In this document: positions 1-64,000 of the stretch, one piece after another | Layout: each line of letters opens with the position of its first letter | Numbering within the stretch: position 1 is the stretch's first letter | Source of the DNA: Deltaproteobacteria bacterium | Lineage (GTDB): Bacteria > Desulfobacterota > GWC2-55-46 | Reading direction: 5' to 3' | Length of the DNA: 64,000 nucleotides | Assembly: GCA_016212705.1 (NCBI GenBank) | Contig: JACREU010000081.1 | Coordinates: forward strand, 19,629-83,628 | Made by a program: the position numbers and the translations under genes | The notes under the pieces: generated by a model | What the model saw: only the letters and a program-made list of their open reading frames with translations | What the model was told of the DNA's origin: nothing | Databases searched by the model: none

Positions 1-1
1 C

Positions 2-181
2 CCGGCCCCTGCCGCGCGCGCGTCTTTAAGGAAGATACTCTCCATAGGCGGAGAGGCGGGGCTCATAGCGATAAAAAGGACCGGCTCCTTCGCCATCATG
101 CACACGACTGCGTACATGGCCTGCGGCTACGCTGACGGGAAAGAGGTCGTCGTGAAGGATGGGTTCACGAAAGTCAAATGA
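2..181 (+). CDS. Isoaspartyl peptidase / L-asparaginase-family (Ntn hydrolase) protein, C-terminal fragment (5' end outside window)
   Basis: The frame is open from the window edge to TGA at 179-181. The tail ...KILSIGGEAGLIAIKRTGSFAIMHTTAYMACGYADGKEVVVKDGF resembles the GGxGG-IAxD...fnT..M C-terminal block of plant-type asparaginases. It is missing from the ORF track because it is truncated. Confidence 0.4.
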   Translation, partial: PAPAARASLRKILSIGGEAGLIAIKRTGSFAIMHTTAYMACGYADGKEVVVKDGFTKVK

Positions 182-235
182 GGAAAAACACTCTGGTGGA
201 GGGCTTCCCTGAAGGCAATGGCCTTGACACCCGCC

Positions 236-565
236 TCACCTCTCCGCGAGCATGAACAGGAGCTCCGTTATTTTTGATACCTTTTCTATCGAATGCGCTT
301 CGCCTGGCTCGACTACGAGGCACGAGCCTTTCTTCAGCAAGACCTCTTCCCCTTTAACCCTGAAGACGCACTCGCCCTTTACGCAATAGAAGACCTCGAA
401 GGCGTCTTCGTGCGAGTGCGTAAAGGCCGTGTCCCCCGGCCTGAATATCGCCTGGCTCAAATGCCTGAGGCACGAAACCGGCTCGTCCACAAGCACCCGC
501 TTAACAAGCGCCGGGTTGTGCCTTATGGGCATAACTTTTGAGGTTTTAAGGTCTGAGCGTCTCAT
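236..565 (-). CDS. Cupin-domain protein
   Basis: 109-aa ORF with one cupin barrel: FRPGDTAFTHSHEDAFEVFY (G-x5-H-x-H-x3-E) and VVEPGEAHSI (P-G-x2-H). It starts 5 nt after the RCC1-repeat gene stop on the same strand. Confidence 0.7.
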   Translation of the reverse strand: MRRSDLKTSKVMPIRHNPALVKRVLVDEPVSCLRHLSQAIFRPGDTAFTHSHEDAFEVFYCVKGECVFRVKGEEVLLKKGSCLVVEPGEAHSIEKVSKITELLFMLAER

Positions 566-570
566 TAATC

Positions 571-1815
571 CTACTCAACGCTCACGGGAGTAAGCGAGTC
601 TATCCCGGACCCGTCGCCGAGCTGGCCGTACGAGTTCTCCCCCCAGCACTTCGCGCTTGCATCAGTTATGCGCGCGCACGAGTGGAAGAGCCCGGCGTCC
701 ACGGACGTCGCGTTCGTAACGCCTGAGGCCGATACCGGCACTATCGTCGAGGTAGAGGAGGCGCCGATGCCAGGCGGATCGAAGCCGATGGTCGATCCGT
801 TCCCGAGCTGACCGAACGCGTTCTCGCCCCAGCAACGGACCCTCCCCTCCGCTACTATCGCGCAGGTATGGTCGCCGCCCGCGGCGACCGAAGCCGCGGT
901 CGATATAGAGGACGAGGCGGCTGTTACCGGAACCGTTGAGACCGTAATCTCAACGAGCGGGCTGAGCGATATGAGCGTCCAGGAGACTCCGAGCTGTCCT
1001 CCGGTGTTGTCCCCCCAGCACTCGATTGTGCCGTTGGAGACGACGGCGCAGGTGTGGTTCGCACCGGCTGAAACCTGAGTGGCGCCTGTGAGGCCCTGGA
1101 CCGCGACAGGCACGCTGGAGTTGATTATAGCCCCGTTCCCGAGCTGGCCAAAGGCATTCTCGCCCCAGCAACGGGCCGTGCCGTCGTTTAGAAGCGCGCA
1201 GGTGTGGTTGCCCCCGGCCGAGACCGAAGCCGCGCTCGTAATCGACGAGACCTGGACAGGGGTCGAGGAGTTCGCCGTCGTACCGTTCCCGAGCTGGCTG
1301 GATGAGTTTGACCCCCAGCACATGACCGCCCCGTTCTGCAACGCCGCGCAGGTATGGTCGCCGCCGGCCGATACGGATACCGCGCTCGTTATGCCTATGG
1401 GCGCAAACGGTCCCGTAGAACTTGAGTTCGACGCGTTCCCGAGCTGTCCGCTTGAGTTATCCCCCCAGCAACGGAGCGTCCCGTCTGATAGGCGCGCGCA
1501 GGTGTGCGCGCCGCCGCCCGTCATCTCGACGACGCCGGAAAGCCCTGCCACCTCCACCGGCACGAGAGATTGCAACGGGGTGGTGTTCCCGAGCTGTCCG
1601 ATGTTGTTCCTGCCCCAGCATTCGGCAAGGCCGTCGGAAAGGGACGAGCAGGAATGCGCGTCGCCGAGGGCGACGGAAATAGCTCTCGTCGATGCGCCGG
1701 TCACGATGTCCGTTTTTTCTATGTCGGCGCAGGCGGTAAACAGGGCCGCCGCCGCCAACGCTGTGATTATCCTTGCGAAAACAGCCCTCATGCGCGCCTC
1801 CGGAAGCGTAAACAT
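571..1815 (-). CDS. RCC1-repeat (beta-propeller) lipoprotein
   Basis: 414-aa ORF with a signal peptide and lipobox (AAALFTAC). Seven ~50-aa repeats each end C-W-G-x-N-x-x-G-Q-L-G. The repeats show at DNA level as ~150-bp periodic gttcccgagctg...ccccagca blocks. The true start may be the internal MRAVFARI. Confidence 0.8.
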   Translation of the reverse strand: MFTLPEARMRAVFARIITALAAAALFTACADIEKTDIVTGASTRAISVALGDAHSCSSLSDGLAECWGRNNIGQLGNTTPLQSLVPVEVAGLSGVVEMTGGGAHTCARLSDGTLRCWGDNSSGQLGNASNSSSTGPFAPIGITSAVSVSAGGDHTCAALQNGAVMCWGSNSSSQLGNGTTANSSTPVQVSSITSAASVSAGGNHTCALLNDGTARCWGENAFGQLGNGAIINSSVPVAVQGLTGATQVSAGANHTCAVVSNGTIECWGDNTGGQLGVSWTLISLSPLVEITVSTVPVTAASSSISTAASVAAGGDHTCAIVAEGRVRCWGENAFGQLGNGSTIGFDPPGIGASSTSTIVPVSASGVTNATSVDAGLFHSCARITDASAKCWGENSYGQLGDGSGIDSLTPVSVE

Positions 1816-1978
1816 TGTAAAGTATCACTCTAAAAAAAGAGATTGTCAATAGACCCCGCTCCGATGCGGCCGCCTGATAAATGGCAGATAAGGCCGAGAG
1901 AGGGCCGGTTCCATTTGACATTTGGAGAGCGCTTCTGTTATCTTAGGAAGATTGAACCCTTAGGAGCGCCATCAAGGG

Positions 1979-3379
1979 ATGAGCAAGGGCAGGATTCTCG
2001 TAGTAGACGACGACGCATTCTTCAGGGTCCTCTGTGCCGACATACTCACGAGCGGGGGATTTTTCGTCAAGACCGCGACCACCGGGGTCGAGGCGGTGAA
2101 TATCGTCGAGACCGAGCCCATGGATATCGTCATAACGGACCTCGTCATGCCGGACATCGACGGCATGGAGGTCCTGGAGCGCACCAAGCAGCACAACACC
2201 CTCATAGACGTGATAGTCGTCACCGGCCACGGCTCCATAGAGACGGCCATCGCCGCCCTGAAGACCGGGGCCTTCGACTACATCAGAAAACCCCTCAACG
2301 AAGACGAACTCCTCCACACCGTAAACAGCTGCATGGAGAAGAAAAAACTCCTTGAAGAAAACCAGGAGATGAGGCAGTCGCTCAAACTCTTCGAGGTATC
2401 GAGGGCCGTCACCGCCACGCTCGACATAAGCAAGCTCTACAACGTAACGCTCGACGCGCTCCTTCAGATCGTCCCCGGCGAAGCGGGGATCATCTTCTTC
2501 TACGAGGAAGAGATGAAAAAACTCGAGATAAAGGCGATCCGCCACCTCGGGCTCAACTCGGGCGAGCGCGTCGTCGAGGCCTTCAAACACAGGTACGAAA
2601 AGGAGCTCAAAGACCTCTCCAATATAAGCGTCATCTCGAGGGCGGAGCTTAATAGCGACGAAGAGGCGCTCTCCGACTTCGACTCCTTCCTCATCGCTCC
2701 GCTTGTGAAGGGTCAGTCCAACATGGGCTTCATCCTCATACTCGGCAAGGGGGGGAAAGAGGTATACTCGCTCCGCGAGATAAAGAACGCGACATTCATA
2801 GTGGAGCACTCCGCCGGCGCCTTCGAGAACGCGCAAAAGTACGCCGAGGCCAAGGAGATGGCCTTCATCGACTCGCTCACCAACCTCTACAACGCGAAGT
2901 ACCTCGACAACGCGCTGGACAAGGAGCTAAAACGCGCGGACAGGCTCATGATGCCTGTAACCGTCCTCTTCCTCGACCTCGACAACTTCAAGCGCATAAA
3001 CGACCAGAACGACCACCTCGTCGGAAGCAGGGTCCTCGTCGAGGTGGGGAAGATCCTCCTGAAATGCGTCCGCGAGGTCGATACCGTCATCCGGTACGGA
3101 GGGGACGAATACGTGGTAATACTCGTCGACGCCGACTACCACGTCGCCATGCGCGTCGCCGAAAGGATAAGGCTCACGATAGAGAAACACGGGTTCATCG
3201 AGGAAGAAGGCCTCAACCTCCACATAACCGCGTCCATTGGCATAGCCACCTACCCCATCCATACAAAAGACAAAAAAGAACTCTTGAAGATCGCGGACAA
3301 GGCCATGTACCGCGCAAAAGACCTCTCAAGGAACGTCGTCTACCTCGCCCCGGTCCCGGGCGCGCCTGCCAAGAAGTAG
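1979..3379 (+). CDS. Response regulator receiver - GAF-like - GGDEF diguanylate cyclase
   Basis: N-terminal receiver (ILVVDDD...ITDLVMPDIDG...IRKP), a central GAF-like segment, and a C-terminal GGDEF domain. An RxxD I-site (REVD) sits five residues before a GGDEY variant motif (3098-3112). Confidence 0.9.
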   Translation: MSKGRILVVDDDAFFRVLCADILTSGGFFVKTATTGVEAVNIVETEPMDIVITDLVMPDIDGMEVLERTKQHNTLIDVIVVTGHGSIETAIAALKTGAFDYIRKPLNEDELLHTVNSCMEKKKLLEENQEMRQSLKLFEVSRAVTATLDISKLYNVTLDALLQIVPGEAGIIFFYEEEMKKLEIKAIRHLGLNSGERVVEAFKHRYEKELKDLSNISVISRAELNSDEEALSDFDSFLIAPLVKGQSNMGFILILGKGGKEVYSLREIKNATFIVEHSAGAFENAQKYAEAKEMAFIDSLTNLYNAKYLDNALDKELKRADRLMMPVTVLFLDLDNFKRINDQNDHLVGSRVLVEVGKILLKCVREVDTVIRYGGDEYVVILVDADYHVAMRVAERIRLTIEKHGFIEEEGLNLHITASIGIATYPIHTKDKKELLKIADKAMYRAKDLSRNVVYLAPVPGAPAKK

Positions 3380-3424
3380 CCACGAACACGAAAAACATTG
3401 AGGGAAACTTTCTGTAGAAAGTTG

Positions 3425-3515
3425 TACTCGGCGCACCGCCAATTATCAATCGGAGCCTTTGCGGGTATCGGAATTATTCGCTGATTGATATGGAATCGCC
3501 CGTCCGGTGAGGTCC
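3425..3515 (+). repeat. Copy of ~90-bp dispersed intergenic repeat family
   Basis: Starts tactcggcgcaccgccaatt and ends gaatcgcccgtccggtgaggtcc. The termini match copies at 9079, 9169, 11179, 37961, 44966 and (reversed) 44765/44857. Confidence 0.7.
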
Positions 3516-3541
3516 CCCAAGCCCCCTTCAAAGACTTTTAG

Positions 3542-3637
3542 TTCCAGAAAAGACCCCCCCCAACTAATTCATCCAAAGGTAAATAATCAGATTTGCCAAA
3601 AGCCTTCGATATTCTTGTGGGGGGGTCTTTTCTGGAA
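3542..3637. repeat. 19-bp perfect inverted repeat (long hairpin) in a convergent intergenic region
   Basis: ttccagaaaagaccccccc (3542-3560) is the exact reverse complement of gggggggtcttttctggaa (3619-3637), with a 58-nt loop. Confidence 0.8.
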
Positions 3638-3807
3638 GAACTGAAAATTTTTGAAGAGAGTCTGAGAGGTCCGTTCCGGACTGGTAAAATCCATCCCCAT
3701 CGGCTATTGCTCAATATGTCCCGGAAAACACCGATTCGCGAACCTGCCGTGCGCAAGCACCTTTTTATAAAAAGTTTCTCTCAGGAACTTCAATCCTGCC
3801 GCTCCGG

Positions 3808-6800
3808 TCACGCCCGGGGCATTTCCATGGCGAGGGTGCGGATCCGTCTGATGTCTATCTTGCCCGTTGCGGTGGAGGGGATTTCGTCTATCTGGTAGAG
3901 GTCTTCGCGTTTGGGGAGCCAGAGTTTGGGGAGCCCTGTTGCGAGGAGTTTTTCCCGGACCTCGGCGGGCGTTGCCTTCCCGGTGTAAAAGGCTATTATG
4001 CGTTCCCCGCGTTCCTCGTCGGGTAGCGCCGTTACCGCGCAGTTGCAGTCGCCGAGGGCTTTCGAGATAGTCTCCTCTATCATGATGTGCGGGACCATCT
4101 CCCCTCCGATTTTTGAGAAGCGCGAGAGCCTGTCGGTTATCTTTATGAACCCGTCGTCGCCTATTGAGGCGATGTCGCCCGTCACGTACCAGCCTCCCCG
4201 CATGACCTCCCTTGTGGCGTTCTCGTCGTTCAGGTAGCCCTGCATGAGGCTCGGCCCTTTTATGAGGAGGAGCCCTTCCCTGCCTGCGGGGACCTCGTTG
4301 CCGGTCTCTGGGTTAACGACCTTTACGGCGACGCCGGGGATGGCGTGGCCTACGGTCCCGGGGACGTAGCCGGTCTGTTTGACGCTCTCGTGCTCGACGT
4401 CGGGTATGTTGACAGAGACGACCGGGGCGAGCTCGGTGCAGCCGTAGCCTTCGAGGAGCTCGACGCCGAACTTTTCCTTGAAGGCCCAGGCTATGTGCGC
4501 GCGGAGCTTTTCGGCGCCTGCTATGGCGTAGCGGAGCGTGGAGAACTCATGCGCGTGGCACTTCCTGACATAGGCTGAGTACAAGGTCGGGGTGCCTATC
4601 ATGACGGTCGCCTTATATTTGGCTGAGAGCTCTCCGACGGTCCTCGCGTCAAGAGGGTTAGCGTGGTAGACGGCGGCGAAGCCGGAGATGAGCGGGTACC
4701 AGAGCGTGCCGGTGAAGCCGAAGGAATGGAAGTACGGGAGCGCCCCCATTAAAACATCCTTGTCCGAAGTGACGAAGAGTTGAGAGAAACCCTCGATGTT
4801 CGAAACTATGTTGTGATGCGTGAGCATGACGCCCTTGGGCTGGCCCGTTGAGCCGGACGTGTAGATGATGGTGGCGAGCCTTCCGGGGTCGGCCTCGCCC
4901 TTACAGTAGATCGCCTCAAGGACCCTTAGCGGGAGGACGAAGGCGAGGGCAACGGTCAATAGCTTGTCAGCCGGGGAGAACGAGAGAGCGATGTCTTCGA
5001 TAAAGGCCATGTTCCCGGCCTCCTCGATCCCCGCCTTTGAGAGGAACGCCCTCGAGGTGATGACCGTCTTTATGCCGCTCGCTTCAATGGACGAGTCGAG
5101 GGCGTCCTTGCCGGAGAAGAAGTTCAGGTTCACAGGGACCTTGCCCGCGACGAGCACCGCGATATTGGCGAGCGCCCCGGCGACGGACGACGGCAACATG
5201 AGCCCGACCTTTTCATCCTCTTTAAGGTTCTTGCCGATCCATTTGGAGAGGAGAAGCGAGGAAACCAGCGTTTTCCCCCAGGTGAGCTTCCTGCCGGTGG
5301 AATCCGCCATGCAGAAAGAGAACCAGCGCGCCTTCGCGGTCTTTATGAAACGCAGGTGCAGGAGGTCGCGTTTGGCCCTCCTGTGGACGACGGCCTCGCT
5401 CCCGAGCTCCATAACCGCCTGCCTTACCTCCTGCGAGGTCGCGCCGGTCGTCATGGGCCTGCCGAAAGATACCGTCACGTGGTGCGGGAACTCGCCCGGC
5501 CACTTCCAGAAGAACCTGCCGTCCTTGAAGCTGAAGACCGAGCCCCATACCCTGTCGAGGTGTACGGGGATTATCGGCACGTCGAGCCCTTCGACTATGC
5601 GCTCGAAGCCCTTCTTGAAGGGCTGGAGGTTGCCGGTCCTGCTTATCGCGCCCTCGGCGAATATGCAGACGATGTGGCCGTCTTTAAGCTCCTCCCTCGC
5701 CTTCTGGATGGATTTGAGGACGTCTCTCCTGTTGCCGTCGGTTATGGGGATGCACTTCATTATGCGGAGCAGCCAGTTTATGGCCTTTATGTCGTAGAAG
5801 TACCTGTGGATCATGAAGCGGACGAAACGCTGGACGCAGGCGCCGACGAGGAAGCCGTCGGCAAACGACAGGTGGTTCGAAACCAAAAGCGCCGGCCCCT
5901 TGAAGGGGACGTTCTCCTCGCCCACTACCCGTATCTTGTAGAGCGTGTGCGTGAGGAGCCAGAGGGTGAAACGGATGAGGAAGTCCGGGAGGTACTTCAT
6001 CATGAAAAGGGTGCTTAAGAGCGTCACAACGCCGAATATTAAAATAATGTCGTCGGCGCTGATCGCGAGCTTGTCCTTCATTATCCAGAAGATGCCCGAG
6101 GCCCCGAGTATGCCCGCGACCGAAACGAAGTTGGTGGTGGCCACAAGGCGGCCTTTCTCCGTTGCCCCCGCCTTTTGCTGAAGGAGCGCGTTCATCGGGA
6201 CTATGGCGAGGCCGCCGGTGAAACCGAGCATGATGAGGGCCGCGGCGGTCTTCGGGTACGACTCGCCGGAGTAGGAGAGGAGGACCGCGAAGAGGCCCAT
6301 GCCTAACGCTCCGACGGGGACGAGCCCGAGCTCGACCTTGTCGCCGGAGAGCGTCCCCGCCGCAATGGAGCCTATGCCGATGCCGATGGCGAGGAAGGTG
6401 ATGAGGATGCCGATCCACAGGTCGTTCAGATGCATGATCTCCTTGCCGAGGAGGAGGATGTCCATCTGGAGGAGCGCGCCGAGGAACCAGAAGTAGGCTA
6501 TGCCCCCCACGGTGAGCATGAGGATCTTGTCCTCAAAGAGCCGCTTTATCCCCGAGCCTATCTCGCCCCAGGGGTTTAGCTCGAACTTTTTCTTCGCCCC
6601 GGAGCTGGGGACGCGGGTTATGCCGAAGCTCGTAAGAGTCCCCGCGATTGCGATGGCGACGAGGAAGACGCCGACGTAGACGAGCTTGTCCTTCCAGGCT
6701 GAAAAAATTATCGCGCCCGTGGAGGTCCCGATGATTATGGCGAAAAAGGTGGTAAGCTCGAGTATGCCGTTGGCGCGGGACAGGTCCCTGTCAGGGAGCA

Positions 6801-7200
6801 TCTCCGGGACTATCCCGTACTTGGCCGGGCCGAAGAAGGTGGAATGTAGGGCCATCAGGAAGAGGGTAACGAGCATGAACTCGATCCTCCCCGTCCAGAA
6901 GGCGAAGAGGCCGAAGGTTACCGCCGCTATCTCGAAGAACTTGGCGCCTATGAGTACGGTCCTCTTGTTATAGACGTCGGCGACGTAACCGGCGTAACCC
7001 GAGAAGAAAAAGAACGGGAGGATAAAGACCGCGCCGACGAGCGAGACATAGGCACCGGACCCCTCTGCCGCCATATTGACCGCTATCATGGAAAGGACAA
7101 TTTTAAAGACGTTGTCGTTATACGCGCCCAGGAACTGGGTCCATATATACGACTGGAAGCCGAAAGACTTGAAAAGGTCCTTGTACCTGCCGACGGTCAT
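3808..7200 (-). CDS. Triple fusion: LplT-like MFS permease + PlsC-type acyltransferase + acyl-ACP synthetase (Aas-like) - lysophospholipid recycling protein
   Basis: 1130-aa ORF. The N-terminal ~400 aa are polytopic and MFS-like. The middle carries an HX4D acyltransferase box (SNHLSFADGF). The C-terminal half carries AMP-binding motifs (YTSGSTGQPKGVMLTHHN, EGYGCTE, YVTGDIA). Confidence 0.85.
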   Translation of the reverse strand: MTVGRYKDLFKSFGFQSYIWTQFLGAYNDNVFKIVLSMIAVNMAAEGSGAYVSLVGAVFILPFFFFSGYAGYVADVYNKRTVLIGAKFFEIAAVTFGLFAFWTGRIEFMLVTLFLMALHSTFFGPAKYGIVPEMLPDRDLSRANGILELTTFFAIIIGTSTGAIIFSAWKDKLVYVGVFLVAIAIAGTLTSFGITRVPSSGAKKKFELNPWGEIGSGIKRLFEDKILMLTVGGIAYFWFLGALLQMDILLLGKEIMHLNDLWIGILITFLAIGIGIGSIAAGTLSGDKVELGLVPVGALGMGLFAVLLSYSGESYPKTAAALIMLGFTGGLAIVPMNALLQQKAGATEKGRLVATTNFVSVAGILGASGIFWIMKDKLAISADDIILIFGVVTLLSTLFMMKYLPDFLIRFTLWLLTHTLYKIRVVGEENVPFKGPALLVSNHLSFADGFLVGACVQRFVRFMIHRYFYDIKAINWLLRIMKCIPITDGNRRDVLKSIQKAREELKDGHIVCIFAEGAISRTGNLQPFKKGFERIVEGLDVPIIPVHLDRVWGSVFSFKDGRFFWKWPGEFPHHVTVSFGRPMTTGATSQEVRQAVMELGSEAVVHRRAKRDLLHLRFIKTAKARWFSFCMADSTGRKLTWGKTLVSSLLLSKWIGKNLKEDEKVGLMLPSSVAGALANIAVLVAGKVPVNLNFFSGKDALDSSIEASGIKTVITSRAFLSKAGIEEAGNMAFIEDIALSFSPADKLLTVALAFVLPLRVLEAIYCKGEADPGRLATIIYTSGSTGQPKGVMLTHHNIVSNIEGFSQLFVTSDKDVLMGALPYFHSFGFTGTLWYPLISGFAAVYHANPLDARTVGELSAKYKATVMIGTPTLYSAYVRKCHAHEFSTLRYAIAGAEKLRAHIAWAFKEKFGVELLEGYGCTELAPVVSVNIPDVEHESVKQTGYVPGTVGHAIPGVAVKVVNPETGNEVPAGREGLLLIKGPSLMQGYLNDENATREVMRGGWYVTGDIASIGDDGFIKITDRLSRFSKIGGEMVPHIMIEETISKALGDCNCAVTALPDEERGERIIAFYTGKATPAEVREKLLATGLPKLWLPKREDLYQIDEIPSTATGKIDIRRIRTLAMEMPRA

Positions 7201-7384
7201 CGGGGTTTAAGCTCCAAGCGGACAAACGATGGAATTTTAAAGGGAAACAATCGCAGATTATACTACGGTTCCACGCGCATGTATATAATTATAGAGGCAT
7301 AATGCCGCAGTCTGAGGGCCAGGACTTAAAACGGCAGGGGGAGAGGCCGAAGGGCGGGGCTTAACTGTTTAAAAAAAACGCTTT

Positions 7385-9034
7385 TCATATCCCTGTTATC
7401 CTGCCCTCGGCGTCCACGTCCATAAGCTCCGCCCTCGGGCTCGAAGGCAAACCCGGCATGAGGAGTATGTCCCCGCACTCGACTACGAGGTATCCGGCGC
7501 CGAGCGCGGGCCTTATCCTTTTTACCTTGAGCGTGAACAGGACTGGCCTGCCGAGGAGTTTCGGGTTATCAGAGAGCGACCTCGGCGTCTTGGCTATGCA
7601 GACCGGCAGGGCGCCGCATCCGAGGCGTTCGACGATTGCGAGGTCGCGTTTCGCCTCATCACAGAGCTCGACCTTCTCCGCCCCGTACATATTCATGGCG
7701 ATGGCGCCGATCTTCTCGATTACCGGCCCTTCGGTATTGTACAGGAACCTGAAAGCGCCCCCTTCCCCCGCCTTTTTAACGAGCCTCTCGGCGCAGTCGA
7801 CGCCTCCCGCTCCGCCCCTTTCAAAGCAGTCGACTATCGAGGCCTCCGCGCCCATAGCCTTTATCATCGAGGCGAGCGCGTCTATTTCGTGGTCGTCGTC
7901 CTCAGGGCGCCTGTTGACGGCTACGACGAAAGGGACGCCGAAAGAGCGGACATTCTCGATATGCTTGCCGAGGTTATCAAGCCCCTTTTTCAGGGCGTCC
8001 GTGTCTTTTTTTAGATAATCAGCGGCGCCCCCGTGTAAACGGAGCGCCCTTGTCGTGGCTATTATGACCACGGCGTCCGGTTTAAGCCCCCCTGCCCTGC
8101 ATTTTATATCAAAGAACTTTTCCGCCCCGAGCTCGGTTGAAAACCCGGCCTCGGTAATAACATAATCCGATACCTTCAAGGCAAGAGAGGTGGAGACGAG
8201 GCTGTTGCACCCGAGCGAAATATTCCCGAAGGGCCCGCCGTGGATAAAGACCGGGGAGCCTTCGTTCGTTTGCACGAGATTCGGGTGTATAGCGGACCTC
8301 ATGAGCGCGGTGACGGCCCCTCCTATCTTGAGGTCGTTGACCGTTACCGGCCTTCCGTCCCTGTCGAGCGCAAGGAGGATATTACCCACGCGGGCCTTGA
8401 ACTCATCGAGGTCCCTTACAAGACATAAGGTCGACATCAATTCAGAGGCCGCGGATATGTGGAACTCATCCTCCCGCTCTTCCGCCGTGCCGGGGGAGAC
8501 GACTACCTTTCGGAGGGCCCTGTCGCTTATGGGGGCAACGCGCCTCCAGAATATATTGGCCGTATCTATGCCGAGCCTGTTCCCGTAATGGATGTGATTG
8601 TCGAGGACGGATGAAATGAGGTTATGTCCGGCGATGATTGCGTAATCGTCACCTGTAAACTGGAGCGCTATATCGTCGGGGGGAAGCGCCTGCGAATACC
8701 CGCCGCCCGTAGCCCCGCCCTTTGAGCCGAAGAACGGCCCTAAGGACGGTTGCCTTATGCAGGCCGAGGCGCAGAGCCCCAGGGCCCTGAAGGCCTGCGC
8801 AAGGCCGATTGTAACGGTCGTCTTCCCCTCTCCTGCAGGGGTGGGGGACATGGCGGTCACGAGGATGAGCCTTCCGTCTGGCCTCTTCTCCAGTTGCCGA
8901 TAGAGCGTGGTGCGTACCTTGGCGATGTTGGGGCCGTAGTGTATGAGCGCCTCCGCCGGTATGGCCAGGGACGCGGCTATCTCCTCGATGGGTCTGAGTG
9001 TTACGCCTTCGGCAATATCGCGGTCGCTCAGCAT
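7385..9034 (-). CDS. fhs: Formate--tetrahydrofolate ligase
   Basis: The track ORF is 670 aa, but the Fhs-like sequence begins at Met-122 (MLSDRDIAEGVTLRPIEEIA..., ATG at 9034) and the nucleotide-binding TPAGEGKTT is present. The 121 upstream codons run through intergenic repeat copies. Confidence 0.9.
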   Translation of the reverse strand: MLSDRDIAEGVTLRPIEEIAASLAIPAEALIHYGPNIAKVRTTLYRQLEKRPDGRLILVTAMSPTPAGEGKTTVTIGLAQAFRALGLCASACIRQPSLGPFFGSKGGATGGGYSQALPPDDIALQFTGDDYAIIAGHNLISSVLDNHIHYGNRLGIDTANIFWRRVAPISDRALRKVVVSPGTAEEREDEFHISAASELMSTLCLVRDLDEFKARVGNILLALDRDGRPVTVNDLKIGGAVTALMRSAIHPNLVQTNEGSPVFIHGGPFGNISLGCNSLVSTSLALKVSDYVITEAGFSTELGAEKFFDIKCRAGGLKPDAVVIIATTRALRLHGGAADYLKKDTDALKKGLDNLGKHIENVRSFGVPFVVAVNRRPEDDDHEIDALASMIKAMGAEASIVDCFERGGAGGVDCAERLVKKAGEGGAFRFLYNTEGPVIEKIGAIAMNMYGAEKVELCDEAKRDLAIVERLGCGALPVCIAKTPRSLSDNPKLLGRPVLFTLKVKRIRPALGAGYLVVECGDILLMPGLPSSPRAELMDVDAEGRITGI

Positions 9035-9078
9035 GGATAATTCGTAGCATACTCCTCCCAACGAGTCAACTGCTCGGG

Positions 9079-9257
9079 TACTCGGCGTACGGCCAATTGC
9101 AAACCGGGTCGCTTCAGATTGCCTTAGGCACTGCCACTCGATACGGATTTGCCCGTCCGGCGAGGACCGCTCGGCGCGGGGCCAATGTCCTTCGGAAGCT
9201 ATAGAGGCAAGGGTATCCAGGCTCGTTCGATATGAACTTTGCCAGTCCGGCGAGGAC
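9079..9257 (+). repeat. Two tandem copies of the ~90-bp dispersed repeat family
   Basis: Copy 1 is 9079-9168 (tactcggcgtacggccaatt...gatttgcccgtccggcgaggacc). Copy 2 is 9169-9257 (gctcggcgcggggccaatg...aactttgccagtccggcgaggac). They lie between the divergent fhs and ykgJ-like genes. Confidence 0.75.
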
Positions 9258-9302
9258 TTTGGTATGGACTCAAAAGGGGCTAAAAAGTTATAATGTCTGC
9301 AT

Positions 9303-10019
9303 ATGACGGCGGATAAGGAAAAGTATGCCGCCTCTTTTGCCGAGGTGTGCACAAAGAGGTGCGGCGGGCTCTGTTGCAACCCGTGGTGGGGTATCATCTC
9401 CTACGGCGTCGTCAAAAAAGGGGGGCTCTCCGGCTTAAAGACGTTTAAAACCGAATTGACTACCGGCATAAGGGAGAGGGAGAAGCGGATAACCTCCGCC
9501 TATGTCACGGCAGAGGATTCCCCCAGACCGCTCTTCGGAGAGAGCGAGAGGTACAGCTTAAAACTCATGGGCGTCAAGAGGAACGGGGACGCACTTGAGC
9601 TCTCGCTCCTGGCGATGTTCGCCTTCCGTTGCAGGTTTTTATCAGAAAATAATTTCTGCTCAATACACCCGTCGCTTATGGACTCGAAGGAGATAAGGCC
9701 GCCGCATTGCGGGAACCTCGGCTCTCCTCTGGCCAAGTCCGGTGAAAAGTGGTACTGCCGCGTCATAGAGGCGGCGGGGTCCGGCGACGAGACGCTTGCA
9801 AAGGCCATAGAGGTCGAGAAAGCCTCGAGCGCGCGCCATCTGATGGAGGGCGCGACAACGGCGGAAGAGGCCGCCGAGAGGATAATCGAGGGGCTAAAGG
9901 CCTTCTGCATAAAGAGCTTCCCGGACCTCCTGCCTCGGGAAAAGGCCGGGACGCCCGGCAGGAACGACCCGTGCTGGTGCGGCTCGGGCGAGAAGTTCAA
10001 GAAGTGCCACGGGAGATAA
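9303..10019 (+). CDS. YkgJ-type cysteine-cluster protein with C-terminal SEC-C motif
   Basis: N-terminal CxxxCxxxCC cluster (CTKRCGGLCCNPWW), further Cys residues (FRCRF...CSIHP...PHCGN), and a C-terminal SEC-C metal-binding motif NDPCWCGSGEKFKKCHG. Confidence 0.7.
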   Translation: MTADKEKYAASFAEVCTKRCGGLCCNPWWGIISYGVVKKGGLSGLKTFKTELTTGIREREKRITSAYVTAEDSPRPLFGESERYSLKLMGVKRNGDALELSLLAMFAFRCRFLSENNFCSIHPSLMDSKEIRPPHCGNLGSPLAKSGEKWYCRVIEAAGSGDETLAKAIEVEKASSARHLMEGATTAEEAAERIIEGLKAFCIKSFPDLLPREKAGTPGRNDPCWCGSGEKFKKCHGR

Positions 10020-10024
10020 GGGAT

Positions 10025-10059
10025 AAAAAAAGGCCCCACCATGTTCGGCGGGGCCTTTG
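10025..10059 (-). terminator. Intrinsic terminator (read on minus strand) between convergent genes
   Basis: aaaaaaaggcccc-N12-ggggccttt. On the minus strand this is a GC stem followed by T7, immediately 3' of the 10089 gene. Confidence 0.6.
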
Positions 10060-10088
10060 AGCATCGATAGCTTGTATAATCAGAGCCT

Positions 10089-10850
10089 TTAGAATACCGA
10101 GCTCATCATCCTTGAGAAGTCCTCAGGGTTCTTATCCGGGCTCAACCCCTCTTCCTTTACGAAATCTATCCCCTCAAGCCCGCGGTTCCGGTAATAAAAG
10201 GGCCCCTGCTCGTCCTTCGGCGAGTAGGTGTAGTCCTTCTCAATAACGAACCTCTGATCGCCGTGGCAGGCGAAATACCAGGGGTCCTTACCCTCTCCTG
10301 AAGAGAGGAAGTAATTGAACGCCTCGATGCCGCCGACCTTCGTAAGCCTTACGGTCCTGCCGTAGCGTTTCGAGACGACCATCTCCGGCGTGCCGTTCTC
10401 TATCTTGCATAGCGCGGACATGTACTGGAGGAGGTCGACGGACCTGTACCCCTCCTTTATCTTTATCCCGTTGGCCGGGGCAGTGAGCTCGTTTAATGAT
10501 GGGAGCGAGTTCCTGTACACGAACGGCTGGGGTGAGGCGTTCAAGACTATAAAGAAGGCCTTAGCGCCGCCCTTTGGGCCTTCGAGCCTCCGCGTCTCAA
10601 AAAGCCCCCCGCAAACCGCGCCGTCCCCGTCTATCTTAAGCCCTTCAGGGCATATCGCCCTGAGCTCAGCCTCTATGGGCCCGGCTTCCTTTCCTGAGAC
10701 GACGGTCAGGTAGTCGTCTATCGAGTAGAGCGCATCCACGCTCCTCGACCCGAGGAGCCTCGCCCTCACACTCTCTTCGGAGCCGTAGGAGAGCGCGGGA
10801 AAGAGCGCCGGGAGCAGGGTAAGCAGTATGAGACAAGCGAGTTTAGCCAT
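10089..10850 (-). CDS. Secreted hypothetical protein
   Basis: 253-aa ORF with a clear signal peptide (MAKLACLILLTLLPALFPALSYG). I recognise no motif. Confidence 0.6.
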   Translation of the reverse strand: MAKLACLILLTLLPALFPALSYGSEESVRARLLGSRSVDALYSIDDYLTVVSGKEAGPIEAELRAICPEGLKIDGDGAVCGGLFETRRLEGPKGGAKAFFIVLNASPQPFVYRNSLPSLNELTAPANGIKIKEGYRSVDLLQYMSALCKIENGTPEMVVSKRYGRTVRLTKVGGIEAFNYFLSSGEGKDPWYFACHGDQRFVIEKDYTYSPKDEQGPFYYRNRGLEGIDFVKEEGLSPDKNPEDFSRMMSSVF

Positions 10851-11126
10851 ATTACCTCCTTATCGGCGACCGTTACAAAAGGCTTTAGGGATAGACGCAA
10901 AAATATGATCTGGTTTCAAGACCCGCTCATTGGTCTTAAATCTATCAGACAGAACCTTAAAAACTGATTAAGGGCTATGTGACAAGGGCCTGTGATCGTG
11001 GACGCTTTTGTGCGAACCGTGGGGTTGATATTAAGGCAATTGGCTTTTAAATGATGTGATTTTTGTAGGGTTTACTGACGACGCAATGCGGGGCTATAAT
11101 CGGGGCTGTACAACCTGGAAAGGGCC

Positions 11127-11156
11127 GTCCCCTCCCCCTTAATGAAGGGAGGGGAC
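11127..11156. repeat. CCCCTCCC/GGGAGGGG hairpin module
   Basis: gtcccctccc-cttaatgaag-ggaggggac is a 10-bp perfect stem. The same module type occurs at 37922 and repeatedly in 36191-36571, here again just upstream of a ~90-bp repeat copy. Confidence 0.75.
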
Positions 11157-11178
11157 GTACTGTCTGTCTGGCTAAGAC

Positions 11179-11267
11179 TACTCGGCGCAGGGCCAATGTT
11201 CCTCGGAGGGCCTTTTGGCTGACAAACCTTCTGACGATAGATACGGGCTTTGTCCGTGGGCTAGGAC
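11179..11267 (+). repeat. Copy of ~90-bp dispersed repeat family, overlapping the kamA stop codon
   Basis: tactcggcgcagggccaatg...gatacgggctttgtccgtgggctaggac. The last 7 nt (ctaggac) are the final Ser codon and the TAG stop of the minus-strand gene. Confidence 0.65.
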
Positions 11268-12433
11268 TCGGGCTCTATGTAGTTGAATATCCTGTTCTCG
11301 TAGTTTCTGAGGGTCACCCTCCCCTTTGCCTGTGAGAGCATGTATGTGGGGGCTATCGGGATCTTGCCGCCGCCGCCCGGGGCGTCTACCACGAAGGTCG
11401 GGACCGCGTAGCCCGTCGTATGGCCTCTGAGCTCTTCGATGATGTTTATGCCGACGGAAACCGGGGTCCTGAAGTGGCTCGTCCCCATAGCCATGTCGCA
11501 CTGGTAGACGTAGTAGGGGCGCACCCGGACTTTAAGGAGCTCGTGCATGAGTTTCTTCATGACCGTGGGCTTGTCGTTGACGCCCTTCAAGAGCACGGTC
11601 TGGCTCCCGAGCGGTATGCCTGCGTCGGCGAGCATGGTGCAGGACTTTACGACCTCCGGGGTTATTTCCCTCGGGTGCGAGAAGTGGATGGAGAGGTAGA
11701 GCGGGTGGTATTTTTTGAGCATGGAGACGAGTTCCTCGTTCACCCTCATGGGGAGCGTGACCGGGACCCTTGTCCCTATCCTTATAATCTCAAGGTGCGG
11801 GATGGAGCGGAGCTTGGAGATGTAGCTCTCCAGTACCTCTGTCTTCATCATGAGCGGGTCGCCGCCGGAGATGAGGACGTCGCGTATGGATTTCTTCGAT
11901 TTGATATATTTGTAGGCGTCCTCGAAACGGTCCGAGGGCATGGGCGGGTGTTCCTCGCCGACCATGCGTTTCCGGGTGCAATACCTGCAATACATGGCGC
12001 AGGAGTCGGTGACTATAAGGAGCGCCCTGTCCGGGTACCTGTGGACGAGGCCCGGGACCGGCGAGTGTGAGTCCTCTCCGCACGGGTCTATCATCTCGCA
12101 TGAGGAGACGCTGAACTCCTCGAGGCGCGGGATCGCCTGTTTCCTTATCGGGCACCTTGGGTCGTTCCTGTCGATGAGGGAGAAGAAGTACGGGGTGATG
12201 GCCATCGCAAGCCTGCCTGTGGCCCTCTTTATCCCTTCCTCTTCCCTCCTGGTAAGCGGGATGAGGTCCCGTATCACTTCAAGAGAGGTGATGCGGTTCT
12301 TAAGCTGCCATTTCCAGTCGTACCAGCACTCTGGCCGCGAGCCAGGCTCCTCAATATACTCGGCTAACTCTGTCTTGTACTTCCTCGCGGGATTACAACT
12401 GGGCGGCTCAGAGCTTATCGACAGCCCTTCCAT
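11261..12433 (-). CDS. kamA: Lysine 2,3-aminomutase family radical SAM enzyme (KamA/AblA-like)
   Basis: 390 aa with the CAMYCRYCTRK radical-SAM motif and KamA-type blocks (PYFFSLID, RYPDRALL, ISGGDPL, YVYQCD). AGGAGG RBS. Confidence 0.88.
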   Translation of the reverse strand: MEGLSISSEPPSCNPARKYKTELAEYIEEPGSRPECWYDWKWQLKNRITSLEVIRDLIPLTRREEEGIKRATGRLAMAITPYFFSLIDRNDPRCPIRKQAIPRLEEFSVSSCEMIDPCGEDSHSPVPGLVHRYPDRALLIVTDSCAMYCRYCTRKRMVGEEHPPMPSDRFEDAYKYIKSKKSIRDVLISGGDPLMMKTEVLESYISKLRSIPHLEIIRIGTRVPVTLPMRVNEELVSMLKKYHPLYLSIHFSHPREITPEVVKSCTMLADAGIPLGSQTVLLKGVNDKPTVMKKLMHELLKVRVRPYYVYQCDMAMGTSHFRTPVSVGINIIEELRGHTTGYAVPTFVVDAPGGGGKIPIAPTYMLSQAKGRVTLRNYENRIFNYIEPES

Positions 12434-12445
12434 TCGGATCTCCTC

Positions 12446-12721
12446 CTACCCCTGAGCGGGTTTTTCTGTTTTTGCGAAGCTCAGCTGCGGACTTGCGAGC
12501 TCTTCCATCGCTTTTTCAAAGGCTATCTTGTATTTGAACCCTTTTTTCAGGTACTTCCATATGTACTCGACCTTCTTCGCGTCCTCTTCGGAGTATTCCC
12601 TGAACTCCTTTTCACCGATGACAGTCTTCTGGGGCTTGATAAAGCCCTTCTGCTCAAGATAGTAGAGCTTTTGCCTTGGTATGTCTATCTTTGCCAATAG
12701 CTCTGGCGTCCTTATGCCCAC
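12446..12721 (-). CDS. MerR-family HTH transcriptional regulator (small)
   Basis: 91 aa, GTG start. The N-terminal HTH (ELLAKIDIPRQKLYYLEQKGFIKP) is followed by a helix typical of short MerR-like proteins. It lies 12 nt upstream of kamA on the same strand. Confidence 0.7.
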   Translation of the reverse strand: MGIRTPELLAKIDIPRQKLYYLEQKGFIKPQKTVIGEKEFREYSEEDAKKVEYIWKYLKKGFKYKIAFEKAMEELASPQLSFAKTEKPAQG

Positions 12722-12809
12722 CCTTATCTAAACTCCTCTTTATTAAAAGCCTGAGCTTGTATGAAAGCATTTTTAAGGTTATTCTTATTCTTATAACAAG
12801 TTTAAATTT

Positions 12810-12838
12810 ATTTTAGAGTTTAAATAAAAATTTGTCAA
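12810..12838 (-). promoter_or_regulatory. Sigma-70-type promoter for the merR-like/kamA operon
   Basis: The minus strand reads TTGACA (12838-12833), a 17-nt spacer, then TAAAAT (12815-12810). Flanked by direct AGTTTAAAT repeats. Confidence 0.55.
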
Positions 12839-13151
12839 GAGAAAAAATGTAGCAAAACCAAGGGGTGGTACTCTGGGTTATTGAGGAGGGGAAAAACCCG
12901 CTCGTTTTTTCCCCTCTATCCTAAAAAAGCACGAAAAGAGATATTTATCAGTGACTTTGATTCGAATTTCCCTTATAAACATATCGGTATATTGTTAAAG
13001 ACCTTAAAGATACCCAAGTAAAGCTCAGGAAGGGAGGAGGGCTGATAAGAGTTATCCAACAATAAAGGTAAGGGCAGGGCGATTGCTCAAAAACCTGCTT
13101 GAGCCTGTACCAAAAAACGGAGTGGTGGAAAAAACCTTTTAAAACAACAGC

Positions 13152-13179
13152 TTGACTTTCAGGCTGGATTTGCTAATCT
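13152..13179 (+). promoter_or_regulatory. Sigma-70-type promoter (extended -10)
   Basis: TTGACT (13152-13157), a 16-nt spacer ending TGC, then TAATCT (13174-13179), about 60 nt upstream of the ATG at 13242. Confidence 0.45.
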
Positions 13180-13241
13180 TTTTGGACAGGCTTTTTTCAG
13201 TAGATTTCACAAACTTAAAACTACCGAGGAGTTTAAATATA

Positions 13242-13919
13242 ATGTCCAGACTTTCTACTTCATGGCGTCAGGGATTTTTTGCGGATGTCGAGCCCATAAG
13301 GCTCATTGAGCCGCTCGCGTATGTGCTCGGCGCCCAGGACGAAGGCGAGCCCTTTGTCTTCAACTACACGGACGCGGTCCTTGTGGCAGGCCACTCCTGC
13401 CCGGCGGTCTCTGGGGCTTACAAACTGACAGCCAAGGCGCTAAAGGCCCTATACGGCAACGACCTGCCTGTCCGGGGCGAGATAAGGGTCCTTATAAAGG
13501 GCGGGCCAGGAGACCTCGCTTACGGGCCCCAGTCTCACGTCATCTCGCTAATAACGGGGGCCTCCGGCGCGACGGGTTTTAAGGGCCTCGGCGGCAACTA
13601 CGGCAGGAACAACAAGCTCTTCTTCGACGCGAAGGACGTCCAGTTCAACACCTTCATCTTCCAGAGAGAGGATAACGGAAAGGCCGTCCAGGTCGTCTAT
13701 AACCCGCAGGCGCTACCCGGCGACATGAGGATGAACGACCTCGTACCGCTTGTGCTCAAGGGCCGCGCGACAAAGGAGCAGAAGGAGCTCTTCTATTCTC
13801 TCTGGCAGGGGAATGTGAAGAGGATACTCCTTGAGGACGAAAAATACCCGGGGCTCTTTGAGGTAAAAGAGCTTAAAAATTTCTCGTTCCCAAAGGGGCT
13901 TGACGACTCGGCGTATTAG
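13242..13919 (+). CDS. Conserved hypothetical protein (weak FmdE-like GHxCP motif)
   Basis: The track ORF starts at TTG 13152, which coincides with the -35 hexamer. ATG 13242 has a GAGGAG RBS 10 nt upstream. The motif VAGHSCPAVSGAY loosely recalls FmdE-domain proteins. I make no firm assignment. Confidence 0.55.
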   Translation: MSRLSTSWRQGFFADVEPIRLIEPLAYVLGAQDEGEPFVFNYTDAVLVAGHSCPAVSGAYKLTAKALKALYGNDLPVRGEIRVLIKGGPGDLAYGPQSHVISLITGASGATGFKGLGGNYGRNNKLFFDAKDVQFNTFIFQREDNGKAVQVVYNPQALPGDMRMNDLVPLVLKGRATKEQKELFYSLWQGNVKRILLEDEKYPGLFEVKELKNFSFPKGLDDSAY

Positions 13920-13965
13920 CGCCTTGAAGCGGGCCCGTTAGTCCCGCAAGTCGAAAACTAAAAAA

Positions 13966-13996
13966 GGGCGGTGCCTTTCCGGCACCGCCCTTTTTT
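13966..13996 (+). terminator. Rho-independent terminator
   Basis: gggcggtgcc-tttcc-ggcaccgccc followed by tttttt. Confidence 0.85.
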
Positions 13997-14103
13997 ATCT
14001 TTCAGGTGCATTTTCCATAAAATTGTGTAAAATATCCCTGTTCTCTCATCACGCTGTCCTTTCATTTTTCTCATCCGCCAAAAAAAATCTCCAAGGAGGC
14101 TGA

Positions 14104-15093
14104 ATGGCTACCGGGACACCCCTTACGAAATTTCTTCTTGAAGAGCAGAGACGCTACCCCGAGTCGACCGGCAACTTCACTTCGCTTTTCTCCGACCTCG
14201 TCCTTGCCGCGAAGATCATATCGCGCGAGGTGAACAGGGCCGGGCTCATAGACATACTCGGCTCCACAGGCGCTCAAAACGTCCAGGGCGAGGAGGTCCA
14301 GAAACTCGACGAGCTCGCGAACGAGATGCTCATAAGGACGATGGAGCACGGCGGCCACCTCTCCGGCATGGCCTCGGAAGAGATGGAAGAGATTGTAAAG
14401 GTCGACGGTAAGTTCCCGAAAGGGAGCTACCTCCTGCTCTTCGACCCGCTCGACGGCTCCTCGAACATAGACGTGAACATAAGCGTAGGGACGATATTCT
14501 CGATACTCAAGCGCCCCGACGGATGCGATACCACAACAAAAGACTTCCTCCAGCCCGGGACCTCTCAGGTCTGCGCAGGGTACATACTCTACGGCTCCTC
14601 CACCATGCTCGTCTACACGACCGGCCACGGGGTCCACGGCTTCACGCTCGACCCCTCGGTAGGAGAGTTTCTCCTCTCTCATGAAAACATCAGGATACCG
14701 GAGAAGGGCAAGATATACAGCATAAACGAGGGGAACTCCAGGCACTGGTTCCCGGCCACATCCATGTACATTGAAAAGCTCAAGGCTAACGAAAAGGGTT
14801 ACAGCGCCAGATACGTCGGCTCGCTCGTCGCCGACTTCCACAGGAACCTTTTGAAGGGCGGCATATTCCTGTACCCCGCTGACAGGAAATCGAAAAACGG
14901 CAAGCTCCGGCTCCTGTATGAGGCGAACCCGCTATCCTTCATCGTAGAGCAGGCAGGGGGGAAGTCCTCGACCGGGGATAAAAGGGTGCTCGATATAGTC
15001 CCCGAGGAGCTCCACCAGAGGACGCCGCTCATCATCGGCTCAAAGGCAGACGTCGAGGAAGTGGAGAGCTTCTGGAAGTACCAGGAGGCCTAA
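14104..15093 (+). CDS. fbp: Fructose-1,6-bisphosphatase class 1
   Basis: 329 aa. The N-terminus ([22 protein letters not shown]) and metal-binding blocks ([33 protein letters not shown]) are typical of class I FBPase. Confidence 0.92.
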
Positions 15094-15116
15094 AGACGAC
15101 TTAAAGGGGTTTGACG

Positions 15117-15151
15117 AGAGGCGGGGCCGCGGGGCCCTTAACCCCGCCTCT
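15117..15151. terminator. GC-rich hairpin between convergent fbp and YHS-like gene
   Basis: gaggcgggg (15118-15126) pairs with ccccgcctc (15142-15150). Short T tract only. Confidence 0.45.
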
Positions 15152-15187
15152 TCTGCATAGGGGAGGGGTGAGGGTGACTAAAACTTC

Positions 15188-15568
15188 CTACAGCGCCTTT
15201 TTCATCCCGGCGAGATACTCTTCCGCGCTCTCCCTCGATTCAAAGTATGCTATGGACCCGTCGTCAAGCGCAACGATAAAGGCCTCCGCCTTGTTTATCT
15301 TTTTTCGAGATAGCGGGTCCTTCGTATAACGCAGAGCCGGGTCCTTTTTTATACGAGCCTCGCAGTTTTTACAGCATACGTAATATGTCCTGCCGTCTAT
15401 CAACACCTCTATCGTCGGAAAACCCGGCACCCTGTTTGCGACCATGCAGACGTCTTTGCTGTCAACGGTCTTCACCTCGGCCGTCGCGTAAGGGCAAAAA
15501 GAGGCCCAGGCCGCGATGGCGACGAGCATGGTTATCAATATCTTGACCCGCACCCTGTTTTCCTTCAT
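15188..15568 (-). CDS. Secreted YHS/TRASH-like domain protein
   Basis: 126 aa with a signal peptide. DVCMV...DGRTYYVCCKNCEARIKKDP resembles a YHS/TRASH metal-binding domain, and a second degenerate copy follows. Confidence 0.5.
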   Translation of the reverse strand: MKENRVRVKILITMLVAIAAWASFCPYATAEVKTVDSKDVCMVANRVPGFPTIEVLIDGRTYYVCCKNCEARIKKDPALRYTKDPLSRKKINKAEAFIVALDDGSIAYFESRESAEEYLAGMKKAL

Positions 15569-15580
15569 CTCCCCACCGCC

Positions 15581-16981
15581 TTATTTTCCAATGCAGAAGT
15601 TCTCGAATATCTTATCAAGTATATCCTCTGTCGTAGTCTCCCCGGTTATTTCGCCGAGGCCCTCAATCGCCGAGCGCAGGTCTGTAGCGACGAGCTCCCG
15701 CGGTAGCCCCTTATCTAAAGCGACGCGGGCGCGATCGATCCCGTCAAGGGCGCGCTCCAAAGAGAGCTTGTGCCGGAGGGATACAATGAGCTCTCCTTCC
15801 GCGGCGTCCGCTTGAGACGCCCCATGCGCATGTCCCGTTGCCTCCATGAATATCCCGTCCTTCAGGACCTCTATGCCGTCAGCCGTAAGCGCCGAGATAA
15901 AGGCGACGTTAAAGCCGCCGAACTCCGGCACCTCCCTCGTACCCGCGATATCGGTCTTGTTCATCGCCACTATGACCTTTTTGTCCCTGAGGCCTTCAAG
16001 GTTCAGAAGATCCTCTTCAAAATCCTCGGCAGACGCGTCGATTACATAGAGGATGAGGCCGGCGTCCTTGATTTTTCCGCGCGCGGCCTCGACACCCATC
16101 CTCTCGACGAAGTCGCCGGTCTCTCTTAAACCGGCCGTGTCCATCAGCCGGACAGGCAGGCCCCTTATGTTTACGACCTCCTCTATTACATCCCTCGTCG
16201 TCCCCGGGACATGCGTCACTATGGCGCGCTCTTCCATAAGCAGGATATTCAAGAGGCTCGATTTACCCGCGTTGGGTCTGCCGAGTATAAGTACCTTTAT
16301 GCCGTCCCGTGTGACACGGCCCTCGTCGAAGGTAAGGAGGAGGCGCCTTATCGCCTCCCCCGTCTCGCCAAGGACCCTTAAGGCCGCCTCCTTCGGCAAC
16401 CCGTCCATCTCATCCTCGGGAAAATCGAGCTCTGCCTCGAGATGGGCAAGGAGGTCCAGGAGACCCTCTTTTATAAGCGCGACCCTCCTTCCGAGCGTGC
16501 CCTGGAGGCGGCCAGAGGCAGAGCTAAGGGCCGTCTCGGTCTGCGCCCTGATAATGTCTATGACCGCCTCGGCCTGGGAGAGGTCGAGCTTGCCGTTTAG
16601 AAACGCCCTCTTCGTAAACTCTCCGGGAAGGGCAAGGCGGGCGCCGCGGGCCAATATCTCGCCGAGGACCCTCTTCAAAAGAAGCGGCCCGCCGTGGCAG
16701 TGGAGCTCTGCGACGTCCTCGCCGGTTGCGGACCTCGGCCCCTTCATAAATACCATAAGGGCAGAGTCGAGGTCCGCGCCCGAGGGGTCCTTTACGAGGC
16801 CGTTATGGAGATACCTCTCCTTTAAAGGCGCCTTTGAAGCCGGGTGAAATACGCCGAGCGCGGCCTCTATGGCCTTGGGCCCGCTCAACCTGATTATCCC
16901 GATCCCGCCTTCCCCCCACGCGGTGGATACGGCCGCTATAGTGTCGTGCATGTCGCTCATCTTCATATTCATAATTAGCAA
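15581..16981 (-). CDS. mnmE: tRNA modification GTPase MnmE
   Basis: DTIAAVSTAWGEGGIGIIRLSG N-terminus, G-domain (GRPNAGKSSLLN, DTAGLR, NKTD), and C-terminal CIGK tetrapeptide. The start is uncertain: TTG 16981, or ATG at 16972/16960/16951. Confidence 0.92.
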   Translation of the reverse strand: MLIMNMKMSDMHDTIAAVSTAWGEGGIGIIRLSGPKAIEAALGVFHPASKAPLKERYLHNGLVKDPSGADLDSALMVFMKGPRSATGEDVAELHCHGGPLLLKRVLGEILARGARLALPGEFTKRAFLNGKLDLSQAEAVIDIIRAQTETALSSASGRLQGTLGRRVALIKEGLLDLLAHLEAELDFPEDEMDGLPKEAALRVLGETGEAIRRLLLTFDEGRVTRDGIKVLILGRPNAGKSSLLNILLMEERAIVTHVPGTTRDVIEEVVNIRGLPVRLMDTAGLRETGDFVERMGVEAARGKIKDAGLILYVIDASAEDFEEDLLNLEGLRDKKVIVAMNKTDIAGTREVPEFGGFNVAFISALTADGIEVLKDGIFMEATGHAHGASQADAAEGELIVSLRHKLSLERALDGIDRARVALDKGLPRELVATDLRSAIEGLGEITGETTTEDILDKIFENFCIGK

Positions 16982-17106
16982 GGCCTGTCCCTGAAACGGT
17001 ACGTCGTTTGTTATTATATGAAATTATCGATATCCGGGTCAAATAAACCGCATGCAACTGGGAATCTCCCTTCCGTCGCCGGGGGACGGGTCAAGGGGAG
17101 GGCCAC

Positions 17107-17136
17107 AAAAAAAGGCGGGGGCCGAAGTCCCCGCCT
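17107..17136 (-). terminator. Rho-independent terminator after yidC
   Basis: The minus strand reads aggcgggg-acttcggc-ccccgcct followed by ttttttt, 33 nt after the yidC stop. Confidence 0.75.
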
Positions 17137-17168
17137 TTGACAATTTTGCCGTTCTTAAAAATCCGCCC

Positions 17169-18764
17169 TTACGCCCTCGCCTTTACCGGGGCCTTCTGTA
17201 TATAGTACTGCTGGGCGATGGAGAGGACGTTGTTCACGAGCCAGTATATGACGAGGCCTGAGGGGAAGCTCAAAAACATGAAGGTGAATATCACAGGCAT
17301 GATGAGCATTATCTTCGCCTGCGCCGGGTCGACGGAGGTCGGCGTCATCTTCTGCTGGAGGAACATCGTAGCGCCCATGATGATAGGCGAGATGTAATAA
17401 GGGTCCTTGTCGGACAAGTCCGTTATCCAGAGGAAGAAGGGCTCGTGCCGGAGCTCTATCGCCACATAGAGGACCTCATAGAGGCCGATGAAGACAGGTA
17501 TCTGGAGTATCATCGGGAGGCACCCGCCGACCGGGTTCACCTTATACCTCTTGTAGAGCTCCATCAGCTCCTTGTTCATCTTCTCCTTGTTGTCCTTGTA
17601 TTTCTCCTTCAGGGCCGCGAGCTGGGGCTGCATGTTCTGGAGCTCCTTCATCGACTTAAGGCTGTGCTTCGTCAGCGGATAGAAGACGACCTTGGTGATG
17701 AAGGTGAGGATGATTATCGCTATGCCGTAATTGCCGACATACCTCTTGAGGAAGTTCAACACCACGAGGAAGGGCTTTGCCAGCGGGCTGAACCAGCCGA
17801 ACTCGATCGCCTCGTCGAGTCCCGCCTTGTATGAAAGGAGGAGGTCGTATTCCTTGGGCCCGATGAAGGTCCTGTACGCTACGGTCTTCGTCTCTCCGGG
17901 AGAGAGCGCGAGTGGGACGGAGACCGTAGCCCTTGACGAAGACGATGAAGAGACCTCCGTAATCCAGTTGAGGGCAACGTCAGGCGGCGGGATTATGGCC
18001 GAGAGGAAGTATTTGCTTTCGAGCCCTATCCAGCGCGGGGGCTCGTTCCCGGACTTCTCCGCTTCGTCGTTGGCCTGCCGGATGAGCTTTCCCTTCGCGG
18101 TGCTCACAATCGGGCCGGTGTGATAGCCGGATGCGTCCTTGCCCGCTACGTTGGCGGAAAGCACCGTCTCCACAGACCCCTGGAACGGGGCGGGCCCCGT
18201 GTTAGCGAAGGTTATCTCGGTATCGACCAGGTAGCTCGAACCCGTAAACCTGTACTTCTTATCTATCTTCAAGCCCTTTGCAAAGCCCGAGTACGCGACC
18301 TCTCCTGCACCCTCGGTGGGAACCGCCACTTTGGACGACGCCGTCTCAAGGACGATGTTTTCCGCTTTCTCCCCGGCCGGCCTTATGAACGTCGAGAGCG
18401 AGCCCATCCTGGCGACTGACTCCGAGAGGTTAACACCCCTTGAAGAGTCTTTTATAGTCGCCTCGTATTCCCTGAGCTCCCACCTCTTAAGACCGCCGCC
18501 GACGCTCGTAAATGTCGCCTTTACAAGCGGGGTCTCGATAGTAGTAAGGGTCTCCTTTACCGGCTTTTCAGGGGTAGCCCTGGGCTCGGCCTTTACGGAA
18601 GGGACCGTGCCCGGGGTTGTCTCGTTTGAAGCGGCCTCGGTCTTCTTTTCAGTTGCCGCTGTCTGGGCCTTGGGCTTCGGCGGGTTTATCCAGTTGACCG
18701 CATAGGGGTAGCCTAACATTACCCCCATTGAAAGGACTATTGCGTAGATGAGCCTCTTGTCCAT
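17169..18764 (-). CDS. yidC: Membrane protein insertase YidC
   Basis: 531 aa with an N-terminal TM, a large periplasmic domain, and a C-terminal 60-kDa-IMP core (PLAKPFLVVLNFL, KMQPQLAALKEKYKDNKEKMNKELMELYKRYKVNP, GCLPMILQIPVF). Confidence 0.93.
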   Translation of the reverse strand: MDKRLIYAIVLSMGVMLGYPYAVNWINPPKPKAQTAATEKKTEAASNETTPGTVPSVKAEPRATPEKPVKETLTTIETPLVKATFTSVGGGLKRWELREYEATIKDSSRGVNLSESVARMGSLSTFIRPAGEKAENIVLETASSKVAVPTEGAGEVAYSGFAKGLKIDKKYRFTGSSYLVDTEITFANTGPAPFQGSVETVLSANVAGKDASGYHTGPIVSTAKGKLIRQANDEAEKSGNEPPRWIGLESKYFLSAIIPPPDVALNWITEVSSSSSSRATVSVPLALSPGETKTVAYRTFIGPKEYDLLLSYKAGLDEAIEFGWFSPLAKPFLVVLNFLKRYVGNYGIAIIILTFITKVVFYPLTKHSLKSMKELQNMQPQLAALKEKYKDNKEKMNKELMELYKRYKVNPVGGCLPMILQIPVFIGLYEVLYVAIELRHEPFFLWITDLSDKDPYYISPIIMGATMFLQQKMTPTSVDPAQAKIMLIMPVIFTFMFLSFPSGLVIYWLVNNVLSIAQQYYIQKAPVKARA

Positions 18765-18776
18765 TTTTGAGCCTTC

Positions 18777-19040
18777 TTAAGCCTTTTCTTTTTTATCCAC
18801 GCCGCGAAGGGCGGCGCTGATGTCGGTTTCCGGCACCGGATCAAAACCTCCGGGGTGGTAAGGGTGGCACCTGAATATTCTTTTAAGGGCAAGGACTGCG
18901 CCGGGGTACGCGCCGTGGCTCTCAATCGCCCTGTACGCGTAATCGGAACATGTAGGATAAAACCTGCAGGAGGGCGGGAGCACGGGCGAGATCGCGCGTT
19001 TGTAAAAAAAGATGAGCCACATGAGCGGCCTTCTGAACAT
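18777..19040 (-). CDS. yidD: Membrane protein insertion efficiency factor YidD
   Basis: 87 aa with [32 protein letters not shown]. Its start overlaps the rnpA stop (TAATG). Confidence 0.88.
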
Positions 19041-19417
19041 TATCGGCCCCGCTCCTTTGCTTCCATTCCCTTTTGCGCGTCCTTGAAAGGGCCGAGAGAC
19101 TTTAACTCCGTTTCCACGTCCTGGAGGCGCTTGAGCCCCTCGGCGCTCCTTACGGCGACGAGTATGTCGGAGGACTCCGGGAAGAAACCCTTATTCAGCC
19201 GGAAAAATTCCCGGATGAGCCTTTTAACCCTGTTCCTGACAACGGCGTTGCCGACCTTTGCGCCGACTGAGAGCCCGAGCCTTCGCCGTCCAAGCCCGTT
19301 ATAAAAGACATGCGCCTGGAGGGACTTTGTCGAATACCTCTTCCCGGATTTACGGGCCCTCGTGAACTCGTCAGGCTTTAAAAGCCTCTCTGCCTTGGAA
19401 AAGGTATATTCTTTCAA
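19040..19417 (-). CDS. rnpA: Ribonuclease P protein component
   Basis: 125 aa and basic. [22 protein letters not shown] and [16 protein letters not shown] are typical RnpA blocks. Confidence 0.88.
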
Positions 19418-19455
19418 TCGCCGCCTTGCGGGCCAGAAGGGTATCTAAAAATACT

Positions 19456-19485
19456 GAGAGAAACTTTTTATAAAAAGTTTCTCTC
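19456..19485. repeat. 30-bp perfect palindrome between rpmH and rnpA (candidate attenuator/terminator)
   Basis: gagagaaacttttta|taaaaagtttctctc. 22 nt of it recur at 3761-3782. Confidence 0.8.
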
Positions 19486-19507
19486 ATGCGCCTTCCCTCT
19501 TCAAGGG

Positions 19508-19660
19508 CTACTTGCTGGTGCTGATGGTGACGCTCAGGCGTTTTCTGCCCTTGGCCCTTCTTCTGTTGATGACGGCCCTGCCGCCTTTAGTCGCCATCCT
19601 CTCAAGGAAGCCGTGGGTCCTGAGTCTTCTTTTTTTGCTCGGCTGAAAGGTCCTTTTCAT
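19508..19660 (-). CDS. rpmH: 50S ribosomal protein L34
   Basis: Not in the ORF track (50 aa). The minus strand translates to [50 protein letters not shown]. Confidence 0.92.
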
Positions 19661-19826
19661 TGCAGTCCTCTTCTGTGGTATTTGCGTTGGCTGTCAGGAT
19701 AAAAGTGTCTACCCCGTTTTCGGGCATGGTAATCCGAAAACGAAACCGATATTAAGACACAAGGGCCGTATTTATGTCAAGTTTTTTCTAAAAACCGGCG
19801 TCCGTCCCTTTTGGTCCCTTTGCGGA

Positions 19827-20927
19827 TCAGAGCCTCATGGGCATTATGATATAGGTGTAGTCGTCGGACCCTCCGGGCCTCAATATCCCCGGTGAGAGCG
19901 GGTCTTTGAGGTTTATGCGGACCTTCTCATCGTCGAGCGCCTCCAGCATGTCGATAAAGTACCTCGCGTTGAACGCTATCTCGATATCCTCTTCGGAGTA
20001 GTCCATGTCGAGCTCCTCGAGCGCGTCTCCTATATCCGGGCTTGAGGAAGAGAGAACGAGACGGGACTTAAGGAAGCTGAACTTTACCCCCTTTATCTTG
20101 TCTGTCGAGAGGATCGAAACCCTTTTAAGCGACGCCAGCAGGGCCGCCCTTTCGGCGACGGCCATTTTGTCGTTGTCCTTGGGTATAACCTTCTTGTAGT
20201 CCGGGAACTCGCCTTCAAGGAGCCGGACGCTTATGACGGTCGCGTCTTTTTTCATTACCGCGCTCTTTTCCGTTATTCCGAGCAGGAAAGAACCTTCTTT
20301 TTCGTCGAGGAGCTTTCTCATCTCCATGACGCCTTTTCTCGGGAGGAGGACGCCTTCCTTCTGGACGGCGGATTTTAGGTCCTGTTTCTCGATAAAGGCA
20401 AGCCTGTGGCCGTCCGTGGCTACCATCCTTATCTTCGTGTCTTCCTTTTCAAGGAGGAACCCGTTTATATTGTAGCGTGTCTCGTCCGTGGAGACCGCGA
20501 ACGATGTCTTGTCTATCATCTCTTTCAGATTGTCGCAGTCCACGGGTTCAAGCCTTGAGTCGTCTATGGCCGGAAATACCGGAAAGTCCTTTGAGGGCAG
20601 TCCCATGATGCTGAACCTGGCCTTGCCCGCCTTTACGGTCACCCTGTCTTCCTTCGATGTCGAGACGTCCACTTTATCCGACGGCAGTTCCTTTACTATC
20701 TCGAAGAGTTTCCTCGCGTTCACAGTAACTGAGCCGTCTTCAGAGACGTCGGCAGGGGAGGAGTCTTTTATGAAGACCTCAAGGTCCGTCGCCATGATAT
20801 GGAGCCTTCCTTTGGAGGACTCCATAAGGACGTTTGCGAGTATCGGCATGGTATTTCTTTTCTCAACGATACCCTGTATTCTCTGGAGGACCTTTATGAA
20901 TTCAGGCTTGCCGATATTGAACTTCAT
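19827..20927 (-). CDS. dnaN: DNA polymerase III subunit beta
   Basis: 366 aa. MKFNIGKPEFIKVLQRIQGIVEKRNTMPILANVL... ending ...YIIMPMRL, a typical sliding clamp. Confidence 0.95.
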   Translation of the reverse strand: MKFNIGKPEFIKVLQRIQGIVEKRNTMPILANVLMESSKGRLHIMATDLEVFIKDSSPADVSEDGSVTVNARKLFEIVKELPSDKVDVSTSKEDRVTVKAGKARFSIMGLPSKDFPVFPAIDDSRLEPVDCDNLKEMIDKTSFAVSTDETRYNINGFLLEKEDTKIRMVATDGHRLAFIEKQDLKSAVQKEGVLLPRKGVMEMRKLLDEKEGSFLLGITEKSAVMKKDATVISVRLLEGEFPDYKKVIPKDNDKMAVAERAALLASLKRVSILSTDKIKGVKFSFLKSRLVLSSSSPDIGDALEELDMDYSEEDIEIAFNARYFIDMLEALDDEKVRINLKDPLSPGILRPGGSDDYTYIIMPMRL

Positions 20928-20940
20928 CTCGCTCTCCTCT

Positions 20941-21171
20941 GTATCTATTATTTAAATATATTTATTTTAGTAGTAGGTAGTAGGTACCGGTATTTTGTTC
21001 ATAACAGTCATAACGACCCGTATCCGCTCATAAAGGAGGTTTGATAATCTGTTTATAAAAGAGGCCGGTTATCAACACTTTTTTTGCGCGCCGCCGTATT
21101 ATTAAAATCGCCGCCTCTTTGTCAACAGTTCCCAACAGTCTTCCCCGCGTTTGCCAACAGGCATATCAACA
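20941..21171 (+). other. oriC-like module: AT-rich tract plus five same-strand DnaA-box-like 9-mers in the dnaA-dnaN spacer
   Basis: AT-rich tract at 20941-20975. Boxes: TTATCAACA 21069-21077, TTGTCAACA 21119-21127, TTCCCAACA 21129-21137, TTGCCAACA 21151-21159, ATATCAACA 21163-21171. The consensus is TTATCCACA. Confidence 0.55.
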
Positions 21172-21178
21172 GTCACGG

Positions 21179-22528
21179 CTATCTTATGCCGAGCGTGCCT
21201 TTCAGGGCCTTTATCGCCTGTTTGAGCTCAGAGGATTCCGGGACTTCCTTCTCTATTTTCTTGACCGCGTGTATCGCGGTAGAGTGGTCTTTGCCGCCGA
21301 AGGCCGAGCCTATCTCAGGGAACGAGAAAGAGCCGTAGGTGCGCGCTATGAACATCGCTATCTGCCGGGGGAAGGCCACGGTCCTGTGTCTTCTTTTTGA
21401 TTTAAGGTCAGACGGTTTTATATCGTAGTACGCCGCGACCGCCTTTTGTATCTCGTCCATCGTAAGGACCTTTTCCTCTTTTTCCTTGAGGAGGTTCTTT
21501 AAGGCCTCCCTCGCCATGGGGAGGGTTATTTCGAGGTTCGTAAGGCTCGATACCGCGATGATCCGGTTCAGGAAGCCTTCGAGCTCCCTGACGTTGGAGC
21601 CGCTGACGCCCGCGAGCCACGAGGCGACGTCGTCGGGGAGTTTGACGCCTTCGGCCTTTGATTTCTTTCGGAGTATCGCGATCTTGGTCTCCGTGTCCGG
21701 GGGCTGGATGTCGGCGACAAGCCCCCACTCGAACCTCGAGCGGAGCCTCTCTTCGAGCCCGTCTATGTCCTTCGGGAACTTGTCGCTCGTAACGACTATC
21801 TGCTTGTGTCCCTCATATAAGGCGTTAAAGGTGTGAAAGAACTCCTCCTGGGTCCTCTCCTTTCCGGCCCAGAACTGTATGTCGTCTATGAGGAGGACGT
21901 CGACGTTGCGGAACCTGCCCCTGAAGTCGGCCATCTTCTGGCGGCTGACATAGTTTATGAAGTCGTTCATAAACCGCTCTGAGGTGTAATAGCAGACCTT
22001 CGCGGAGGGGTTCGCGAGTGAGACCTTGTGACCGATCGCCTGGAGGAGGTGCGTCTTCCCGAGTCCCACGCACCCGTATATGAAGAGCGGGTTGTACTTG
22101 GACCCGAGCGACCCGGCGACCGCTGAGCACGCCGCGTGCGCGAACTCGTTGGCCTTGCCGATGACGAAGTTTTCGAACGTGTACTTGGGGCTTAAATTCA
22201 GCCCGGCCGGTTTTATCGACTTCGGTTCCTTTGAGGATTTTCTGGAAGATGGAGCGGCGGGGAGGGTCTTTAGCTCCGCCATCTCGTCGCTTACGCGCCA
22301 GGATAAGCTCAGGTCTTTTTTCGAGATGCGGCGCATCACTTCCTGGATGAGCGGCAGGTAGTGCTCTTTTATCCATTCGAGGAAAAAGCGGTTCGGTACC
22401 TCGAGCTCGAGGACTCCCTCAGAGGAGCCGACGACCTTTATTGGGCGGAACCAGGTCGCGAAATGCTGAGGGCTCACATGCTCAACGACGCCGTCGAGGC
22501 AGTTTTTCCAGATAACTTCAGAGTTCAT
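21179..22528 (-). CDS. dnaA: Chromosomal replication initiator protein DnaA
   Basis: 449 aa with an AAA+ core (GCVGLGKTHLLQAIG, LLIDDIQF) and a C-terminal DNA-binding domain (FPRQIAMFIARTYGSFSFPEIGSAFGGKDHSTAIHAVKKI). Confidence 0.96.
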   Translation of the reverse strand: MNSEVIWKNCLDGVVEHVSPQHFATWFRPIKVVGSSEGVLELEVPNRFFLEWIKEHYLPLIQEVMRRISKKDLSLSWRVSDEMAELKTLPAAPSSRKSSKEPKSIKPAGLNLSPKYTFENFVIGKANEFAHAACSAVAGSLGSKYNPLFIYGCVGLGKTHLLQAIGHKVSLANPSAKVCYYTSERFMNDFINYVSRQKMADFRGRFRNVDVLLIDDIQFWAGKERTQEEFFHTFNALYEGHKQIVVTSDKFPKDIDGLEERLRSRFEWGLVADIQPPDTETKIAILRKKSKAEGVKLPDDVASWLAGVSGSNVRELEGFLNRIIAVSSLTNLEITLPMAREALKNLLKEKEEKVLTMDEIQKAVAAYYDIKPSDLKSKRRHRTVAFPRQIAMFIARTYGSFSFPEIGSAFGGKDHSTAIHAVKKIEKEVPESSELKQAIKALKGTLGIR

Positions 22529-22655
22529 TTTAAATTAAAACCGGAGGTTTTTATATGTGGAGCACCGGGGGGGCGTTCAACGGCACGCTGTACGCCGCCG
22601 GGGCCGGGGAAACACCTGCACGGAGCCATGAATAAAGCCTGGTAGTCAAAAGAGA

Positions 22656-22687
22656 TTATTCACAGGGTTATTCACAGATGTTGATAA
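22656..22687. promoter_or_regulatory. Three DnaA-box-like 9-mers upstream of dnaA
   Basis: TTATTCACA at 22656-22664 and 22668-22676. tgttgataa at 22679-22687 is TTATCAACA on the other strand. An AT-rich tract follows at about 22745-22790. Confidence 0.5.
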
Positions 22688-22897
22688 CTCTCAGGACTGC
22701 CGTAGGGCCACACTTTACCAGAGAGAAAAGGTGATTTCAAGGTTTTTAATTATTTTTATTCAGGAGGGATTTTTTATAGATAAAACAAATGGTTACGCAT
22801 GCGAGGCCGGGCCGGAGCTTTGCGCGCCAAAAAAAAATCCGCCTTTGCCGGGCGCGCCCCCTGGGCGCGCGCATTAAGAAAAAAGTCCGCTGACCGG

Positions 22898-24148
22898 CTA
22901 CGGGTACAGTCCTCTTATAGAGACCGCCTCGGCCACCCTTTTTACGCCGAGTACCATCGCCGCGGTCCTCATATCTATCTTCTTCTCGATAGATATGGCG
23001 AGGACCTCTTTGAAGGCCCTTCTCATTATCGTGTTTAATCTCTCGTCTATCTCGTCTTCGTTCCAGAAAAAGCGCTGGAGGTCCTGCACCCATTCGAAAT
23101 AGGAGACGACGACGCCACCGGCGTTGGCGAGGATGCCAGGGAGGACGAAGACGCCCTTTTCATTCAAGACCGCGTCGGCATCGTTCGTTATGGGGTTGTT
23201 CGCGCCCTCTGCGATTATGCGGGTCTTGATTTTCCCGACGTTCGTCATGTTAATCTGACCTTCGAGCGCCGCCGGGATGAGGCAGTCGGACTCGATGGAC
23301 AAGAGCTCGTCAACTGAGAGGTCCTCTCCTTTCTTGTAGCCCTGGACGGTCTCGTACTTTTTTTTGTGCTCGGCGACGGCGTCGATATCGAGCCCCTGCG
23401 GGTTGTACGTGGCGCCCTTGGAGTCGGCTACCGCGATGACCTTCGCGCCGAGGCCGGAGAGGATCCTGGCCGCGTGAAAGCCGACCTTGCCGAAGCCGAG
23501 GACTACAACGGAGAGGCCGTCTAAAGACAACCCGAGGTGCATTAACGCCTCGATTACCGCTGTGACGAGCCCCGATGAAGTCGCCTTGTTCCTGCCGAGC
23601 GAACCCCCTATGGATACGGGCTTTCCGGTCACGACGCCTGGGACCGAATACCCCTTCATCATCGAATACGTGTCCATCATCCAGGCCATCACCTGCTCAT
23701 CCGTATAGACGTCGGGCGCAGGTATGTCGGTCTCGGGCCCTATGATTATGCTGATCTCGTAAGTGTAGCGCCGGGTGAGCCTCTCTATTTCGCCCCTTGA
23801 CATGACGGTCGGGTCGCAGGCGACCCCGCCCTTTGCGCCGCCGAAGGGGATGTCTACGACGGCGCACTTCCACGTCATGAGAGCGGCGAGCGCCGTCACC
23901 TCTTCAAGCGTGACCCTCGGGTGGTAGCGTATACCGCCTTTTGCGGGGCCGCGCGCGAAGTCGTACTGGACCCTGTAGCCCGGGAAGAACTCCACTCTTC
24001 CGCTGTCCATCTGGACCGGGACAGAGACTATGAGCGAGCGTCTCGGGACCCGGAGCCTCTGGTAGATGTTCGGGTGGAGGTGGAGGTGTCTGTTCGCGCT
24101 CTCGAGGTTCGCGAGGACCTCATCAAAAAGGTTTACGTTTGCGGACAT
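22898..24148 (-). CDS. gdhA: NAD(P)-specific glutamate dehydrogenase (Glu/Leu/Phe/Val dehydrogenase family)
   Basis: GPAKGGIRYHP, the catalytic-Lys region GGAKGG, and the Rossmann motif VLGFGKVG. The track ORF starts at 24214. An ATG at 24148 preceded by GGAGGG gives a family-typical N-terminus (MSANVNLFDEVL...). Confidence 0.9.
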   Translation of the reverse strand: MSANVNLFDEVLANLESANRHLHLHPNIYQRLRVPRRSLIVSVPVQMDSGRVEFFPGYRVQYDFARGPAKGGIRYHPRVTLEEVTALAALMTWKCAVVDIPFGGAKGGVACDPTVMSRGEIERLTRRYTYEISIIIGPETDIPAPDVYTDEQVMAWMMDTYSMMKGYSVPGVVTGKPVSIGGSLGRNKATSSGLVTAVIEALMHLGLSLDGLSVVVLGFGKVGFHAARILSGLGAKVIAVADSKGATYNPQGLDIDAVAEHKKKYETVQGYKKGEDLSVDELLSIESDCLIPAALEGQINMTNVGKIKTRIIAEGANNPITNDADAVLNEKGVFVLPGILANAGGVVVSYFEWVQDLQRFFWNEDEIDERLNTIMRRAFKEVLAISIEKKIDMRTAAMVLGVKRVAEAVSIRGLYP

Positions 24149-24216
24149 GGACCCTCCGGAAGTTTTTTTGTGTGCGGGCCCTGTCAAGCTCCGCCCTTCC
24201 TTGATTTCAGACAAAA

Positions 24217-26811
24217 TTACCGCAGAGGAACGGATGCGTCCGGAGGCGCGGACGGGTCAATGGGCGCGGACGCTTCTATTGGAGATGGTCCTTGAGGGAT
24301 TAATAAGCGCTCATCGACAACCTGGGGCACGCTCTCTCCGGCCTTGTCTTTCCTCAGCCAGACTATGCCTATGGCCGAGCCGATGGCGAGCCCGGCTATT
24401 ATCATGAGGATTATCCAGATGGTAAGGCGCCTGCCGACGGACTTGCCGGGTTTCTCGGGAGGCGCTTCCTCCGTCTTCTGCGAAGGAGAGGTTCTCTTAA
24501 GGGCCTCCGCAGGCGCCGTATGGCCGGCGCGCGCGGATGTTGCCGCAGGGGCCGGCGCGGGATGAGTAAGCTGTGGAGCGGAAGCTTGGGGTCCCTCTAT
24601 GTCGATTTCGTTGCCCGTAAGTCCCGGCTCCGTCTCAAGCGGCCCTGTTGGTGGGCCGGTCTCCCTTGCCTCGCCTTCGAGAGGCGAGGCAACAGGGGCC
24701 GCCTCTTTCTCCTCAAGGACCGCGTCGCGGGTCATGGGCCCTTGCGGCGGTTCATCGACTGAAAAAGGAGGCTCGAAACTGAACGCCTCGACCTGAGATT
24801 CCTCAAGGTCCTTGCCCTCCCCGGTTTCCAGACCAGCCGCGGTCTCTGGAACGGCCCCCTCAGGCCTTTCATTCTTTTGAAGGCCCCTTGCAAGCGAGGC
24901 GAAGAGGCGCTCAGCGGCCTTTTTGTTTACAAGGGACGGCGCGCCGTCGGATGCGGCGTGGATATCTCTCACCTCGTCTTGTGAAAATTCGTACACCTCT
25001 TCCGTCTTTAAGGCCTCGAGCCTGGATTTGATGTACTCGCCGGTCTCCTCCTCCGTAAAAGGCTTGAGCTCATGAACGGTCTTCAGCCTGTCCTTAAGCT
25101 CCCCGAACTCCGGGGATGAGATCCTCTCAAGAAAGGACGGCTCTCCGACAAGCATTATCTGGAGGGTCTTTAAGCGGGAGAGATACTGTATGAGCTTGAT
25201 GCAGCCGGCCGAGAGCCGATCGGATTCGTCGATTATGATGAGCGTGTGCCCGCCCTGTATCTTGTTCTGGGAGACGCGCATCCCGAAGCTCAAGAGCTGT
25301 TCCTTGACTGAACCCGCGTCAGAGGCGGCGCCTACCTCGGCGTTTATGGCCTTTATAAGGTCGAGCTCCCTTGAGGGGGGCTTGAGCACCGTGGCGATGA
25401 GGACCTTTTCATCTGAGAGCCTCTTCAAAAGGTCTATGACGAAAGAGGTCTTGCCCGAGCCTTTTCCGCCTGAGATGAACAGGGGGCCGGACTTCCTTAA
25501 TACGGACCTCTTTATCGCGTCGAGGAGTTCGCCTCTGGACGAGGGCGCGAAGGAAGGCCTTTGCGGGACGTCCCTGAATGGGTCGTCCTTGAGGCCGTAG
25601 TAGACCGTGTATCTGTCGCGCGCGTCCGAGTCCGCGTAAGCGGGCTCAATTGATGCAAGCTCAAGCCTTTTAAGTTCTGCGGAGGCCGAAGAGAGCCACG
25701 GGTTTTTCTGGAGCGCCGTTTTGAAGGCGGAGGCCGCCTGCGCCTTCTTCCCCGAGGCGAGCATGACTTCTCCGAGGAAGTACCACGCGGAGTCGAGGTC
25801 GTTATTCAGGTCTATCGCGTCTTTTATGATCTTTTCGGCCTCTTCCGGGGCCTCAGGGTTTACGTTGTAGAGCGCCCATCCGAGATAGGCCCAGTACTCG
25901 CCCTCGACGGGGTTAAGGTCGGTTATCTCCCTGAACATCCTCTCGGCCGTGGCGTAGTCGCCTGCCGCGAGCGCGGATTTGGCGCGCATGAAGAGGAGCT
26001 CGGCGTTCAGCTTCGTCTCTCCGCCGGGACCTCCGGCAAGAGGGGCCTTGTCTCTCGCCTCTTCCTCGAAGAACTCGGGCTCCGGGAGCGCGGAAGGCCC
26101 TTTTACGAGGCCGGTTATGATGAAGGAGAGCGCAAGCGACAGGGCCCTGTGCCGGAGGAGGTCCGAGGACTCGACCGCCTCCTTAAGGGTCTTTGCTCCG
26201 TCAAAGGACGAGAGGAACCTCTTTTCCTGGAGGTTCAAGTTGAACGCGTCGAGCGGGTACTTGTCCGTATCCGGAGCGGCCTTGAACGGCTTGTCTATAA
26301 GGCCCTTCATATCGGCCTTAAGGCGCGGCGCGGGGTAGAAGCCGAGGCTTACGCCTTCGAGTATGAGAGAGGCCGGGTGGAGCGACGGGTGCGTTATCTC
26401 CTGCGGGACCGAGTCTATCCTTGCGTACCTGTAAGCGCCCTCGTTCCAGCCGAATATCCTCAAGAGCCTCCTTTTCAACTGGAGGACGAGGAACGCGTCG
26501 AGCTGTTCCGTCGTCAAGAGGCCCATTGATATAAGGACCTCCCCGTGCTTCTTTTTCTCCTTGAGGACCACTTCCAGCGAGGTCTCGTAGTCCTTCTGGG
26601 AGATGATGCCCTCCTGCATGAGGAGCCTGCCGAGGACCTCGTTCAGTATATTGGAGCTCGCCCCCGCAGGGACGCCGTCCTTGAAGAAGAACCTCTTCTT
26701 TACGGGCTCCCTGACGATGTCGAGGGCCGCGGCAGGGTCCCCTTTCCTGTATATGAGGTGGAGGAGCTGCGGCAGACCGACTTTGGCGAGGTTTCCCTGT
26801 TTTTCCTTCAA
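24217..26811 (-). CDS. Multidomain membrane-anchored protein: DUF4388/GspE-N-like N-terminus, TPR repeats, ExeA/GspA-like AAA ATPase, Pro/Glu-rich linker, C-terminal TM helix
   Basis: 864 aa with a TTG start overlapping the glnE stop (TTGA). P-loop GGKGSGKTSF, Walker B LIIIDESD, TPR-like AGDYATAERMFREITDLNP..., and a TM segment LTIWIILMIIAGLAIGSAIGIVWL near the C-terminus. Confidence 0.7.
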   Translation of the reverse strand: MKEKQGNLAKVGLPQLLHLIYRKGDPAAALDIVREPVKKRFFFKDGVPAGASSNILNEVLGRLLMQEGIISQKDYETSLEVVLKEKKKHGEVLISMGLLTTEQLDAFLVLQLKRRLLRIFGWNEGAYRYARIDSVPQEITHPSLHPASLILEGVSLGFYPAPRLKADMKGLIDKPFKAAPDTDKYPLDAFNLNLQEKRFLSSFDGAKTLKEAVESSDLLRHRALSLALSFIITGLVKGPSALPEPEFFEEEARDKAPLAGGPGGETKLNAELLFMRAKSALAAGDYATAERMFREITDLNPVEGEYWAYLGWALYNVNPEAPEEAEKIIKDAIDLNNDLDSAWYFLGEVMLASGKKAQAASAFKTALQKNPWLSSASAELKRLELASIEPAYADSDARDRYTVYYGLKDDPFRDVPQRPSFAPSSRGELLDAIKRSVLRKSGPLFISGGKGSGKTSFVIDLLKRLSDEKVLIATVLKPPSRELDLIKAINAEVGAASDAGSVKEQLLSFGMRVSQNKIQGGHTLIIIDESDRLSAGCIKLIQYLSRLKTLQIMLVGEPSFLERISSPEFGELKDRLKTVHELKPFTEEETGEYIKSRLEALKTEEVYEFSQDEVRDIHAASDGAPSLVNKKAAERLFASLARGLQKNERPEGAVPETAAGLETGEGKDLEESQVEAFSFEPPFSVDEPPQGPMTRDAVLEEKEAAPVASPLEGEARETGPPTGPLETEPGLTGNEIDIEGPQASAPQLTHPAPAPAATSARAGHTAPAEALKRTSPSQKTEEAPPEKPGKSVGRRLTIWIILMIIAGLAIGSAIGIVWLRKDKAGESVPQVVDERLLIPQGPSPIEASAPIDPSAPPDASVPLR

Positions 26812-29800
26812 ACTTTTCCCCCGGTTGTCTTTAGGGCGTTAAGGGTCGTGTTGTAGAGTTCCCTTACCTTATCGGAAAAGAACCTGTAGTCCTTTAAGAG
26901 TCTCGCGCCCGGGTCCGGCCCCGTGTACCCGGCGCGCCTCGATAAGGTGTTCAGTTCCTCGGACCCCTCATTAAGGTAACCTTCGGGCCTGTCGTGCACT
27001 ATTCGGATGCGCGTCTCGAGGAGACGGTAGAACGAGTAGGCCTCTTTTAAAAAGGTGCACTCCTTTTCATTAAGGAGGCCTTCTTTCTTAAGACGAAGTA
27101 GCGCCTTTACGGTATACGGGGTCCTCAAGGATTTTTTCTCAAGGCCCCATCTGAGCTGAAGGGATTGGGCGAGGAACTCGATATCCACAAGCGCCCCGCG
27201 TCCTGTCTTGATATTATAGCGCGACGGGGTTTCCTTGGCAATTTCAACTTCCATGCGCTTCCTTATGCGGAACATCTCGTCGATGTCTTCCGGGGCGAGG
27301 GGCTTCCCGTAGGCGAGCTCAAAAAGGCCGTTCAAGACCTCCTCGCCGAACTCCAGGTCCCCGGCGACCGCCCTGGCCCTGACGATCGCCTGCCTCTCCC
27401 AGACCTGCGTCCTGCCCGCGTGATATCCGAGAAAGGCTTCCTTAGATATCACGAGCGGGCCGGAACTGCCTGATGGGCGAAGCCTCGCGTCCACGTTGAA
27501 TACGAACCCCTCGCGCGTCCGGAGCGTCAGGACGCTTATTATCCTCTGTCCGAGCTTCACGAAGAACTCGTGCGTTGAGATGGACTTCGGCCCGTCAGTG
27601 CGCGCGTCGAGCGAGTCCGAGTAGACGAATACGACGTCGAGGTCCGAGCCGTATATGAGCTCTCCCCCGCCGAGCTTGCCGAGGCCGAGGACAACGAACC
27701 TCGCCTCTCCGGGGCCGCCGTATCTCCGGACGAGCTCCGCAATCGATATGTCGATCGCGGAGGCGAGCGTAGCCTCGGCCACGAACGTTATCTGCCTTGA
27801 GACCGCGCGCGGCGAGAGTCCGCCCCTTATGTCGTTTATCCCTATTCGGAGTATCTCCTGGTTCTTGACCCTCCGGAGCGCGTCGAGCCTCTCCTCGTAG
27901 TCCTTGTGGAGGGAGACCTCCTTCAAGACCGTTTCAAAGACCTCCCCCCTTGTCTTGTACCTGAGGGCGAGCTCCTTTGAAAGGAGGAGGTCGAGGCCTC
28001 CGGGGCGCTCGATGAGCGCGCGGGAGAGGAACTCGCTCGTTCCGAATAGCTTTAATAGCTCGTCCGTCACAAGCGGGTTTTCCGCGAGGAGCGAGTAGAA
28101 GGTCGTCCTCGCGCCGATGGAGGAGAGGAACCTCTCGAGGTTCTTAAGCGACTTGTCAGGGTCCGGGGAAGACGCCGCCTTTGAAAGAAAGAGCGGGCCG
28201 AGCCTTTGAAGAAAGACGCGCGCCTTTGCGCTCAGGTGGACGAACGGCGGGCCTGTCCTTATGAGGACGAGGTTTTTGTACGCGGCAGTCCCGTCCTTGA
28301 AGCCGAGCGCGGAGAGGGCCTCGGTAGCCTCCATTTCAGAGATCTCCGGGAGAAAGAGCAATTGTATCTCTTTCGGGACCCCGGCCGCTTCGTCGGACTT
28401 GTAGAAGAGCGACCTGTATACCTCGTGTATAGCGGAAGTCCGTTCCTTGTACTCCTCCCAGAAGAACTCGCCGGCCTTTTTTTCGTCCGCGTCCTTGAAG
28501 CCCATCATGCGGGCGAGGCGCTCCAGCTCTTCTTTCCGAGCCGGGATCGCCTGGCTCTGAGCGCCTTCGACTATCTGTATGCGGTGTTCGAGCTCCCTTA
28601 AAAAGACGTAGCCCTGGGTCAGGGTCTCCGCCTCTTCTTTTTTCATGAAGTCTTTTGAAGCGAGCTTATCGATCGCCTTTAGAGTCGTCCGCTCCCTTAT
28701 CTCCGCGTCCTTGCCTGCGTGTATGAGCTGGAGGGCCTGGCAGAAGAACTCTATCTCCCGTATGCCGCCCGCCCCGAGCTTCACGTCTATCGTGTCCGGG
28801 TTTCTCCGAAGGAGGCTTAAGTCTATCTTCTCCTTCATGGATTTGACCTCGTCGAGCGCGGTGAAGTCGAGATACCTCCTGAATACGAACGGCCGTATCA
28901 TCGAGATGAAGGCCTCTCCGAGCGCGCCGTCCCCGGCCACGGGCCGCGCCTTTATCATCGCGGCCCTCTCCCACATTTGCCCCCACGACTCGTAATATAT
29001 CTCGGCGCTCCGGAGAGAGTTGGCGACGTCCCCGCTCCTGCCCTCGGGGCGCAGATCGAGGTCTATGCGGAATACGAACCCGTCGCCTGTGACGGACCCT
29101 ATGAGCCTTGTAAGCGTTGTAGCCGTCTTTACGAAGAAGGCGTGGAGGCTTATGCGCGTCTCGGCCCTGCCATCAAGCCCGGTCGTCTCGCCCTTGTCAG
29201 ACGAATACAAGTAGATGATGTCTATGTCGGAAGAGAAGTTAAGCTCCCTGCCGCCGAGTTTTCCGAGGCCTATTACAGAGAGGCGTCCCTCCTTTACTGA
29301 GCCGTCGTCGTCGGTATACAGGGGCGCGCCAAAGTTTTTCTTCGCGCTCCTTATCGAGAACGCGAGAGCCGCGTCAAGGCACGCGGAGGCGAGGTCTGAA
29401 ATCTCGGCCGTCACTTCAAAGAGTTCCGAGAGGCCGAGGAGGTCGCGAGAGCCGACCCTTAAGTATTCTTTCTGCTTATACAATCGTAAGGCCCGGGCGA
29501 GCGAGTCGAAGTCGTCAAGGAGGCGGGCGTCTTTGAGCCCTTCGTTAAAGGCCTCAAGCCCTTTTTTTTCAAAGAGGCCGCCCTTTAAAAAGAGCCATTC
29601 GAAAAAATCCGCGTTCCTGGCGAGTATGCCGGAGAGGAAAGGGGACGAGCCGGTTATCGTGATAATCCGTTCGAGGAAGAGCGGCGCCTGGAGCGCCTCG
29701 TCAATTACGGGCGAGGGGGTCTCTTTGGCGATAGCCTCCAGGTTATTTAGCGCGCCCTCGGGCGAGGGGGAGGCGAGGGCCTTCTCCGCTATTTCTTCTA

Positions 29801-29933
29801 TATGGGGGCCGAAAGGGGTTTTGCAGAGGAGCCTTAAATTATTGAGGGCGCCCCTGGGGTCGACAAAGCCCATCCCCTGAAGCCTTACAGCCGCCCCTTC
29901 CTTGTCGAGAAGTTCCCTTATCATTATTTTCAA
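26808..29933 (-). CDS. glnE: Bifunctional glutamine synthetase adenylyltransferase / adenylyl-removing enzyme
   Basis: 1041 aa with two nucleotidyltransferase halves (GLGKLGGRELNFSSDIDIIYLY and GLGKLGGGELIYGSDLDVVFVY) plus GlnE-type linker helices. Confidence 0.92.
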   Translation of the reverse strand: MKIMIRELLDKEGAAVRLQGMGFVDPRGALNNLRLLCKTPFGPHIEEIAEKALASPSPEGALNNLEAIAKETPSPVIDEALQAPLFLERIITITGSSPFLSGILARNADFFEWLFLKGGLFEKKGLEAFNEGLKDARLLDDFDSLARALRLYKQKEYLRVGSRDLLGLSELFEVTAEISDLASACLDAALAFSIRSAKKNFGAPLYTDDDGSVKEGRLSVIGLGKLGGRELNFSSDIDIIYLYSSDKGETTGLDGRAETRISLHAFFVKTATTLTRLIGSVTGDGFVFRIDLDLRPEGRSGDVANSLRSAEIYYESWGQMWERAAMIKARPVAGDGALGEAFISMIRPFVFRRYLDFTALDEVKSMKEKIDLSLLRRNPDTIDVKLGAGGIREIEFFCQALQLIHAGKDAEIRERTTLKAIDKLASKDFMKKEEAETLTQGYVFLRELEHRIQIVEGAQSQAIPARKEELERLARMMGFKDADEKKAGEFFWEEYKERTSAIHEVYRSLFYKSDEAAGVPKEIQLLFLPEISEMEATEALSALGFKDGTAAYKNLVLIRTGPPFVHLSAKARVFLQRLGPLFLSKAASSPDPDKSLKNLERFLSSIGARTTFYSLLAENPLVTDELLKLFGTSEFLSRALIERPGGLDLLLSKELALRYKTRGEVFETVLKEVSLHKDYEERLDALRRVKNQEILRIGINDIRGGLSPRAVSRQITFVAEATLASAIDISIAELVRRYGGPGEARFVVLGLGKLGGGELIYGSDLDVVFVYSDSLDARTDGPKSISTHEFFVKLGQRIISVLTLRTREGFVFNVDARLRPSGSSGPLVISKEAFLGYHAGRTQVWERQAIVRARAVAGDLEFGEEVLNGLFELAYGKPLAPEDIDEMFRIRKRMEVEIAKETPSRYNIKTGRGALVDIEFLAQSLQLRWGLEKKSLRTPYTVKALLRLKKEGLLNEKECTFLKEAYSFYRLLETRIRIVHDRPEGYLNEGSEELNTLSRRAGYTGPDPGARLLKDYRFFSDKVRELYNTTLNALKTTGGKV

Positions 29934-30026
29934 ATATATGATATCCGGGGGTTAAATGCAATAGACGCAAGTGGAAGACAATATCAAGGAGAAGCCCGTT
30001 GTTTACAGGCGGGACCGGATAGTCCC

Positions 30027-30058
30027 GTCTTGACAAACCCCACCTTCGGGCATAGATT
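30027..30058 (+). promoter_or_regulatory. Sigma-70-type promoter of clpB
   Basis: gtcTTGACAaac (TTGACA at 30030-30035), a 17-nt spacer, then TAGATT (30053-30058). The 12-nt block gtcttgacaaac is shared with the hsp20 promoter. Confidence 0.5.
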
Positions 30059-30106
30059 ATATAAAAGCCCGTTTTTTTGCCCTTAACCGTCCACTCAGGA
30101 GAAGCG

Positions 30107-32707
30107 ATGCGGCTCGATAAGTTCACGATAAAGGCACAGGAGGCGCTCCAGGAGGCGCAGTCGAGGACCGAGACCGACGAAAGGCAGGAGGTTACGGTCG
30201 AAGGGCTCCTCCTCGTCCTCATCGGGCAGGAGGGCGGCATAGTAGGCCCCGTGTTACAGAGGATCGGGGCGAATATGAAGCTCTTGAAAGGCCAGCTCGA
30301 GGACTGTCTCAAGAAGTCCCCGAAGGTCTACGGCGGAGCAGAGGCCTACGTCTCTCCGAGGCTTAAGTCCATCATGGACTCTGCCATGAAAGAGGCGCGG
30401 GATATGAAGGACGAGTTCGTCTCTGTCGAGCACCTCCTCCTCGCCATAGTCACTGAGCGGGGCGGGGAGGCCTCGAAGGCGCTTGCTTCCCAGGGCGTAA
30501 CGAGGGATACGGTCTTGAAGGCCATCATGGCGATAAGAGGGACACAGCGCGTAACCGACCAGATGCCCGAGGAAAAGTACCAGGCGGTCGCGAAGTTCAC
30601 GCGCGACCTCGTGGAGCTCGCGCGCGCCAATAAGCTCGACCCGGTAATCGGGAGGGACGAAGAGATCAGGCGCGTCATCCAGGTGCTGTCGAGGAGGACC
30701 AAAAACAACCCGGTACTCATAGGAGAGGCCGGGGTCGTCAAGACCGCCATAGTCGAGGGGCTCGCTCAACGCATAGTCAGCGGCGACGTCCCGGAGACGC
30801 TTAAGAACAAGAGGCTCCTCTCGCTGGACCTGGGCGCGCTGATAGCCGGGACAAAATACAGGGGCGAGTTCGAGGATAGACTAAAGGCCCTATTGCGGGA
30901 GATAACCGAGGTAGAGGGCGACATCGTCTTATTCATAGACGAGCTCCACACACTCGTAGGCGCCGGCGCGGCAGAGGGGGCGATGGACGCCTCCAACATG
31001 TTGAAACCCGCGCTCGCCAGGGGGGAGTTAAGGTGCGTGGGCGCCACGACCCTCGACGAGTACAGAAAATACATAGAGAAGGACGCGGCGCTTGAGCGCC
31101 GTTTCCAGCCCGTGACCGTCGGCGAGCCCTCTGTCGAGGACACGATAGCGATACTGCGCGGCCTTAAGGAGCGTTACGAGGTCCACCACGGGGTGAGGAT
31201 CGCTGACGCCGCCATAGTTGCCTCAGCGACACTTTCGAACCGCTACATATCTGAGAGGTTCCTCCCGGACAAGGCGATAGATTTGATAGACGAGGCCGCC
31301 TCACGCCTCCGTATCGAGATAGATTCCATGCCGACGGAGATAGACACGATTGAGCGGCGCGTCATACAGCTTGAGATAGAAAAGCAGGCGCTCATAAAGG
31401 AGACGGACAAGGCGTCCATTGAGAGGCTTCTGAAGATAGAGAAGGACCTTGCAGACCTCAAGGAAGAGAGCGCGTCTTTGAAGCTCCACTGGCAGAAGGA
31501 AAAAGAGATTATAAGCCGCATCCAGGAGACGAAGAAGAAGATAGAGGAAGTGAAGACGCTCTCCGCACAGGCCGAGCGCATGGGAGACCTCGGCAAGGCC
31601 GCCGAACTAAAATACGGCAGGCTCACCGAGCTCCAGAAGACATTCGACGCAGACTCCAAAAGGCTCGTCGAGCTCCAGGGCGCGAGCCGGATGCTCAAGC
31701 AGGAGGTCGACGGCGAGGACGTCGCGCAAATAGTATCCCGCTGGACAGGCATACCGGTATCCCGGATGCTCGAAGGCGAAAAAGAGAAGCTCCGGAAGAT
31801 GGAGGACGGGCTCAGTAAACGGGTCGTCGGCCAGGACGCGGCGCTTAAGGCCGTCTCGAACGCCGTCCGCAGGGCGCGCGCCGGGCTTCAGGACATAAAG
31901 AGGCCCATAGGGTCTTTTATATTCCTCGGCCCCACGGGTGTCGGAAAGACAGAGACCGCAAAGACATTGGCGGAGTTCCTCTTTGACGATGAGCGCGCGA
32001 TGGTCCGGATCGACATGAGCGAGTTCATGGAAAAGCATTCGGTGGCCCGCCTCATAGGCGCGCCTCCCGGGTATGTCGGGTACGAGGAAGGCGGCTACCT
32101 GACAGAGGCCGTGCGGAGGAGGCCCTACTCGGTCATCCTCTTCGACGAGATAGAAAAGGCCCACCCCGAGGTCTTCAATATCCTCTTGCAGATACTCGAC
32201 GACGGCAGGCTCACCGACGGCCACGGCAGGACCGTGGATTTCAGGAACACGGTCATCATAATGACCTCGAACATCGGGTCCCAGCACATAACAGAGCTCG
32301 GGGAAAAGGACTACGAGGAGATACGAAGCAGGGTAACGGAGGTGTTGAGACAGACCTTCAGGCCCGAGTTCCTTAACAGGATCGACGACATCATCATATT
32401 CCACCCGCTCACCAGAGCGCACATGAAGGGGATCGTCGAGATACAGCTCAAGAACCTCAAAAAGCTCCTGCGGGAGAAGAACATAGACGTCGTCCTGACG
32501 GACGCGGCTAAGGAGCGGCTCGCCGAGGCCGGGTACGACCCGGTCTACGGGGCCAGATCGCTTAAAAGGCTCCTCCAGAAGGAGGTCTATGACGTGCTCG
32601 CGTACAAGTTCCTCGAAGGGGAGTTAGGGGAGGACGAGCGCATAGTCGTGGATACCGAAAAAGGGAAGCTCGTCTTTAGAAAAGATACGGGGAGCGCCGG
32701 TGGATAA
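30107..32707 (+). CDS. clpB: ATP-dependent chaperone ClpB
   Basis: ATG 30107 with an AGGAG RBS (the track ORF starts at TTG 30077). Clp-N, NBD1, coiled-coil M-domain and NBD2 ([25 protein letters not shown]) are present. The NBD1 P-loop reads GEAGVVKT instead of GxxGxGKT. Confidence 0.95.
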
Positions 32708-32724
32708 TGCCTTCCACGGAACTG

Positions 32725-32756
32725 GTCTTGACAAACGGTTGATTATAAAATAAATT
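32725..32756 (+). promoter_or_regulatory. Sigma-70-type promoter of hsp20
   Basis: gtcTTGACAaac (TTGACA at 32728-32733), a 17-nt spacer, then TAAATT (32751-32756). Confidence 0.45.
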
Positions 32757-32794
32757 AGATTTTATAAGCTTTTTTCTTTTTTCAGGGAGGGTTT

Positions 32795-33241
32795 GTGGTC
32801 TTAAGAAGGCGCGATCCGTTCAAAGACCTGCTATTTCTCCAGGAGAGGATGAGCAGGATATTCGACGAAGCGCTCCTGAAGTACAAGGGGTGCTCCGGCA
32901 TGGCCGGGGGGATGTGGTACCCGCCGGTCGATATATACGAGACCGAGGAGTCCGTCGTCTTGAAGGCCGAGCTCCCGGGTGTCGACAGGAACAACGTCTC
33001 AATAGAAGTGAACGAGAACACGCTTACGCTCAAGGGCGAAAGGCGTCTGGAGAAGAACCTCTCGGAGGAGAACTACCACAGGATGGAGCGTCTCTACGGG
33101 ACCTTCCAGAGGGTCTTTAGCCTCCCGTACTCGGTCGATAAGAACAACATCACCGCTAACTTCCGGGACGGCGTCTTAAAGATTGCCGTGCCCAAGGCCG
33201 TTGACGAGAACAGGGACTCGATAAAGGTCAAGGTCCAGTAG
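32795..33241 (+). CDS. Hsp20/alpha-crystallin small heat-shock protein
   Basis: 148 aa, GTG start with an AGGGAGGG RBS. Alpha-crystallin domain (PPVDIYETEESVVLKAELPGV...FQRVFSLP...ANFRDGVLKIAVPK). Confidence 0.9.
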   Translation: MVLRRRDPFKDLLFLQERMSRIFDEALLKYKGCSGMAGGMWYPPVDIYETEESVVLKAELPGVDRNNVSIEVNENTLTLKGERRLEKNLSEENYHRMERLYGTFQRVFSLPYSVDKNNITANFRDGVLKIAVPKAVDENRDSIKVKVQ

Positions 33242-33497
33242 GGGGGAGCGCCGGGCGGAGCATGATCAGGTCCGGCGCATGGGCGGGAAGTACGGCAACG
33301 TTCCGTTGCCTGCGGCATGTCAGAACCGGGAGAGGGCGCTTTTTCTTCCCTTAAGCCGGGGTCGGGGCGGTTCAAAACATGATAGAAAGTCTCCCCGTAC
33401 AAGCGGTTTCCATGCAAAACTCCAAAATACACTTGAGCCCGCTTTTGCCTCCCAGGGCAGGGGCTGGCTGTCAGGCTATTTCATAAGGGGCAAAAAA

Positions 33498-33812
33498 ATG
33501 TCTGAAAACGAGACCAGGGCAAACGGGGAAAAGACGCGGGAGGGGTCGGCAGACCTCGCCAATGAGCTCCCGCCGCTGGATTTTTCCACCTTCATACTTT
33601 CGCTTTCGACGTCCGTTGTAATGAACCTCGGGCTCGTCGAGAACCCGGTCACGAAACAGACCGAGAAAGAGCCTGCCGTAGCCAAGCAGACCATAGACTT
33701 GATCGCGCTCCTTAAAGACAAGACAAAGGGGAACCTGACGGACGAGGAGACGAAGCTCCTTGACGACGTCCTCCACGAATTAAAGGTCTGGTACTGCAAG
33801 GCAATCGTCTGA
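33498..33812 (+). CDS. DUF1844-family protein
   Basis: The internal ATG 33498 gives a 104-aa protein. LPPLDFSTFILSLSTSVVMNLG...AKQTIDLIALLKDKTKGNLTDEE matches the DUF1844 pattern. The longer track ORF adds non-conserved Arg/Gly-rich sequence. Confidence 0.7.
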   Translation: MSENETRANGEKTREGSADLANELPPLDFSTFILSLSTSVVMNLGLVENPVTKQTEKEPAVAKQTIDLIALLKDKTKGNLTDEETKLLDDVLHELKVWYCKAIV

Positions 33813-33948
33813 GCGGTTGCTGAGACGCAAAAAAACGGACCTCGCAATGAAAAAAGGGCCTCATTAGAAACCGGTTTTCGTCTTAATTATCCCAGGGGCG
33901 CGCTTCGTCCCTTAAACGCCCTTTCAGGGGCTTCGCAACGGGAGAAAC

Positions 33949-35469
33949 ATGGAAGACAAAAAAAGAGGCTTCGGGTTCAAGACGCTCCTGCTGGTCGCCT
34001 TCGTATCGATAATCGCGGGGATCGCGTTTACCGCGCGGCTCGACCTCACGAACCAGACGACGGCCCAGAACTTCTGGAAAGAGCCCGAAAACGCCGTCAA
34101 AGCGACGGCCGAGGCGGTCCAGACGGCCCCCAGGGGGGACTTCGTGGACCTCGCAAAGAGGCTCTCGCCCGTGGTCGTGAACATCTCGACGACGCAGGTG
34201 ATGAAGGAGAGGCCGATGATGCCCTTCCCCGAGTTCAAGGGCCCCTTTGACGACTTTTTCGGCGGAGACGACTTCAACAAGTTCCTCGACAACCAGCCCC
34301 GCAAGGAGTTGAAGAGGCAGTCGCTCGGCTCCGGCTTCATATTGAACAAGGAAGGCTACATACTCACCAACCAGCACGTAATAGAGAACGCGACCGAGAT
34401 ACTCGTAACGCTCACATCCGATAAAAAGGAGTACAAGGCGCAGGTCGTCGGGCAGGACCAGAAGCTCGACATAGCGCTTATCAAGATAAATGCGGACGGC
34501 GCCCTGCCGGTAGCGACCGTCGGGAACTCCGACGATATCCAGATAGGCGAGTGGGTGCTCGCCATCGGCAACCCCTTCGGCCTCGGCGGCTCCGTGACCG
34601 CGGGTATTGTAAGCCAGAAGGGCAGGATAATCGGCGCGGGGCCGTATGACAACTTCATACAGACCGACGCCTCCATCAACCCCGGCAACTCCGGCGGCCC
34701 GCTCTTCAACATGAAGGGCGAGGTCGTGGGCCTGAACACCGCGATCATCGCGGGCGGCCAGGGCATAGGTTTCGCGACCCCCATCAACATGGCAAAGGAA
34801 GTCATCCTGCAATTGAAGGAGTTCGGCAAGGTGACGAGGGGCTGGATAGGCGTCTCCATTCAGGAGCTGACGCCGGAGCTCGCCGCGTCCTTCGGGTTGA
34901 AGGACTCCAAGGGCGTGCTCATCTCATCCGTCACGCCGGGCGATCCGGCTGACAAGGCGGGGCTCCGGGCCGGGGACATAATAATCGCGTTTGACGGAAA
35001 GTCGATAGCCGAGATAAGCGATCTGCCGAGGACCGTCGCCTCGACCCAGCCGGGCAGGAACGTGGAAGTGCGCGTCGTAAGGGACGGCGCCGAGAAGACA
35101 TACTTCGTAAGGGTCGGCACAAAGATGGATGAGGAGCCGGTCGAGACCGCTATTGAAGAAGATAAGGACGGGGCGCTGGATAAGCGTCTCGGCATCTCTG
35201 TCCAGCCCATTACCCCGGAGCTCGCCAGAAGGCTCGGCATCACGGAAACAGAAGGGGTGATCGTCAGCTCGGTAAAGCAGGAGAGCCCCTCGGCCATCGC
35301 GGGGATAAGGCGCGGCGACGTCATCAAGGAGATAGACCGGAGACCCGTAAAGAACATGCGCGATTACAGCAAGGCCGTTAAGGACGCAGAGAAGCACGAC
35401 GTCGCGCTATTCCTCATAATGAGGGGAAATAACACCATCTACGTGGTTGTGAAGCTCAAGGGGCAGTAA
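33949..35469 (+). CDS. htrA: DegP/HtrA-family periplasmic serine endoprotease with two PDZ domains
   Basis: 506 aa with an N-terminal TM/signal, a trypsin-like core (catalytic TNQHV, DIALIK, GNSGGPLF), and two PDZ segments. Confidence 0.92.
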   Translation: MEDKKRGFGFKTLLLVAFVSIIAGIAFTARLDLTNQTTAQNFWKEPENAVKATAEAVQTAPRGDFVDLAKRLSPVVVNISTTQVMKERPMMPFPEFKGPFDDFFGGDDFNKFLDNQPRKELKRQSLGSGFILNKEGYILTNQHVIENATEILVTLTSDKKEYKAQVVGQDQKLDIALIKINADGALPVATVGNSDDIQIGEWVLAIGNPFGLGGSVTAGIVSQKGRIIGAGPYDNFIQTDASINPGNSGGPLFNMKGEVVGLNTAIIAGGQGIGFATPINMAKEVILQLKEFGKVTRGWIGVSIQELTPELAASFGLKDSKGVLISSVTPGDPADKAGLRAGDIIIAFDGKSIAEISDLPRTVASTQPGRNVEVRVVRDGAEKTYFVRVGTKMDEEPVETAIEEDKDGALDKRLGISVQPITPELARRLGITETEGVIVSSVKQESPSAIAGIRRGDVIKEIDRRPVKNMRDYSKAVKDAEKHDVALFLIMRGNNTIYVVVKLKGQ

Positions 35470-35499
35470 GCCCCGCAAGCCTCCGGACCGGAGCGGATT

Positions 35500-36105
35500 T
35501 TGGCGGCATACATAGTGGCCCTTACAGGGGCGAGCGGCGCTCTTTACGGGGTGAGGCTCATATCCGAACTGATGAAGAGGGGGGACGATTGCGAAGTCAT
35601 CGTCTCCCCTTCGGGTTTTCTGCTTTTAAAGGAAGAGCTCGGGATAGAACCCGAAAAGGCCCTTCAATCGATTAAGGCATTGGCTTTAAAGGGCGCGGGC
35701 AACAAAAAACTCAAGGGCTCTTTGAAGCTCCTCCCCCACGACGACCTCGCGGCCTCGGCCGCAAGCGGCTCAGCGCTCAAAAAGACGATGATAATATGCC
35801 CGTGCTCCATGGGCACGCTCGCGCGCATTGCGGCGGGTATTTCCGGAAACCTCATAGAGCGTGCGGCCGACTGCGTCATGAAGGAGCGCGGCACGCTCGT
35901 CCTCGTGCCGAGGGAGACGCCGCTCAGCTCCATACACCTTGAGAACATGCTGAAACTCTCTCGCGCAGGCGCCGTGATACTCCCGGCGATGCCGGCCTTT
36001 TATCAGAAGCCGGCTACGATAGACGACATGGCGGACTTCATCGTCGGCAAGGTCCTCGACGTCCTCGGCATCGAGAACAGCCTCTATAAAAGGTGGAAAA
36101 AATAG
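35500..36105 (+). CDS. ubiX: Flavin prenyltransferase UbiX
   Basis: IVALTGASGALYGVRLISEL, CPCSMGTLARIAAGIS, LVPRETPLSSIHLENMLKLSRAGAVILP. TTG start at 35500 (alternative GTG 35515). Confidence 0.85.
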   Translation: MAAYIVALTGASGALYGVRLISELMKRGDDCEVIVSPSGFLLLKEELGIEPEKALQSIKALALKGAGNKKLKGSLKLLPHDDLAASAASGSALKKTMIICPCSMGTLARIAAGISGNLIERAADCVMKERGTLVLVPRETPLSSIHLENMLKLSRAGAVILPAMPAFYQKPATIDDMADFIVGKVLDVLGIENSLYKRWKK

Positions 36106-36190
36106 TTTTTTTAAATTATATTGTCCTCCGTTGAACTCCCCTCTTTATTAAAGATGGGTGGGGGGAGATTATTGGAATTGATAACCATCA

Positions 36191-36571
36191 ACTGTCATTC
36201 CCGCATAAAACTCCCCCTCCCTTGATGGGGATCAAGGGGTGATTCGGTGAGTGAAAAGAAATACGACCTCCCCTTGCCCCTCCTTGGTAAGGAGGGGATT
36301 TGAGACGGCCGGCCGGAGGGGTGCAGATTTTATCTCCTCCCCTTAACAAGGGGAGGTTGGGAGGGGTCGTCTTGACCTTCCGCCCTATTGGTAATTACGC
36401 TGTCATTCCCGCGCGTTTCAAGCGGGAATCCAGTGGTAGCGGGAGCAAAGCCGCATACGAGAAAAACATATTGGGGCTTCTCCTTTTACTTCCCCTCCCT
36501 TGATGGGAGGGGAACGAGGGGAGGGTGAAAAAAGTCCCCTCACGCCGGCCCTCTCCCACAAGAAGAGAGGG
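36191..36571. repeat. Array of at least six short GC hairpin modules in the ubiX-serS spacer
   Basis: Perfect stems: 36219-36226/36231-36238 (cccttgat), 36277-36285/36289-36297 (cccctcctt), 36336-36344/36348-36356 (cctcccctt), 36405-36412/36422-36429 (attcccgc), 36491-36499/36505-36513 (tcccctccc), 36549-36555/36565-36571 (ccctctc). Confidence 0.8.
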
Positions 36572-36586
36572 GACTATTGATTCTGA

Positions 36587-37894
<1,308 letters not shown>

Positions 37895-37921
37895 ATTAAA
37901 TTGAGGCCGCACTACCTGACC

Positions 37922-37944
37922 TCCCCTCCCTTGATGGGAGGGGA
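37922..37944. repeat. CCCCTCCC/GGGAGGGG hairpin module after serS
   Basis: tcccctccc-ttgat-gggagggga is identical to the module at 36491-36513. The aggggagggtga block and a ~90-bp repeat copy follow it. Confidence 0.8.
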
Positions 37945-37960
37945 CAGAGGGGAGGGTGAC

Positions 37961-38050
37961 TGCTCGGCGCAGGGCCAATTTCAAATCGGGCGGTTTGAGG
38001 TTCATTGAAGCTAAGCCGTCCGTTGTGATTCTGCCAGCCCGGCGAGGGCT
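37961..38050 (+). repeat. Copy of ~90-bp dispersed repeat family
   Basis: tgctcggcgcagggccaattt...ctgccagcccggcgagggc. Confidence 0.65.
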
Positions 38051-38137
38051 TCATCCGCCCTTATAAAAAACAAATCCCATCGAATAAATACCGGGGGCTC
38101 AACGCCCCTTTTCCCGCCCCGCCACAATCAGGACAAC

Positions 38138-38222
38138 GGAGGGTTAGGCTAATGGTAAGTCACTGGTCTTGAAAACCAGCGGGCTAACGCCCTTGGGGGT
38201 TCGAGTCCCTCACCCTCCGCCA
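38138..38222 (+). tRNA. tRNA-Ser (anticodon UGA)
   Basis: Manual cloverleaf: acceptor GGAGGGT/ACCCTCC, anticodon stem CTGGT/ACCAG with loop CTTGAAA (UGA), long variable arm GGGC-taac-GCCC, T-loop TTCGAGT, and encoded CCA. Confidence 0.85.
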
Positions 38223-38269
38223 GATTTTCTTCAGCAAAGTAGTCGGGTTGCGCTACTAACCCATCCGGA

Positions 38270-38857
38270 CTAGTCTCTATTTAAGTTTAGCCAATAAATG
38301 TCATCGAATTGCACTGGAGTTATTTGCCCTCTATGTTTTTCGCGGATGAATCTATCCACGAGACCCCGAAATATACGATATCCCTCCTTATCGACAGCCG
38401 CTATATTAGCGGGCCAAGGCTGAAGAGCGTCGGGGTATTTTTTTCTAAACATGATCATCATAGGGTTATCTACTGCTGAATGAAGGAATCTCGAGATATT
38501 TCGAGATTCTATGCAGTTGGGCAAGTGGCAGTAATAAACGATGAGCTTTAGAGCAACGTTCAAGGTTTTCGCAATCTGGCCGTAACTTGCTGGCGCGCCA
38601 TTAGCTCTCCTGTTTTGTTTTATTTTTTTGACAACCCTTTGGCAAAAATCAGAATGAATTTTGTCAAAATCTTTCTGTGTTTTACAAACAAAAATGTTGG
38701 GTACAATTTGTTCTAAGCTTTTACAAAAACAAGCTTTTGCACCACGTTCCAATACTCTTTGCATCCCAGAGAACGCAAAACCAGCTTCGAGTATATTTTT
38801 GAGTCTAGCCTCCGCTGTGTTGCACATAGCCTCACCTGTGTCGATATTTATTTTCAT
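38270..38857 (-). CDS. Hypothetical protein in an AT-rich insertion
   Basis: 195-aa ORF in visibly AT-richer DNA than its flanks, with codon usage unlike the neighbours. I recognise no motif. The start may be the internal MCNTAEARL. Confidence 0.5.
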   Translation of the reverse strand: MKINIDTGEAMCNTAEARLKNILEAGFAFSGMQRVLERGAKACFCKSLEQIVPNIFVCKTQKDFDKIHSDFCQRVVKKIKQNRRANGAPASYGQIAKTLNVALKLIVYYCHLPNCIESRNISRFLHSAVDNPMMIMFRKKYPDALQPWPANIAAVDKEGYRIFRGLVDRFIREKHRGQITPVQFDDIYWLNLNRD

Positions 38858-38896
38858 GCTTTACAAAGAGAAGAAGGTTCGCTCTCCCGTGGCCTT

Positions 38897-39080
38897 TCAC
38901 CTCTTGAACAGTCTCAACTGAGCTTGCGCCTGCGGGTATCCCGAGCGAGGCCGCCTTTTTGGACGAGGCCGTTGCAAACCCCGTATCCCCTTTCTTCAAG
39001 TAAGAGAGTCCGAGGTTATAGTGCGCGGCCGCATCGTCTGGCTTCATGCTTACGGCCGGGCTGAAGTCCTCTGCGGTCCG
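38897..39080 (-). pseudogene. Truncated, frameshifted relic of a TMTC-like GT-C/TPR gene (last ~60 codons only)
   Basis: Aligns to the 3' end of the gene at 41137: 22 nt are identical (38914-38935 vs 41154-41175) and AAHYNLGLSYLKKGD matches TAHYNLGLAYIKTGD. One extra C (ataCCCgcagg vs ctgCCgcagg) shifts the frame. The ancestral-frame stop is at 38897-38899. Confidence 0.6.
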
Positions 39081-39108
39081 GCGCATGTCTGCCGGGCTGT
39101 AAAATCAT

Positions 39109-40767
39109 CTACCGTCTTCTTCTGTATATCTGGATGTTGTTGCCCGGCCGGGGCTTGTAATTCAAGACATCCGCGTCCCACCTGTACACGGTCCGGTCCT
39201 CGAAGATCTCGATCAATCCGACCAGTTCGAAGTCCCTCCTGTAATCGTTAAACCAAGTAAAGATAAAGCGCTCAGAGCCGGGCCTTACGAGCCAGGATAA
39301 GTTGTTATTGATGAAAACAACATATGCGGGGCCGGCCGCCTCTATATCTGACGCCATCTCCTTTTGCATCTGTTTGGCGTAGGGCTGCAGCTCCATCAGG
39401 GGATAGGTATATATGTACCTGGTGGCTGAGCGTCTGTCTGAGTAGAAATATATCTGCGGCTCCGAACCTATTACCGCGATCTTTTCCTCCGGCGAGGTGT
39501 TTTTCCTTATGTATTCAGCCACCTCCAGGGATTCCGGAAAAGGGTTCGGGCCATAGGTCTTGCGCGTGACCTCGTACGGAGTGGAATAGAAGAGAATATC
39601 GCGTTGAGCGTTCAGGGCGTAGAGGAGGGACGAGACGACCAGCAGGGCAACGACGGTCTTTCCGGCCATTGGGCCCGCGTACTTCGACACGACTCTCCCC
39701 GCCGAACTCAGGCCGGCCCCGGCTGATACGGCCGCCGCCGGGAGGAGGAATTGAAAATAGTGGGAACGGAAGAAGAAGCCGGGCATTATGGCGGCGAATG
39801 ACGCAAGGGCGAACAGGGAGACGAAGAGCCATCTGCGGCGGGTCGCCTTGTCCCATAAAGGTGAGCAAAGACCGAAAAGGGCCAAGACCCACACCGGCAA
39901 TGACTCGGCCACGATACCCGTCATTTCATTTTCAAGATTCACAAGCCCCGCTGATAAAGTCGTCATCGACACATATGTCTGCGCGTAGGTGAAGATCCAG
40001 AACCAGAACTTGTCGAAGGCCCCGAGGAGGTAAAGGGTTCCGCAGGCAAGGAGCAACGGGAGCGCGGCCCCGGCCGCGAGAATGGTCAACCTTGAAAACA
40101 GCGCTACGGCCCCGGCCGTTTTTTTACAGGTTAAGAGCAGGAACGCGGCGGTAGCGGCTGTAAAGACAAAGCCGTGCTGTTTGATTGTGAAGGCCGTCCC
40201 GAGGAGGATGCCGCTTATGAACAAAAGCCTTTTGTTGTCTTCGTCCGTGGCGCGCACAAAGGCGTAAAGACCGGCTACGGCATGGAGAATGACGAAGTGC
40301 TCCGTGTTGGCGAAAAGGCCGTCAACCGTAGAGCTCATTGAAATCACCGCGAAGAAGCTTGCGGCCGCGACCGCTGGAAAATTGCCGTAAAGCCTTCTGG
40401 CAAGCAGGAACAGGAAAAAGATCGTGGACCCGTTTATTGCAAGAAGGCCCGTGTGGACCCCGGCCTGGGTCTGGCCGAAAAAAAAGATTATCGCCGCGTA
40501 GATGGCGTAAAGGCCGGGCATACGCATGTCATAGGCTTCAACGTACGGCGGGATGCCGTCGAGGATGAGCTGGGCGATGTACGCGTAAACGCCCTCGTCG
40601 CGCTCAAGAGGGGCGCTTGCGAGACGAAGGCGGACAAAGGCCGTAAAGACGATTACAAGGAATAGGGCGCCCCAGGCAAGGTAAGACCGCGATGGAGGGC
40701 CTTCTGGTCCATGGGAAGGGGAGGGGGTAAAATTACTCGCTCTATCTCTCTTGCCGTACGCGGACAT
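39109..40767 (-). CDS. ArnT/PMT-like GT-C family membrane glycosyltransferase
   Basis: 552 aa with about 11 TM segments, a first-loop acidic motif (APLERDEGVYAY), and a C-terminal soluble domain. Confidence 0.7.
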   Translation of the reverse strand: MSAYGKRDRASNFTPSPSHGPEGPPSRSYLAWGALFLVIVFTAFVRLRLASAPLERDEGVYAYIAQLILDGIPPYVEAYDMRMPGLYAIYAAIIFFFGQTQAGVHTGLLAINGSTIFFLFLLARRLYGNFPAVAAASFFAVISMSSTVDGLFANTEHFVILHAVAGLYAFVRATDEDNKRLLFISGILLGTAFTIKQHGFVFTAATAAFLLLTCKKTAGAVALFSRLTILAAGAALPLLLACGTLYLLGAFDKFWFWIFTYAQTYVSMTTLSAGLVNLENEMTGIVAESLPVWVLALFGLCSPLWDKATRRRWLFVSLFALASFAAIMPGFFFRSHYFQFLLPAAAVSAGAGLSSAGRVVSKYAGPMAGKTVVALLVVSSLLYALNAQRDILFYSTPYEVTRKTYGPNPFPESLEVAEYIRKNTSPEEKIAVIGSEPQIYFYSDRRSATRYIYTYPLMELQPYAKQMQKEMASDIEAAGPAYVVFINNNLSWLVRPGSERFIFTWFNDYRRDFELVGLIEIFEDRTVYRWDADVLNYKPRPGNNIQIYRRRR

Positions 40768-40871
40768 AAGCTCACTGGATTTCCGGGGTATTATGGGGAG
40801 GGGGCAACGCCGGTTTAGCCCTGTTTTTCAGGCCTTTCACTCAAGCATTTCAAAAATCAGGGCGCTATCGC

Positions 40872-40900
40872 ATTGTATGACGCTTACGGGGCCTTGTCAA
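40872..40900 (-). promoter_or_regulatory. Sigma-70-type promoter of the ArnT-like gene
   Basis: The minus strand reads TTGACA (40900-40895), a 17-nt spacer, then TACAAT (40877-40872). Confidence 0.6.
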
Positions 40901-41053
40901 TCATGTAGCGCGAAGGAGGATTAGAAGCCCTTTTTACGTCAGGTCGCGGTATCCGTCCTTGTGATAGGGGAAAGGTACTTGACCCTTAACCTCAAAAAAG
41001 GCTTCTCGACAACATTATACGATATCGCTGAAAGGATCAGGGTAAGCGGGAAT

Positions 41054-41080
41054 ACAAGGGTGCGCTCAGCGCACCCTTGT
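41054..41080. terminator. 12-bp perfect hairpin 3' of the TMTC-like gene pair
   Basis: acaagggtgcgc-tca-gcgcacccttgt. There is no clear T tract. Confidence 0.45.
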
Positions 41081-41136
41081 AAATTGGGGATGGGGCTATG
41101 TTCATTTATCAAAGAGAGTCGCTTGGGGCTTAAGCC

Positions 41137-43014
41137 TTACCTCCCGAGCAGTTTCAACTGAGCTTGCGCCTGCGGCAGGCCGAGCGAGGCCGCGCTCCTG
41201 AAATGCGAGATCGCGGCCTCCATATCGCCTGTCTTTATGTACGCGAGGCCCAGGTTGTAGTGCGCTGTTGGCTCGGAGGGCGCGAGCTCTATCGAAGTAT
41301 TAAAGTCCTTTATGGCGTTTTTAAAGTCGCCTGTTCTTAAGTACGCCCCGCCCCTGTTGTTGTAGGCCCCGGCGAAAGACGGGTCTGCCTCTATTGTCCG
41401 GGTAAAGTCGGCGACGGCTTCGGCGTTCATGCCGAGCGCCTTGTAGGCTATCCCGCGGTTAAAAAAGCCCTTTGCCGCCGTTGACGCGTCTAAACTTATA
41501 GACTCGGTAAGGTCCTTGACCGCCTTTTCGTACTCCCCGATATTGATGAAGACCACACCCCTGTTCCCGTAGAGCTCCGGGACCCGCGGGTTCAGTCTTA
41601 TCGCGGTCGAGAGGTCGTCGAGCGCCTCATCCATACGCCCCATCCTTAAATAAGTCGCCCCCCTGTTCCCGTAGGCCTCGGCGTAGCCGGGGTCTATCTC
41701 TATCGCCCTCTCGTAGTTCGCAACGGCCCTGTCAAGCTCGCCCCTGTCCTTATAGGCGAGCCCCAGGTTCGACCACCCTATGGGCGCTTCATCCGGGTAG
41801 ACGGCGACCTCGCGGGACCAGAGGCTTACGGAGTCCCTCCAGACGGCAATCTGCCTTATGGTGAGCGCGCCGAGCACAAGGGCAAATATCAAGGCGAACG
41901 CGGTCGCTACGCCCTTGTGCCTGTTGGATATCCACCCGATGCCTGCCGCTGTCAGCATAAAGGGCGCGAGGCCGGGGATGTACGTGTACCTGTCTGCCGC
42001 GGCCTGCGACCCTACCTGTATGATGCCGATGACAGGGGAGAGCGTCACGAGATAAAAGAGCATAAGCGCCAGCGGGAGCCGCGATTTCTTGAGAAACAAT
42101 ATCGAGACCGCGGTAATCGCGATGATGAGCGCGAAAGAGGAGGCGTACTCGATGCCGAAAAAGGACGGCGCGAGGTCGCGCGGGTAAAACGGCGCGAGGT
42201 TTATCGGGATTATCGTCTTGTAGATATAGAAGGCGAGCGCCCTTATGGCCACGAGGACCCTCGAACCCATTGGATGGTAGTCAAGGGAAGCTATGGCGTT
42301 GTCGGAGCCCTGGGCCCAGACGGTGACGCCGGCGAATATTATGGACATGGCGAAGTAAGGGACCTTTTCGACGAGCGCCTTTTTAACGCCTGCCTTAAAG
42401 CCGTTAAGCGGATAGAAGTCCATTATGAGGAGGACGGCCGGGAGCGTTATCGACATCGGTTTTCCCATGACTGAGAGCGCGAACAATAATAAAGAGCCGA
42501 TGTACGGGAGGGGCTTCGAGGTCTTTTTATAATTCAGATAGGAGATAATGCTTAAGAAGAAGAAGAAGGCGCTCAATACGTCTTTTCTCTCCGACACCCA
42601 GGCGACGGACTCGACATGGAGCGGGTGCAACCCGAAGAGGAGCGCAAGCGTTGCCCCGGTAAAAAGCGATGGACGCTCGTCAGAGCCGGCCCTTTCCGTG
42701 AGTCTTGCTCCGAGTATCCCGACAAGGAAGGTGTTTGCCGCGTGAATTACAATGTTCGAGAGGTGATAGCCGAACGGGTCCTGACCCCATATCGACCAGT
42801 CTGCCATATAGGAGAGCATGGTAAGCGGGTGCCAGTTTCCTACTACTACGGCGGATAAGAGCCATTTGAGGTCGAATGCGCGGATGTTATGGTTCTCGTA
42901 GACATACACATGGTCGTCCCAGTTGACGAAACCGTTTCCCAGGGCGGGGAGATAGACGAGGAGGGCCAAGAGCGCGACTCCGCCGTATACGATGTAAGGG
43001 GTCCTCCTGCTCAC
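41137..43014 (-). CDS. TMTC-like GT-C glycosyltransferase with C-terminal TPR repeats (paralogue 1)
   Basis: 625 aa, GTG start overlapping the upstream stop (GTGA). FVNWDDH first-loop motif, DUF1736-type block HPLHVESVAWVSERKDVLSAFFF, about 10 TM segments, then about 7 TPR units. Confidence 0.8.
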   Translation of the reverse strand: MSRRTPYIVYGGVALLALLVYLPALGNGFVNWDDHVYVYENHNIRAFDLKWLLSAVVVGNWHPLTMLSYMADWSIWGQDPFGYHLSNIVIHAANTFLVGILGARLTERAGSDERPSLFTGATLALLFGLHPLHVESVAWVSERKDVLSAFFFFLSIISYLNYKKTSKPLPYIGSLLLFALSVMGKPMSITLPAVLLIMDFYPLNGFKAGVKKALVEKVPYFAMSIIFAGVTVWAQGSDNAIASLDYHPMGSRVLVAIRALAFYIYKTIIPINLAPFYPRDLAPSFFGIEYASSFALIIAITAVSILFLKKSRLPLALMLFYLVTLSPVIGIIQVGSQAAADRYTYIPGLAPFMLTAAGIGWISNRHKGVATAFALIFALVLGALTIRQIAVWRDSVSLWSREVAVYPDEAPIGWSNLGLAYKDRGELDRAVANYERAIEIDPGYAEAYGNRGATYLRMGRMDEALDDLSTAIRLNPRVPELYGNRGVVFINIGEYEKAVKDLTESISLDASTAAKGFFNRGIAYKALGMNAEAVADFTRTIEADPSFAGAYNNRGGAYLRTGDFKNAIKDFNTSIELAPSEPTAHYNLGLAYIKTGDMEAAISHFRSAASLGLPQAQAQLKLLGR

Positions 43015-44720
43015 TGCGCGCCCTCCATGAGGTAACGGTCCGCTTCCTTTACCCCGAGGTACGAGGCCCTCCGGAAGCTCTCGTCGGCCAGCTCCCTTTC
43101 GCCTGTACGGAGATAAACCTCGGCGAGGCTTAGGTATGCCGGGCCATATGATGGTCTGAGCTCCGTTACCTTCTTGAAGTCCCCTATGGCGCTTGCATAA
43201 TCAGCGAGGTTCGCATACGCCACAGCCCTGTTGTGATAGGCGTCGACGTAATTGGGGTTCTGCCGTATCGCCTCAATGAGGTCTTTTATCGCATCGGTGT
43301 ACCGTCCTTGAAAGCTGTACCCCAACGCGCGGTTGTAATAGGCCTCTGCCATGTTCGGCTTTATCTCGATTGCCCGGGATAAATCCCCTATCGCCTCTTC
43401 TACCCTGCCCGCCTGCCCGAACGCTATGCCCCTGTTGGTGTAGGCTATAGGCGAGCTATCCGGGTAGAGGGCGATCGCGCGCGACCAGAGCGTCACGGAG
43501 TCCTTCCAGACGCCGATCTGCCTGATGGAGAGCCATGAGAGGGCCGAAGTTATGAGGAGTACCGCGATTATGACCGCGCTGAGCGCCTTTTTATTTCTGG
43601 AGGCGAAATACCCAGTTGCGCCGCCGATGAGTATGAAGAGCGAGAGCGACGGGATGTACGTGTATCTGTCAGCCGCGGCCTGCGACCCGACCTGGACGAG
43701 CCCGATAACAGGCAGAAGGGTGATTACATAATAGGCCCAGGTAGCAATGACGGCCTTTTTTCTTTTGAGCGTTACGAGGGCGGCAATTGATATGACTGCG
43801 AATGACATTACGGATATTATGGCCCACGGCTCAAAAATCCCGCTCCTCTCCGGCAACGGATAGAACGGCGAGAGGTCAATTGGGACACAGAGCTTGTATA
43901 TGTAGAATGCGTGCGCACTGAAGGCGACGGGTATCCTCTCAAGTAAAGGGACCGAATCAAGGGACGAGAGAGCGCCGCTCACCCTCTGCGCCCAGAGCGC
44001 GAGCGCGGCAGAGGCCCCGGCGAGGAGGAAAAAGGGAATTTTTTCGATAACGGTCTTCTTGAAAAAGCCCGCCTTGAACCTATCGAGCGGATAAAAGTCG
44101 ATTATAAGGAGGACGATGGGGAGCGAGACGGCCATCGGCTTGGAGAGGAGCGCGAGGGTGAAGGCCGCAAGAGACAGTCCGTAGCAGGCGACCCCCTTAC
44201 CGCGCGCGTACCTGATATAAAAAAGCGCGCTCAAAATGAAGAAGAACGCGCTTAATACATCCTTTCTCTCCGATACCCACGCTACGGACTCGACGTGCGC
44301 GGGGTGGAGCCCGAAGAGCGCCCCTGCCATAAGCCCTGTAATGACCGCGCCCATTCGGTCGTTCTCCTTGTAAGGATATAACGTCCAGCCGAGGAGCGCG
44401 GCGAGAAAGGCGTTAAGCGAATGTATTATCGAGTTCGTCAGATGAAACCCGAGGGGGTTTAGACCCCATATCGAGTGGTCGAGCGCAAGAGAAAGGAGCG
44501 TAGCCGGGTGCCAGTTGCCGACGACGACGGCGGTAAAGGCCCATTTGAGGTCGAGCGAGCGTATATTCGGGTTTTTGTAGACGTACCCCGGGTCGTCCCA
44601 GTTGACGAAGCCGTTTGAGAGGGACGGCAGATAGACGAGAAAGGTCAGGGCCGCGACGAGGGAAGCGGCGATGAGTATGTGTCTGCGATCTTTCAAGGCA
44701 CGCTCCTTAAAGCTTTGCAC
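43011..44720 (-). CDS. TMTC-like GT-C glycosyltransferase with C-terminal TPR repeats (paralogue 2)
   Basis: 569 aa, GTG start. FVNWDDP and HPAHVESVAWVSERKDVLSAFFF, followed by TPR units. Long stretches of DNA-level identity with paralogue 1. Confidence 0.8.
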   Translation of the reverse strand: MQSFKERALKDRRHILIAASLVAALTFLVYLPSLSNGFVNWDDPGYVYKNPNIRSLDLKWAFTAVVVGNWHPATLLSLALDHSIWGLNPLGFHLTNSIIHSLNAFLAALLGWTLYPYKENDRMGAVITGLMAGALFGLHPAHVESVAWVSERKDVLSAFFFILSALFYIRYARGKGVACYGLSLAAFTLALLSKPMAVSLPIVLLIIDFYPLDRFKAGFFKKTVIEKIPFFLLAGASAALALWAQRVSGALSSLDSVPLLERIPVAFSAHAFYIYKLCVPIDLSPFYPLPERSGIFEPWAIISVMSFAVISIAALVTLKRKKAVIATWAYYVITLLPVIGLVQVGSQAAADRYTYIPSLSLFILIGGATGYFASRNKKALSAVIIAVLLITSALSWLSIRQIGVWKDSVTLWSRAIALYPDSSPIAYTNRGIAFGQAGRVEEAIGDLSRAIEIKPNMAEAYYNRALGYSFQGRYTDAIKDLIEAIRQNPNYVDAYHNRAVAYANLADYASAIGDFKKVTELRPSYGPAYLSLAEVYLRTGERELADESFRRASYLGVKEADRYLMEGAQ

Positions 44721-44729
44721 CGGGGAGAT

Positions 44730-44757
44730 ATTTTACCTGAAAAATGCGCAGGGTCAA
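44730..44757 (-). promoter_or_regulatory. Sigma-70-type promoter close to the start of TMTC-like paralogue 2
   Basis: The minus strand reads TTGACC (44757-44752), a 16-nt spacer, then TAAAAT (44735-44730). The predicted TSS falls only a few nt before the GTG at 44720, giving a short or absent leader. Confidence 0.4.
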
Positions 44758-44764
44758 AGGGTTT

Positions 44765-44965
44765 GTCCTGGCCGGACGGGCAAAATTCGTATCAAGCGCT
44801 ATCAGGGGTTTATTAAACCGAGAGATTCCCGGATAACACAGGCCCAGCGCCAAGCGGTCCTGGCCGGACGGGCAAAATTCGTATCAAGCGTTATCAGGGG
44901 TTTATTAAACCGAGAGATTCCCGGATAACATAGGCCCCGCGCCAAGCGGTCCTGGCCGGACGGGG
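44765..44965 (-). repeat. Tandem 92-bp direct repeat (2 full units plus a 17-bp partial third), reverse-oriented members of the ~90-bp family
   Basis: Units start at 44765, 44857 and 44949 (gtcctggccggacggg...). The two full units differ at only 4 positions (44798/44890, 44839/44931, 44845/44937, 44846/44938). The reverse complement matches the family termini (…tttgcccgtccggccaggac). Confidence 0.85.
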
Positions 44966-45053
44966 TACTCGGCGTCCGGCCAGATTCAAACTGGCGGCTC
45001 CGGGCTTCCGATTTTAATGCGGTCCGCCAGGATCTGCCCCTCCGGCGAGGAGG
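44966..45053 (+). repeat. Forward copy of the ~90-bp family, head-to-head with the tandem array
   Basis: tactcggcgtccggccagatt...ctgcccctccggcgaggagg. The junction forms an 11-bp inverted repeat: ctggccggacg (44951-44961) with cgtccggccag (44972-44982). Confidence 0.7.
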
Positions 45054-45059
45054 ATTTCA

Positions 45060-45089
45060 TTGACACGGAGGCGCTAAATTTGCAATAAT
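45060..45089 (+). promoter_or_regulatory. Sigma-70-type promoter of the GT2 gene
   Basis: TTGACA (45060-45065), an 18-nt spacer ending TGC, then AATAAT (45084-45089). Confidence 0.5.
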
Positions 45090-45122
45090 TTCAGGTGATG
45101 CTTGTTATACCTTAGGAGGGAC

Positions 45123-45890
45123 ATGCTCCACGGCAAAAAGGTGATAGTCGTCATGCCCGCGTATCACGCGGAAAAGACGCTCCTGATGACCTACAACGAC
45201 ATCCCGCACGACGTAGTCGACGACATCGTCCTCGTAGACGACTGTTCGAAGGACAATACCGTCGAGGTCGGCAAAAGGCTCGGGATAAAAAACATCGTGG
45301 TCCACAGAAAGAACCAGGGCTACGGCGGGAACCAGAAGACCTGCTACACCGAGGCCTTGAGGCTCGGTGCGGACATAGTCGTCATGGTCCATCCGGACTA
45401 CCAGTACGCGCCGAAGCTCATAACGGCGATGGCCTCGATGATAGCCTCGGGAGAGTACGACGTCGTTTTGGGCTCAAGGGTGCTCGGCACCGGGGCGTTG
45501 AAGGGCGGGATGCCGGTCTACAAGTACATCTCGAACAGGTTTCTCACGCTCGCCGAGAACCTGTTGCTCGGCGAGAAGATCTCCGAGTACCACACAGGCT
45601 ACAGGGCGTTCAGCAAGGAGGTATTAGAGAAACTCCCGCTCCTTGAGAACTCCAACGACTTCGTATTCGACAACCAGATGCTCGCGCAGGCGGCCTTCTT
45701 CGGCTTCCGCATAGGGGAGATGAGCTGTCCGACTAAATATTTTGAGGACGCCTCATCCATTAACTTCAAGAGGTCCGTCGTCTACGGGGTCGGGGTCCTG
45801 GGCACGGCCTTCAAATTCAAGCTCCAGAAGATGGGCCTCCGGAAGTATCCTATATTCGACGTGAACGGGAAAAGGCTGCCAAATCAGTGA
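45123..45890 (+). CDS. Family-2 glycosyltransferase (DPM1/GtrB/ArnC-like polyprenyl-phosphate sugar synthase type)
   Basis: ATG 45123 follows an AGGAGG RBS (the track ORF starts at TTG 45102). [32 protein letters not shown]. No TM segment. Confidence 0.82.
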
Positions 45891-46393
45891 CAGCCGCCCC
45901 CGCCGCAACCCGAGTCGTCACAACCCCCGTTGCCAGCCCCGCCTAAATTCAACCCGCAGTCAGGGCATTCCCCGTAGCCTTCTATGAGGGCGGAGCCGCA
46001 CGCCGGGCACTGGCCAGAGGCGAGCCTCTCTTCAGCTTCTTTCAAGTCCGGGTACATCCTGTTAAACGCCTCATCGACCTTGAGCGCGGCGAACCGCGCA
46101 ATCGTTTCCGGCACGAAGAGCCCGAAGTCTCCTCCTCCGCACCCGGCCTTAGGGGCCTTCAGCACCTTTGTCTCGACCCCGTCCCTGTCGAGCGCGCTTG
46201 CCAGGACAGAGACCCTGTCGTAGTCGCCCTCGTAGATGCAGACGAGCGCCCCTTCGGCCCTGGGGACCGATTTGAGCCTCTTGAGCTCATCGGGCGTCAA
46301 GAGCTCGACGTCACAGCTCCGGCAGATTTTAATGTGCGCGTAGTATTCGGCGCCGCACCCTGGGCAGATCTTTATGTCGTCCATATCGGCCAT
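45884..46393 (-). CDS. Double zinc-ribbon protein with DUF2007-like core and Cys/Gly-rich tail
   Basis: 169 aa with CPGCGAEY...CRSC at the N-terminus and CPACGS...CPDCG near the C-terminus. The tail reads [19 protein letters not shown]. Its 3' end overlaps the convergent GT2 gene by 7 nt. Confidence 0.6.
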
Positions 46394-46487
46394 CCTTTCA
46401 AAATATTAGGGTACAGAGCCTTGATTATATCACAAACTCGTGGTACAAATAAACGGATTAACTTTTCGCAAAATGCCCGTCTATATT

Positions 46488-46579
<92 letters not shown>

Positions 46580-46737
46580 GTTTTACTTTCACCGAATTTG
46601 AAAGCGGTTGTCTCGGTGCTTCGTGCTGCGGCACGGTATTTCCCAGCAAGAATCCAAGCATTTTTGAGAAATTTTTGTCCGTCCTCGCTCCGCCTCCGCC
46701 GAATTTTGTATTTCGCTTTGCGAAATGCGCCGCCAAT

Positions 46738-46942
46738 ATGACAAGTGGAAAAACAATCAGCGAAAATATTAAGAAAAACCGGGCTAAACCTAGCCTGACT
46801 CAAGACGATTTAGCCAGAAAACTGATATTAAATATACAACGTTTACCAAAGTTGAAAGCGGTGTGTTAATAAGCCAAACGTTCAAACTATGGCGAAAATC
46901 GTCATAGCGTTAGGTGTTTCAATCGAAGAACTGATAAAATAA
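46738..46942 (+). pseudogene. XRE-family HTH regulator, disrupted by two frameshifts
   Basis: Three frames read in succession MTSGKTISENIKKNRAKPSLTQDDLARKL / YTTFTKVESGVLI / KPNVQTMAKIVIALGVSIEELIK*. Together they reconstruct a complete Cro/C1-type HTH protein. Confidence 0.6.
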
Positions 46943-46946
46943 CCCT

Positions 46947-47417
46947 ATGAATCTTCTTACAACAATCGTGGTTCTAGTAATTGGTGTTTTTCTTTGGTTG
47001 CTTATCTCGACAGTTTGGGCTTTTTTCAAGTATAAAAATAAAGAGAGAATGGACAAAAAGGAAATAGGCTCTTATCTTTCAGAGGGACTTACGCTAGCAA
47101 TAGCTATAGAAAAAGCATTTTCAAACTTAAACAAGTATCACAACCTCGGTCTGCAATCTTCTACAATTGAAAGGGTGAGCAACGGAATAGCAGAACTAGA
47201 AAAAATGATGGACGCCAGTAATACCGTAGAAATTTACTCGACTTTTGTGCATAGGTATATTTTTAGAGGTGGAAAAAATAAAAAACCGACAAATCTTTCT
47301 GACCAGAAAATAATTTATGCATTAGAAACCTTGAAGTTTGACTCACGAAACGGATATTTCGTAATTGGGCGAGATAGCGGTGAAGATTTTGATAAAAAAT
47401 ATCCTGATAAACAGTAA
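46947..47417 (+). CDS. Hypothetical single-pass membrane protein (AT-rich islet)
   Basis: 156 aa with an N-terminal TM (LLTTIVVLVIGVFLWLLISTVWAFF). AT-rich codon usage unlike the host genes. Confidence 0.5.
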   Translation: MNLLTTIVVLVIGVFLWLLISTVWAFFKYKNKERMDKKEIGSYLSEGLTLAIAIEKAFSNLNKYHNLGLQSSTIERVSNGIAELEKMMDASNTVEIYSTFVHRYIFRGGKNKKPTNLSDQKIIYALETLKFDSRNGYFVIGRDSGEDFDKKYPDKQ

Positions 47418-47426
47418 GGACAAAAT

Positions 47427-47924
47427 ATGTCAATGTTAATAACAATTCTTTTCATACTCTTTGCCATAATTAATGCTTTCTTGATTTTTAACATTCGTTC
47501 ACTGCGAAATTTATTAAAAAGATTATTTCTTGAAGAGGATAAAATAAAAAGTCGAGATTTAAAGATACTTTATAAATTAAGCAAAGACAATCCACTGGTT
47601 AGAGAATACATTACTTATAACGCACCGATTTTTATTTATCCTTTTGCCGCAAGGACAATGTCATCAATTGGAAGTTTAATACAGATTTTTTTGGTTCTGA
47701 TTTTCATATTTTCTATTTTTAAGTTTAATCTTATCTTTTTGACTTTGTCTGTTCTATTTTTCTTTCTTTCAGGATATACTGGATCAAGATTCAATAAAAA
47801 GGCAATGTTCAATGAGGCAGTTAAGAATTTTACCTCGAAAATACCGCCACACGATGGAAACTATTTTCATCAGATGTTATTTGATTTTCACGAAAGATAT
47901 TATCAGGAGTTAATAAAGCATTAG
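47427..47924 (+). CDS. Hypothetical polytopic membrane protein (AT-rich islet)
   Basis: 165 aa with three or four hydrophobic segments. It starts 9 nt after the previous ORF. Confidence 0.5.
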   Translation: MSMLITILFILFAIINAFLIFNIRSLRNLLKRLFLEEDKIKSRDLKILYKLSKDNPLVREYITYNAPIFIYPFAARTMSSIGSLIQIFLVLIFIFSIFKFNLIFLTLSVLFFFLSGYTGSRFNKKAMFNEAVKNFTSKIPPHDGNYFHQMLFDFHERYYQELIKH

Positions 47925-48018
47925 GAGTTGCCAAAGAAAAATCTGAAATCGTGGCGGTGCGCCAGTTTTACTGGCACGAAATTCGGTGGCGGCGGAAAAA
48001 AATGGAATCGGAAAGCGA

Positions 48019-48067
48019 GGGCGGGCAAAAATTCCTTCCCCCTAACCCCCTTCCTTTTTGCCCGCCC
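48019..48067. repeat. 13-bp perfect inverted repeat hairpin
   Basis: gggcgggcaaaaa (48019-48031) pairs with tttttgcccgccc (48055-48067). The loop ttccttccccctaacccccttcc is C-rich. Confidence 0.75.
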
Positions 48068-48245
48068 GAGCGATTGGATTCCAAAATTTGGAATTCGGAT
48101 TTTCGGCGAAAAATGTTCGAACTTCGTCCTAAAAGCCACCGCCAGTTAATGCCATAAGTGTAATAGAGATTCGAAACCGTCGAGGGCGGAGACGAAAGTC
48201 TTTTTAGTTTATAAAAACTCGTCTCTCGATTATAATGCGCGTGAG

Positions 48246-48680
48246 ATGCAAAAGCTCAATATCAGGATAAGGCTCCTTTCCCCAGGGGCCCGCGTGCCCT
48301 CGAAGTCCCACCACGGGGACGCGGGCTGGGACCTCTTTGCGTCAAGCGAGGTCACAGTCCTTCCGGGCGAGACCAGGGTCGTGCCCACGGGTGTTGCGAT
48401 GGAGATACCGGCGGGCTGGTACGGCCAGATAAAGGCCCGTAGCGGCCTCGGCTCAAAGGGCGTTGTCGTTACCGCCGGGGTCGTGGACAGCGGGTACAGG
48501 GGCGAGATAGGGGCAGTCGTCGTAAACACGAAGCGCGAGGGGGAGTTCGTTTTCAGGGCCGGAGACAAAGTCGCGCAGATGGTCTTCCTCCCTGTGCCGG
48601 AGGTCGAGTTCGAGTTGAGAGAGGAGCTGGATGCGACAGCGAGGGGCGCGGGCGGCTTCGGGTCGACGGGGCATAAGTAA
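48246..48680 (+). CDS. dut: dUTP diphosphatase
   Basis: 144 aa with GDAGWDL, ARSGLGSKG, GVVDSGYRGEI, AQMVF and RGAGGFGSTG motifs. Confidence 0.93.
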   Translation: MQKLNIRIRLLSPGARVPSKSHHGDAGWDLFASSEVTVLPGETRVVPTGVAMEIPAGWYGQIKARSGLGSKGVVVTAGVVDSGYRGEIGAVVVNTKREGEFVFRAGDKVAQMVFLPVPEVEFELREELDATARGAGGFGSTGHK

Positions 48681-48730
48681 CGGCGCAATAAAACCCTTGA
48701 CTGGGTACACTTAAATGTTAAAATCAATAG

Positions 48731-48756
48731 ACCCCCGCACTTTTCCGGGGGTTTTT
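48731..48756 (+). terminator. Hairpin plus T tract after dut
   Basis: acccccg-cacttttc-cgggggt followed by ttttt. A TTGACT-16-TAAAAT promoter-like element (48697-48724) lies just upstream of it. Confidence 0.5.
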
Positions 48757-48799
48757 AGTTATGCGTAAGGGGCTTCCTTTTCGTATAACCATCTTACAC

Positions 48800-48876
48800 G
48801 CGCCTGTGGCTCAGCTGGATAGAGCATCTGACTACGAATCAGAGGGTCGGGAGTTCGAATCTCTCCAGGCGCACCA
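48800..48876 (+). tRNA. tRNA-Arg (anticodon ACG)
   Basis: GCGCCTGTGGCTCAGCTGGATAGAGCA, anticodon stem TCTGA/TCAGA with loop CTACGAA (ACG), T-loop TTCGAAT, and CAGGCGC-A-CCA. Confidence 0.9.
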
Positions 48877-48886
48877 GTTAAATCAA

Positions 48887-48917
48887 GGGGTTAGCCGACA
48901 TCGGCTAACCCCTTTTT
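48887..48917 (+). terminator. Rho-independent terminator after tRNA-Arg
   Basis: ggggttagccga/tcggctaacccc stem followed by ttttt. Confidence 0.8.
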
Positions 48918-49198
48918 CTTTGGGCAGGCAAATGCTTCAAATTTGTAATTTGGGCAAACGTATATTGCAAAATTCTGATCAAGATGGTTAAAATAGAAAC
49001 ATCTTTGTATGGTTTTGAGCAAGTTCATGCATCAAAGCCAGGCAAGGAGGCGCTTCTAATCACAGATTGAAGACTCCCTATCGTCTGCTGAAGATGGAGA
49101 AAGAGAACGCAGTGAAGCGGCGGTAAGTGGCGCCGCGCTCGGCGCCGGTGTTCGATAAAACAGACCCGAAAAAACTATCAATATCCAGGGAGAGTCAT

Positions 49199-49918
49199 AT
49201 GCCGATCGATATCGAAGGTATTACCGATTTAAGCGAAAAGGGTGCGGTGAAAGACGGCGTGCGCCAATCGATGGACCGGCGTCTTTTCATTCAGCTCCTC
49301 GTTTTTGGCGGCTCTGTTGATTCCTCGGCGCTCATAGAGGCGTTGAAGGAAAGCGGCTTCTCCTCAGTCCTGTATGAAGACATAAACGACCCGCGAGGGG
49401 TCGCGCTCCTGACGATGAGCGAGGACCCCGGCTTCTTCGCTACGGGACTGCGCGGCCTTCTTGGCCGCCGGGAGTTTGCCTCCCTTGAGCTCAAGGGCGA
49501 ATACACCATGCTCGGACGCACATACGCGCTCGGGCATGAGGAGAAGCTCGAAGAGTGGCTCCTGCACCGCGCGAAAAAGGTGGTGACGAACCCGGAGTGG
49601 AAGTGGGCTGTCTGGTATCCGCTCCGCCGGAGCGGCGCCTTCGCCCTTCTGCCCCCTAAAGAGCAGGGGGAGATACTGATGGAGCACGGGATGATAGGCA
49701 GAGCCTTCGGAAAGGCCGACCTCGGCCACGACATACGCCTGTCGTGCTACGGCCTCGACAAGAACGACAACGACTTCGTCATCGGGCTCATCGGCAAGGA
49801 GCTCCACCCCTTGTCCGCGCTCGTGCAGACCATGCGAAAGACCAAGCAGACCTCGACATACATAGACCGCATGGGGCCGTTCTTCATAGGCAGGGCCGTC
49901 TGGCAGTCAGCCCCTTGA
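49199..49918 (+). CDS. Chlorite dismutase-family (Cld/ChdC-like) haem-binding protein
   Basis: ATG 49199 after a GGGAGAG RBS. The C-terminal pattern WAVWYPLRR...LPPKEQGEILMEHGMIGR...CYGLDKNDNDFVIGL...MRKTKQTSTYIDRMGPFFIG parallels Cld-like proteins. Confidence 0.7.
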   Translation: MPIDIEGITDLSEKGAVKDGVRQSMDRRLFIQLLVFGGSVDSSALIEALKESGFSSVLYEDINDPRGVALLTMSEDPGFFATGLRGLLGRREFASLELKGEYTMLGRTYALGHEEKLEEWLLHRAKKVVTNPEWKWAVWYPLRRSGAFALLPPKEQGEILMEHGMIGRAFGKADLGHDIRLSCYGLDKNDNDFVIGLIGKELHPLSALVQTMRKTKQTSTYIDRMGPFFIGRAVWQSAP

Positions 49919-50252
49919 CGCGGCCCGCCGTAAAAACGGCAATGGACGCGGGTAAAAAACGGCAAGGCAAGGGGCAGACGCGTATTGAATTTCAAGCCAG
50001 GCGCCGGAGTTTTTTTCAGCGATAATGTTTCAGTTCGCCGGCGCTTTCCAGATAGGAACACGTACTTTGGCACAGGTGCGCTCATAGGCTGATCCTGCTA
50101 ACCTTCCGGTCTTTGCATTGGGCAGGGCAGGCCCCCCTTTTTTTTTGTTTTATTACCTGATACTTCGTGCTATATAAGAGCAATTCCATATACTACGATA
50201 ATTATAGGGTTTTCTCTGTTGTACATTAAAACCTTAACCAAGGCAAAATGTC

Positions 50253-50666
50253 ATGAAGATGAGGATCGTCTATTCTGAAGTCATCGAGAGGATGAGGTGG
50301 GTAGGCAAGCACAAGAACAACTCCTCGGTTGCGCGGGTGCTGGGGGTAACGCCTCAGGCGCTTTCCAACTACAAGAAGAAAGACAAGATGCCGGTCTCCA
50401 TAGTGCTCAAATACTCCAAGCTCTACGGCCTTTCGCTCGACTGGCTCATAACCGGCAAGGGCGAGATATTCAACGCCAGGCCGATGGCGGCGGGAGAGGC
50501 GTATGAGGCGGCCCCCGGCTCGGTCAGGATGGACCTCAACTCCCTTTCCACCGATGAGATGGTCTACACTACCAAGCTCCTCCGGATATTCCGTGGTTCG
50601 GACACTCCGTTACTCAACTCGATGAAGTATCTGCTCAACTCCCTGTCTAAAAGAGAGGCCGAGTAA
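50253..50666 (+). CDS. Phage CI-repressor-like HTH protein
   Basis: 137 aa. NSSVARVLGVTPQALSNYKKKDKMPVSIVLKYSKLYGLSLDWLITGKGE is the CI-type N-terminal HTH pattern. Confidence 0.7.
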   Translation: MKMRIVYSEVIERMRWVGKHKNNSSVARVLGVTPQALSNYKKKDKMPVSIVLKYSKLYGLSLDWLITGKGEIFNARPMAAGEAYEAAPGSVRMDLNSLSTDEMVYTTKLLRIFRGSDTPLLNSMKYLLNSLSKREAE

Positions 50667-50770
50667 TCCCCCGGCTCAGTCGATGAACTTTGCAGTAAAG
50701 GTTTGTATTGACCGGTCCTCCCTGCCCGGCCCCGGCGGTTTTCATTTTAACGTTTTATCGGGCAAGGCAT

Positions 50771-50811
50771 AAAAAAGCGGGTGCGGCCTTAAGGCCGCAC
50801 CCGCTTTTTTT
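50771..50811. terminator. Bidirectional rho-independent terminator
   Basis: aaaaaa-gcgggtgcggcc-ttaa-ggccgcacccgc-ttttttt, between convergent HTH genes. Confidence 0.85.
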
Positions 50812-50943
50812 CATACACATCGTTCTGATTCAACCCCGTTCCAAAGTACATGGGAATTCATCTCAAGGCGTAATCAGGCAATCTCTCAACCCTGCCTTTT
50901 TTTGTGGTCCCCCCTACCCTTAACGCGTCCCCCACCGCCCTCT

Positions 50944-51348
50944 TTAGGCGGCGCTTCTCCTTGAGGCTCCGCGTCCGTTTGAGGCGCGCGCCTTGACGCC
51001 CGGCTTCCTGCTGACTTTCGTCCCGGACCACTGAGCGCGGAGGAACGCGTTAAGGAGCGCCATTATGGCCGTCCTCCCTTTTGTTGAGAGGCGGTTATAG
51101 CCGTGCAAAAGGATGTTGCCGTCCTTTGCGCTCTCCATTGACACGTTCGAGAAGAACGCGCATACCGGGACATTCATGGATTCGGCTATCTTGATCCATT
51201 CCCCGGTCGATATCGGGGCAACGCCCTTCTCCTTCTTCGTGTACTCGCTCGTCCCGCATCCTAAGGCCTCGGCCAAGGCGTCTTTCGTGAACCCCTTTTT
51301 CCTCCGCATCGTGGAGAGTTTTTTGAGGACTTCCTCCTGCATGTTCAT
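50944..51348 (-). CDS. XRE-family HTH transcriptional regulator
   Basis: 134 aa with a strong AAGGAGG RBS. HTH segment RRKKGFTKDALAEALGCGTSEYTKKEKG, and a basic Ser/Arg-rich tail. Confidence 0.65.
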   Translation of the reverse strand: MNMQEEVLKKLSTMRRKKGFTKDALAEALGCGTSEYTKKEKGVAPISTGEWIKIAESMNVPVCAFFSNVSMESAKDGNILLHGYNRLSTKGRTAIMALLNAFLRAQWSGTKVSRKPGVKARASNGRGASRRSAA

Positions 51349-51501
51349 CGTCTTCCTCCTTGATTGGTTGATGTATGATCGGCCCGAGGCTGTTATCAGG
51401 CTCGGGAATAATCCGTAAGTCTTATTTATCCGGTTCTCGCGCGGTCCGCCGGAAATTATCCCGCAGACCGATTTTTTAGAACTCGCCGCCCCCCGGCCCC
51501 C

Positions 51502-52323
51502 CTACGCCACCTGTTCGGCGGGTCTTTTGTAGCTCCTGTCCCTGAGGAAGGACCTGCCGAAAGAGGAGTTGGCGGCCTCTTTGAGGTTCCAGTTCATTGG
51601 GAGCGCGCACATGTCTATCTTTTCGCAGTAGACCGGCTCTCCGGTAAAGAGGGAGCCGACCCTGGTAAAGAGCTTGAGCGTCTGCGGCATCTGGAAGTCC
51701 ATCGGCTTTTCCCCGTCGCACTCAACGTAGCCGTGATCGGTAAGCGGGAACCTGAAGCCCCTTACCTTCCCGATGCCGGGTCTCTTCGGCTGTACGGCGA
51801 CGCGCTTGTCGAGCATGCCGTTATGTCTTATGTGGTCGTATATGAGATACGCGTCCGAGAGCTTGTCGGTCTCCGGGTTGACGTTTGTGACGAGGTCGGT
51901 TATCCCCCGTCCGACCGCGAACTCTATGAGCGCCTTCCAGAGATAGAATATCGTCTTGGTGGATTTGAACCTCTCTTTCACGCATGACCTCGATATCTCG
52001 GCTATGCGCATGTTCGCCGACGTGTAGCCCTTTATGTCGAAGAGCTCCTCTATGGGGAGCCCGAAGTAAGAACGTTCTCTCAGCGCGTTTTCCTTATTAG
52101 GCATGATGAGCCTTACCGCGCCGGCGATCTCCCCGTTAAAAAGGGCAAGGAACTGGTGTGTCGTCTCCAGAGAGTCGTAGCCGTCGGACTCAAGCCCCGC
52201 GCCGTTCTCCATCTGGATGTATCCCGTCTCCTTTATGAAGACGTCGTACCTTACCTTGTAGCAGAGCTCTTTCTGTTCCGGTGTCTGCGCCCTTACGACC
52301 TGGATGCCCGTTTCCATCTCCAC
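51502..52323 (-). CDS. Autoinducer-synthase-fold GNAT, N-acyl amino-acid synthase / OlsB-like
   Basis: 273 aa with a GGAGGTG RBS. N-terminal AQTPEQKELCYKVRYDVFIKETGY, central IAEISRSCV, and C-terminal MPQTLKLFTRVGSLFTGEPVYCEKIDMCALPM all match the pattern of this GNAT subgroup. The assignment is by motif recall, not by search. Confidence 0.6.
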   Translation of the reverse strand: MEMETGIQVVRAQTPEQKELCYKVRYDVFIKETGYIQMENGAGLESDGYDSLETTHQFLALFNGEIAGAVRLIMPNKENALRERSYFGLPIEELFDIKGYTSANMRIAEISRSCVKERFKSTKTIFYLWKALIEFAVGRGITDLVTNVNPETDKLSDAYLIYDHIRHNGMLDKRVAVQPKRPGIGKVRGFRFPLTDHGYVECDGEKPMDFQMPQTLKLFTRVGSLFTGEPVYCEKIDMCALPMNWNLKEAANSSFGRSFLRDRSYKRPAEQVA

Positions 52324-52392
52324 CTCCGTTTAAGAGGAACGCCTTCCGAAACGGAGCGACAGGGAAAGGGTCGGAACATCCGTCTCAGCGGT

Positions 52393-54027
52393 TCAATTAT
52401 TTGCCCGCGCTCCGGCGTACTGGTCAAGCCTCGCGCTCTCGTTTATTTTTTCTATTATGGCGGACATGCTTTCGCGGTCGCCGACGATGAGGTAATGCCC
52501 GACCTTGTCCCTGAACTCCCGGTAGCCCATCCCGCAATGCCTGGAGACGAGGGCCGTGTCGTCCATGACCTGCGTAAGCAGGCCCTCGTCCTCGAGGCGT
52601 TTCGCGAAGGCTGTCGATCCCAGGGCTATCTCTGAAAAATGCCTGCCGTTTATCCTGTATTCGAGCGGCCTCCAGAGCGTCGGAGGCAGGCAGAGGGCGG
52701 GCGTGAAGAACATGAGGTCGTCGAAGTAGTCGGCGGAGAGCTCTATCCCGTACTTTTCCGGGAAGTCGCCCCACTCGCTCCTCGGTGAGACTATGGGGGC
52801 GCAGACGTAGACCGCGTCGGGCCGGGTCTCCTTTATGAATGCGAAGGTGTCGCAATCGGTCTCTTCCGTCCCGCCGGGCGGGGGGTAGACGAAGCTCGCC
52901 ACGGTGAAAAGGCCGCTCTCCCTGCACTCGCGTATAGTTTTTTTGGCGCGCTCGAGGTCGAGGCCCTTGTTTATGTAGCGGTCGAGATGTGCCTGGTTGC
53001 CGGACTCTATCCCGAAGAAGATGGAGAAACACCCGGAGCGCCTCAATGTATCGAAGGACCCCTGGTCGAGGTTGTTTATGTGGCTTATGAGGGCGTACTC
53101 GATGTCGAGCCCCTGAGAGATTATTTTTTCCGCGACGTCTTTTATAAGGAACCCCGGGGTGTTCGAGTCCCCGTTCCTGAATATGCGCGTCCCGTGGTTT
53201 TCGATGACGTGGCGGAATTCCTGAAGGATATGCTCCGAGGTCTTGCACCTCCAGCGCGCGCCGCTTTTCATCGAGTGCCCGCAGAAGTGGCACTTAAAAG
53301 GGCATCCCCGGCTGAACTCGGAGATGAACATCTTGAGCTTCTTATTCCCCGAGAGCGCCGGGTAGGTCTCTGCGTCGTAGACGGGGAAGGAGAGGCTCAA
53401 GTCCTCGAGCCTTCTTTCGCGTGTAGTTATTATCTCCGAGCCGTCCCTGAAGATGAGGTTCGGGACCGCGCCGTACCCTTTTTTGGCGGCTACGCTCTCC
53501 GCGAGCGCAACAATAGTCTCCTCGCCCTCGCCGTAGGCGAGGGCGTCGAAGACGCCCGTCACCTTGTAAATCCTCTCCCTGAAGTAATCGACATGAGGGC
53601 CGCCGCCGAATATGGGGATGTGGGGCAGGCGCTTTTTTATCCCGTCAGCGAGCTTTATGCAGTTTTCAAAGCCCTTGCCGGTCCAGAGCTTCATGCCGAT
53701 GAAGTCGGCCTTTTCCCGCACGGCGGCCGCGCTTATCTCAGAGGCCTTTCTCTCGATATCCTCGTCCTGTATCCTGTCTATCGCAACCCTTATCCTCTCG
53801 AGCTCGCCGGAGTGCGCCTCGTTGCCCTGCCTTAGCGAATAGAGCCGCTCCCCGAGTTCGCGGGGCAGGAGCTCCATCACATCAAGGGTGTTGTAGTCGA
53901 GTATCCTGGTCACGTGCCCCTGGGATTTAAGCGACCCCGCGAGGACGGCGAGGCCGTTGTCCGGAAAAAAGGCGTGCGGTGAAGTCGGGTAGCCCGAGTA
54001 GTTTATGAGGAGGCTTCTGCTCTTCAT
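52393..54027 (-). CDS. Cobalamin-binding-domain (class B) radical SAM enzyme
   Basis: 544 aa. The N-terminal Rossmann-like B12-binding region (...FIGMKLWTGKG...IPIFGGGPH...) is followed by the radical SAM core with SRGCPFKCHFCGH (CxxxCxxC). Confidence 0.82.
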   Translation of the reverse strand: MKSRSLLINYSGYPTSPHAFFPDNGLAVLAGSLKSQGHVTRILDYNTLDVMELLPRELGERLYSLRQGNEAHSGELERIRVAIDRIQDEDIERKASEISAAAVREKADFIGMKLWTGKGFENCIKLADGIKKRLPHIPIFGGGPHVDYFRERIYKVTGVFDALAYGEGEETIVALAESVAAKKGYGAVPNLIFRDGSEIITTRERRLEDLSLSFPVYDAETYPALSGNKKLKMFISEFSRGCPFKCHFCGHSMKSGARWRCKTSEHILQEFRHVIENHGTRIFRNGDSNTPGFLIKDVAEKIISQGLDIEYALISHINNLDQGSFDTLRRSGCFSIFFGIESGNQAHLDRYINKGLDLERAKKTIRECRESGLFTVASFVYPPPGGTEETDCDTFAFIKETRPDAVYVCAPIVSPRSEWGDFPEKYGIELSADYFDDLMFFTPALCLPPTLWRPLEYRINGRHFSEIALGSTAFAKRLEDEGLLTQVMDDTALVSRHCGMGYREFRDKVGHYLIVGDRESMSAIIEKINESARLDQYAGARANN

Positions 54028-54155
54028 GAGGCCCGTCGCGGCATTGGACTTGAATCGCGTCCACGCGCTGGGCCCCCCTTAAGTTTAACGGGAGGCCTTT
54101 TAAGTTTAGGGGCAGCCTTTAGTTTGGCTTGACCGGGTCGAGTGTCTTTAAGGGG

Positions 54156-54188
54156 ATTATAATCGGGGCAAGGTGACAGATAGGTGAC
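54156..54188 (-). promoter_or_regulatory. Activator-type promoter of the rSAM/GNAT operon: two GTCACCT heptamers at 11-bp spacing plus a perfect TATAAT
   Basis: The minus strand reads GTCACCT(54188-54182)-atct-GTCACCT(54177-54171)-tgccccgat-TATAAT(54161-54156). There is no -35 hexamer. Confidence 0.5.
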
Positions 54189-54230
54189 GGATTAGGGGGT
54201 GTGAGGCAAGAGGCTTAAAAAAACGGGGTG

Positions 54231-57200
54231 TTATCTTACGGCGGAAAGGGAGAGGTAGATGTTTTTCGTCCTGGGAGAGGGCGCTATGCCGAGGACCTCT
54301 TCGAGCCCCCTCTCAAGGCGCTTGTACAAGACGAGGGCCTCGCCGCTCCTCCCATGTTTTTCGAGTAAGACCATGAGCTTTTGGTAGAGTTCCTCGGAGA
54401 GGGACTCTACCGCTATCCCCCTACGGTAGCATTCGATCGCCTTCCCGGCGTCTCCGGCCTTTTCCCAATGGGAGCCGAGGCTTGCGACCGCGCTTATGTA
54501 CCTTTCCCTGACGCCATCGTAAAAGAGTACGACCCAGGGGTTCTCGTCCGGCTCTATCTGGAAGCCCCCGCCGTAGAGCTCTATGGCATCCTCAAGCGCC
54601 TTTACGGGGGAATCGGTCTTTCCGTGGAAAGGCTTCGCGTCGTCGACCGCCTGGTTGAACTTCCAGACGTCGACCCAGGCGTAGCGCGCATTCAGCGCGA
54701 GCCTGCCATCTTTGAGGAGCACCGCGTCCTCGATCCCGATGAGGGACCGGAGGCGCTTGAGCGTTGTAGTGAAGGCCACATGCGCCGCGTCCCCTTCGGA
54801 ATCGTGCCAGAGCGCGTCGGATATCCTGCTCTCGGGGACGTTCCTGCCGCCGAAGGAGATGAGGAGTTTGAGCATCTCGATGAGTTTTTTCGGGGTCTTT
54901 CTGCCGAACTGCGTCTGAACGCCGTCCTTATACACAGCGAACCTGCCGAGGGTATAAATTTTAAGGCGCCAGGGCCACTCGTCAAGCCCTAAAGGCGGGG
55001 TCTCCGGGAAGAGGTACCTCTCCCTTATGAGCCTCTTCGCGTAATCGGGTTCAATCCCCTCCTCTATGGCCAGCGCGCAGAGTTCCGCCATTATGTCGGT
55101 CCGCCACATGTGAAAGTTGACGAAGCCCTGCCTGGACCCGAGCGAGAAGGCCTCCTTGAGCTTATCGGCCGCGGCGCGGCGTTTGCCGCTTTCGAGCGCG
55201 AACCAGGCCTCGAAGACCGAGGCGACGAAGACGACGAGCTTGCTACCCGTGCGCATTGCGAGCGCGCGGGCGCGCGCGGCCTCCTCGAAGCCCTTGAGCC
55301 TTTCGCCGAGCTCGAAGCGCACAAGCGCGAGCCCTGTCCTGGACATCGCCTCGGCAAAGGGCGAGCCCATCTCCATCGCGAGGCCCAAAGAGAGCTTTTC
55401 GTGCTCGAGCGCGCCGGGGAGGTCTTTCGTAAGGAGCCTGTGGCAGGCCTCTATGTGGTGGTAATATGACGCGCAGAACCTTCTCCTCTCGTCCATGGCC
55501 GAGGCGGCTTTTTTGAGGAATCTCTCGGCCCCGCTCAAGTCCCCGGATGTGAGCGAGCAGACCGCGCCGTGTCCGTAAAGGAAGTAGTCGAAGATATTCA
55601 TGCCCTTGGCCTCGGAGGTACGGAGCCCCTCTCTTACCGTGGCCACGCACGCGTCGAGCTTGCCCCGGTACAGGGAGTTAAGCGCCTCCGAGAGCTTTAT
55701 GGCGACCTGCGCGAAAGGGGAGTGGTCCCGGCGCTTCGCCATGCTTGAGAGCCGCTCGACTATCATATTGGCCTTTTCGAGGTCTCCGGTCCAGACGAAG
55801 TAATCAACGAGGCACAGACCCGTCTGCGCATAAGCGTCGGGGTCGGGGATTTCGTCAAGGAGCGAGAGGGTCTTCTCCGCCCAGAGGCCCATATCCGGGT
55901 GGGCCGGGGCCCTGAACGAGAGCGCGAGAAACATGAAGAGCGTTGAGCGGACCTCGACCTCCTTTGATGGGAACGTCCCGTATTCCTTGAGCAACCCGTC
56001 GAATACGGCTATCCAGCGGTCCAGGGGCTTCAGGTTGTCAAAGCGGTGTATAAGCGCTTCTACCGCCCCGGACCAGCTCATGAAGACGCCCTGCTGGTCT
56101 CCGGAGGCGCGCGCGGCCTCGAAGGCCTTCTCGAAGAATAAAACGGACTTTTCCTGGTCGAAGTGAAAATAGCACCGCCCCTTCCAGAACCACAGGGAAG
56201 GGTTCCCGGCCATCTCCTCTTCCCCCATGCCCTCCAGCCAGTCCTTGAGCGTTAGGTATCTGCCTTGCCGCAGGAGCGAGGGCGCCTCCCGACAGATAAG
56301 TTCGCCGAGCGAGACCTTGTCATCGGCGCGGAGGAAGAGCGTGGCGGCCTCTTCCGGGTATCCGTTCTCCGCGAGTATCCCGGCGGCCCTCTTCTCTATT
56401 GCCGCAAGTGATGGAGGGGCCGTCTCCCGCTTAAGCCTGGATGATAGGAACTCCCTGAAGAGGTTGTGGTACTGATAGCTCTCCTCCTCGCCCGAGTGGC
56501 TCTGGATGAAGTAGTTCTTTTCCACAAGCTCTGAGAGCATCGCCCCGGAGCGTTTGTTCCCGGTAAGCGCCTCCGCCATCCCCGGGGTCATCACCGGGAA
56601 TAGAGACGTCTTAAGCAAAAACCCCCTGAAGTCGGCCGGGAGCTTCTGGAAGAAGCCGGACGCGAAGTAGTCGAATACCTCCGTTGGGTTGTGTCTGTCT
56701 ATCCGCTCAGTGCCGAAGTCTTCGGTTTCGCTGCCGAGGAGGAGGACGAGGCCGGCGAGCCACCCGTCTGTGGAGGACAGGAGGTTACGGACCTGCTCGT
56801 CGGTCAAGTGCCTGCCGCGCTTCCTGTAGGCTATGCCGCGGACCTCGTCAGGCGTCAAGCGGAGTTCCTCCCAGGAGACCGTCTCCATGGAGCTGGCGAG
56901 CCGCATCCTCGAGAAGACAGGCGGAGGGGCGCCCCTGCTTATTATAAGGACGTTCGATTTCCTGGGGAGCGCGTCCAGGCCTTCGTGGATTATCTCGTGT
57001 AGGGCGGACTCAAAGGTAGCCTCCTGGAAGTTGTCGAATACGATAAGGGCCTTGGGGCCCAGGCGCGAGTAGAGTTCTGAAAAGTACTCGCGCGAGAAGG
57101 CCTTGAGGCCTAACGCGTATTCCGGGGTGAAGTGGGGTAGCGGCTTTTTTTTTCTGGGATTGGCCTTAAGGGCGGCAAGCCCCATGTAATGGAAGAAGGA

Positions 57201-57428
57201 GCCGGGGTCGCTGTCGCCGCGGTCTACCTGGTACCAGACGCAGGAGAGCTTCCTGGCCTCTATGTAGCTCGCCACAAGGGTCGTCTTGCCCGAGCCCGGC
57301 GGGGCGTGGACCCAGATGAGGGGTTTTTCCCTGCACTTATCGAGGATGCTGAAAAATTTGTCGCGGAAAAATATGTTCTGCGGGGCGGGCCTTGTTATCT
57401 TGGCGAGTGATTCAGGGAGGTTTTTCAT
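54231..57428 (-). CDS. Large STAND-type regulator: MalT-like ATPase N-terminus, TPR-like helical middle, C-terminal SARP module (OmpR-type wHTH + BTAD)
   Basis: 1065 aa. P-loop VHAPPGSGKTTLV followed by VWYQVDRGDSDP (MalT-like). The C-terminus has LKIYTLGRFAVYKDG...TLKRLRSLIG (wHTH), then WVDVWKF...ELYGGGF...EELYQKLMVLLEKHGRSGEALVLYKRLE (BTAD). Confidence 0.75.
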   Translation of the reverse strand: MKNLPESLAKITRPAPQNIFFRDKFFSILDKCREKPLIWVHAPPGSGKTTLVASYIEARKLSCVWYQVDRGDSDPGSFFHYMGLAALKANPRKKKPLPHFTPEYALGLKAFSREYFSELYSRLGPKALIVFDNFQEATFESALHEIIHEGLDALPRKSNVLIISRGAPPPVFSRMRLASSMETVSWEELRLTPDEVRGIAYRKRGRHLTDEQVRNLLSSTDGWLAGLVLLLGSETEDFGTERIDRHNPTEVFDYFASGFFQKLPADFRGFLLKTSLFPVMTPGMAEALTGNKRSGAMLSELVEKNYFIQSHSGEEESYQYHNLFREFLSSRLKRETAPPSLAAIEKRAAGILAENGYPEEAATLFLRADDKVSLGELICREAPSLLRQGRYLTLKDWLEGMGEEEMAGNPSLWFWKGRCYFHFDQEKSVLFFEKAFEAARASGDQQGVFMSWSGAVEALIHRFDNLKPLDRWIAVFDGLLKEYGTFPSKEVEVRSTLFMFLALSFRAPAHPDMGLWAEKTLSLLDEIPDPDAYAQTGLCLVDYFVWTGDLEKANMIVERLSSMAKRRDHSPFAQVAIKLSEALNSLYRGKLDACVATVREGLRTSEAKGMNIFDYFLYGHGAVCSLTSGDLSGAERFLKKAASAMDERRRFCASYYHHIEACHRLLTKDLPGALEHEKLSLGLAMEMGSPFAEAMSRTGLALVRFELGERLKGFEEAARARALAMRTGSKLVVFVASVFEAWFALESGKRRAAADKLKEAFSLGSRQGFVNFHMWRTDIMAELCALAIEEGIEPDYAKRLIRERYLFPETPPLGLDEWPWRLKIYTLGRFAVYKDGVQTQFGRKTPKKLIEMLKLLISFGGRNVPESRISDALWHDSEGDAAHVAFTTTLKRLRSLIGIEDAVLLKDGRLALNARYAWVDVWKFNQAVDDAKPFHGKTDSPVKALEDAIELYGGGFQIEPDENPWVVLFYDGVRERYISAVASLGSHWEKAGDAGKAIECYRRGIAVESLSEELYQKLMVLLEKHGRSGEALVLYKRLERGLEEVLGIAPSPRTKNIYLSLSAVR

Positions 57429-57686
57429 CGATAGATTCGGCCCCGCGAGATTAAGATGTGGTGCGATTAGGCGAGTCCCCGGAGCGGTTCCTGATCCATA
57501 ATGTTTCGGTGTCTTTAATTTTCCAGAAATCGGGGCGATTAGTCAACAAATGTTTTGCGGGACGCCGATTTTTTTTGAATTCTGACGGTTATCATTCCAG
57601 CAGGCGTTTCAGCCCGTCCTGCCCCGGCCTAATCATACATTAACGATTCCCATGTAATATTGGCCCTGAAAGGGGTGAATGCCATT

Positions 57687-58121
57687 ATGAAATTGATTTT
57701 TAAGGTTATTCCCGCACTCCTCGTCAGCTATCTCCTCTCCGCGTCTTTCGCCCATGCGTCAAGCCATATTATCATTTTTACGGGCGAAAGGCTCTCTGCC
57801 ACGGAAGGTAGAAGGCTCAATTGCGGGGGCAAACTGCGGGCGCTTGTAAAGGATGTCTCCGGAAAAGGGGAACACACCCTTGAGGCGAGGTGGATAGGGC
57901 CCGAAGGCAAGGTGAGGCAGTATTCGAGGCAGAAGGTAGTAGTCGGGGCCGGGCCTGTCGACGCGCTGGTGTGGCTTGAGTTTGATCAGGCGCCTTGCGC
58001 TGAAGAGCCGGCGGGCTTTAGCGACGCCGGGGCAATAAAGAGGTTCGGTCACTGGAAGGTGGAGGTGTCCCTCGACAGCCGCCTTGTGGAGAGCGCCGAG
58101 TTTGTTGGTTCATGTTGTTAA
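57687..58121 (+). CDS. Small secreted hypothetical protein
   Basis: ATG 57687 gives MKLIFKVIPALLVSYLLSASFAHA, a signal peptide. The C-terminus ends GSCC. Confidence 0.5.
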   Translation: MKLIFKVIPALLVSYLLSASFAHASSHIIIFTGERLSATEGRRLNCGGKLRALVKDVSGKGEHTLEARWIGPEGKVRQYSRQKVVVGAGPVDALVWLEFDQAPCAEEPAGFSDAGAIKRFGHWKVEVSLDSRLVESAEFVGSCC

Positions 58122-58140
58122 GGTAGCCTTAATATGGACG

Positions 58141-58863
58141 CTATCCGATATCGTCCTCGGCGGCGATCCGCGCGCCCGCCTTTGCGGCATGGAGCCAGCC
58201 TTCGTCCCTGCCGCTGAAGGGCGTCCTTTTGCAGACGATCAGGTGGTCGTGGACAAGGAGGTCTATGGCGAGCGCGGCCCTCTCGAGCGTTCTCGCGAGC
58301 TGTCTTTCGGAGGGGATATCCGCAGAGAGTGCGCCGGGCACGGCGCGGATGAAGACTACCGCGCGCGCGTTGTGCCTTATCGCGAGCTCCACGGCCTTTC
58401 TCGAAACCGCCACAGGGCTTTCGATGTTGCCGTCATGGATAAGCTCCGTTGAGAGGACTTCGTTCCTTGCGTTCAGGTATATGGCAAGGAGCCTCTCGCC
58501 CTTCAAGCCCTTGAGCGAAGCCCTCAGGAGCCTGATGGCGTCTTTTTTTTCGTTGACGGTCTCAAGCTTTGGGCCGGCCCCGGCTATGTAGCCCTCCCGC
58601 ATCTTTTTTATGGCGGATATGAGGGAGGCGGCCTTTTGCGGGACGCCTTTTGTCGACTTGAGTTCGTCTTCGTTTGCCGCAAGGACGGAGTTTAAGTCCC
58701 TGAACCTCTCGAGGAGCGCCTTTGAGGCGGTCTTAAGCCCCTTTTCCGGCACCGAATACGAAAGAAGGAGCTCGAGCGCCTCAGAGGGTGTGAACCCTTC
58801 GATGCCCGAGGCCTTGAACCTCTCCCGGAGCCACTTTTTGGCCTTTAATGTGCCGTTCTTCAC
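58141..58863 (-). CDS. RadC-like (UPF0758) protein with a degenerate JAB/MPN metal site
   Basis: 240 aa. An N-terminal HhH region (LLERFRDLNSVLAANEDELKSTKGVPQKAAS) is followed by a RadC core in which the expected HNHPSG...PSxxD is replaced by IRAVPGA...PSERQ (58300-58353). Confidence 0.72.
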   Translation of the reverse strand: MKNGTLKAKKWLRERFKASGIEGFTPSEALELLLSYSVPEKGLKTASKALLERFRDLNSVLAANEDELKSTKGVPQKAASLISAIKKMREGYIAGAGPKLETVNEKKDAIRLLRASLKGLKGERLLAIYLNARNEVLSTELIHDGNIESPVAVSRKAVELAIRHNARAVVFIRAVPGALSADIPSERQLARTLERAALAIDLLVHDHLIVCKRTPFSGRDEGWLHAAKAGARIAAEDDIG

Positions 58864-58884
58864 TTGAATAATCCGGAAGCCCTG

Positions 58885-59508
58885 TCAGCGACGCATTCCA
58901 AAAAGGCTCTTCTCCCTTATATAATCCTCTATGGCGTCGCGCGTCTTTTCGTCATCCGTCAAAAACTTTACGCCCATCTTGTTGCCGTCGCCTATCCAGA
59001 CGACCCTCCCCCTGATGGCGCAAGTCTCCACTTCGTCTCTCTTCAGATGGACTGTTATCTCCTTCCATAGCCTGTCCAATGACACGTTTTTGCCGTCTAT
59101 GCAGACGCCGGATACGCTCAAGTTCACGATGTTGCCCTGGAAGATAAGGCGGTTGATGGAGTATTCAACCCCGTTGTCATTGAGCGCGTGCCTTGCCTCG
59201 TCCCTGCAACCGTCGAGGAGCTCCTTAAGGTTATTAATGAACATCTTCATGGACCTTAATGAGATATTGTCGACCTTCTCGGAGTTCTTAAGGCCTGCGG
59301 CCTCTTTTTCCGCCTCAAGTATGAGCCTTCTGTACCTGGGCACGCTCTTGAAAAGGACGTCTCTCGCGATGAGGAAGGGCCCGGCCGCGACATAGAGGTC
59401 TTTTACGGGAATTACCTCGGTACACCCCGGACAGACCATCTCAGCGGCCCTGGTCTTGAAAGGGAGGTGAATCCACTCCTGGCAACCTGGACATTCCATT
59501 TTAAGCAT
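58885..59508 (-). CDS. Zinc-ribbon / PilZ-domain protein
   Basis: 207 aa with N-terminal CPGCQEW...CPGC and a C-terminal PilZ-like beta-barrel (GNIVNLSVSGVCIDG...IRGRVVWIGDGNKMGVKF). Confidence 0.65.
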   Translation of the reverse strand: MLKMECPGCQEWIHLPFKTRAAEMVCPGCTEVIPVKDLYVAAGPFLIARDVLFKSVPRYRRLILEAEKEAAGLKNSEKVDNISLRSMKMFINNLKELLDGCRDEARHALNDNGVEYSINRLIFQGNIVNLSVSGVCIDGKNVSLDRLWKEITVHLKRDEVETCAIRGRVVWIGDGNKMGVKFLTDDEKTRDAIEDYIREKSLFGMRR

Positions 59509-59581
59509 GGCAGAGTTTTATAGTTGAGATTAGAGGGTTTTGAACCAAAAGGCCCGTTTTACTAAAAACTGTAATTGATAT

Positions 59582-59597
59582 TCAAGATATGTGCCAA
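59582..59597 (-). promoter_or_regulatory. Candidate sigma-54 (-24/-12) promoter upstream of the PilZ gene
   Basis: The minus strand reads TTGGCACatatcTTGAa. The GG-N10 spacing is correct, and the -12 element is TTGA rather than TTGC. Confidence 0.35.
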
Positions 59598-59709
59598 TTG
59601 TAAAAACGGATGGGATAGGTTTTTTTATGAGATAAAACAACTACTTTAATTTTTGAAATTCGGCGGGGTGGTGAGGCTGGCGTAAAAAAGTGTACCATGA
59701 TTACTTAGC

Positions 59710-59739
59710 TGTAATGTTACACATATGTGACATGTTACA
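59710..59739. promoter_or_regulatory. Two dyad-symmetric sites (candidate enhancer/UAS)
   Basis: tgtaa-tg-ttaca (59710-59721) and tgtgacatgttaca (59726-59739), with the palindrome cacatatgtg between them. They lie about 115-155 bp upstream of the candidate -24/-12 element. Confidence 0.3.
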
Positions 59740-59759
59740 CTTTAAATATGGGAATGGGC

Positions 59760-61901
59760 CTATCTGCCTGTTGAACGGTTTTGAGAAAGCATCCTGTATA
59801 GGGTCTGTCTGCTTATCCCCAACAGTCCGGCGGCCTTTGATTTATTGCCCGCGGACCTTTCAAGGGCGCTCAAGACCGAACCGATGTCGGTCTTTCTCGG
59901 CCTTATGGGCCTATCCTGTCCTGTTTCCCCGGGTAGCTTGAAATACATGGGGAGCGCCTCCATGCCTATGGTCTCGGAGCGCGATACGATGAAGGCGTGT
60001 TCAAGCGTGTGCTCAAGCTCGCGGATGTTACCCGGCCATCCGTAGCCCATGAAGGCCCTTTGGACCTCCGGGGATATGAGGGAGATGTTCTTGCAGTACT
60101 TCTTGTTGAACCCCGATATGAAGTGGCCGACGAGGAGCGGCAGGTCCTCGAGCCTTTGCCTGAGAGGCGGGAGCGATATCTCCACGACCTTCAGCCTGTA
60201 ATAGAGGTCCTCCCTGAACCTCCCCTCCCTGACCCTCTGGAGGAGGTCGCGGTTCGTGGCCGCGATTATCCTCACATCAGACTTCATCGTCGTCGAGTCC
60301 CCGAGCCTCTCGAACTCCCTGTGCTGGAGGACGCGGAGCAGCTTCAATTGAGTCTCCTCGGATAAGTCGCCTATCTCGTCCAAAAAGATAGTCCCGTTGT
60401 CGGCGAGCTCGAACCTCCCGATCCTGTCGCGGACAGCGCCGGTGAAGGCGCCCCTCACATGGCCGAAGAGCTCGCTCCCCAGGAGGTGCTCGGGTATCGC
60501 CGAGCAGTTGACCTTTACAAGGGGGCCGTTTGAGCGCAGGCCCCCGTAATGGATAGCCTCCGCGACGAGCTCCTTGCCGGTGCCGGTCTCGCCTGTTATG
60601 AGGACGGTAGTCGTAAGGTCGGCGAGGTCGCCTATGAGCGAGTAGATCTCCTGCATGCGGGGCGCCGCGCCGATGATGTTATGCAGTTGCTTCCGCTCAT
60701 TCAAATCGCGCTCAAGCACGGCGAGCCGGGTCTCGTCCCTTACTACCAGGACCGCCCCTGAGAAGCCCCCGTCGCAGTCGACGAGCGGGTAGGCGTTTAT
60801 CCCGACTGTCTGGCCCCTACCCGGCCTTCCGCACTCTATGCGGCCCGCCTCGACCGGCCCCATGCGCCTGAAGGTCTCGGCGAGTGTTTCGAAGCATTTT
60901 TTGGAGCAGTCCATGATGAGCGAGTTGAAGCGGTGGCCGATGTCCCCCCGTGAAAGGGCGCATATGCGGGAGGCGGAATAGTTAAGCTCCAATATGGTGA
61001 AATCGAGGTCGATGGTTATTATCGCGTCCCTGACAGACCGGAATATCGCCTCGAGGTTCGAGCGGTACTTGTTCACCTCAGCCTCGGCGCGCTTGAAATC
61101 AGTGATGTCGCTACCGGAGCTCAACGACCCGTTGACCTCGCCTGACGGTGACTTGAGGACCGTGTTGTGCCATGCTATTGTCCTCTCTTCGCCGCTTGCC
61201 GTAAGGACGGGGTTTTCGTAATAATCGCACCCCGCCCTGCCTGAGATGAGAGAGATGAACGCCGCCCGTAGCGCCTCCCTCGTGCGCGCGGGCACGAAGC
61301 TCGCGAACCAGTTCTTTCCGAGTATCTCGGCCTCGGCATACCCGAGCACCTCCGCGCCCTTCCTGTTTATCATCGTGACGTTTTCGTCCGCGTCTATGGC
61401 CACGAAGATGACGCCCGCGAGGTCGAGGTATCTCTGCGCCTTGTCGCGCTCAGAGCGCAGATTTTCCTCGGTCTGCCTCCTGTAGCTTATGTCTCTGGCG
61501 ATGCCGATGACGCCCGTTATCTCGCCTTTTTCGTCCCTGAATGGGACGTTTTTGTATTCGCAGAGAATGCCGGTGTCCTTGAAATACAGCTCGTACTCCG
61601 GGGACTCGCCCCGAAGCGTCGTTGTGTAGGCGTCTATGGCTTTTTTGAGGTTGTTTTCGTCAAAGAGCGGTCCAAAAGGTTTTCCGATGAACTCCTCGGG
61701 CTTGTGTCCGGAGTAGCGCTCTAGCTCCCGGTTGACGAAGAGGATGTTGCCAGCGGTGTCGCAGATATAGGCGAGGTCGTTGATGCCCAGGAAAAGCGCC
61801 TCGAACTTCTTAAGCTCGATCACCTCGCGCTCTTTTGCCGAGAGCGCCTCCTTAAGGGCCTTTATCTCGTCTGCGTTTTTATTTTTCATATCTTCCGACA
61901 T
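59760..61901 (-). CDS. Sigma-54-dependent transcriptional activator with three PAS domains
   Basis: 713 aa with PAS segments, an AAA+ sigma-54 interaction domain (GETGTGKELVAEAIH, GSELFGHVRGAFTGA, FLDEIGD, RLKVVEISLPPLRQR), and a C-terminal Fis-type HTH (AAGLLGISRQTLYRML). Confidence 0.92.
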   Translation of the reverse strand: MSEDMKNKNADEIKALKEALSAKEREVIELKKFEALFLGINDLAYICDTAGNILFVNRELERYSGHKPEEFIGKPFGPLFDENNLKKAIDAYTTTLRGESPEYELYFKDTGILCEYKNVPFRDEKGEITGVIGIARDISYRRQTEENLRSERDKAQRYLDLAGVIFVAIDADENVTMINRKGAEVLGYAEAEILGKNWFASFVPARTREALRAAFISLISGRAGCDYYENPVLTASGEERTIAWHNTVLKSPSGEVNGSLSSGSDITDFKRAEAEVNKYRSNLEAIFRSVRDAIITIDLDFTILELNYSASRICALSRGDIGHRFNSLIMDCSKKCFETLAETFRRMGPVEAGRIECGRPGRGQTVGINAYPLVDCDGGFSGAVLVVRDETRLAVLERDLNERKQLHNIIGAAPRMQEIYSLIGDLADLTTTVLITGETGTGKELVAEAIHYGGLRSNGPLVKVNCSAIPEHLLGSELFGHVRGAFTGAVRDRIGRFELADNGTIFLDEIGDLSEETQLKLLRVLQHREFERLGDSTTMKSDVRIIAATNRDLLQRVREGRFREDLYYRLKVVEISLPPLRQRLEDLPLLVGHFISGFNKKYCKNISLISPEVQRAFMGYGWPGNIRELEHTLEHAFIVSRSETIGMEALPMYFKLPGETGQDRPIRPRKTDIGSVLSALERSAGNKSKAAGLLGISRQTLYRMLSQNRSTGR

Positions 61902-61968
61902 ACCGGCCTTCCTTGATACGCCGGCCCGGACGGGTGGCGTACGCTATTTTACAACACCCCGCCCTTTC

Positions 61969-61997
61969 TTGACAAGGGTACATAATTACTGTAATTT
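61969..61997 (+). promoter_or_regulatory. Sigma-70-type promoter of tadA
   Basis: TTGACA (61969-61974), a 17-nt spacer, then TAATTT (61992-61997). Confidence 0.45.
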
Positions 61998-62014
61998 TAA
62001 ATGCTCAAAGGGCT

Positions 62015-62524
62015 TTGAAGGTCAGGGATTTGAAAGAGACGACGGAAGATACCCTCTTTATGGGGGAGGCGCTGAAAGAGGCTAAAAAGGCGCTTAAAAA
62101 GGGCGAGGTACCCATAGGCGCGGTCCTGGTAGTGGACGGCAAGGTCGTCGCCCGAGGACACAACGAGAGGGAGTTAAAACACGACCCCTCGGCCCACGCG
62201 GAGCTCACCGCCATAAGAAAGGCCTCGAAGAGGCTCGGGTCATGGAGGCTTACAGGCTCGACCCTTTATGTGACGCTCGAGCCCTGCCTCATGTGCATGG
62301 GGGCCATAGTGCTCGCAAGGATAGAGAGGCTCGTATTCGGGGCCTTTGACCCGAAGGCAGGGGCTGTCGGGTCGCTTTACGACATCTCGAAGGATAAGAG
62401 GCTCAACCACAGGGTAGTGGTGGCCTCCGGGGTCCTGGGGGAAGAGGCAGGCAGGCTCCTCAAGGATTTCTTCTCGAATTTAAGGGCCGAGAAGAGGGCG
62501 AAAAAAACCGGGGGGCGCCGGTAA
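62015..62524 (+). CDS. tadA: tRNA adenosine(34) deaminase
   Basis: CDA fold motifs HAELTAIRKA and LEPCLMCMGAIV, plus the N-terminal FMGEALKEAKKALKKGEVPIGAVLV. TTG start at 62015, exact start uncertain. Confidence 0.88.
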   Translation: MKVRDLKETTEDTLFMGEALKEAKKALKKGEVPIGAVLVVDGKVVARGHNERELKHDPSAHAELTAIRKASKRLGSWRLTGSTLYVTLEPCLMCMGAIVLARIERLVFGAFDPKAGAVGSLYDISKDKRLNHRVVVASGVLGEEAGRLLKDFFSNLRAEKRAKKTGGRR

Positions 62525-62576
62525 CGGTTTTTTTGTATATAATCATTTTAAAATTTGCATATGGAGGGTTTTGACG

Positions 62577-64000
62577 ATGTCTTCAGTTTCCGACGGGATA
62601 TTCAGGGAGTACGACATAAGGGGCACCTTCGGAGAGGACCTGACGCCTGAGACGGCCGAGCTCATAGGGCGCGGGTACGCGGCCTATATAAGGAGGCTCG
62701 GGCTCTATAAAGAAGGCTTCAGGGTCACCATTGGCAGGGACGTTCGGACAAGCTCGAACGCGATATTCGAGGGGCTTGCAAAGGGGCTTACGGATTCCGG
62801 CATCGACGTTATAAATATAGGCGAGTGCCCGACCCCGCTCCAGTATTTCTCGATGCAGACGATCCCGTGCGACGGCGGCGTCATGATAACCGGAAGCCAC
62901 AACCCGCCAGAGTACAACGGCTTCAAGGTGTCCATCGGAAAAGAGACGATACACGGCGAAGAGATACAAAAGTTAAAGAAGGTCATCAGGGAAGAGGTCA
63001 TAGGGAAGAAGACGGATGCGGCGCGAAAGGGTTCCATAAAAGAAGCGGATATAATAGCCCCGTATATAGATTACGTGAGCGGCAATATAAAATTACCCAA
63101 ACTCAAGAGGCCCCTTAAGGTAGTGCTGGATTCCGGCAACGGAACCGCCGGGCCTGTCGCTGTACCGCTTATAAAAAGGCTCGGGTGCGAGGTAGTGGAG
63201 CTTTTCAGCGACCCCGACGGCAGGTTCCCGAACCACCACCCTGACCCGACGGTGCCGAAGAACTTGAAGCACCTTATGGACGCGGTACTAAAAGAGAAGG
63301 CGGACTTCGGCGTAGCCTACGACGGCGACGCCGACAGGATCGGCGTCGTCGACGAGAAGGGCGGGATCATCTGGGGGGACAAACTCATGGTCATATTCTC
63401 AAGGTCCATACTTGAGAAGTCCCCGGGCGCGACGATCGTCGGAGAGGTCAAGTGCTCTCAGGTCATGTACGACGAGATAGCCAAGGCCGGAGGCAAGCCG
63501 GTCATGTGGAAGACCGGACATTCGCTCATAAAGGCGAAGATGAAGGAATTGAAGGCCGCGATGGCCGGGGAGATGAGCGGCCACATATTCTTCGCCGACA
63601 AATGGTTCGGCTTTGACGACGCCGTTTATTCCTCCTGCAGGCTTTTGGAGATCATGGCGAATAAAAGGGCGGAAGACCCCGCTTATCCGTTCTCGAAGCT
63701 CCTTGAAGGTGTCGCTGAGACGATCGTTACGCCTGAGATACGGATAGACTGCGCCGACGACGTGAAGTTCGAGTTGATAGAAAAGCTCGACGAGGCCGTT
63801 GGGGCCGGGTCGAAGGACTTCAAGGTCAGGGACATCATAAAGATAGACGGGCTACGCATAAACTTCGACGGCGGATGGGCGTTAGTGCGCGCCTCGAACA
63901 CCCAGCCTGTGCTTGTATTGAGGTTCGAGGCGGCGGATGAGACGAAGCTCAATATCGCCAAGTCGTTCATAAAAGGCAGGCTCGAAGGCTTAAGGCCGGG
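62577..64000 (+). CDS. Phosphomannomutase/phosphoglucomutase (alpha-D-phosphohexomutase family), 3' end outside window
   Basis: Not in the ORF track because it is open at the window edge. ATG 62577 follows a GGAGGG RBS. MSSVSDGIFREYDIRGTFGEDLTPE, the catalytic loop ITGSHNPPEYNGFKV, and metal-binding DGDADRIGVVD. Confidence 0.88.
   Translation, partial: MSSVSDGIFREYDIRGTFGEDLTPETAELIGRGYAAYIRRLGLYKEGFRVTIGRDVRTSSNAIFEGLAKGLTDSGIDVINIGECPTPLQYFSMQTIPCDGGVMITGSHNPPEYNGFKVSIGKETIHGEEIQKLKKVIREEVIGKKTDAARKGSIKEADIIAPYIDYVSGNIKLPKLKRPLKVVLDSGNGTAGPVAVPLIKRLGCEVVELFSDPDGRFPNHHPDPTVPKNLKHLMDAVLKEKADFGVAYDGDADRIGVVDEKGGIIWGDKLMVIFSRSILEKSPGATIVGEVKCSQVMYDEIAKAGGKPVMWKTGHSLIKAKMKELKAAMAGEMSGHIFFADKWFGFDDAVYSSCRLLEIMANKRAEDPAYPFSKLLEGVAETIVTPEIRIDCADDVKFELIEKLDEAVGAGSKDFKVRDIIKIDGLRINFDGGWALVRASNTQPVLVLRFEAADETKLNIAKSFIKGRLEGLRP

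Follow-up and report, generated by a model that had tools for sequence, protein, structure and literature searches.

What do a cobalamin-type radical SAM (rSAM) enzyme and an N-acyltransferase with the fold of autoinducer synthases make together, and what switches them on? The question is raised by four consecutive minus-strand genes in a 64-kb stretch of DNA (the whole stretch analysed, hereafter the window), which is a chromosomal dnaA-dnaN region with housekeeping genes. They encode a STAND/SARP regulator (54231-57428, 1065 aa), a class-B rSAM enzyme (52393-54027, 544 aa; the first operon gene in this lineage), a GNAT (51502-52323, 273 aa) and an XRE-type HTH protein (50944-51348, 134 aa; the last gene of the putative operon). 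A CI-like HTH gene, a frequent companion of the module, faces them on the plus strand (50253-50666, 137 aa). The initial annotation had listed these five open reading frames with exact coordinates, and the profile-HMM check that it proposed, run here on the proteins with Pfam and NCBIfam, bore out the domains that it had assigned. Its overall interpretation, a predicted modified acyl-amino-acid product that may act as a signal or specialised lipid, is supported by our analysis.

We considered first whether the two enzymes belong together. Among close relatives with sufficient flanking DNA, the rSAM gene lies directly 5' of the GNAT gene in 15 out of 15 (GNAT identity 54-96%), which answers the neighbourhood question that the initial annotation had posed. 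The adjacency is also found in three archaeal loci (L010, L011 and L014; 32-39% identity, some of the genomes being of the DPANN type) and in one distant metagenomic locus (L027). The two genes overlap by 11 nt in L011, 4 nt in L014 and 8 nt in L027, and are separated by 16 nt in L010; at least 17 contigs are apparently common to the independent GNAT and rSAM match lists. The pair occurs in both deltaproteobacteria-like bacteria and archaea. The order regulator, rSAM, GNAT is kept in L001-L009, L023-25, L028, L030 and L031, where the regulator orthologues are 47-94% identical, while the flanking genes vary and accessory genes shift position around a persistent core. Because it is kept across many genomes with differing flanks, the arrangement is more than chance, and the rSAM enzyme and the GNAT very probably form a conserved functional module. 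It should be noted that all sequences derive from uncultured organisms, and that the close relatives all belong to a single broad lineage of deltaproteobacteria-like MAGs. Such a common lineage would suit inherited synteny of two enzymes working in unrelated pathways, but the stability of the core amid changing flanks and moving accessory genes, together with the divergent archaeal recurrence and its overlapping genes in L011 and L014, makes this barely credible. A literature search gave no paper on such a pairing, in keeping with the earlier remark that no characterised pathway has this composition.

The rSAM enzyme matches the Pfam B12-binding (59 bits) and Radical_SAM (52 bits) models and carries the CPFKCHFC motif noted previously, whose cysteines (Cys242, Cys246 and Cys249) are invariant in 35 homologues; 34 invariant columns are common to homologues of 28-43% identity. 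Its AF2 model (pLDDT 92.6) gives TsrM (4e-22), MgmA, AprD4, OxsB, CysS and TokK as top Foldseek matches. As in TokK/ThnK, CysS, TsrM and MgmA, an N-terminal Rossmann cobalamin domain is predicted to precede a radical SAM barrel with the CxxxCxxC motif, but the identity to these enzymes is only 13-18%, and a long helical insertion (aa 56-104) and a distinct C-terminal domain set the protein apart. All scores against NCBIfam subfamilies fall far under the cutoffs, the best being ApyD (111 versus 750). We are therefore confident that the modelled fold is of class B, outside any named subfamily. With regard to the substrate, the fold matches include the pantetheine-substrate enzymes CysS and TokK, which act on carrier-linked substrates. 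Moreover, three loci with rSAM homologues (37-42% identity) have ketoacyl synthases, further B12-rSAMs, a PEMT/ICMT methyltransferase and 7TM histidine kinases as neighbours, which suggests that the substrate is an acyl chain. In L027, an enoyl-CoA hydratase gene lies 3' of the GNAT gene. Methylation is not the only chemistry of class-B enzymes, as AprD4, OxsB and BchE show, and this counts against reading the reaction here as methylation.

For the GNAT, the annotated coordinates hold as an open reading frame, but the start at 52323 probably does not: translation most likely begins at the ATG at 52317, giving 271 aa, the same length as database cluster P0001. The protein is above the Pfam FeeM threshold (55 versus 27 bits), followed by Acetyltransf_5 (53 bits) and Autoind_synth (29 bits). 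It falls below the NCBIfam cutoffs for exosort_acyl (TIGR03694; 52 versus 112), OlsB (39 versus 350) and TraI (26 versus 292), so that the earlier concern that it might sit inside a characterised clade is not borne out. Its AF2 model matches BjaI best in Foldseek (7e-7), then FeeM, TofI and LasI, and the family profile aligns to BjaI (1.6e-12) with the E-x-S-R motif in register. As judged from the model, the protein is a LuxI/FeeM-fold N-acyltransferase belonging to no curated NCBIfam family. The family is a rare one, with 33 clusters at E<=1e-30 in a set of 1.84 billion representatives, and its C-terminal half (about 120 residues) is family-specific, with a lower model confidence (pLDDT 50-77).

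The comparison with acyl-homoserine lactone (AHL) synthases, in particular the CoA-dependent BjaI, rests on more than the fold: the R...F, D-x-x-D, R-L and E-x-S-R motifs are all kept, and Arg25, Asp47, Asp50, Arg71, Glu109 and Arg112 are invariant or nearly so in the wider GNAT family. Tyr35 occupies what we take to be the position of Trp34 in LuxI-type enzymes (LuxI numbering). Yet the TraI score lies far under the curated AHL-synthase cutoff, and SAM is only a candidate acceptor. The N-terminal 120-145 residues align to both the OlsB and TIGR03694 models, but no OlsA, exosortase or PEP-CTERM gene is found within the module; nor does the conserved module hold an ACP or transporter gene, as the initial annotation had observed for the surroundings of the pair. 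Since LuxI, OlsB and FeeM-type enzymes all share the N-terminal motifs, these do not identify the acceptor.

We may wonder at this stage whether the acceptor could be a ribosomal peptide or protein, the rSAM enzyme then being a peptide C-methyltransferase and the product a selidamide-like lipopeptide RiPP or an acylated small HTH or motif-only protein. GNAT-type maturases do attach fatty acids to RiPPs (PMC8784127), the best NCBIfam matches of the rSAM enzyme include the RiPP enzymes ApyD (top) and rSAM_ocin_1 (81 bits), and ORFs of 61-73 aa lie 3' of the GNAT gene in L006, L007 and L031. However, both matches are far under their cutoffs, the archaeal and L027 pairs lack such a small ORF, and neither a leader peptidase nor a transporter nor a RiPP recognition element is present in the module. 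When the 25-110-aa ORFs of 10 loci were clustered, only XRE-related motif proteins were conserved outside the large genes. A peptide or protein substrate thus seems quite improbable; we also looked for a precursor peptide, OlsA, an exosortase and a viral or defence link, and found none.

The regulator reads as a succession of a MalT-type NOD, TPRs and a C-terminal SARP-like module. Pfam detects NPHP3_N (a NACHT/AAA-like NTPase), TPR_MalT and BTAD (63 bits), and NCBIfam finds MalT over aa 10-414 (186 bits) and AfsR over aa 826-1055. In the PDB, aa 10-411 match the NOD of MalT (PDB 8bob, E 7e-24) and aa 819-1056 align to residues 42-277 of AfsR (PDB 8hvr). Within this last module, a weak OmpR-type winged HTH (aa 847-898, Trans_reg_C E 0.015) precedes the BTAD (aa 919-1058). 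We predict a STAND-type transcriptional activator with a MalT-like NOD, a TPR sensor region and a SARP module. It shares with the large SARP AfsR and with MalT the combination of NTPase switch, TPR sensor and DNA-binding effector, but its domain order is inverted relative to AfsR, MalT has a LuxR-type HTH where this protein has its SARP module, and the hosts are not actinomycetes. The SARP and STAND content reported by the initial annotation therefore stands, with the reservation that a C-terminal SARP module is not the classical order.

A candidate target of this regulator lies directly after its own stop codon. Two 11-bp direct repeats (TCCGTCACCTA and TCTGTCACCTT, sharing a TCTGTCA core; 54170-54191, minus strand) occupy the place of a -35 element, and a -10 hexamer, TATAAT (54156-54161, minus strand), follows 8 nt 3' of the second unit. 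The direct repeats recognised by SARPs overlap the -35 position and stand 8 nt 5' of the -10 element (PMC11301090), and the agreement with this published geometry supports the putative SARP control. The putative operator is unique in the window (0 expected). A relaxed pattern, built post hoc from the same sites on which it was counted, matches exactly once in every one of 11 loci, each time in the gap that follows the regulator stop. The sequence covered, both strands counted, amounts to 462 kb, and shuffled sequences give about one match in total. The distance from the heptamer to a hexamer starting with TA is 12 nt in all 11, although the hexamer itself varies (TATAAT, TATTTG, TAAACA and others). 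The regulators that the initial annotation had called dedicated are thus tied more closely to the pair, and the STAND-SARP protein probably controls the rSAM-GNAT operon. The rSAM leader of about 120 nt also has three direct repeats of AAACT(T)AA(A)GG (54071-54125, minus strand). L001 shares them with the window but L002 lacks them, and hence they do not belong to the conserved module; Rfam gave no family match for them. At the other end, the terminator proposed earlier between the convergent HTH genes corresponds to a hairpin read directly from the sequence at 50771-50811 (12-bp stem, TTAA loop, A-run and T-run), which appears to be a bidirectional intrinsic-terminator-like element common to the operon and the CI-like gene. 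A pattern scan found no minus-strand terminator-like site between 54027 and 50944; the same scan also failed to list this hairpin.

The remaining neighbours, small XRE- or CI-type HTH genes as a rule and a RadC-like gene often, change position between loci. The 134-aa protein matches Pfam HTH_3 and has the C-terminal motif LL.GY.RLS..G+..I..LL.AFL, and the 137-aa protein matches Phage_CI_repr. Small HTH genes lie in or beside the operon in L002, L004, L006-L009, L023, L025, L030 and L031 (none was detected there in L005), type A 3' of the GNAT gene and type B between the regulator and rSAM genes; the ORFs trailing the GNAT gene in L006, L007 and L031 are motif-only versions. CI-like homologues (34-95% identity) are found at either end of the module in L001-L004, L008, L009 and L023-25. 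A gene for a RadC-like HhH and JAB protein (58141-58863, minus strand; Pfam RadC 66 bits) is found 5' of the regulator gene in L001, L002 and the window itself, and directly 3' of the GNAT gene on the same strand (gaps of 50-83 nt) in L004, L009 and L023-25; it is absent from L005-L008, and in the archaeal L011 a full RadC is located 2.4 kb away from the pair. The RadC-like protein is a recurrent, non-obligatory neighbour. Prophages and islands typically carry CI-like, XRE and RadC-like JAB genes, and STAND NTPases are common in defence systems, so that the enzymes might be effectors of a mobile or anti-phage module under a CI/Cro-like switch. We consider this very improbable: PADLOC gives nothing for the regulator, GNAT, RadC or CI-like proteins, a weak generic match for the rSAM enzyme and weak generic HTH matches for the XRE protein; 2.9 million viral contigs hold no relative; the dnaA-dnaN setting is chromosomal, and the genes examined in it include neither integrase nor structural genes; and the effector domain of the STAND protein is DNA-binding rather than a nuclease or protease.

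We propose, with about an even chance of being right, a regulator-activated operon for a two-enzyme small-molecule pathway. The STAND protein, expressed from its own promoter, would be activated by a ligand and ATP, by analogy with MalT and AfsR. Its SARP module would then bind the repeats in lieu of a -35 element and recruit RNA polymerase; the site and its conservation are observed. A single transcript would carry the rSAM, GNAT and XRE genes to the hairpin, as suggested by the short gaps, the lack of an internal terminator and the rSAM/GNAT overlap in archaeal loci. On the basis of the folds and motifs seen, the rSAM enzyme would tailor an acyl thioester, either fatty or short, the likeliest reaction being C-methylation of an unactivated carbon, and the GNAT would move the acyl group onto an amine, supplied by an amino acid or, as for AHL synthases, by the amino group of SAM. 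In this presumed order of steps, the product would be a tailored N-acyl amide, and we lean towards an N-acyl amide with radical-SAM tailoring as the outcome. Among the nearest precedents are the FeeM-type synthases of the fee cluster and of TyzABC, in which a FeeM/BjaI-fold acyltransferase is likewise clustered with tailoring enzymes. In the TyzABC acyl-oxazolone pathway of M. tuberculosis, an N-acyl amino acid is elaborated by clustered enzymes (PMC10404671), but these are a nitroreductase-family oxidase and a ThiF-like cyclase instead of a cobalamin-type rSAM; moreover, the rSAM enzyme here may act before acyl transfer and not after it, and the pair is spread across anaerobic bacteria and archaea.

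The same two enzymes could instead serve a specialised non-signalling product, such as a stress-induced aminolipid, a biosurfactant or an antimicrobial N-acyl amino acid, with the STAND protein sensing an unrelated cue. The best-scoring models for the GNAT are of the FeeM, OlsB and exosortase types, and known N-acyl amino acid synthases with tailoring enzymes, TyzABC for example, yield lipids and antibiotics. In addition, paralogues of the regulator adjoin PEP-CTERM protein genes, their cargo being an 80-aa protein and PEP-CTERM proteins with no synthase, and one 49%-identical homologue has no rSAM-GNAT cassette. The regulator family therefore need not sense its neighbour's product, which weakens the idea of autoinduction. 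Through these paralogues, one of which (L040) is likewise trailed by an operator box of the same type, the module may have a distant functional tie to PEP-CTERM biology, its sole and indirect link to the exosortase system. Nevertheless, a non-signalling product appears unlikely to us, as the conserved module has no OlsA-type second acyltransferase, flippase or exporter, the pair extends to archaea, DPANN-type genomes included, and relatives of both enzymes recur beside sensor and regulator genes, among them sensor kinases and V4R ligand-binding proteins. The archaeal pairs adjoin a PAS-HTH regulator, a V4R protein, KaiC-like ATPases and a dCache kinase, and a distant GNAT is found within a two-component operon carrying a FeeM-V4R fusion. 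It is common for regulatory genes to adjoin genes of many kinds.

Returning to the regulator-activated pathway, its product would, more speculatively, most likely be a diffusible signal. Either the STAND protein itself may detect it through its TPR region (autoinduction) or other sensors may do so, and the XRE- and CI-type HTH proteins would provide feedback. The arrangement recalls LuxI/LuxR quorum sensing, in which the synthase gene also adjoins the gene of a ligand-type activator, apparently its driver, but here the activator is a 1065-aa MalT-NOD/TPR/SARP protein and not LuxR, and a class-B rSAM enzyme is an obligatory partner. Archaea have ether-lipid membranes, and the presence of the pair in them would argue against a bulk membrane lipid. 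A signalling role for the product in these bacteria and archaea may thus be put forward tentatively, as somewhat doubtful still.

The cassette lies in an ordinary stretch of chromosome around dnaA/dnaN, with yidC, mnmE, clpB, serS, glnE and other housekeeping genes. The five ORFs of the initial annotation were all recovered at exactly the coordinates it had given, and profile searches (Pfam, NCBIfam) bore out its domain calls for all of the named proteins. On the minus strand, the regulator gene (54231-57428) encodes a NACHT/AAA_16-type NTPase with MalT-like TPRs and a C-terminal BTAD domain, the radical SAM gene (rSAM; 52393-54027) a protein with B12-binding and radical SAM domains and the cluster motif CPFKCHFC, and the acyltransferase gene (GNAT; 51502-52323) a protein matching Pfam FeeM, Acetyltransf_5 and Autoind_synth. 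An XRE-type HTH gene (50944-51348, minus strand) and a convergent CI-type HTH gene (50253-50666, plus strand) were both assigned by profile search. The GNAT ORF stands, though its start is more probably the ATG at 52317, which yields a protein of 271 aa, as long as the identical database cluster P0001. The bidirectional terminator that the two convergent HTH genes were said to share corresponds to a hairpin-like element read from the sequence between them (50771-50811), with a 12-bp stem flanked by an A-run and a T-run; a promoter/terminator pattern scan, with counts equal to shuffled expectation, missed this obvious hairpin. The neighbours within about 8 kb are chlorite-dismutase-like, tRNA, RadC-like, PilZ and sigma-54 PAS activator genes, and an OlsA-type acyltransferase, ACP, exosortase or transporter gene is indeed absent over this distance. 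The closest public relative, from ‘Deltaproteobacteria bacterium GWB2_55_19’ (locus L001), shows 94-96% protein identity over the whole cassette. We rejected a defence or mobile-element reading, given the dnaA-dnaN housekeeping context, the lack of any meaningful PADLOC match and the lack of any relative in a scan of 2.9 million viral contigs.

Several other features of the window were recorded. An Rfam search found three tRNAs only, with no riboswitch or known RNA in the rSAM leader. This leader carries three direct repeats of the form AAACT(T)AA(A)GG and small hairpins rich in G+C (54071-54125, minus strand), common to the window and L001 and absent in locus L002, and no obvious Shine-Dalgarno sequence precedes the rSAM ATG. 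A low-GC stretch (46488-48873; 41.5% versus about 57% elsewhere), bounded by tRNA genes (46488-46576 and 48800-48873), may be a small island; its two adjacent ORFs (46947-47417 and 47427-47924) have hydrophobic N-termini and no convincing family match. An Aas/LplT-like lysophospholipid-recycling fusion of 1130 aa (3808-7200) joins MFS transporter, PlsC-type acyltransferase and AMP-binding enzyme parts; it lies 47 kb away from the cassette, with which it probably has no connection. The 153-aa ORF on the opposite strand between the RadC and regulator genes (57660-58121, plus strand) has no family match, is only partially conserved in the metagenomic locus L028 (a 53-aa fragment) and probably does not represent a gene.

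The GNAT family is small, with 37 matches in an index of 5.8 billion proteins; an exhaustive profile search among 1.84 billion representatives gave 33 clusters at E<=1e-30 and 178 at E<=1e-10. The independent match lists of the GNAT and the rSAM had at least 17 contigs of the same length in common. The suspected co-occurrence of the two genes was confirmed in the gene neighbourhoods of loci fetched from other genomes and metagenomes: the rSAM gene is directly upstream of the GNAT gene in all close relatives with enough upstream DNA (L001-L009, L023-25, L028, L030 and L031; L028-L039 were added by a metagenome scan with one of our alignments, A1), on the same strand, with a gap of 29-76 nt and a GNAT identity of 54-96%. 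The GNAT of L009 is broken into two ORFs (7961-8763; 86 and 140 aa), possibly as a pseudogene or through an assembly error.

The adjacent pair also occurs in three archaeal MAGs, two of Woesearchaeota (L010 and L014) and one of Methanosarcinales (L011), where identity to the window is 38-39% in the rSAM and 32-36% in the GNAT. The overlap between the two genes is 11 nt in L011 and 4 nt in L014. On the opposite strand after the pair, these two loci encode a KaiC-like ATPase and a conserved protein of about 100 aa without a Pfam match (L011:10708-13791; L014:11219-12862), and L011 additionally has a V4R protein, a wHTH protein and a full-length RadC. In another locus, L027, a 31%-identical GNAT gene overlaps the end of an rSAM-like gene by 8 nt and is followed by an enoyl-CoA hydratase gene. 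A GNAT subfamily at 30-34% identity (L012, L013 and L033-37) is without the rSAM. Its only annotated locus, L012 from a Spirochaetia MAG, has the GNAT inside a two-component operon (8002-14636) that also encodes a response regulator of HTH type, two histidine kinases and a 702-aa fusion of a FeeM-like domain to a V4R ligand-binding domain; L013 and L033-L037 look similar.

In the bacterial loci, the pair belongs to a larger module. The regulator (1060-1071 aa, 47-94% identity) is always encoded immediately upstream, and every lineage examined carries one or more small XRE-type HTH genes, with L005, in which we detected none, as the exception. Such a gene comes after the GNAT gene (type A) in the window, L002, L008 and L025, and between the regulator and rSAM genes (type B) in L004, L006, L007, L009, L023 and L031. 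A CI-like HTH gene is a frequent companion at one end or the other, as is a RadC-like HhH-JAB gene, which directly follows the GNAT gene in L004, L009 and L023-25, which in several loci appears to share an operon with the GNAT gene, and which is upstream of the regulator gene in the window lineage (58141-58863 in the window). The outer flanks vary (BrkB/AsmA in L023, FadL-like in L025, PilZ and a sigma-54 activator in the window) while the module persists, a pattern that speaks more for selection on the module than for synteny by inheritance.

Among the smaller details of the module, the RadC-like genes (L004:7486-8346, L023:9258-9989 and L025:10888-11586) share only about 32-34% identity between lineages. 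ORFs of 61-73 aa directly after the GNAT gene in L006 (10835-11020), L007 (9107-9328) and L031 (6756-6941) have only the C-terminal ‘LL.G(Y/F)KRLSKKEKEILLTILDAFLLGK’ motif of the window XRE protein, without its HTH. A similar motif ends the type-B XRE and CI-like proteins, and it may be an interaction module. The type-B XRE gene of L006 contains a run of N at about position 8100.

The assignment of the regulator to the STAND/SARP proteins holds, but its domain order had to be corrected: a MalT-type NOD comes first, followed by TPRs and then a C-terminal SARP-like module. The NOD module (NBD, helical and winged-helix parts) matches MalT (PDB entry 8bob; E 7e-24, aa 10-411), and WHD_MalT is recorded in regulator orthologues. 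The SARP-like module (aa 819-1056) aligns with residues 42-277 of AfsR. It contains the BTAD domain (aa 919-1058; 63.3 bits versus a Pfam cutoff of 22.1), preceded by a weak Trans_reg_C match (aa 847-898; 15.8 bits, E 0.015), and PF00486 is found in some paralogues.

Directly after the regulator stop codon lies a box, TCCGTCACCTA-TCTGTCACCTT-GCCCCGAT-TATAAT (54191-54156, minus strand), in which two 11-bp direct repeats (54170-54191) are followed, after 8 nt, by a consensus -10 element, TATAAT (54156-54161); this putative promoter lacks a -35 element. Every lineage shows the same architecture ahead of whichever gene comes after the regulator gene, rSAM or type-B XRE, with TCTGTCA-like heptamers (TCGGTTA/AAAGTTA in one subclade) at identical spacing. 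The exact box has one site in the 64-kb window, with 0 expected. A relaxed pattern gave exactly one match per locus in 11 loci, at constant position and strand (462 kb, both strands counted; about one match in total in shuffled sequence); as the pattern was derived from the very sites counted, this number speaks for specificity and positional constancy and is no independent discovery. The geometry of the window box, with repeats of 11-bp period placed 8 nt from the -10 and replacing the -35, agrees with that of SARP operators, whose direct repeats overlap the -35 and end 8 nt upstream of the -10 (PMC11301090). From this conserved position and SARP-like geometry, we consider it very probable that the regulator switches on the putative rSAM-GNAT(-XRE) operon.

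The regulator is not exclusive to the cassette, as there are a 49%-identical homologue without the cassette and paralogues at about 40% identity with other cargo. A 40%-identical paralogue in a Geobacteraceae MAG (L040) has a box of the same type after its own stop, TCCGTAAGATA-TCTGTAAG..., 12 nt and TATATC (10248-10290), preceding an 80-aa ORF and PEP-CTERM genes (10336-12733). In L040 and in a Nitrospirota locus (L041:1379-6942), these paralogues are beside the 80-aa ORF, with its conserved N-terminus YI.R.YR....NP..LVG.VE, and PEP-CTERM or collagen-like proteins.

The rSAM has the features of class-B radical SAM enzymes: a B12-binding Rossmann domain and a radical SAM barrel, both above the Pfam cutoffs, and a CxxxCxxC motif whose cysteines (C242, C246 and C249) are invariant in its homologues. 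Its model (pLDDT 92.6) matches the structures of TsrM, MgmA, OxsB, CysS and TokK, together with the related AprD4, which is not a methylase. Its scores are far from the NCBIfam cutoffs of the named subfamilies (ApyD, the best, 111 versus 750; PhpK 106 versus 600; BchE 102 versus 481; HpnJ 84 versus 578), and it is likewise below those of the HpnR and ladderane-type subfamilies. Thirty-four invariant columns are common to the cassette rSAMs, the archaeal rSAMs and a second tier of homologues at 28-43% identity. Three members of this second tier (37-42% identity) have no GNAT partner; their neighbours are a ketoacyl synthase, one to three further B12-rSAMs, a PEMT/ICMT-type methyltransferase and 7TM-GAF histidine kinases, with a FadL-like porin in one locus. 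GNAT-less clusters were seen in L016-L018 (Elusimicrobia), L019 (a ‘Lokiarchaeia’ MAG) and L020-L022, with HisKA_7TM-GAF histidine kinases and response regulators among the neighbours; they look like an uncharacterised pathway for a modified fatty acid with its own sensor, the product possibly being a methyl ester.

The AF2 model of the GNAT is confident over aa 1-150, and its best Foldseek match is BjaI, a CoA-dependent AHL synthase (E 7e-7), with FeeM (2g0b), TofI, LasI, MesI and RpaI also found; the profile of the wider family matches BjaI at E 1.6e-12, its E-x-S-R aligned with the E-W-S-R of BjaI. The residues conserved in LuxI/LasI are R24, F28, W34, D45, D48, R70, E101, S103 and R104. 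The GNAT has R25, F29, D47, D50, R71, E109, S111 and R112, with Y35 in place of W34. Most of them are invariant or nearly so: this is the case for R25, D47, D50, R71, E109 and R112 across 48 diverse members, as well as for an ETD motif specific to the family and for parts of the C-terminal half. These LuxI-type motifs are also found in OlsB and FeeM-type enzymes and do not discriminate between them, so the acyl acceptor cannot be read from them and we dropped this approach.

Among the family models, the GNAT clearly matches FeeM (PF21926; 55.4 bits versus a threshold of 27, model positions 2-128 of 158) and barely passes Autoind_synth (29 versus 24). For the window GNAT and the 48 family members alike, scores are far below the curated NCBIfam cutoffs. 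For AHL synthases, the window GNAT reaches 26 versus 292 (TraI) and 19 versus 250 (AHL synthase). The OlsB models give 39 versus 350 and 29 versus 320 bits, and in none of the annotated loci does the module contain or adjoin an Acyltransferase/PlsC-type gene. The PEP-CTERM/exosortase-associated acyltransferase model TIGR03694 gives 51.8 versus 111.95 bits (best E in the wider family 1.5e-19), with no PEP-CTERM or exosortase match among the module neighbours in the annotated loci. Both the scores and the missing partner genes support the view that the pair resembles neither ornithine-lipid synthesis nor a PEP-CTERM locus. A selidamide-like RiPP/lipopeptide reading was also rejected, as there is no conserved precursor ORF: none was found in the 203-bp gap (54028-54230) or in the equivalent gaps of eight other loci, and among the ORFs of 25-110 aa clustered over 10 loci the conserved ones are only shadow ORFs in large genes and XRE-related proteins.

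A fatty-acyl thioester is the feature common to the GNAT-paired and second-tier contexts, from which we infer, as the preferred pathway, that the rSAM would tailor the acyl chain, in this class most often by C-methylation, and that the GNAT would then move the acyl group to an amine. Archaeal membranes are not made of fatty-acyl lipids. The occurrence of the pair in archaea, the lack of a second acyltransferase and of an exporter in the module, and three independent sensor/regulator contexts together tentatively favour a diffusible signal over a bulk lipid as the product. These contexts are the STAND-SARP and HTH proteins beside the enzymes in bacteria, the PAS-wHTH regulator, V4R protein, KaiC-like ATPases and dCache kinase in archaea, and the two-component systems around the distant GNAT and second-tier rSAMs. 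Autoinduction, in which the regulator would sense the product of its own operon, is weakened by the paralogous regulators with non-synthase cargo and by the one 49%-identical homologue without the cassette. LuxI/FeeM-fold enzymes are classic producers of acyl signals and of bioactive N-acyl amino acids, and the main alternative to a signal is a specialised non-signalling lipid or an antibiotic. The most far-reaching form of the signal reading, which we put forward tentatively and consider rather improbable, is that the pair is the synthase of a new class of diffusible acyl-amide autoinducer, its chain tailored by cobalamin-dependent radical chemistry. Its users would be anaerobic bacteria and archaea (the Methanosarcinales and Woesearchaeota MAGs), and its bacterial receptor would be an NLR-like STAND-SARP protein rather than a LuxR protein.

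The logic of the cassette resembles that of luxI/luxR and of FeeM-type synthases with tailoring enzymes, such as TyzABC. The curated scores set it apart from AHL synthases, and the module has no LuxR-type gene, the adjacent regulator being a STAND-SARP protein; scores and gene context likewise speak against OlsB and the exosortase-associated acyltransferase. A literature search covering LuxI and radical SAM, selidamides, PEP-CTERM acyltransferases, FeeM quorum sensing and archaeal autoinducer synthases turned up no account of any pairing between a LuxI/FeeM-fold enzyme and a class-B radical SAM enzyme, nor of a MalT-SARP hybrid regulator with such a box. We likewise found no described LuxI/FeeM-fold enzyme that has an obligatory cobalamin-type radical SAM partner or a STAND-SARP regulator.

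The interest of the cassette is that the pair spans bacteria and archaea and that its regulator-operator link is directly testable. The conserved operator box offers the same handle on the very large, uncharacterised family of MalT-SARP hybrid regulators, with at least 831 homologues, and the rSAM family extends into unexplored clusters with a ketoacyl synthase, further rSAMs and a methyltransferase. Were the product just a lipid, this would still be a new function for a class-B radical SAM family. If it is a signal, cell-cell communication among anaerobic sediment and groundwater bacteria would gain a new chemistry and a new class of receptor, and there would be a concrete candidate synthase in archaea, where candidates are almost unknown: only filI has been tied experimentally to a quorum-sensing pathway there, and AHL-like activities are reported without known synthases (PMC12240190). 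Should the autoinducer reading prove true, the cassette would represent a new quorum-sensing architecture and a candidate source of these unexplained archaeal ‘AHL-like’ activities.

Follow-up and report, generated by a model that had tools for sequence, protein, structure and literature searches.

Activators of the SARP family act on promoters with a characteristic layout: direct repeats are spaced 11 or 22 bp apart, the 3' repeat lies 8 bp from the −10 element (PMC10936776), and the SARP box overlaps the −35 element (PMC10936776, PMC10972967). In the case of AfsR, two SARP protomers sit side by side on two 11-bp direct repeats that overlap the −35 element, residues T88 and R92 contact the bases, and the protomers touch region 4 of the sigma factor as well as core RNA polymerase (PMC10936776). 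The small SARPs ActII-ORF4, DnrI and RedD and the SARP-LAL regulator PimR use direct repeats of heptamers that are separated by 4 nt and lie at or near the −35 element, and their genes adjoin the biosynthetic targets (PMC10972967, PMC5930380). SARPs have been described as exclusive to actinobacteria, and in the published classification the SARP domain is N-terminal in the small, medium and large classes alike (PMC10972967).

Here we describe a SARP-type site next to the gene of a regulator in which the SARP module comes last, behind a MalT-like ATPase. The family of this regulator is large and apparently unstudied; no paper describing a STAND-SARP regulator family was found in the literature. 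MalT itself activates promoters without a −35 element in response to a signal. A further point of comparison is the Pho box, in which the −35 element is replaced by a pair of 7-bp direct repeats, separated by 4 bp, at about 10 bp from the −10 element. The Pho box is read by tandem OmpR-type wHTH domains of PhoB, and its core, CTGTCA, is similar to the site described here.

Layout of the repeat site and the genes downstream

The window analysed here (the whole stretch of DNA, 64 kb in length) belongs to a MAG assembly of 1.98 Mb that is 86% complete (G000). A preliminary description had pointed out two GTCACCT heptamers with a 4-bp spacer and an 11-bp start-to-start distance, located 9 nt from a perfect TATAAT, facing a radical SAM gene and lacking a recognisable −35 element. 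Reading the sequence bore out each of these points. The minus strand, to which all features below belong unless noted otherwise, reads directly as GTCACCT-atct-GTCACCT-9 nt-TATAAT from 54188 to 54156 and, with the upstream flank included, as CTAATCC GTCACCT atct GTCACCT tgccccgat TATAAT from 54195 to 54156. The distal heptamer (54188–54182) and the proximal heptamer (54177–54171) are separated by the 4-nt spacer atct (54181–54178), and their starts at 54188 and 54177 give the 11-bp period. A pyrimidine-rich 9-nt spacer, tgccccgat (54162–54170), connects the proximal heptamer to the TATAAT hexamer (54156–54161), which was assigned as the −10 element by its sequence. A consensus scan of 53800–54500 revealed no sigma-70 −35/−10 pair; the best −35 match at a spacer of 16–18 nt from TATAAT reached 2/6 positions, and a TGn extended −10 is absent from the G000 site. 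The next ORF on the strand is that of the radical SAM enzyme, which starts at 54027. From the position of TATAAT, the transcription start is predicted at about 54150–54148, and a start about 7 nt past the −10 element would result in a putative leader of about 122 nt. An Rfam search of 53800–54400 found no RNA family in the leader. A 6-codon mini-ORF that overlaps the radical SAM start was considered and dropped, as it is not conserved in a 95% relative.

When TATAAT is numbered −12 to −7, the 11-bp units that begin with the heptamers span −39 to −18, compared with −40 to −19 for the afs box; when the box is framed on the conserved ATC instead (see below), it lies 3–4 bp further upstream than the afs box. 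As in SARP-dependent promoters, the box takes the place of the −35 element and its 3' repeat lies close to the −10 element. The gap is 9 nt, 1 bp off the SARP rule of 8, with a −10 element assigned by sequence only, so that the SARP distance rule invoked in the preliminary description holds approximately rather than exactly. By analogy, the promoter would work like a SARP-dependent promoter.

A T7 tract (54211–54217) is located about 18 nt upstream of the repeat core, and similar T-runs precede the site in most loci. The tract may represent the end of a terminator of the regulator gene or an UP-like element. In two other loci (L031 and L035), inverted repeats, read by eye, precede the T-run. 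No convincing terminator hairpin was found between the regulator gene and the site in G000, and thus read-through transcription may also contribute to expression of the downstream genes.

The putative operon begins with the gene of a B12-binding radical SAM enzyme of 544 aa (52393–54027; Pfam B12-binding and Radical_SAM), the putative first target, for which no NCBIfam equivalog reached its cut-off. The putative second target (51502–52323) encodes a FeeM-like N-acyltransferase (GNAT) of LuxI fold with 273 aa, which matched the Pfam families FeeM, Acetyltransf_5 and Autoind_synth. The last gene of the putative operon (50944–51348; Pfam HTH_3) encodes an XRE-type HTH protein of 134 aa. A CI-like HTH gene on the plus strand (50253–50666) is conserved nearby.

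Architecture of the regulator

The gene upstream of the site (REG, 54231–57428) encodes a protein of 1065 aa that consists of a MalT-like STAND ATPase (residues ~10–414), a helical/TPR sensor, a wHTH domain (~819–918) and a BTAD domain (919–1058). The latter two domains make up the SARP-type module, which is encoded by 54255–54974 and includes the recognition helix ...AAHVAFTTTLKRLRS... The translation contains the Walker A motif GPPGSGKTT, residues 10–414 matched the NCBIfam MalT equivalog (E 7e-55, below the full-length cut-off), and WHD_MalT is recorded for homologues of REG. A comparison with PDB sequences yielded MalT (8bob, E 7e-24) as well as AfsR (8hvr, E 2e-4). At the C-terminus, BTAD was matched with a Pfam E value of 4e-17 (residues 919–1058), Trans_reg_C was matched weakly (E 0.039) immediately N-terminal of BTAD, and the NCBIfam AfsR SARP region was matched with an E value of 3e-6. 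There was no match of REG to GerE, the LuxR-type HTH; the C-terminus is wHTH-BTAD.

An AlphaFold model of the last 265 residues, built with an alignment of 90 sequences, reached a pLDDT of 94.4 and a pTM of 0.90. The modelled topology comprises two beta strands, three helices and a hairpin, followed by an all-helical domain. In a Foldseek search of the PDB, the top matches were the AfsR SARP domain from two transcription initiation complexes with RNA polymerase (8k60 and 8hvr) and EmbR (2fez), with E values of about 1e-9 to 1e-10 and TM scores of 0.65–0.70 (about 0.70 over roughly 250 aligned columns for the AfsR SARP domain), and generic TPR proteins ranked far lower. A phmmer alignment to 8hvr_I places T88 and R92 of AfsR opposite the T and the R of FTTTLKRLR in REG; this alignment is weak (E 0.23) and agrees with the structural match. 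As modelled, the C-terminal module of REG has the fold by which SARP domains are defined, and the earlier statement that the upstream gene ends in a wHTH-BTAD module is confirmed by the BTAD match and by the closest folds.

REG has several features in common with AfsR of Streptomyces coelicolor, which binds the afs box at the afsS promoter (8hvr, 8jke, 8k60): the same wHTH-BTAD module (TM ~0.70), the base-contacting Thr and Arg, two 11-bp direct repeats over the −35 position just upstream of the −10 element, and a STAND-type ATPase and a TPR-like sensor in one polypeptide. However, the order in REG is ATPase, sensor, SARP, whereas AfsR has the SARP domain first; in addition, the ATPase of REG is MalT-like and comes with a WHD_MalT domain, the REG-linked repeat is ATCyGTnA with a gap of 9 nt rather than 8, and the host is an uncultured Thermodesulfobacteriota/Deltaproteobacteria genome. 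The similarity to MalT of Escherichia coli and the LALs is based on the N-terminal 400 residues, which match MalT, and extends to the general plan of a STAND ATPase, a MalT-type winged helix, a helical sensor and a C-terminal DNA-binding output. In contrast to MalT and the LALs, the output is wHTH-BTAD, not a LuxR/GerE HTH, and it is associated with a strict 11-bp tandem repeat, not with MalT boxes. Small SARPs and PimR share with the REG system the heptamer repeats spaced by 4 nt and the position of the regulator gene beside its target, a putative one in the case of REG, but they are actinobacterial proteins with an N-terminal SARP module and often have three repeats, whereas the module of REG occupies residues ~819–1058 of 1065 and the closest genomes are Deltaproteobacteria or Thermodesulfobacteriota MAGs. 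The site near REG differs in its core sequence and comprises two repeats; a third repeat is seen beside a single distant homologue, L104. Altogether, the most fitting description of REG is that of a STAND-SARP regulator of reverse architecture with a SARP-type operator. The initial classification as a SARP regulator is upheld for the wHTH-BTAD module; it does not hold for a canonical SARP, as in REG the module lies at the C-terminus, after a MalT-type ATPase, and the host is not an actinobacterium.

Conservation of the site and its repeat grammar

Synteny of the REG, radical SAM and GNAT genes was observed in 12 loci, eight of them from species-level genomes (G000, L028, L029, L031, L032, L033, L034 and L035). 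The other four are contigs that were reached via regulator homologues (L091–L094), including one, L092, on which only the regulator and the XRE gene are present. The nearest public relatives are groundwater Deltaproteobacteria/Thermodesulfobacteriota MAGs. The GNAT gene always adjoins the radical SAM gene in the orthologous loci, and the XRE gene is the first gene after the site in several lineages (L031–L033, L092 and L094). In L031, L032, L033 and L094 it separates the regulator gene from the radical SAM gene, and the site is found upstream of the interposed gene, that is, at the head of the operon. Two genomes of the same genus keep the intact block TAATCyGTCACCTATCTGTCACCTTGCCCCGnTTATAAT, and in an 83% relative the intergenic DNA around the intact block has diverged. 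An alignment of four intergenic regions contains a near-continuous invariant block, AATC-GTCACCTATCTGTCACC, with one variable column, in sequence with a mean column identity of 55%.

To quantify the conservation, the full 40-nt G000 sequence, fixed a priori, was used as an ungapped template, and significance was determined with 2000 dinucleotide shuffles. In every spacer between REG and the operon, the best match to this 40-mer was the 7-4-7-9-6 layout. Not one of the 2000 shuffles scored as well in L029, L035 and L093, and the numbers were also low for L033 (6), L031 and L092 (8 each), L091 (9) and L032 (10); they were 57 for L034 and 119 for L094. A template limited to the 20 positions specified in the preliminary description gave weak results for the distant orthologues (p 0.08–0.4), because the conserved core is shifted and lies partly outside the heptamers. 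Absence from orthologous loci had been named at the outset as an outcome that would speak against the operator; the element is present in every orthologous locus that was found. A metagenome scan with the radical SAM alignment retrieved mostly paralogues of 35–45% identity, which sit in clusters of several radical SAM genes that lack both the regulator and the GNAT gene, and two orthologous matches only, one of them a duplicate and the other (L040) ending before the site.

The analysis was extended to nine distant homologues of REG with about 35–43% identity and unrelated downstream genes, among them small ORFs, response regulators and a lipase. The same layout is present directly 3' of the regulator gene in seven of the nine. 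The repeat cores are GTGA/GTGA in L095 and L098, GTAA/GTAA in L096 and G006/L102, GTCA/GTCA in L103 and GTTA/GTTA in L106, and L104 has three repeats with the cores GTGA, GTAA and GTGA. Within the sequence examined, the site was not found in the remaining two, L097, where two regulators occur in tandem, and L105, in which the downstream gene is convergent. Judging from these sequences, the site tracks the regulator and not the cargo genes. Its retention beside the regulator despite different cargo is expected if the regulator itself reads the repeats. Public data contain over 100 clusters, formed at 90% identity, of proteins with the regulator architecture. The names of the homologues (Nitrospira, Binatia, Acidobacteriota and Pseudomonadota) indicate a spread over several other phyla besides Deltaproteobacteria.

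The aligned sites give nnAATCnGTcAcCnATctGTcA...TA...t, with a repeat unit of (A)ATCyGTnA at 11 bp that begins about 4 nt 5' of the heptamer register. At the G000 site, the distal core AATCCGTCA (54185–54193) contains the start of the distal heptamer, and the proximal core TATCTGTCA (54174–54182) follows exactly 11 bp further on. AATC and GT.A show no or almost no variation among 16 aligned sites; of the GTCACCT heptamer, the family as a whole shares only GTCA, with a CCT tail that is specific to the lineage. The 11-bp period is common to all other sites found, and the spacer to the −10 element is 9 nt long in all two-repeat sites found, with a variable sequence. The first two positions of the −10 element are TA in 13 of 16 orthologous or paralogous sites, and none of the 16 sites has a −35 element better than 3/6. 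The initial view of a SARP-style heptamer operator is thus retained as far as the 11-bp period and the missing −35 element are concerned, and is revised in that the core is (A)ATCyGTnA, not GTCACCT.

Recognition of the repeats and possible roles of the cassette

We consider it likely, with good confidence, that 54195–54156 is an activator-dependent core promoter of the radical-SAM/FeeM-GNAT/XRE operon and is bound by two REG modules. The two copies of (A)ATCyGTCA, phased by 11 bp, would occupy the place of the −35 element, and two C-terminal wHTH-BTAD modules of REG would bind them side by side on one face of the helix. Once bound, the modules would recruit RNA polymerase or adapt it, in the manner of AfsR at the afs box, and the MalT-like STAND ATPase and the helical sensor would probably gate this step via ligand- and ATP-dependent oligomerisation. 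What has been observed is the sequence, its conservation, its linkage to the regulator gene and the modelled fold of the DNA-binding module; from these, we infer the binding by REG and the positive sign of regulation, as well as the transcription start and the nature of the sensed signal discussed in this article.

The first alternative to be weighed is that the repeat occurs by chance in an ordinary intergenic region. The bare architecture would allow for it: exact 7-mers of any sequence are repeated at 11 bp in 204 places of the genome and in six of the window, and when a spacer of 7–10 nt and a −10-like TAnnnT hexamer with at least 5/6 matches are also demanded, four places remain in the 1.98-Mb genome, against about 2 expected by our own estimate, that is, near chance genome-wide. 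GTCACCT itself shows no enrichment (4.4 expected and 6 observed in the window; 190 in the genome). The exact 18-mer, however, occurs a single time in the genome. The case therefore rests on context and conservation, and the sharp phylogenetic footprint, the conservation of the site across the 12 orthologous loci and beside seven of the nine distant homologues, and shuffle counts down to 0/2000 effectively refute chance, leaving it a negligible probability. A highly improbable alternative is that the repeats are a Pho-box-like site of another OmpR/PhoB-type response regulator and are adjacent to REG incidentally. Indeed, CCGTCACCTATCTGTCAC has the same 7-4-7 layout as CTGTCATAWAWCTGTCAY, which we take to be the Pho box of E. 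coli, and matches it at 15 of 18 positions by our own count. A Pho regulon, however, would have several sites, whereas the G000 genome has one: CTGTCA-N5-CTGTCA and TGTCA-N6-TGTCA are found nowhere else in the 1.98-Mb, 86%-complete assembly (in which pst genes were not located), and a weight matrix built from the orthologous sites gave 32.4 bits for the G000 site versus 17.7 for the next best position, with no second match, which suggests a single-site regulon. The same matrix revealed no autoregulation site upstream of the regulator gene and no second match above 12 bits near it. In addition, the site accompanies the REG gene in 19 loci with different cargo and is linked to this STAND-SARP gene, not to phosphate genes, and REG has a BTAD, not a receiver domain. 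A search of 41 relatives for ATCYGTCA-N3-ATCYGTCA, with one mismatch allowed, gave no more than one match per genome, and the matches were in four cassette-bearing genomes and in G002; relatives without the cassette lack the site except for the one-mismatch match in G002, which lies upstream of a chemoreceptor gene. We treat the G002 match as chance, because that genome lacks the regulator and a control with the reversed pattern gave 2 matches.

It appears very unlikely that one of the small HTH proteins of the cassette, the XRE-type (50944–51348) or the CI-type protein (50253–50666), reads the repeats, even though most cassettes include an XRE gene, which in several of them is the first to follow the site, and the CI-like repressor gene is also conserved nearby. 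The site is present without an XRE gene detectable by similarity search in L035 and L091, it is present in L095, L096 and L098, where a Pfam scan revealed no XRE protein among the downstream genes tested, and in L102, L103 and L106 it is not directly followed by an XRE gene. Moreover, XRE/CI proteins typically bind inverted repeats as dimers, whereas the site is a strict direct repeat. A different question is the sign of regulation, as REG could bind the repeats as a repressor or roadblock and, by occupying the −35 region, shut off a promoter that would otherwise fire from its perfect −10 element. This proposal fits the overlap of the site with the region that RNA polymerase must contact and the consensus sequence TATAAT, but we regard it as quite unlikely. 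With neither a −35 element (at most 3/6 in all 16 sites) nor a TGn extended −10 at the G000 site, a basal promoter that could be repressed is improbable; in addition, the modelled BTAD-bearing module resembles AfsR in its RNA-polymerase-bound form, and characterised SARPs that bind at such a position all activate (PMC10936776, PMC10972967).

With activation by REG as the preferred reading, the SARP-type promoter design, regarded as typical of antibiotic regulators from Streptomyces, is most likely also used outside the actinobacteria, by a reverse-order regulator in uncultured groundwater Deltaproteobacteria, as far as can be judged from the sequences. The locus offers a predicted regulator-operator-target triplet for an orphan radical-SAM/N-acyltransferase cluster, and it suggests that silent clusters of uncultured organisms might be expressed heterologously with the isolated C-terminal module as a candidate activator. 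A more far-reaching interpretation, which we regard as speculative and on balance unlikely, is that the cassette is a self-contained small-molecule signalling circuit of an undescribed kind within a cross-phylum regulator class that has a common grammar. A modified N-acyl amino acid would be synthesised by the FeeM-like, LuxI-fold acyltransferase together with the B12-radical SAM enzyme and detected by REG through its helical/TPR sensor, and REG would turn on the synthase operon via the ATCyGTnA double repeat, in a positive feedback comparable to that of LuxI/LuxR. Across the class, base 3 of GTnA would tune the specificity.

The operator grammar appears to be simple and predictive: (A)ATCyGTnA occurs twice at 11 bp, followed by 9 nt and the −10 element, and it should allow the direct target of each member of the regulator family to be read from sequence. 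Base 3 of GTnA is identical in both repeats at all two-repeat loci (C/C, T/T, A/A or G/G), which fits one protein species reading both repeats with a lineage-specific specificity. A covariation of the recognition helix with base 3 is only suggestive. K occurs together with a pyrimidine in four of four lineages and other residues with a purine in six of eight (Fisher ~0.03 by our own estimate, for lineages that are not independent), and the exceptions to the pairing are L103, L034, L096 and L091. More specifically, K just before the base-contacting Arg pairs with C or T in GTnA, AS before F pairs with T in two lineages, and S pairs with G in two lineages.

Composition and genomic contexts of the cassette

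An XRE-type and a CI-like HTH protein, both small (window positions 50944-51348 and 50253-50666), accompany the cassette of the SARP-type regulator, the B12-binding radical SAM enzyme and the FeeM-like acyltransferase. The position of the XRE gene varies by lineage: it is the last gene in G000, the genome that holds the window, and the first gene after the operator elsewhere, as in the loci L031-L033, L092 and L094, all with orthologues of the regulator. L092 has the regulator, the XRE gene and the site, but neither a radical SAM gene nor a GNAT gene.

The metagenome contigs L041-L085 encode radical SAM enzymes of a family that is sister to the one in the cassette, at 35-45% identity. The clusters of this sister family contain two or three B12-radical SAM genes each and lack both the regulator and the acyltransferase. 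Thus, this type of radical SAM enzyme occurs in at least two distinct genomic contexts.

A weak link to PEP-CTERM/exosortase systems appears at three places. At L096 (7677-8312), a protein with a PEP-CTERM motif is encoded downstream of a distant homologue of the regulator; at L097 (1-502), an exosortase-domain gene adjoins another distant homologue; and the acyltransferase of the window (51502-52323) has a sub-threshold match to TIGR03694, an exosortase-associated acyltransferase family.

Variant sites and regulators in homologous loci

At L104, the locus of a distant homologue, there are three repeats with 11-bp phasing (GTGACCC ggct GTAAGCT gtat GTGACTG, at about 5182-5230), followed by TATCAT. 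Base 3 of these repeats is mixed, G and A. In the genome G006, the gene for a distant homologue (G006:C49:36504-39676, L101/L102) is broken into two open frames of 693 and 527 aa, with an intact site kept downstream despite the split, and in the L035 regulator (986-4168) the last ~40 residues, at the expected BTAD end, are unrelated. In each of these two cases, the gene could be frameshifted or decaying, or the sequence could be misassembled.

In most loci, a run of six to eight T lies 5-25 nt upstream of the operator; in the window, this run occupies positions 54211-54217. At L031 and L035, the run comes after an inverted repeat that, judged by eye, is likely a terminator hairpin. No hairpin was predicted before the T-run in G000.

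Repeats and site-like matches elsewhere

The near-palindrome AACATGTCACATATGTGTAACAT (window 59710-59739, minus strand), a weak match in both the repeat scan and the matrix scan, lies between the gene for a sigma-54 activator (59760-61901) and a PilZ gene (58885-59508). It looks like an enhancer-type dyad that serves the neighbouring sigma-54 activator rather than a site of the SARP-type regulator. A second promoter-like direct repeat in G000, TCCGCTG-taaa-TCCGCTG followed after 10 nt by TATAAT (contig C111, around position 6532, minus strand), may be the site of another direct-repeat-binding regulator. Downstream of this repeat, at a distance of 85 nt, is an ORF of 159 aa that starts with MDPVHFTGKEVLDMAVKIEENG and is possibly rubrerythrin- or ferritin-like.

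In G002, a genome of the same genus without the regulator, TAATCCGTCATGGATCGGTCAC (G002:C47:22238-22256, minus strand) is found upstream of a gene for a methyl-accepting chemotaxis protein. Chance is the probable explanation of this match, although the sequence could be the remnant of a former site.
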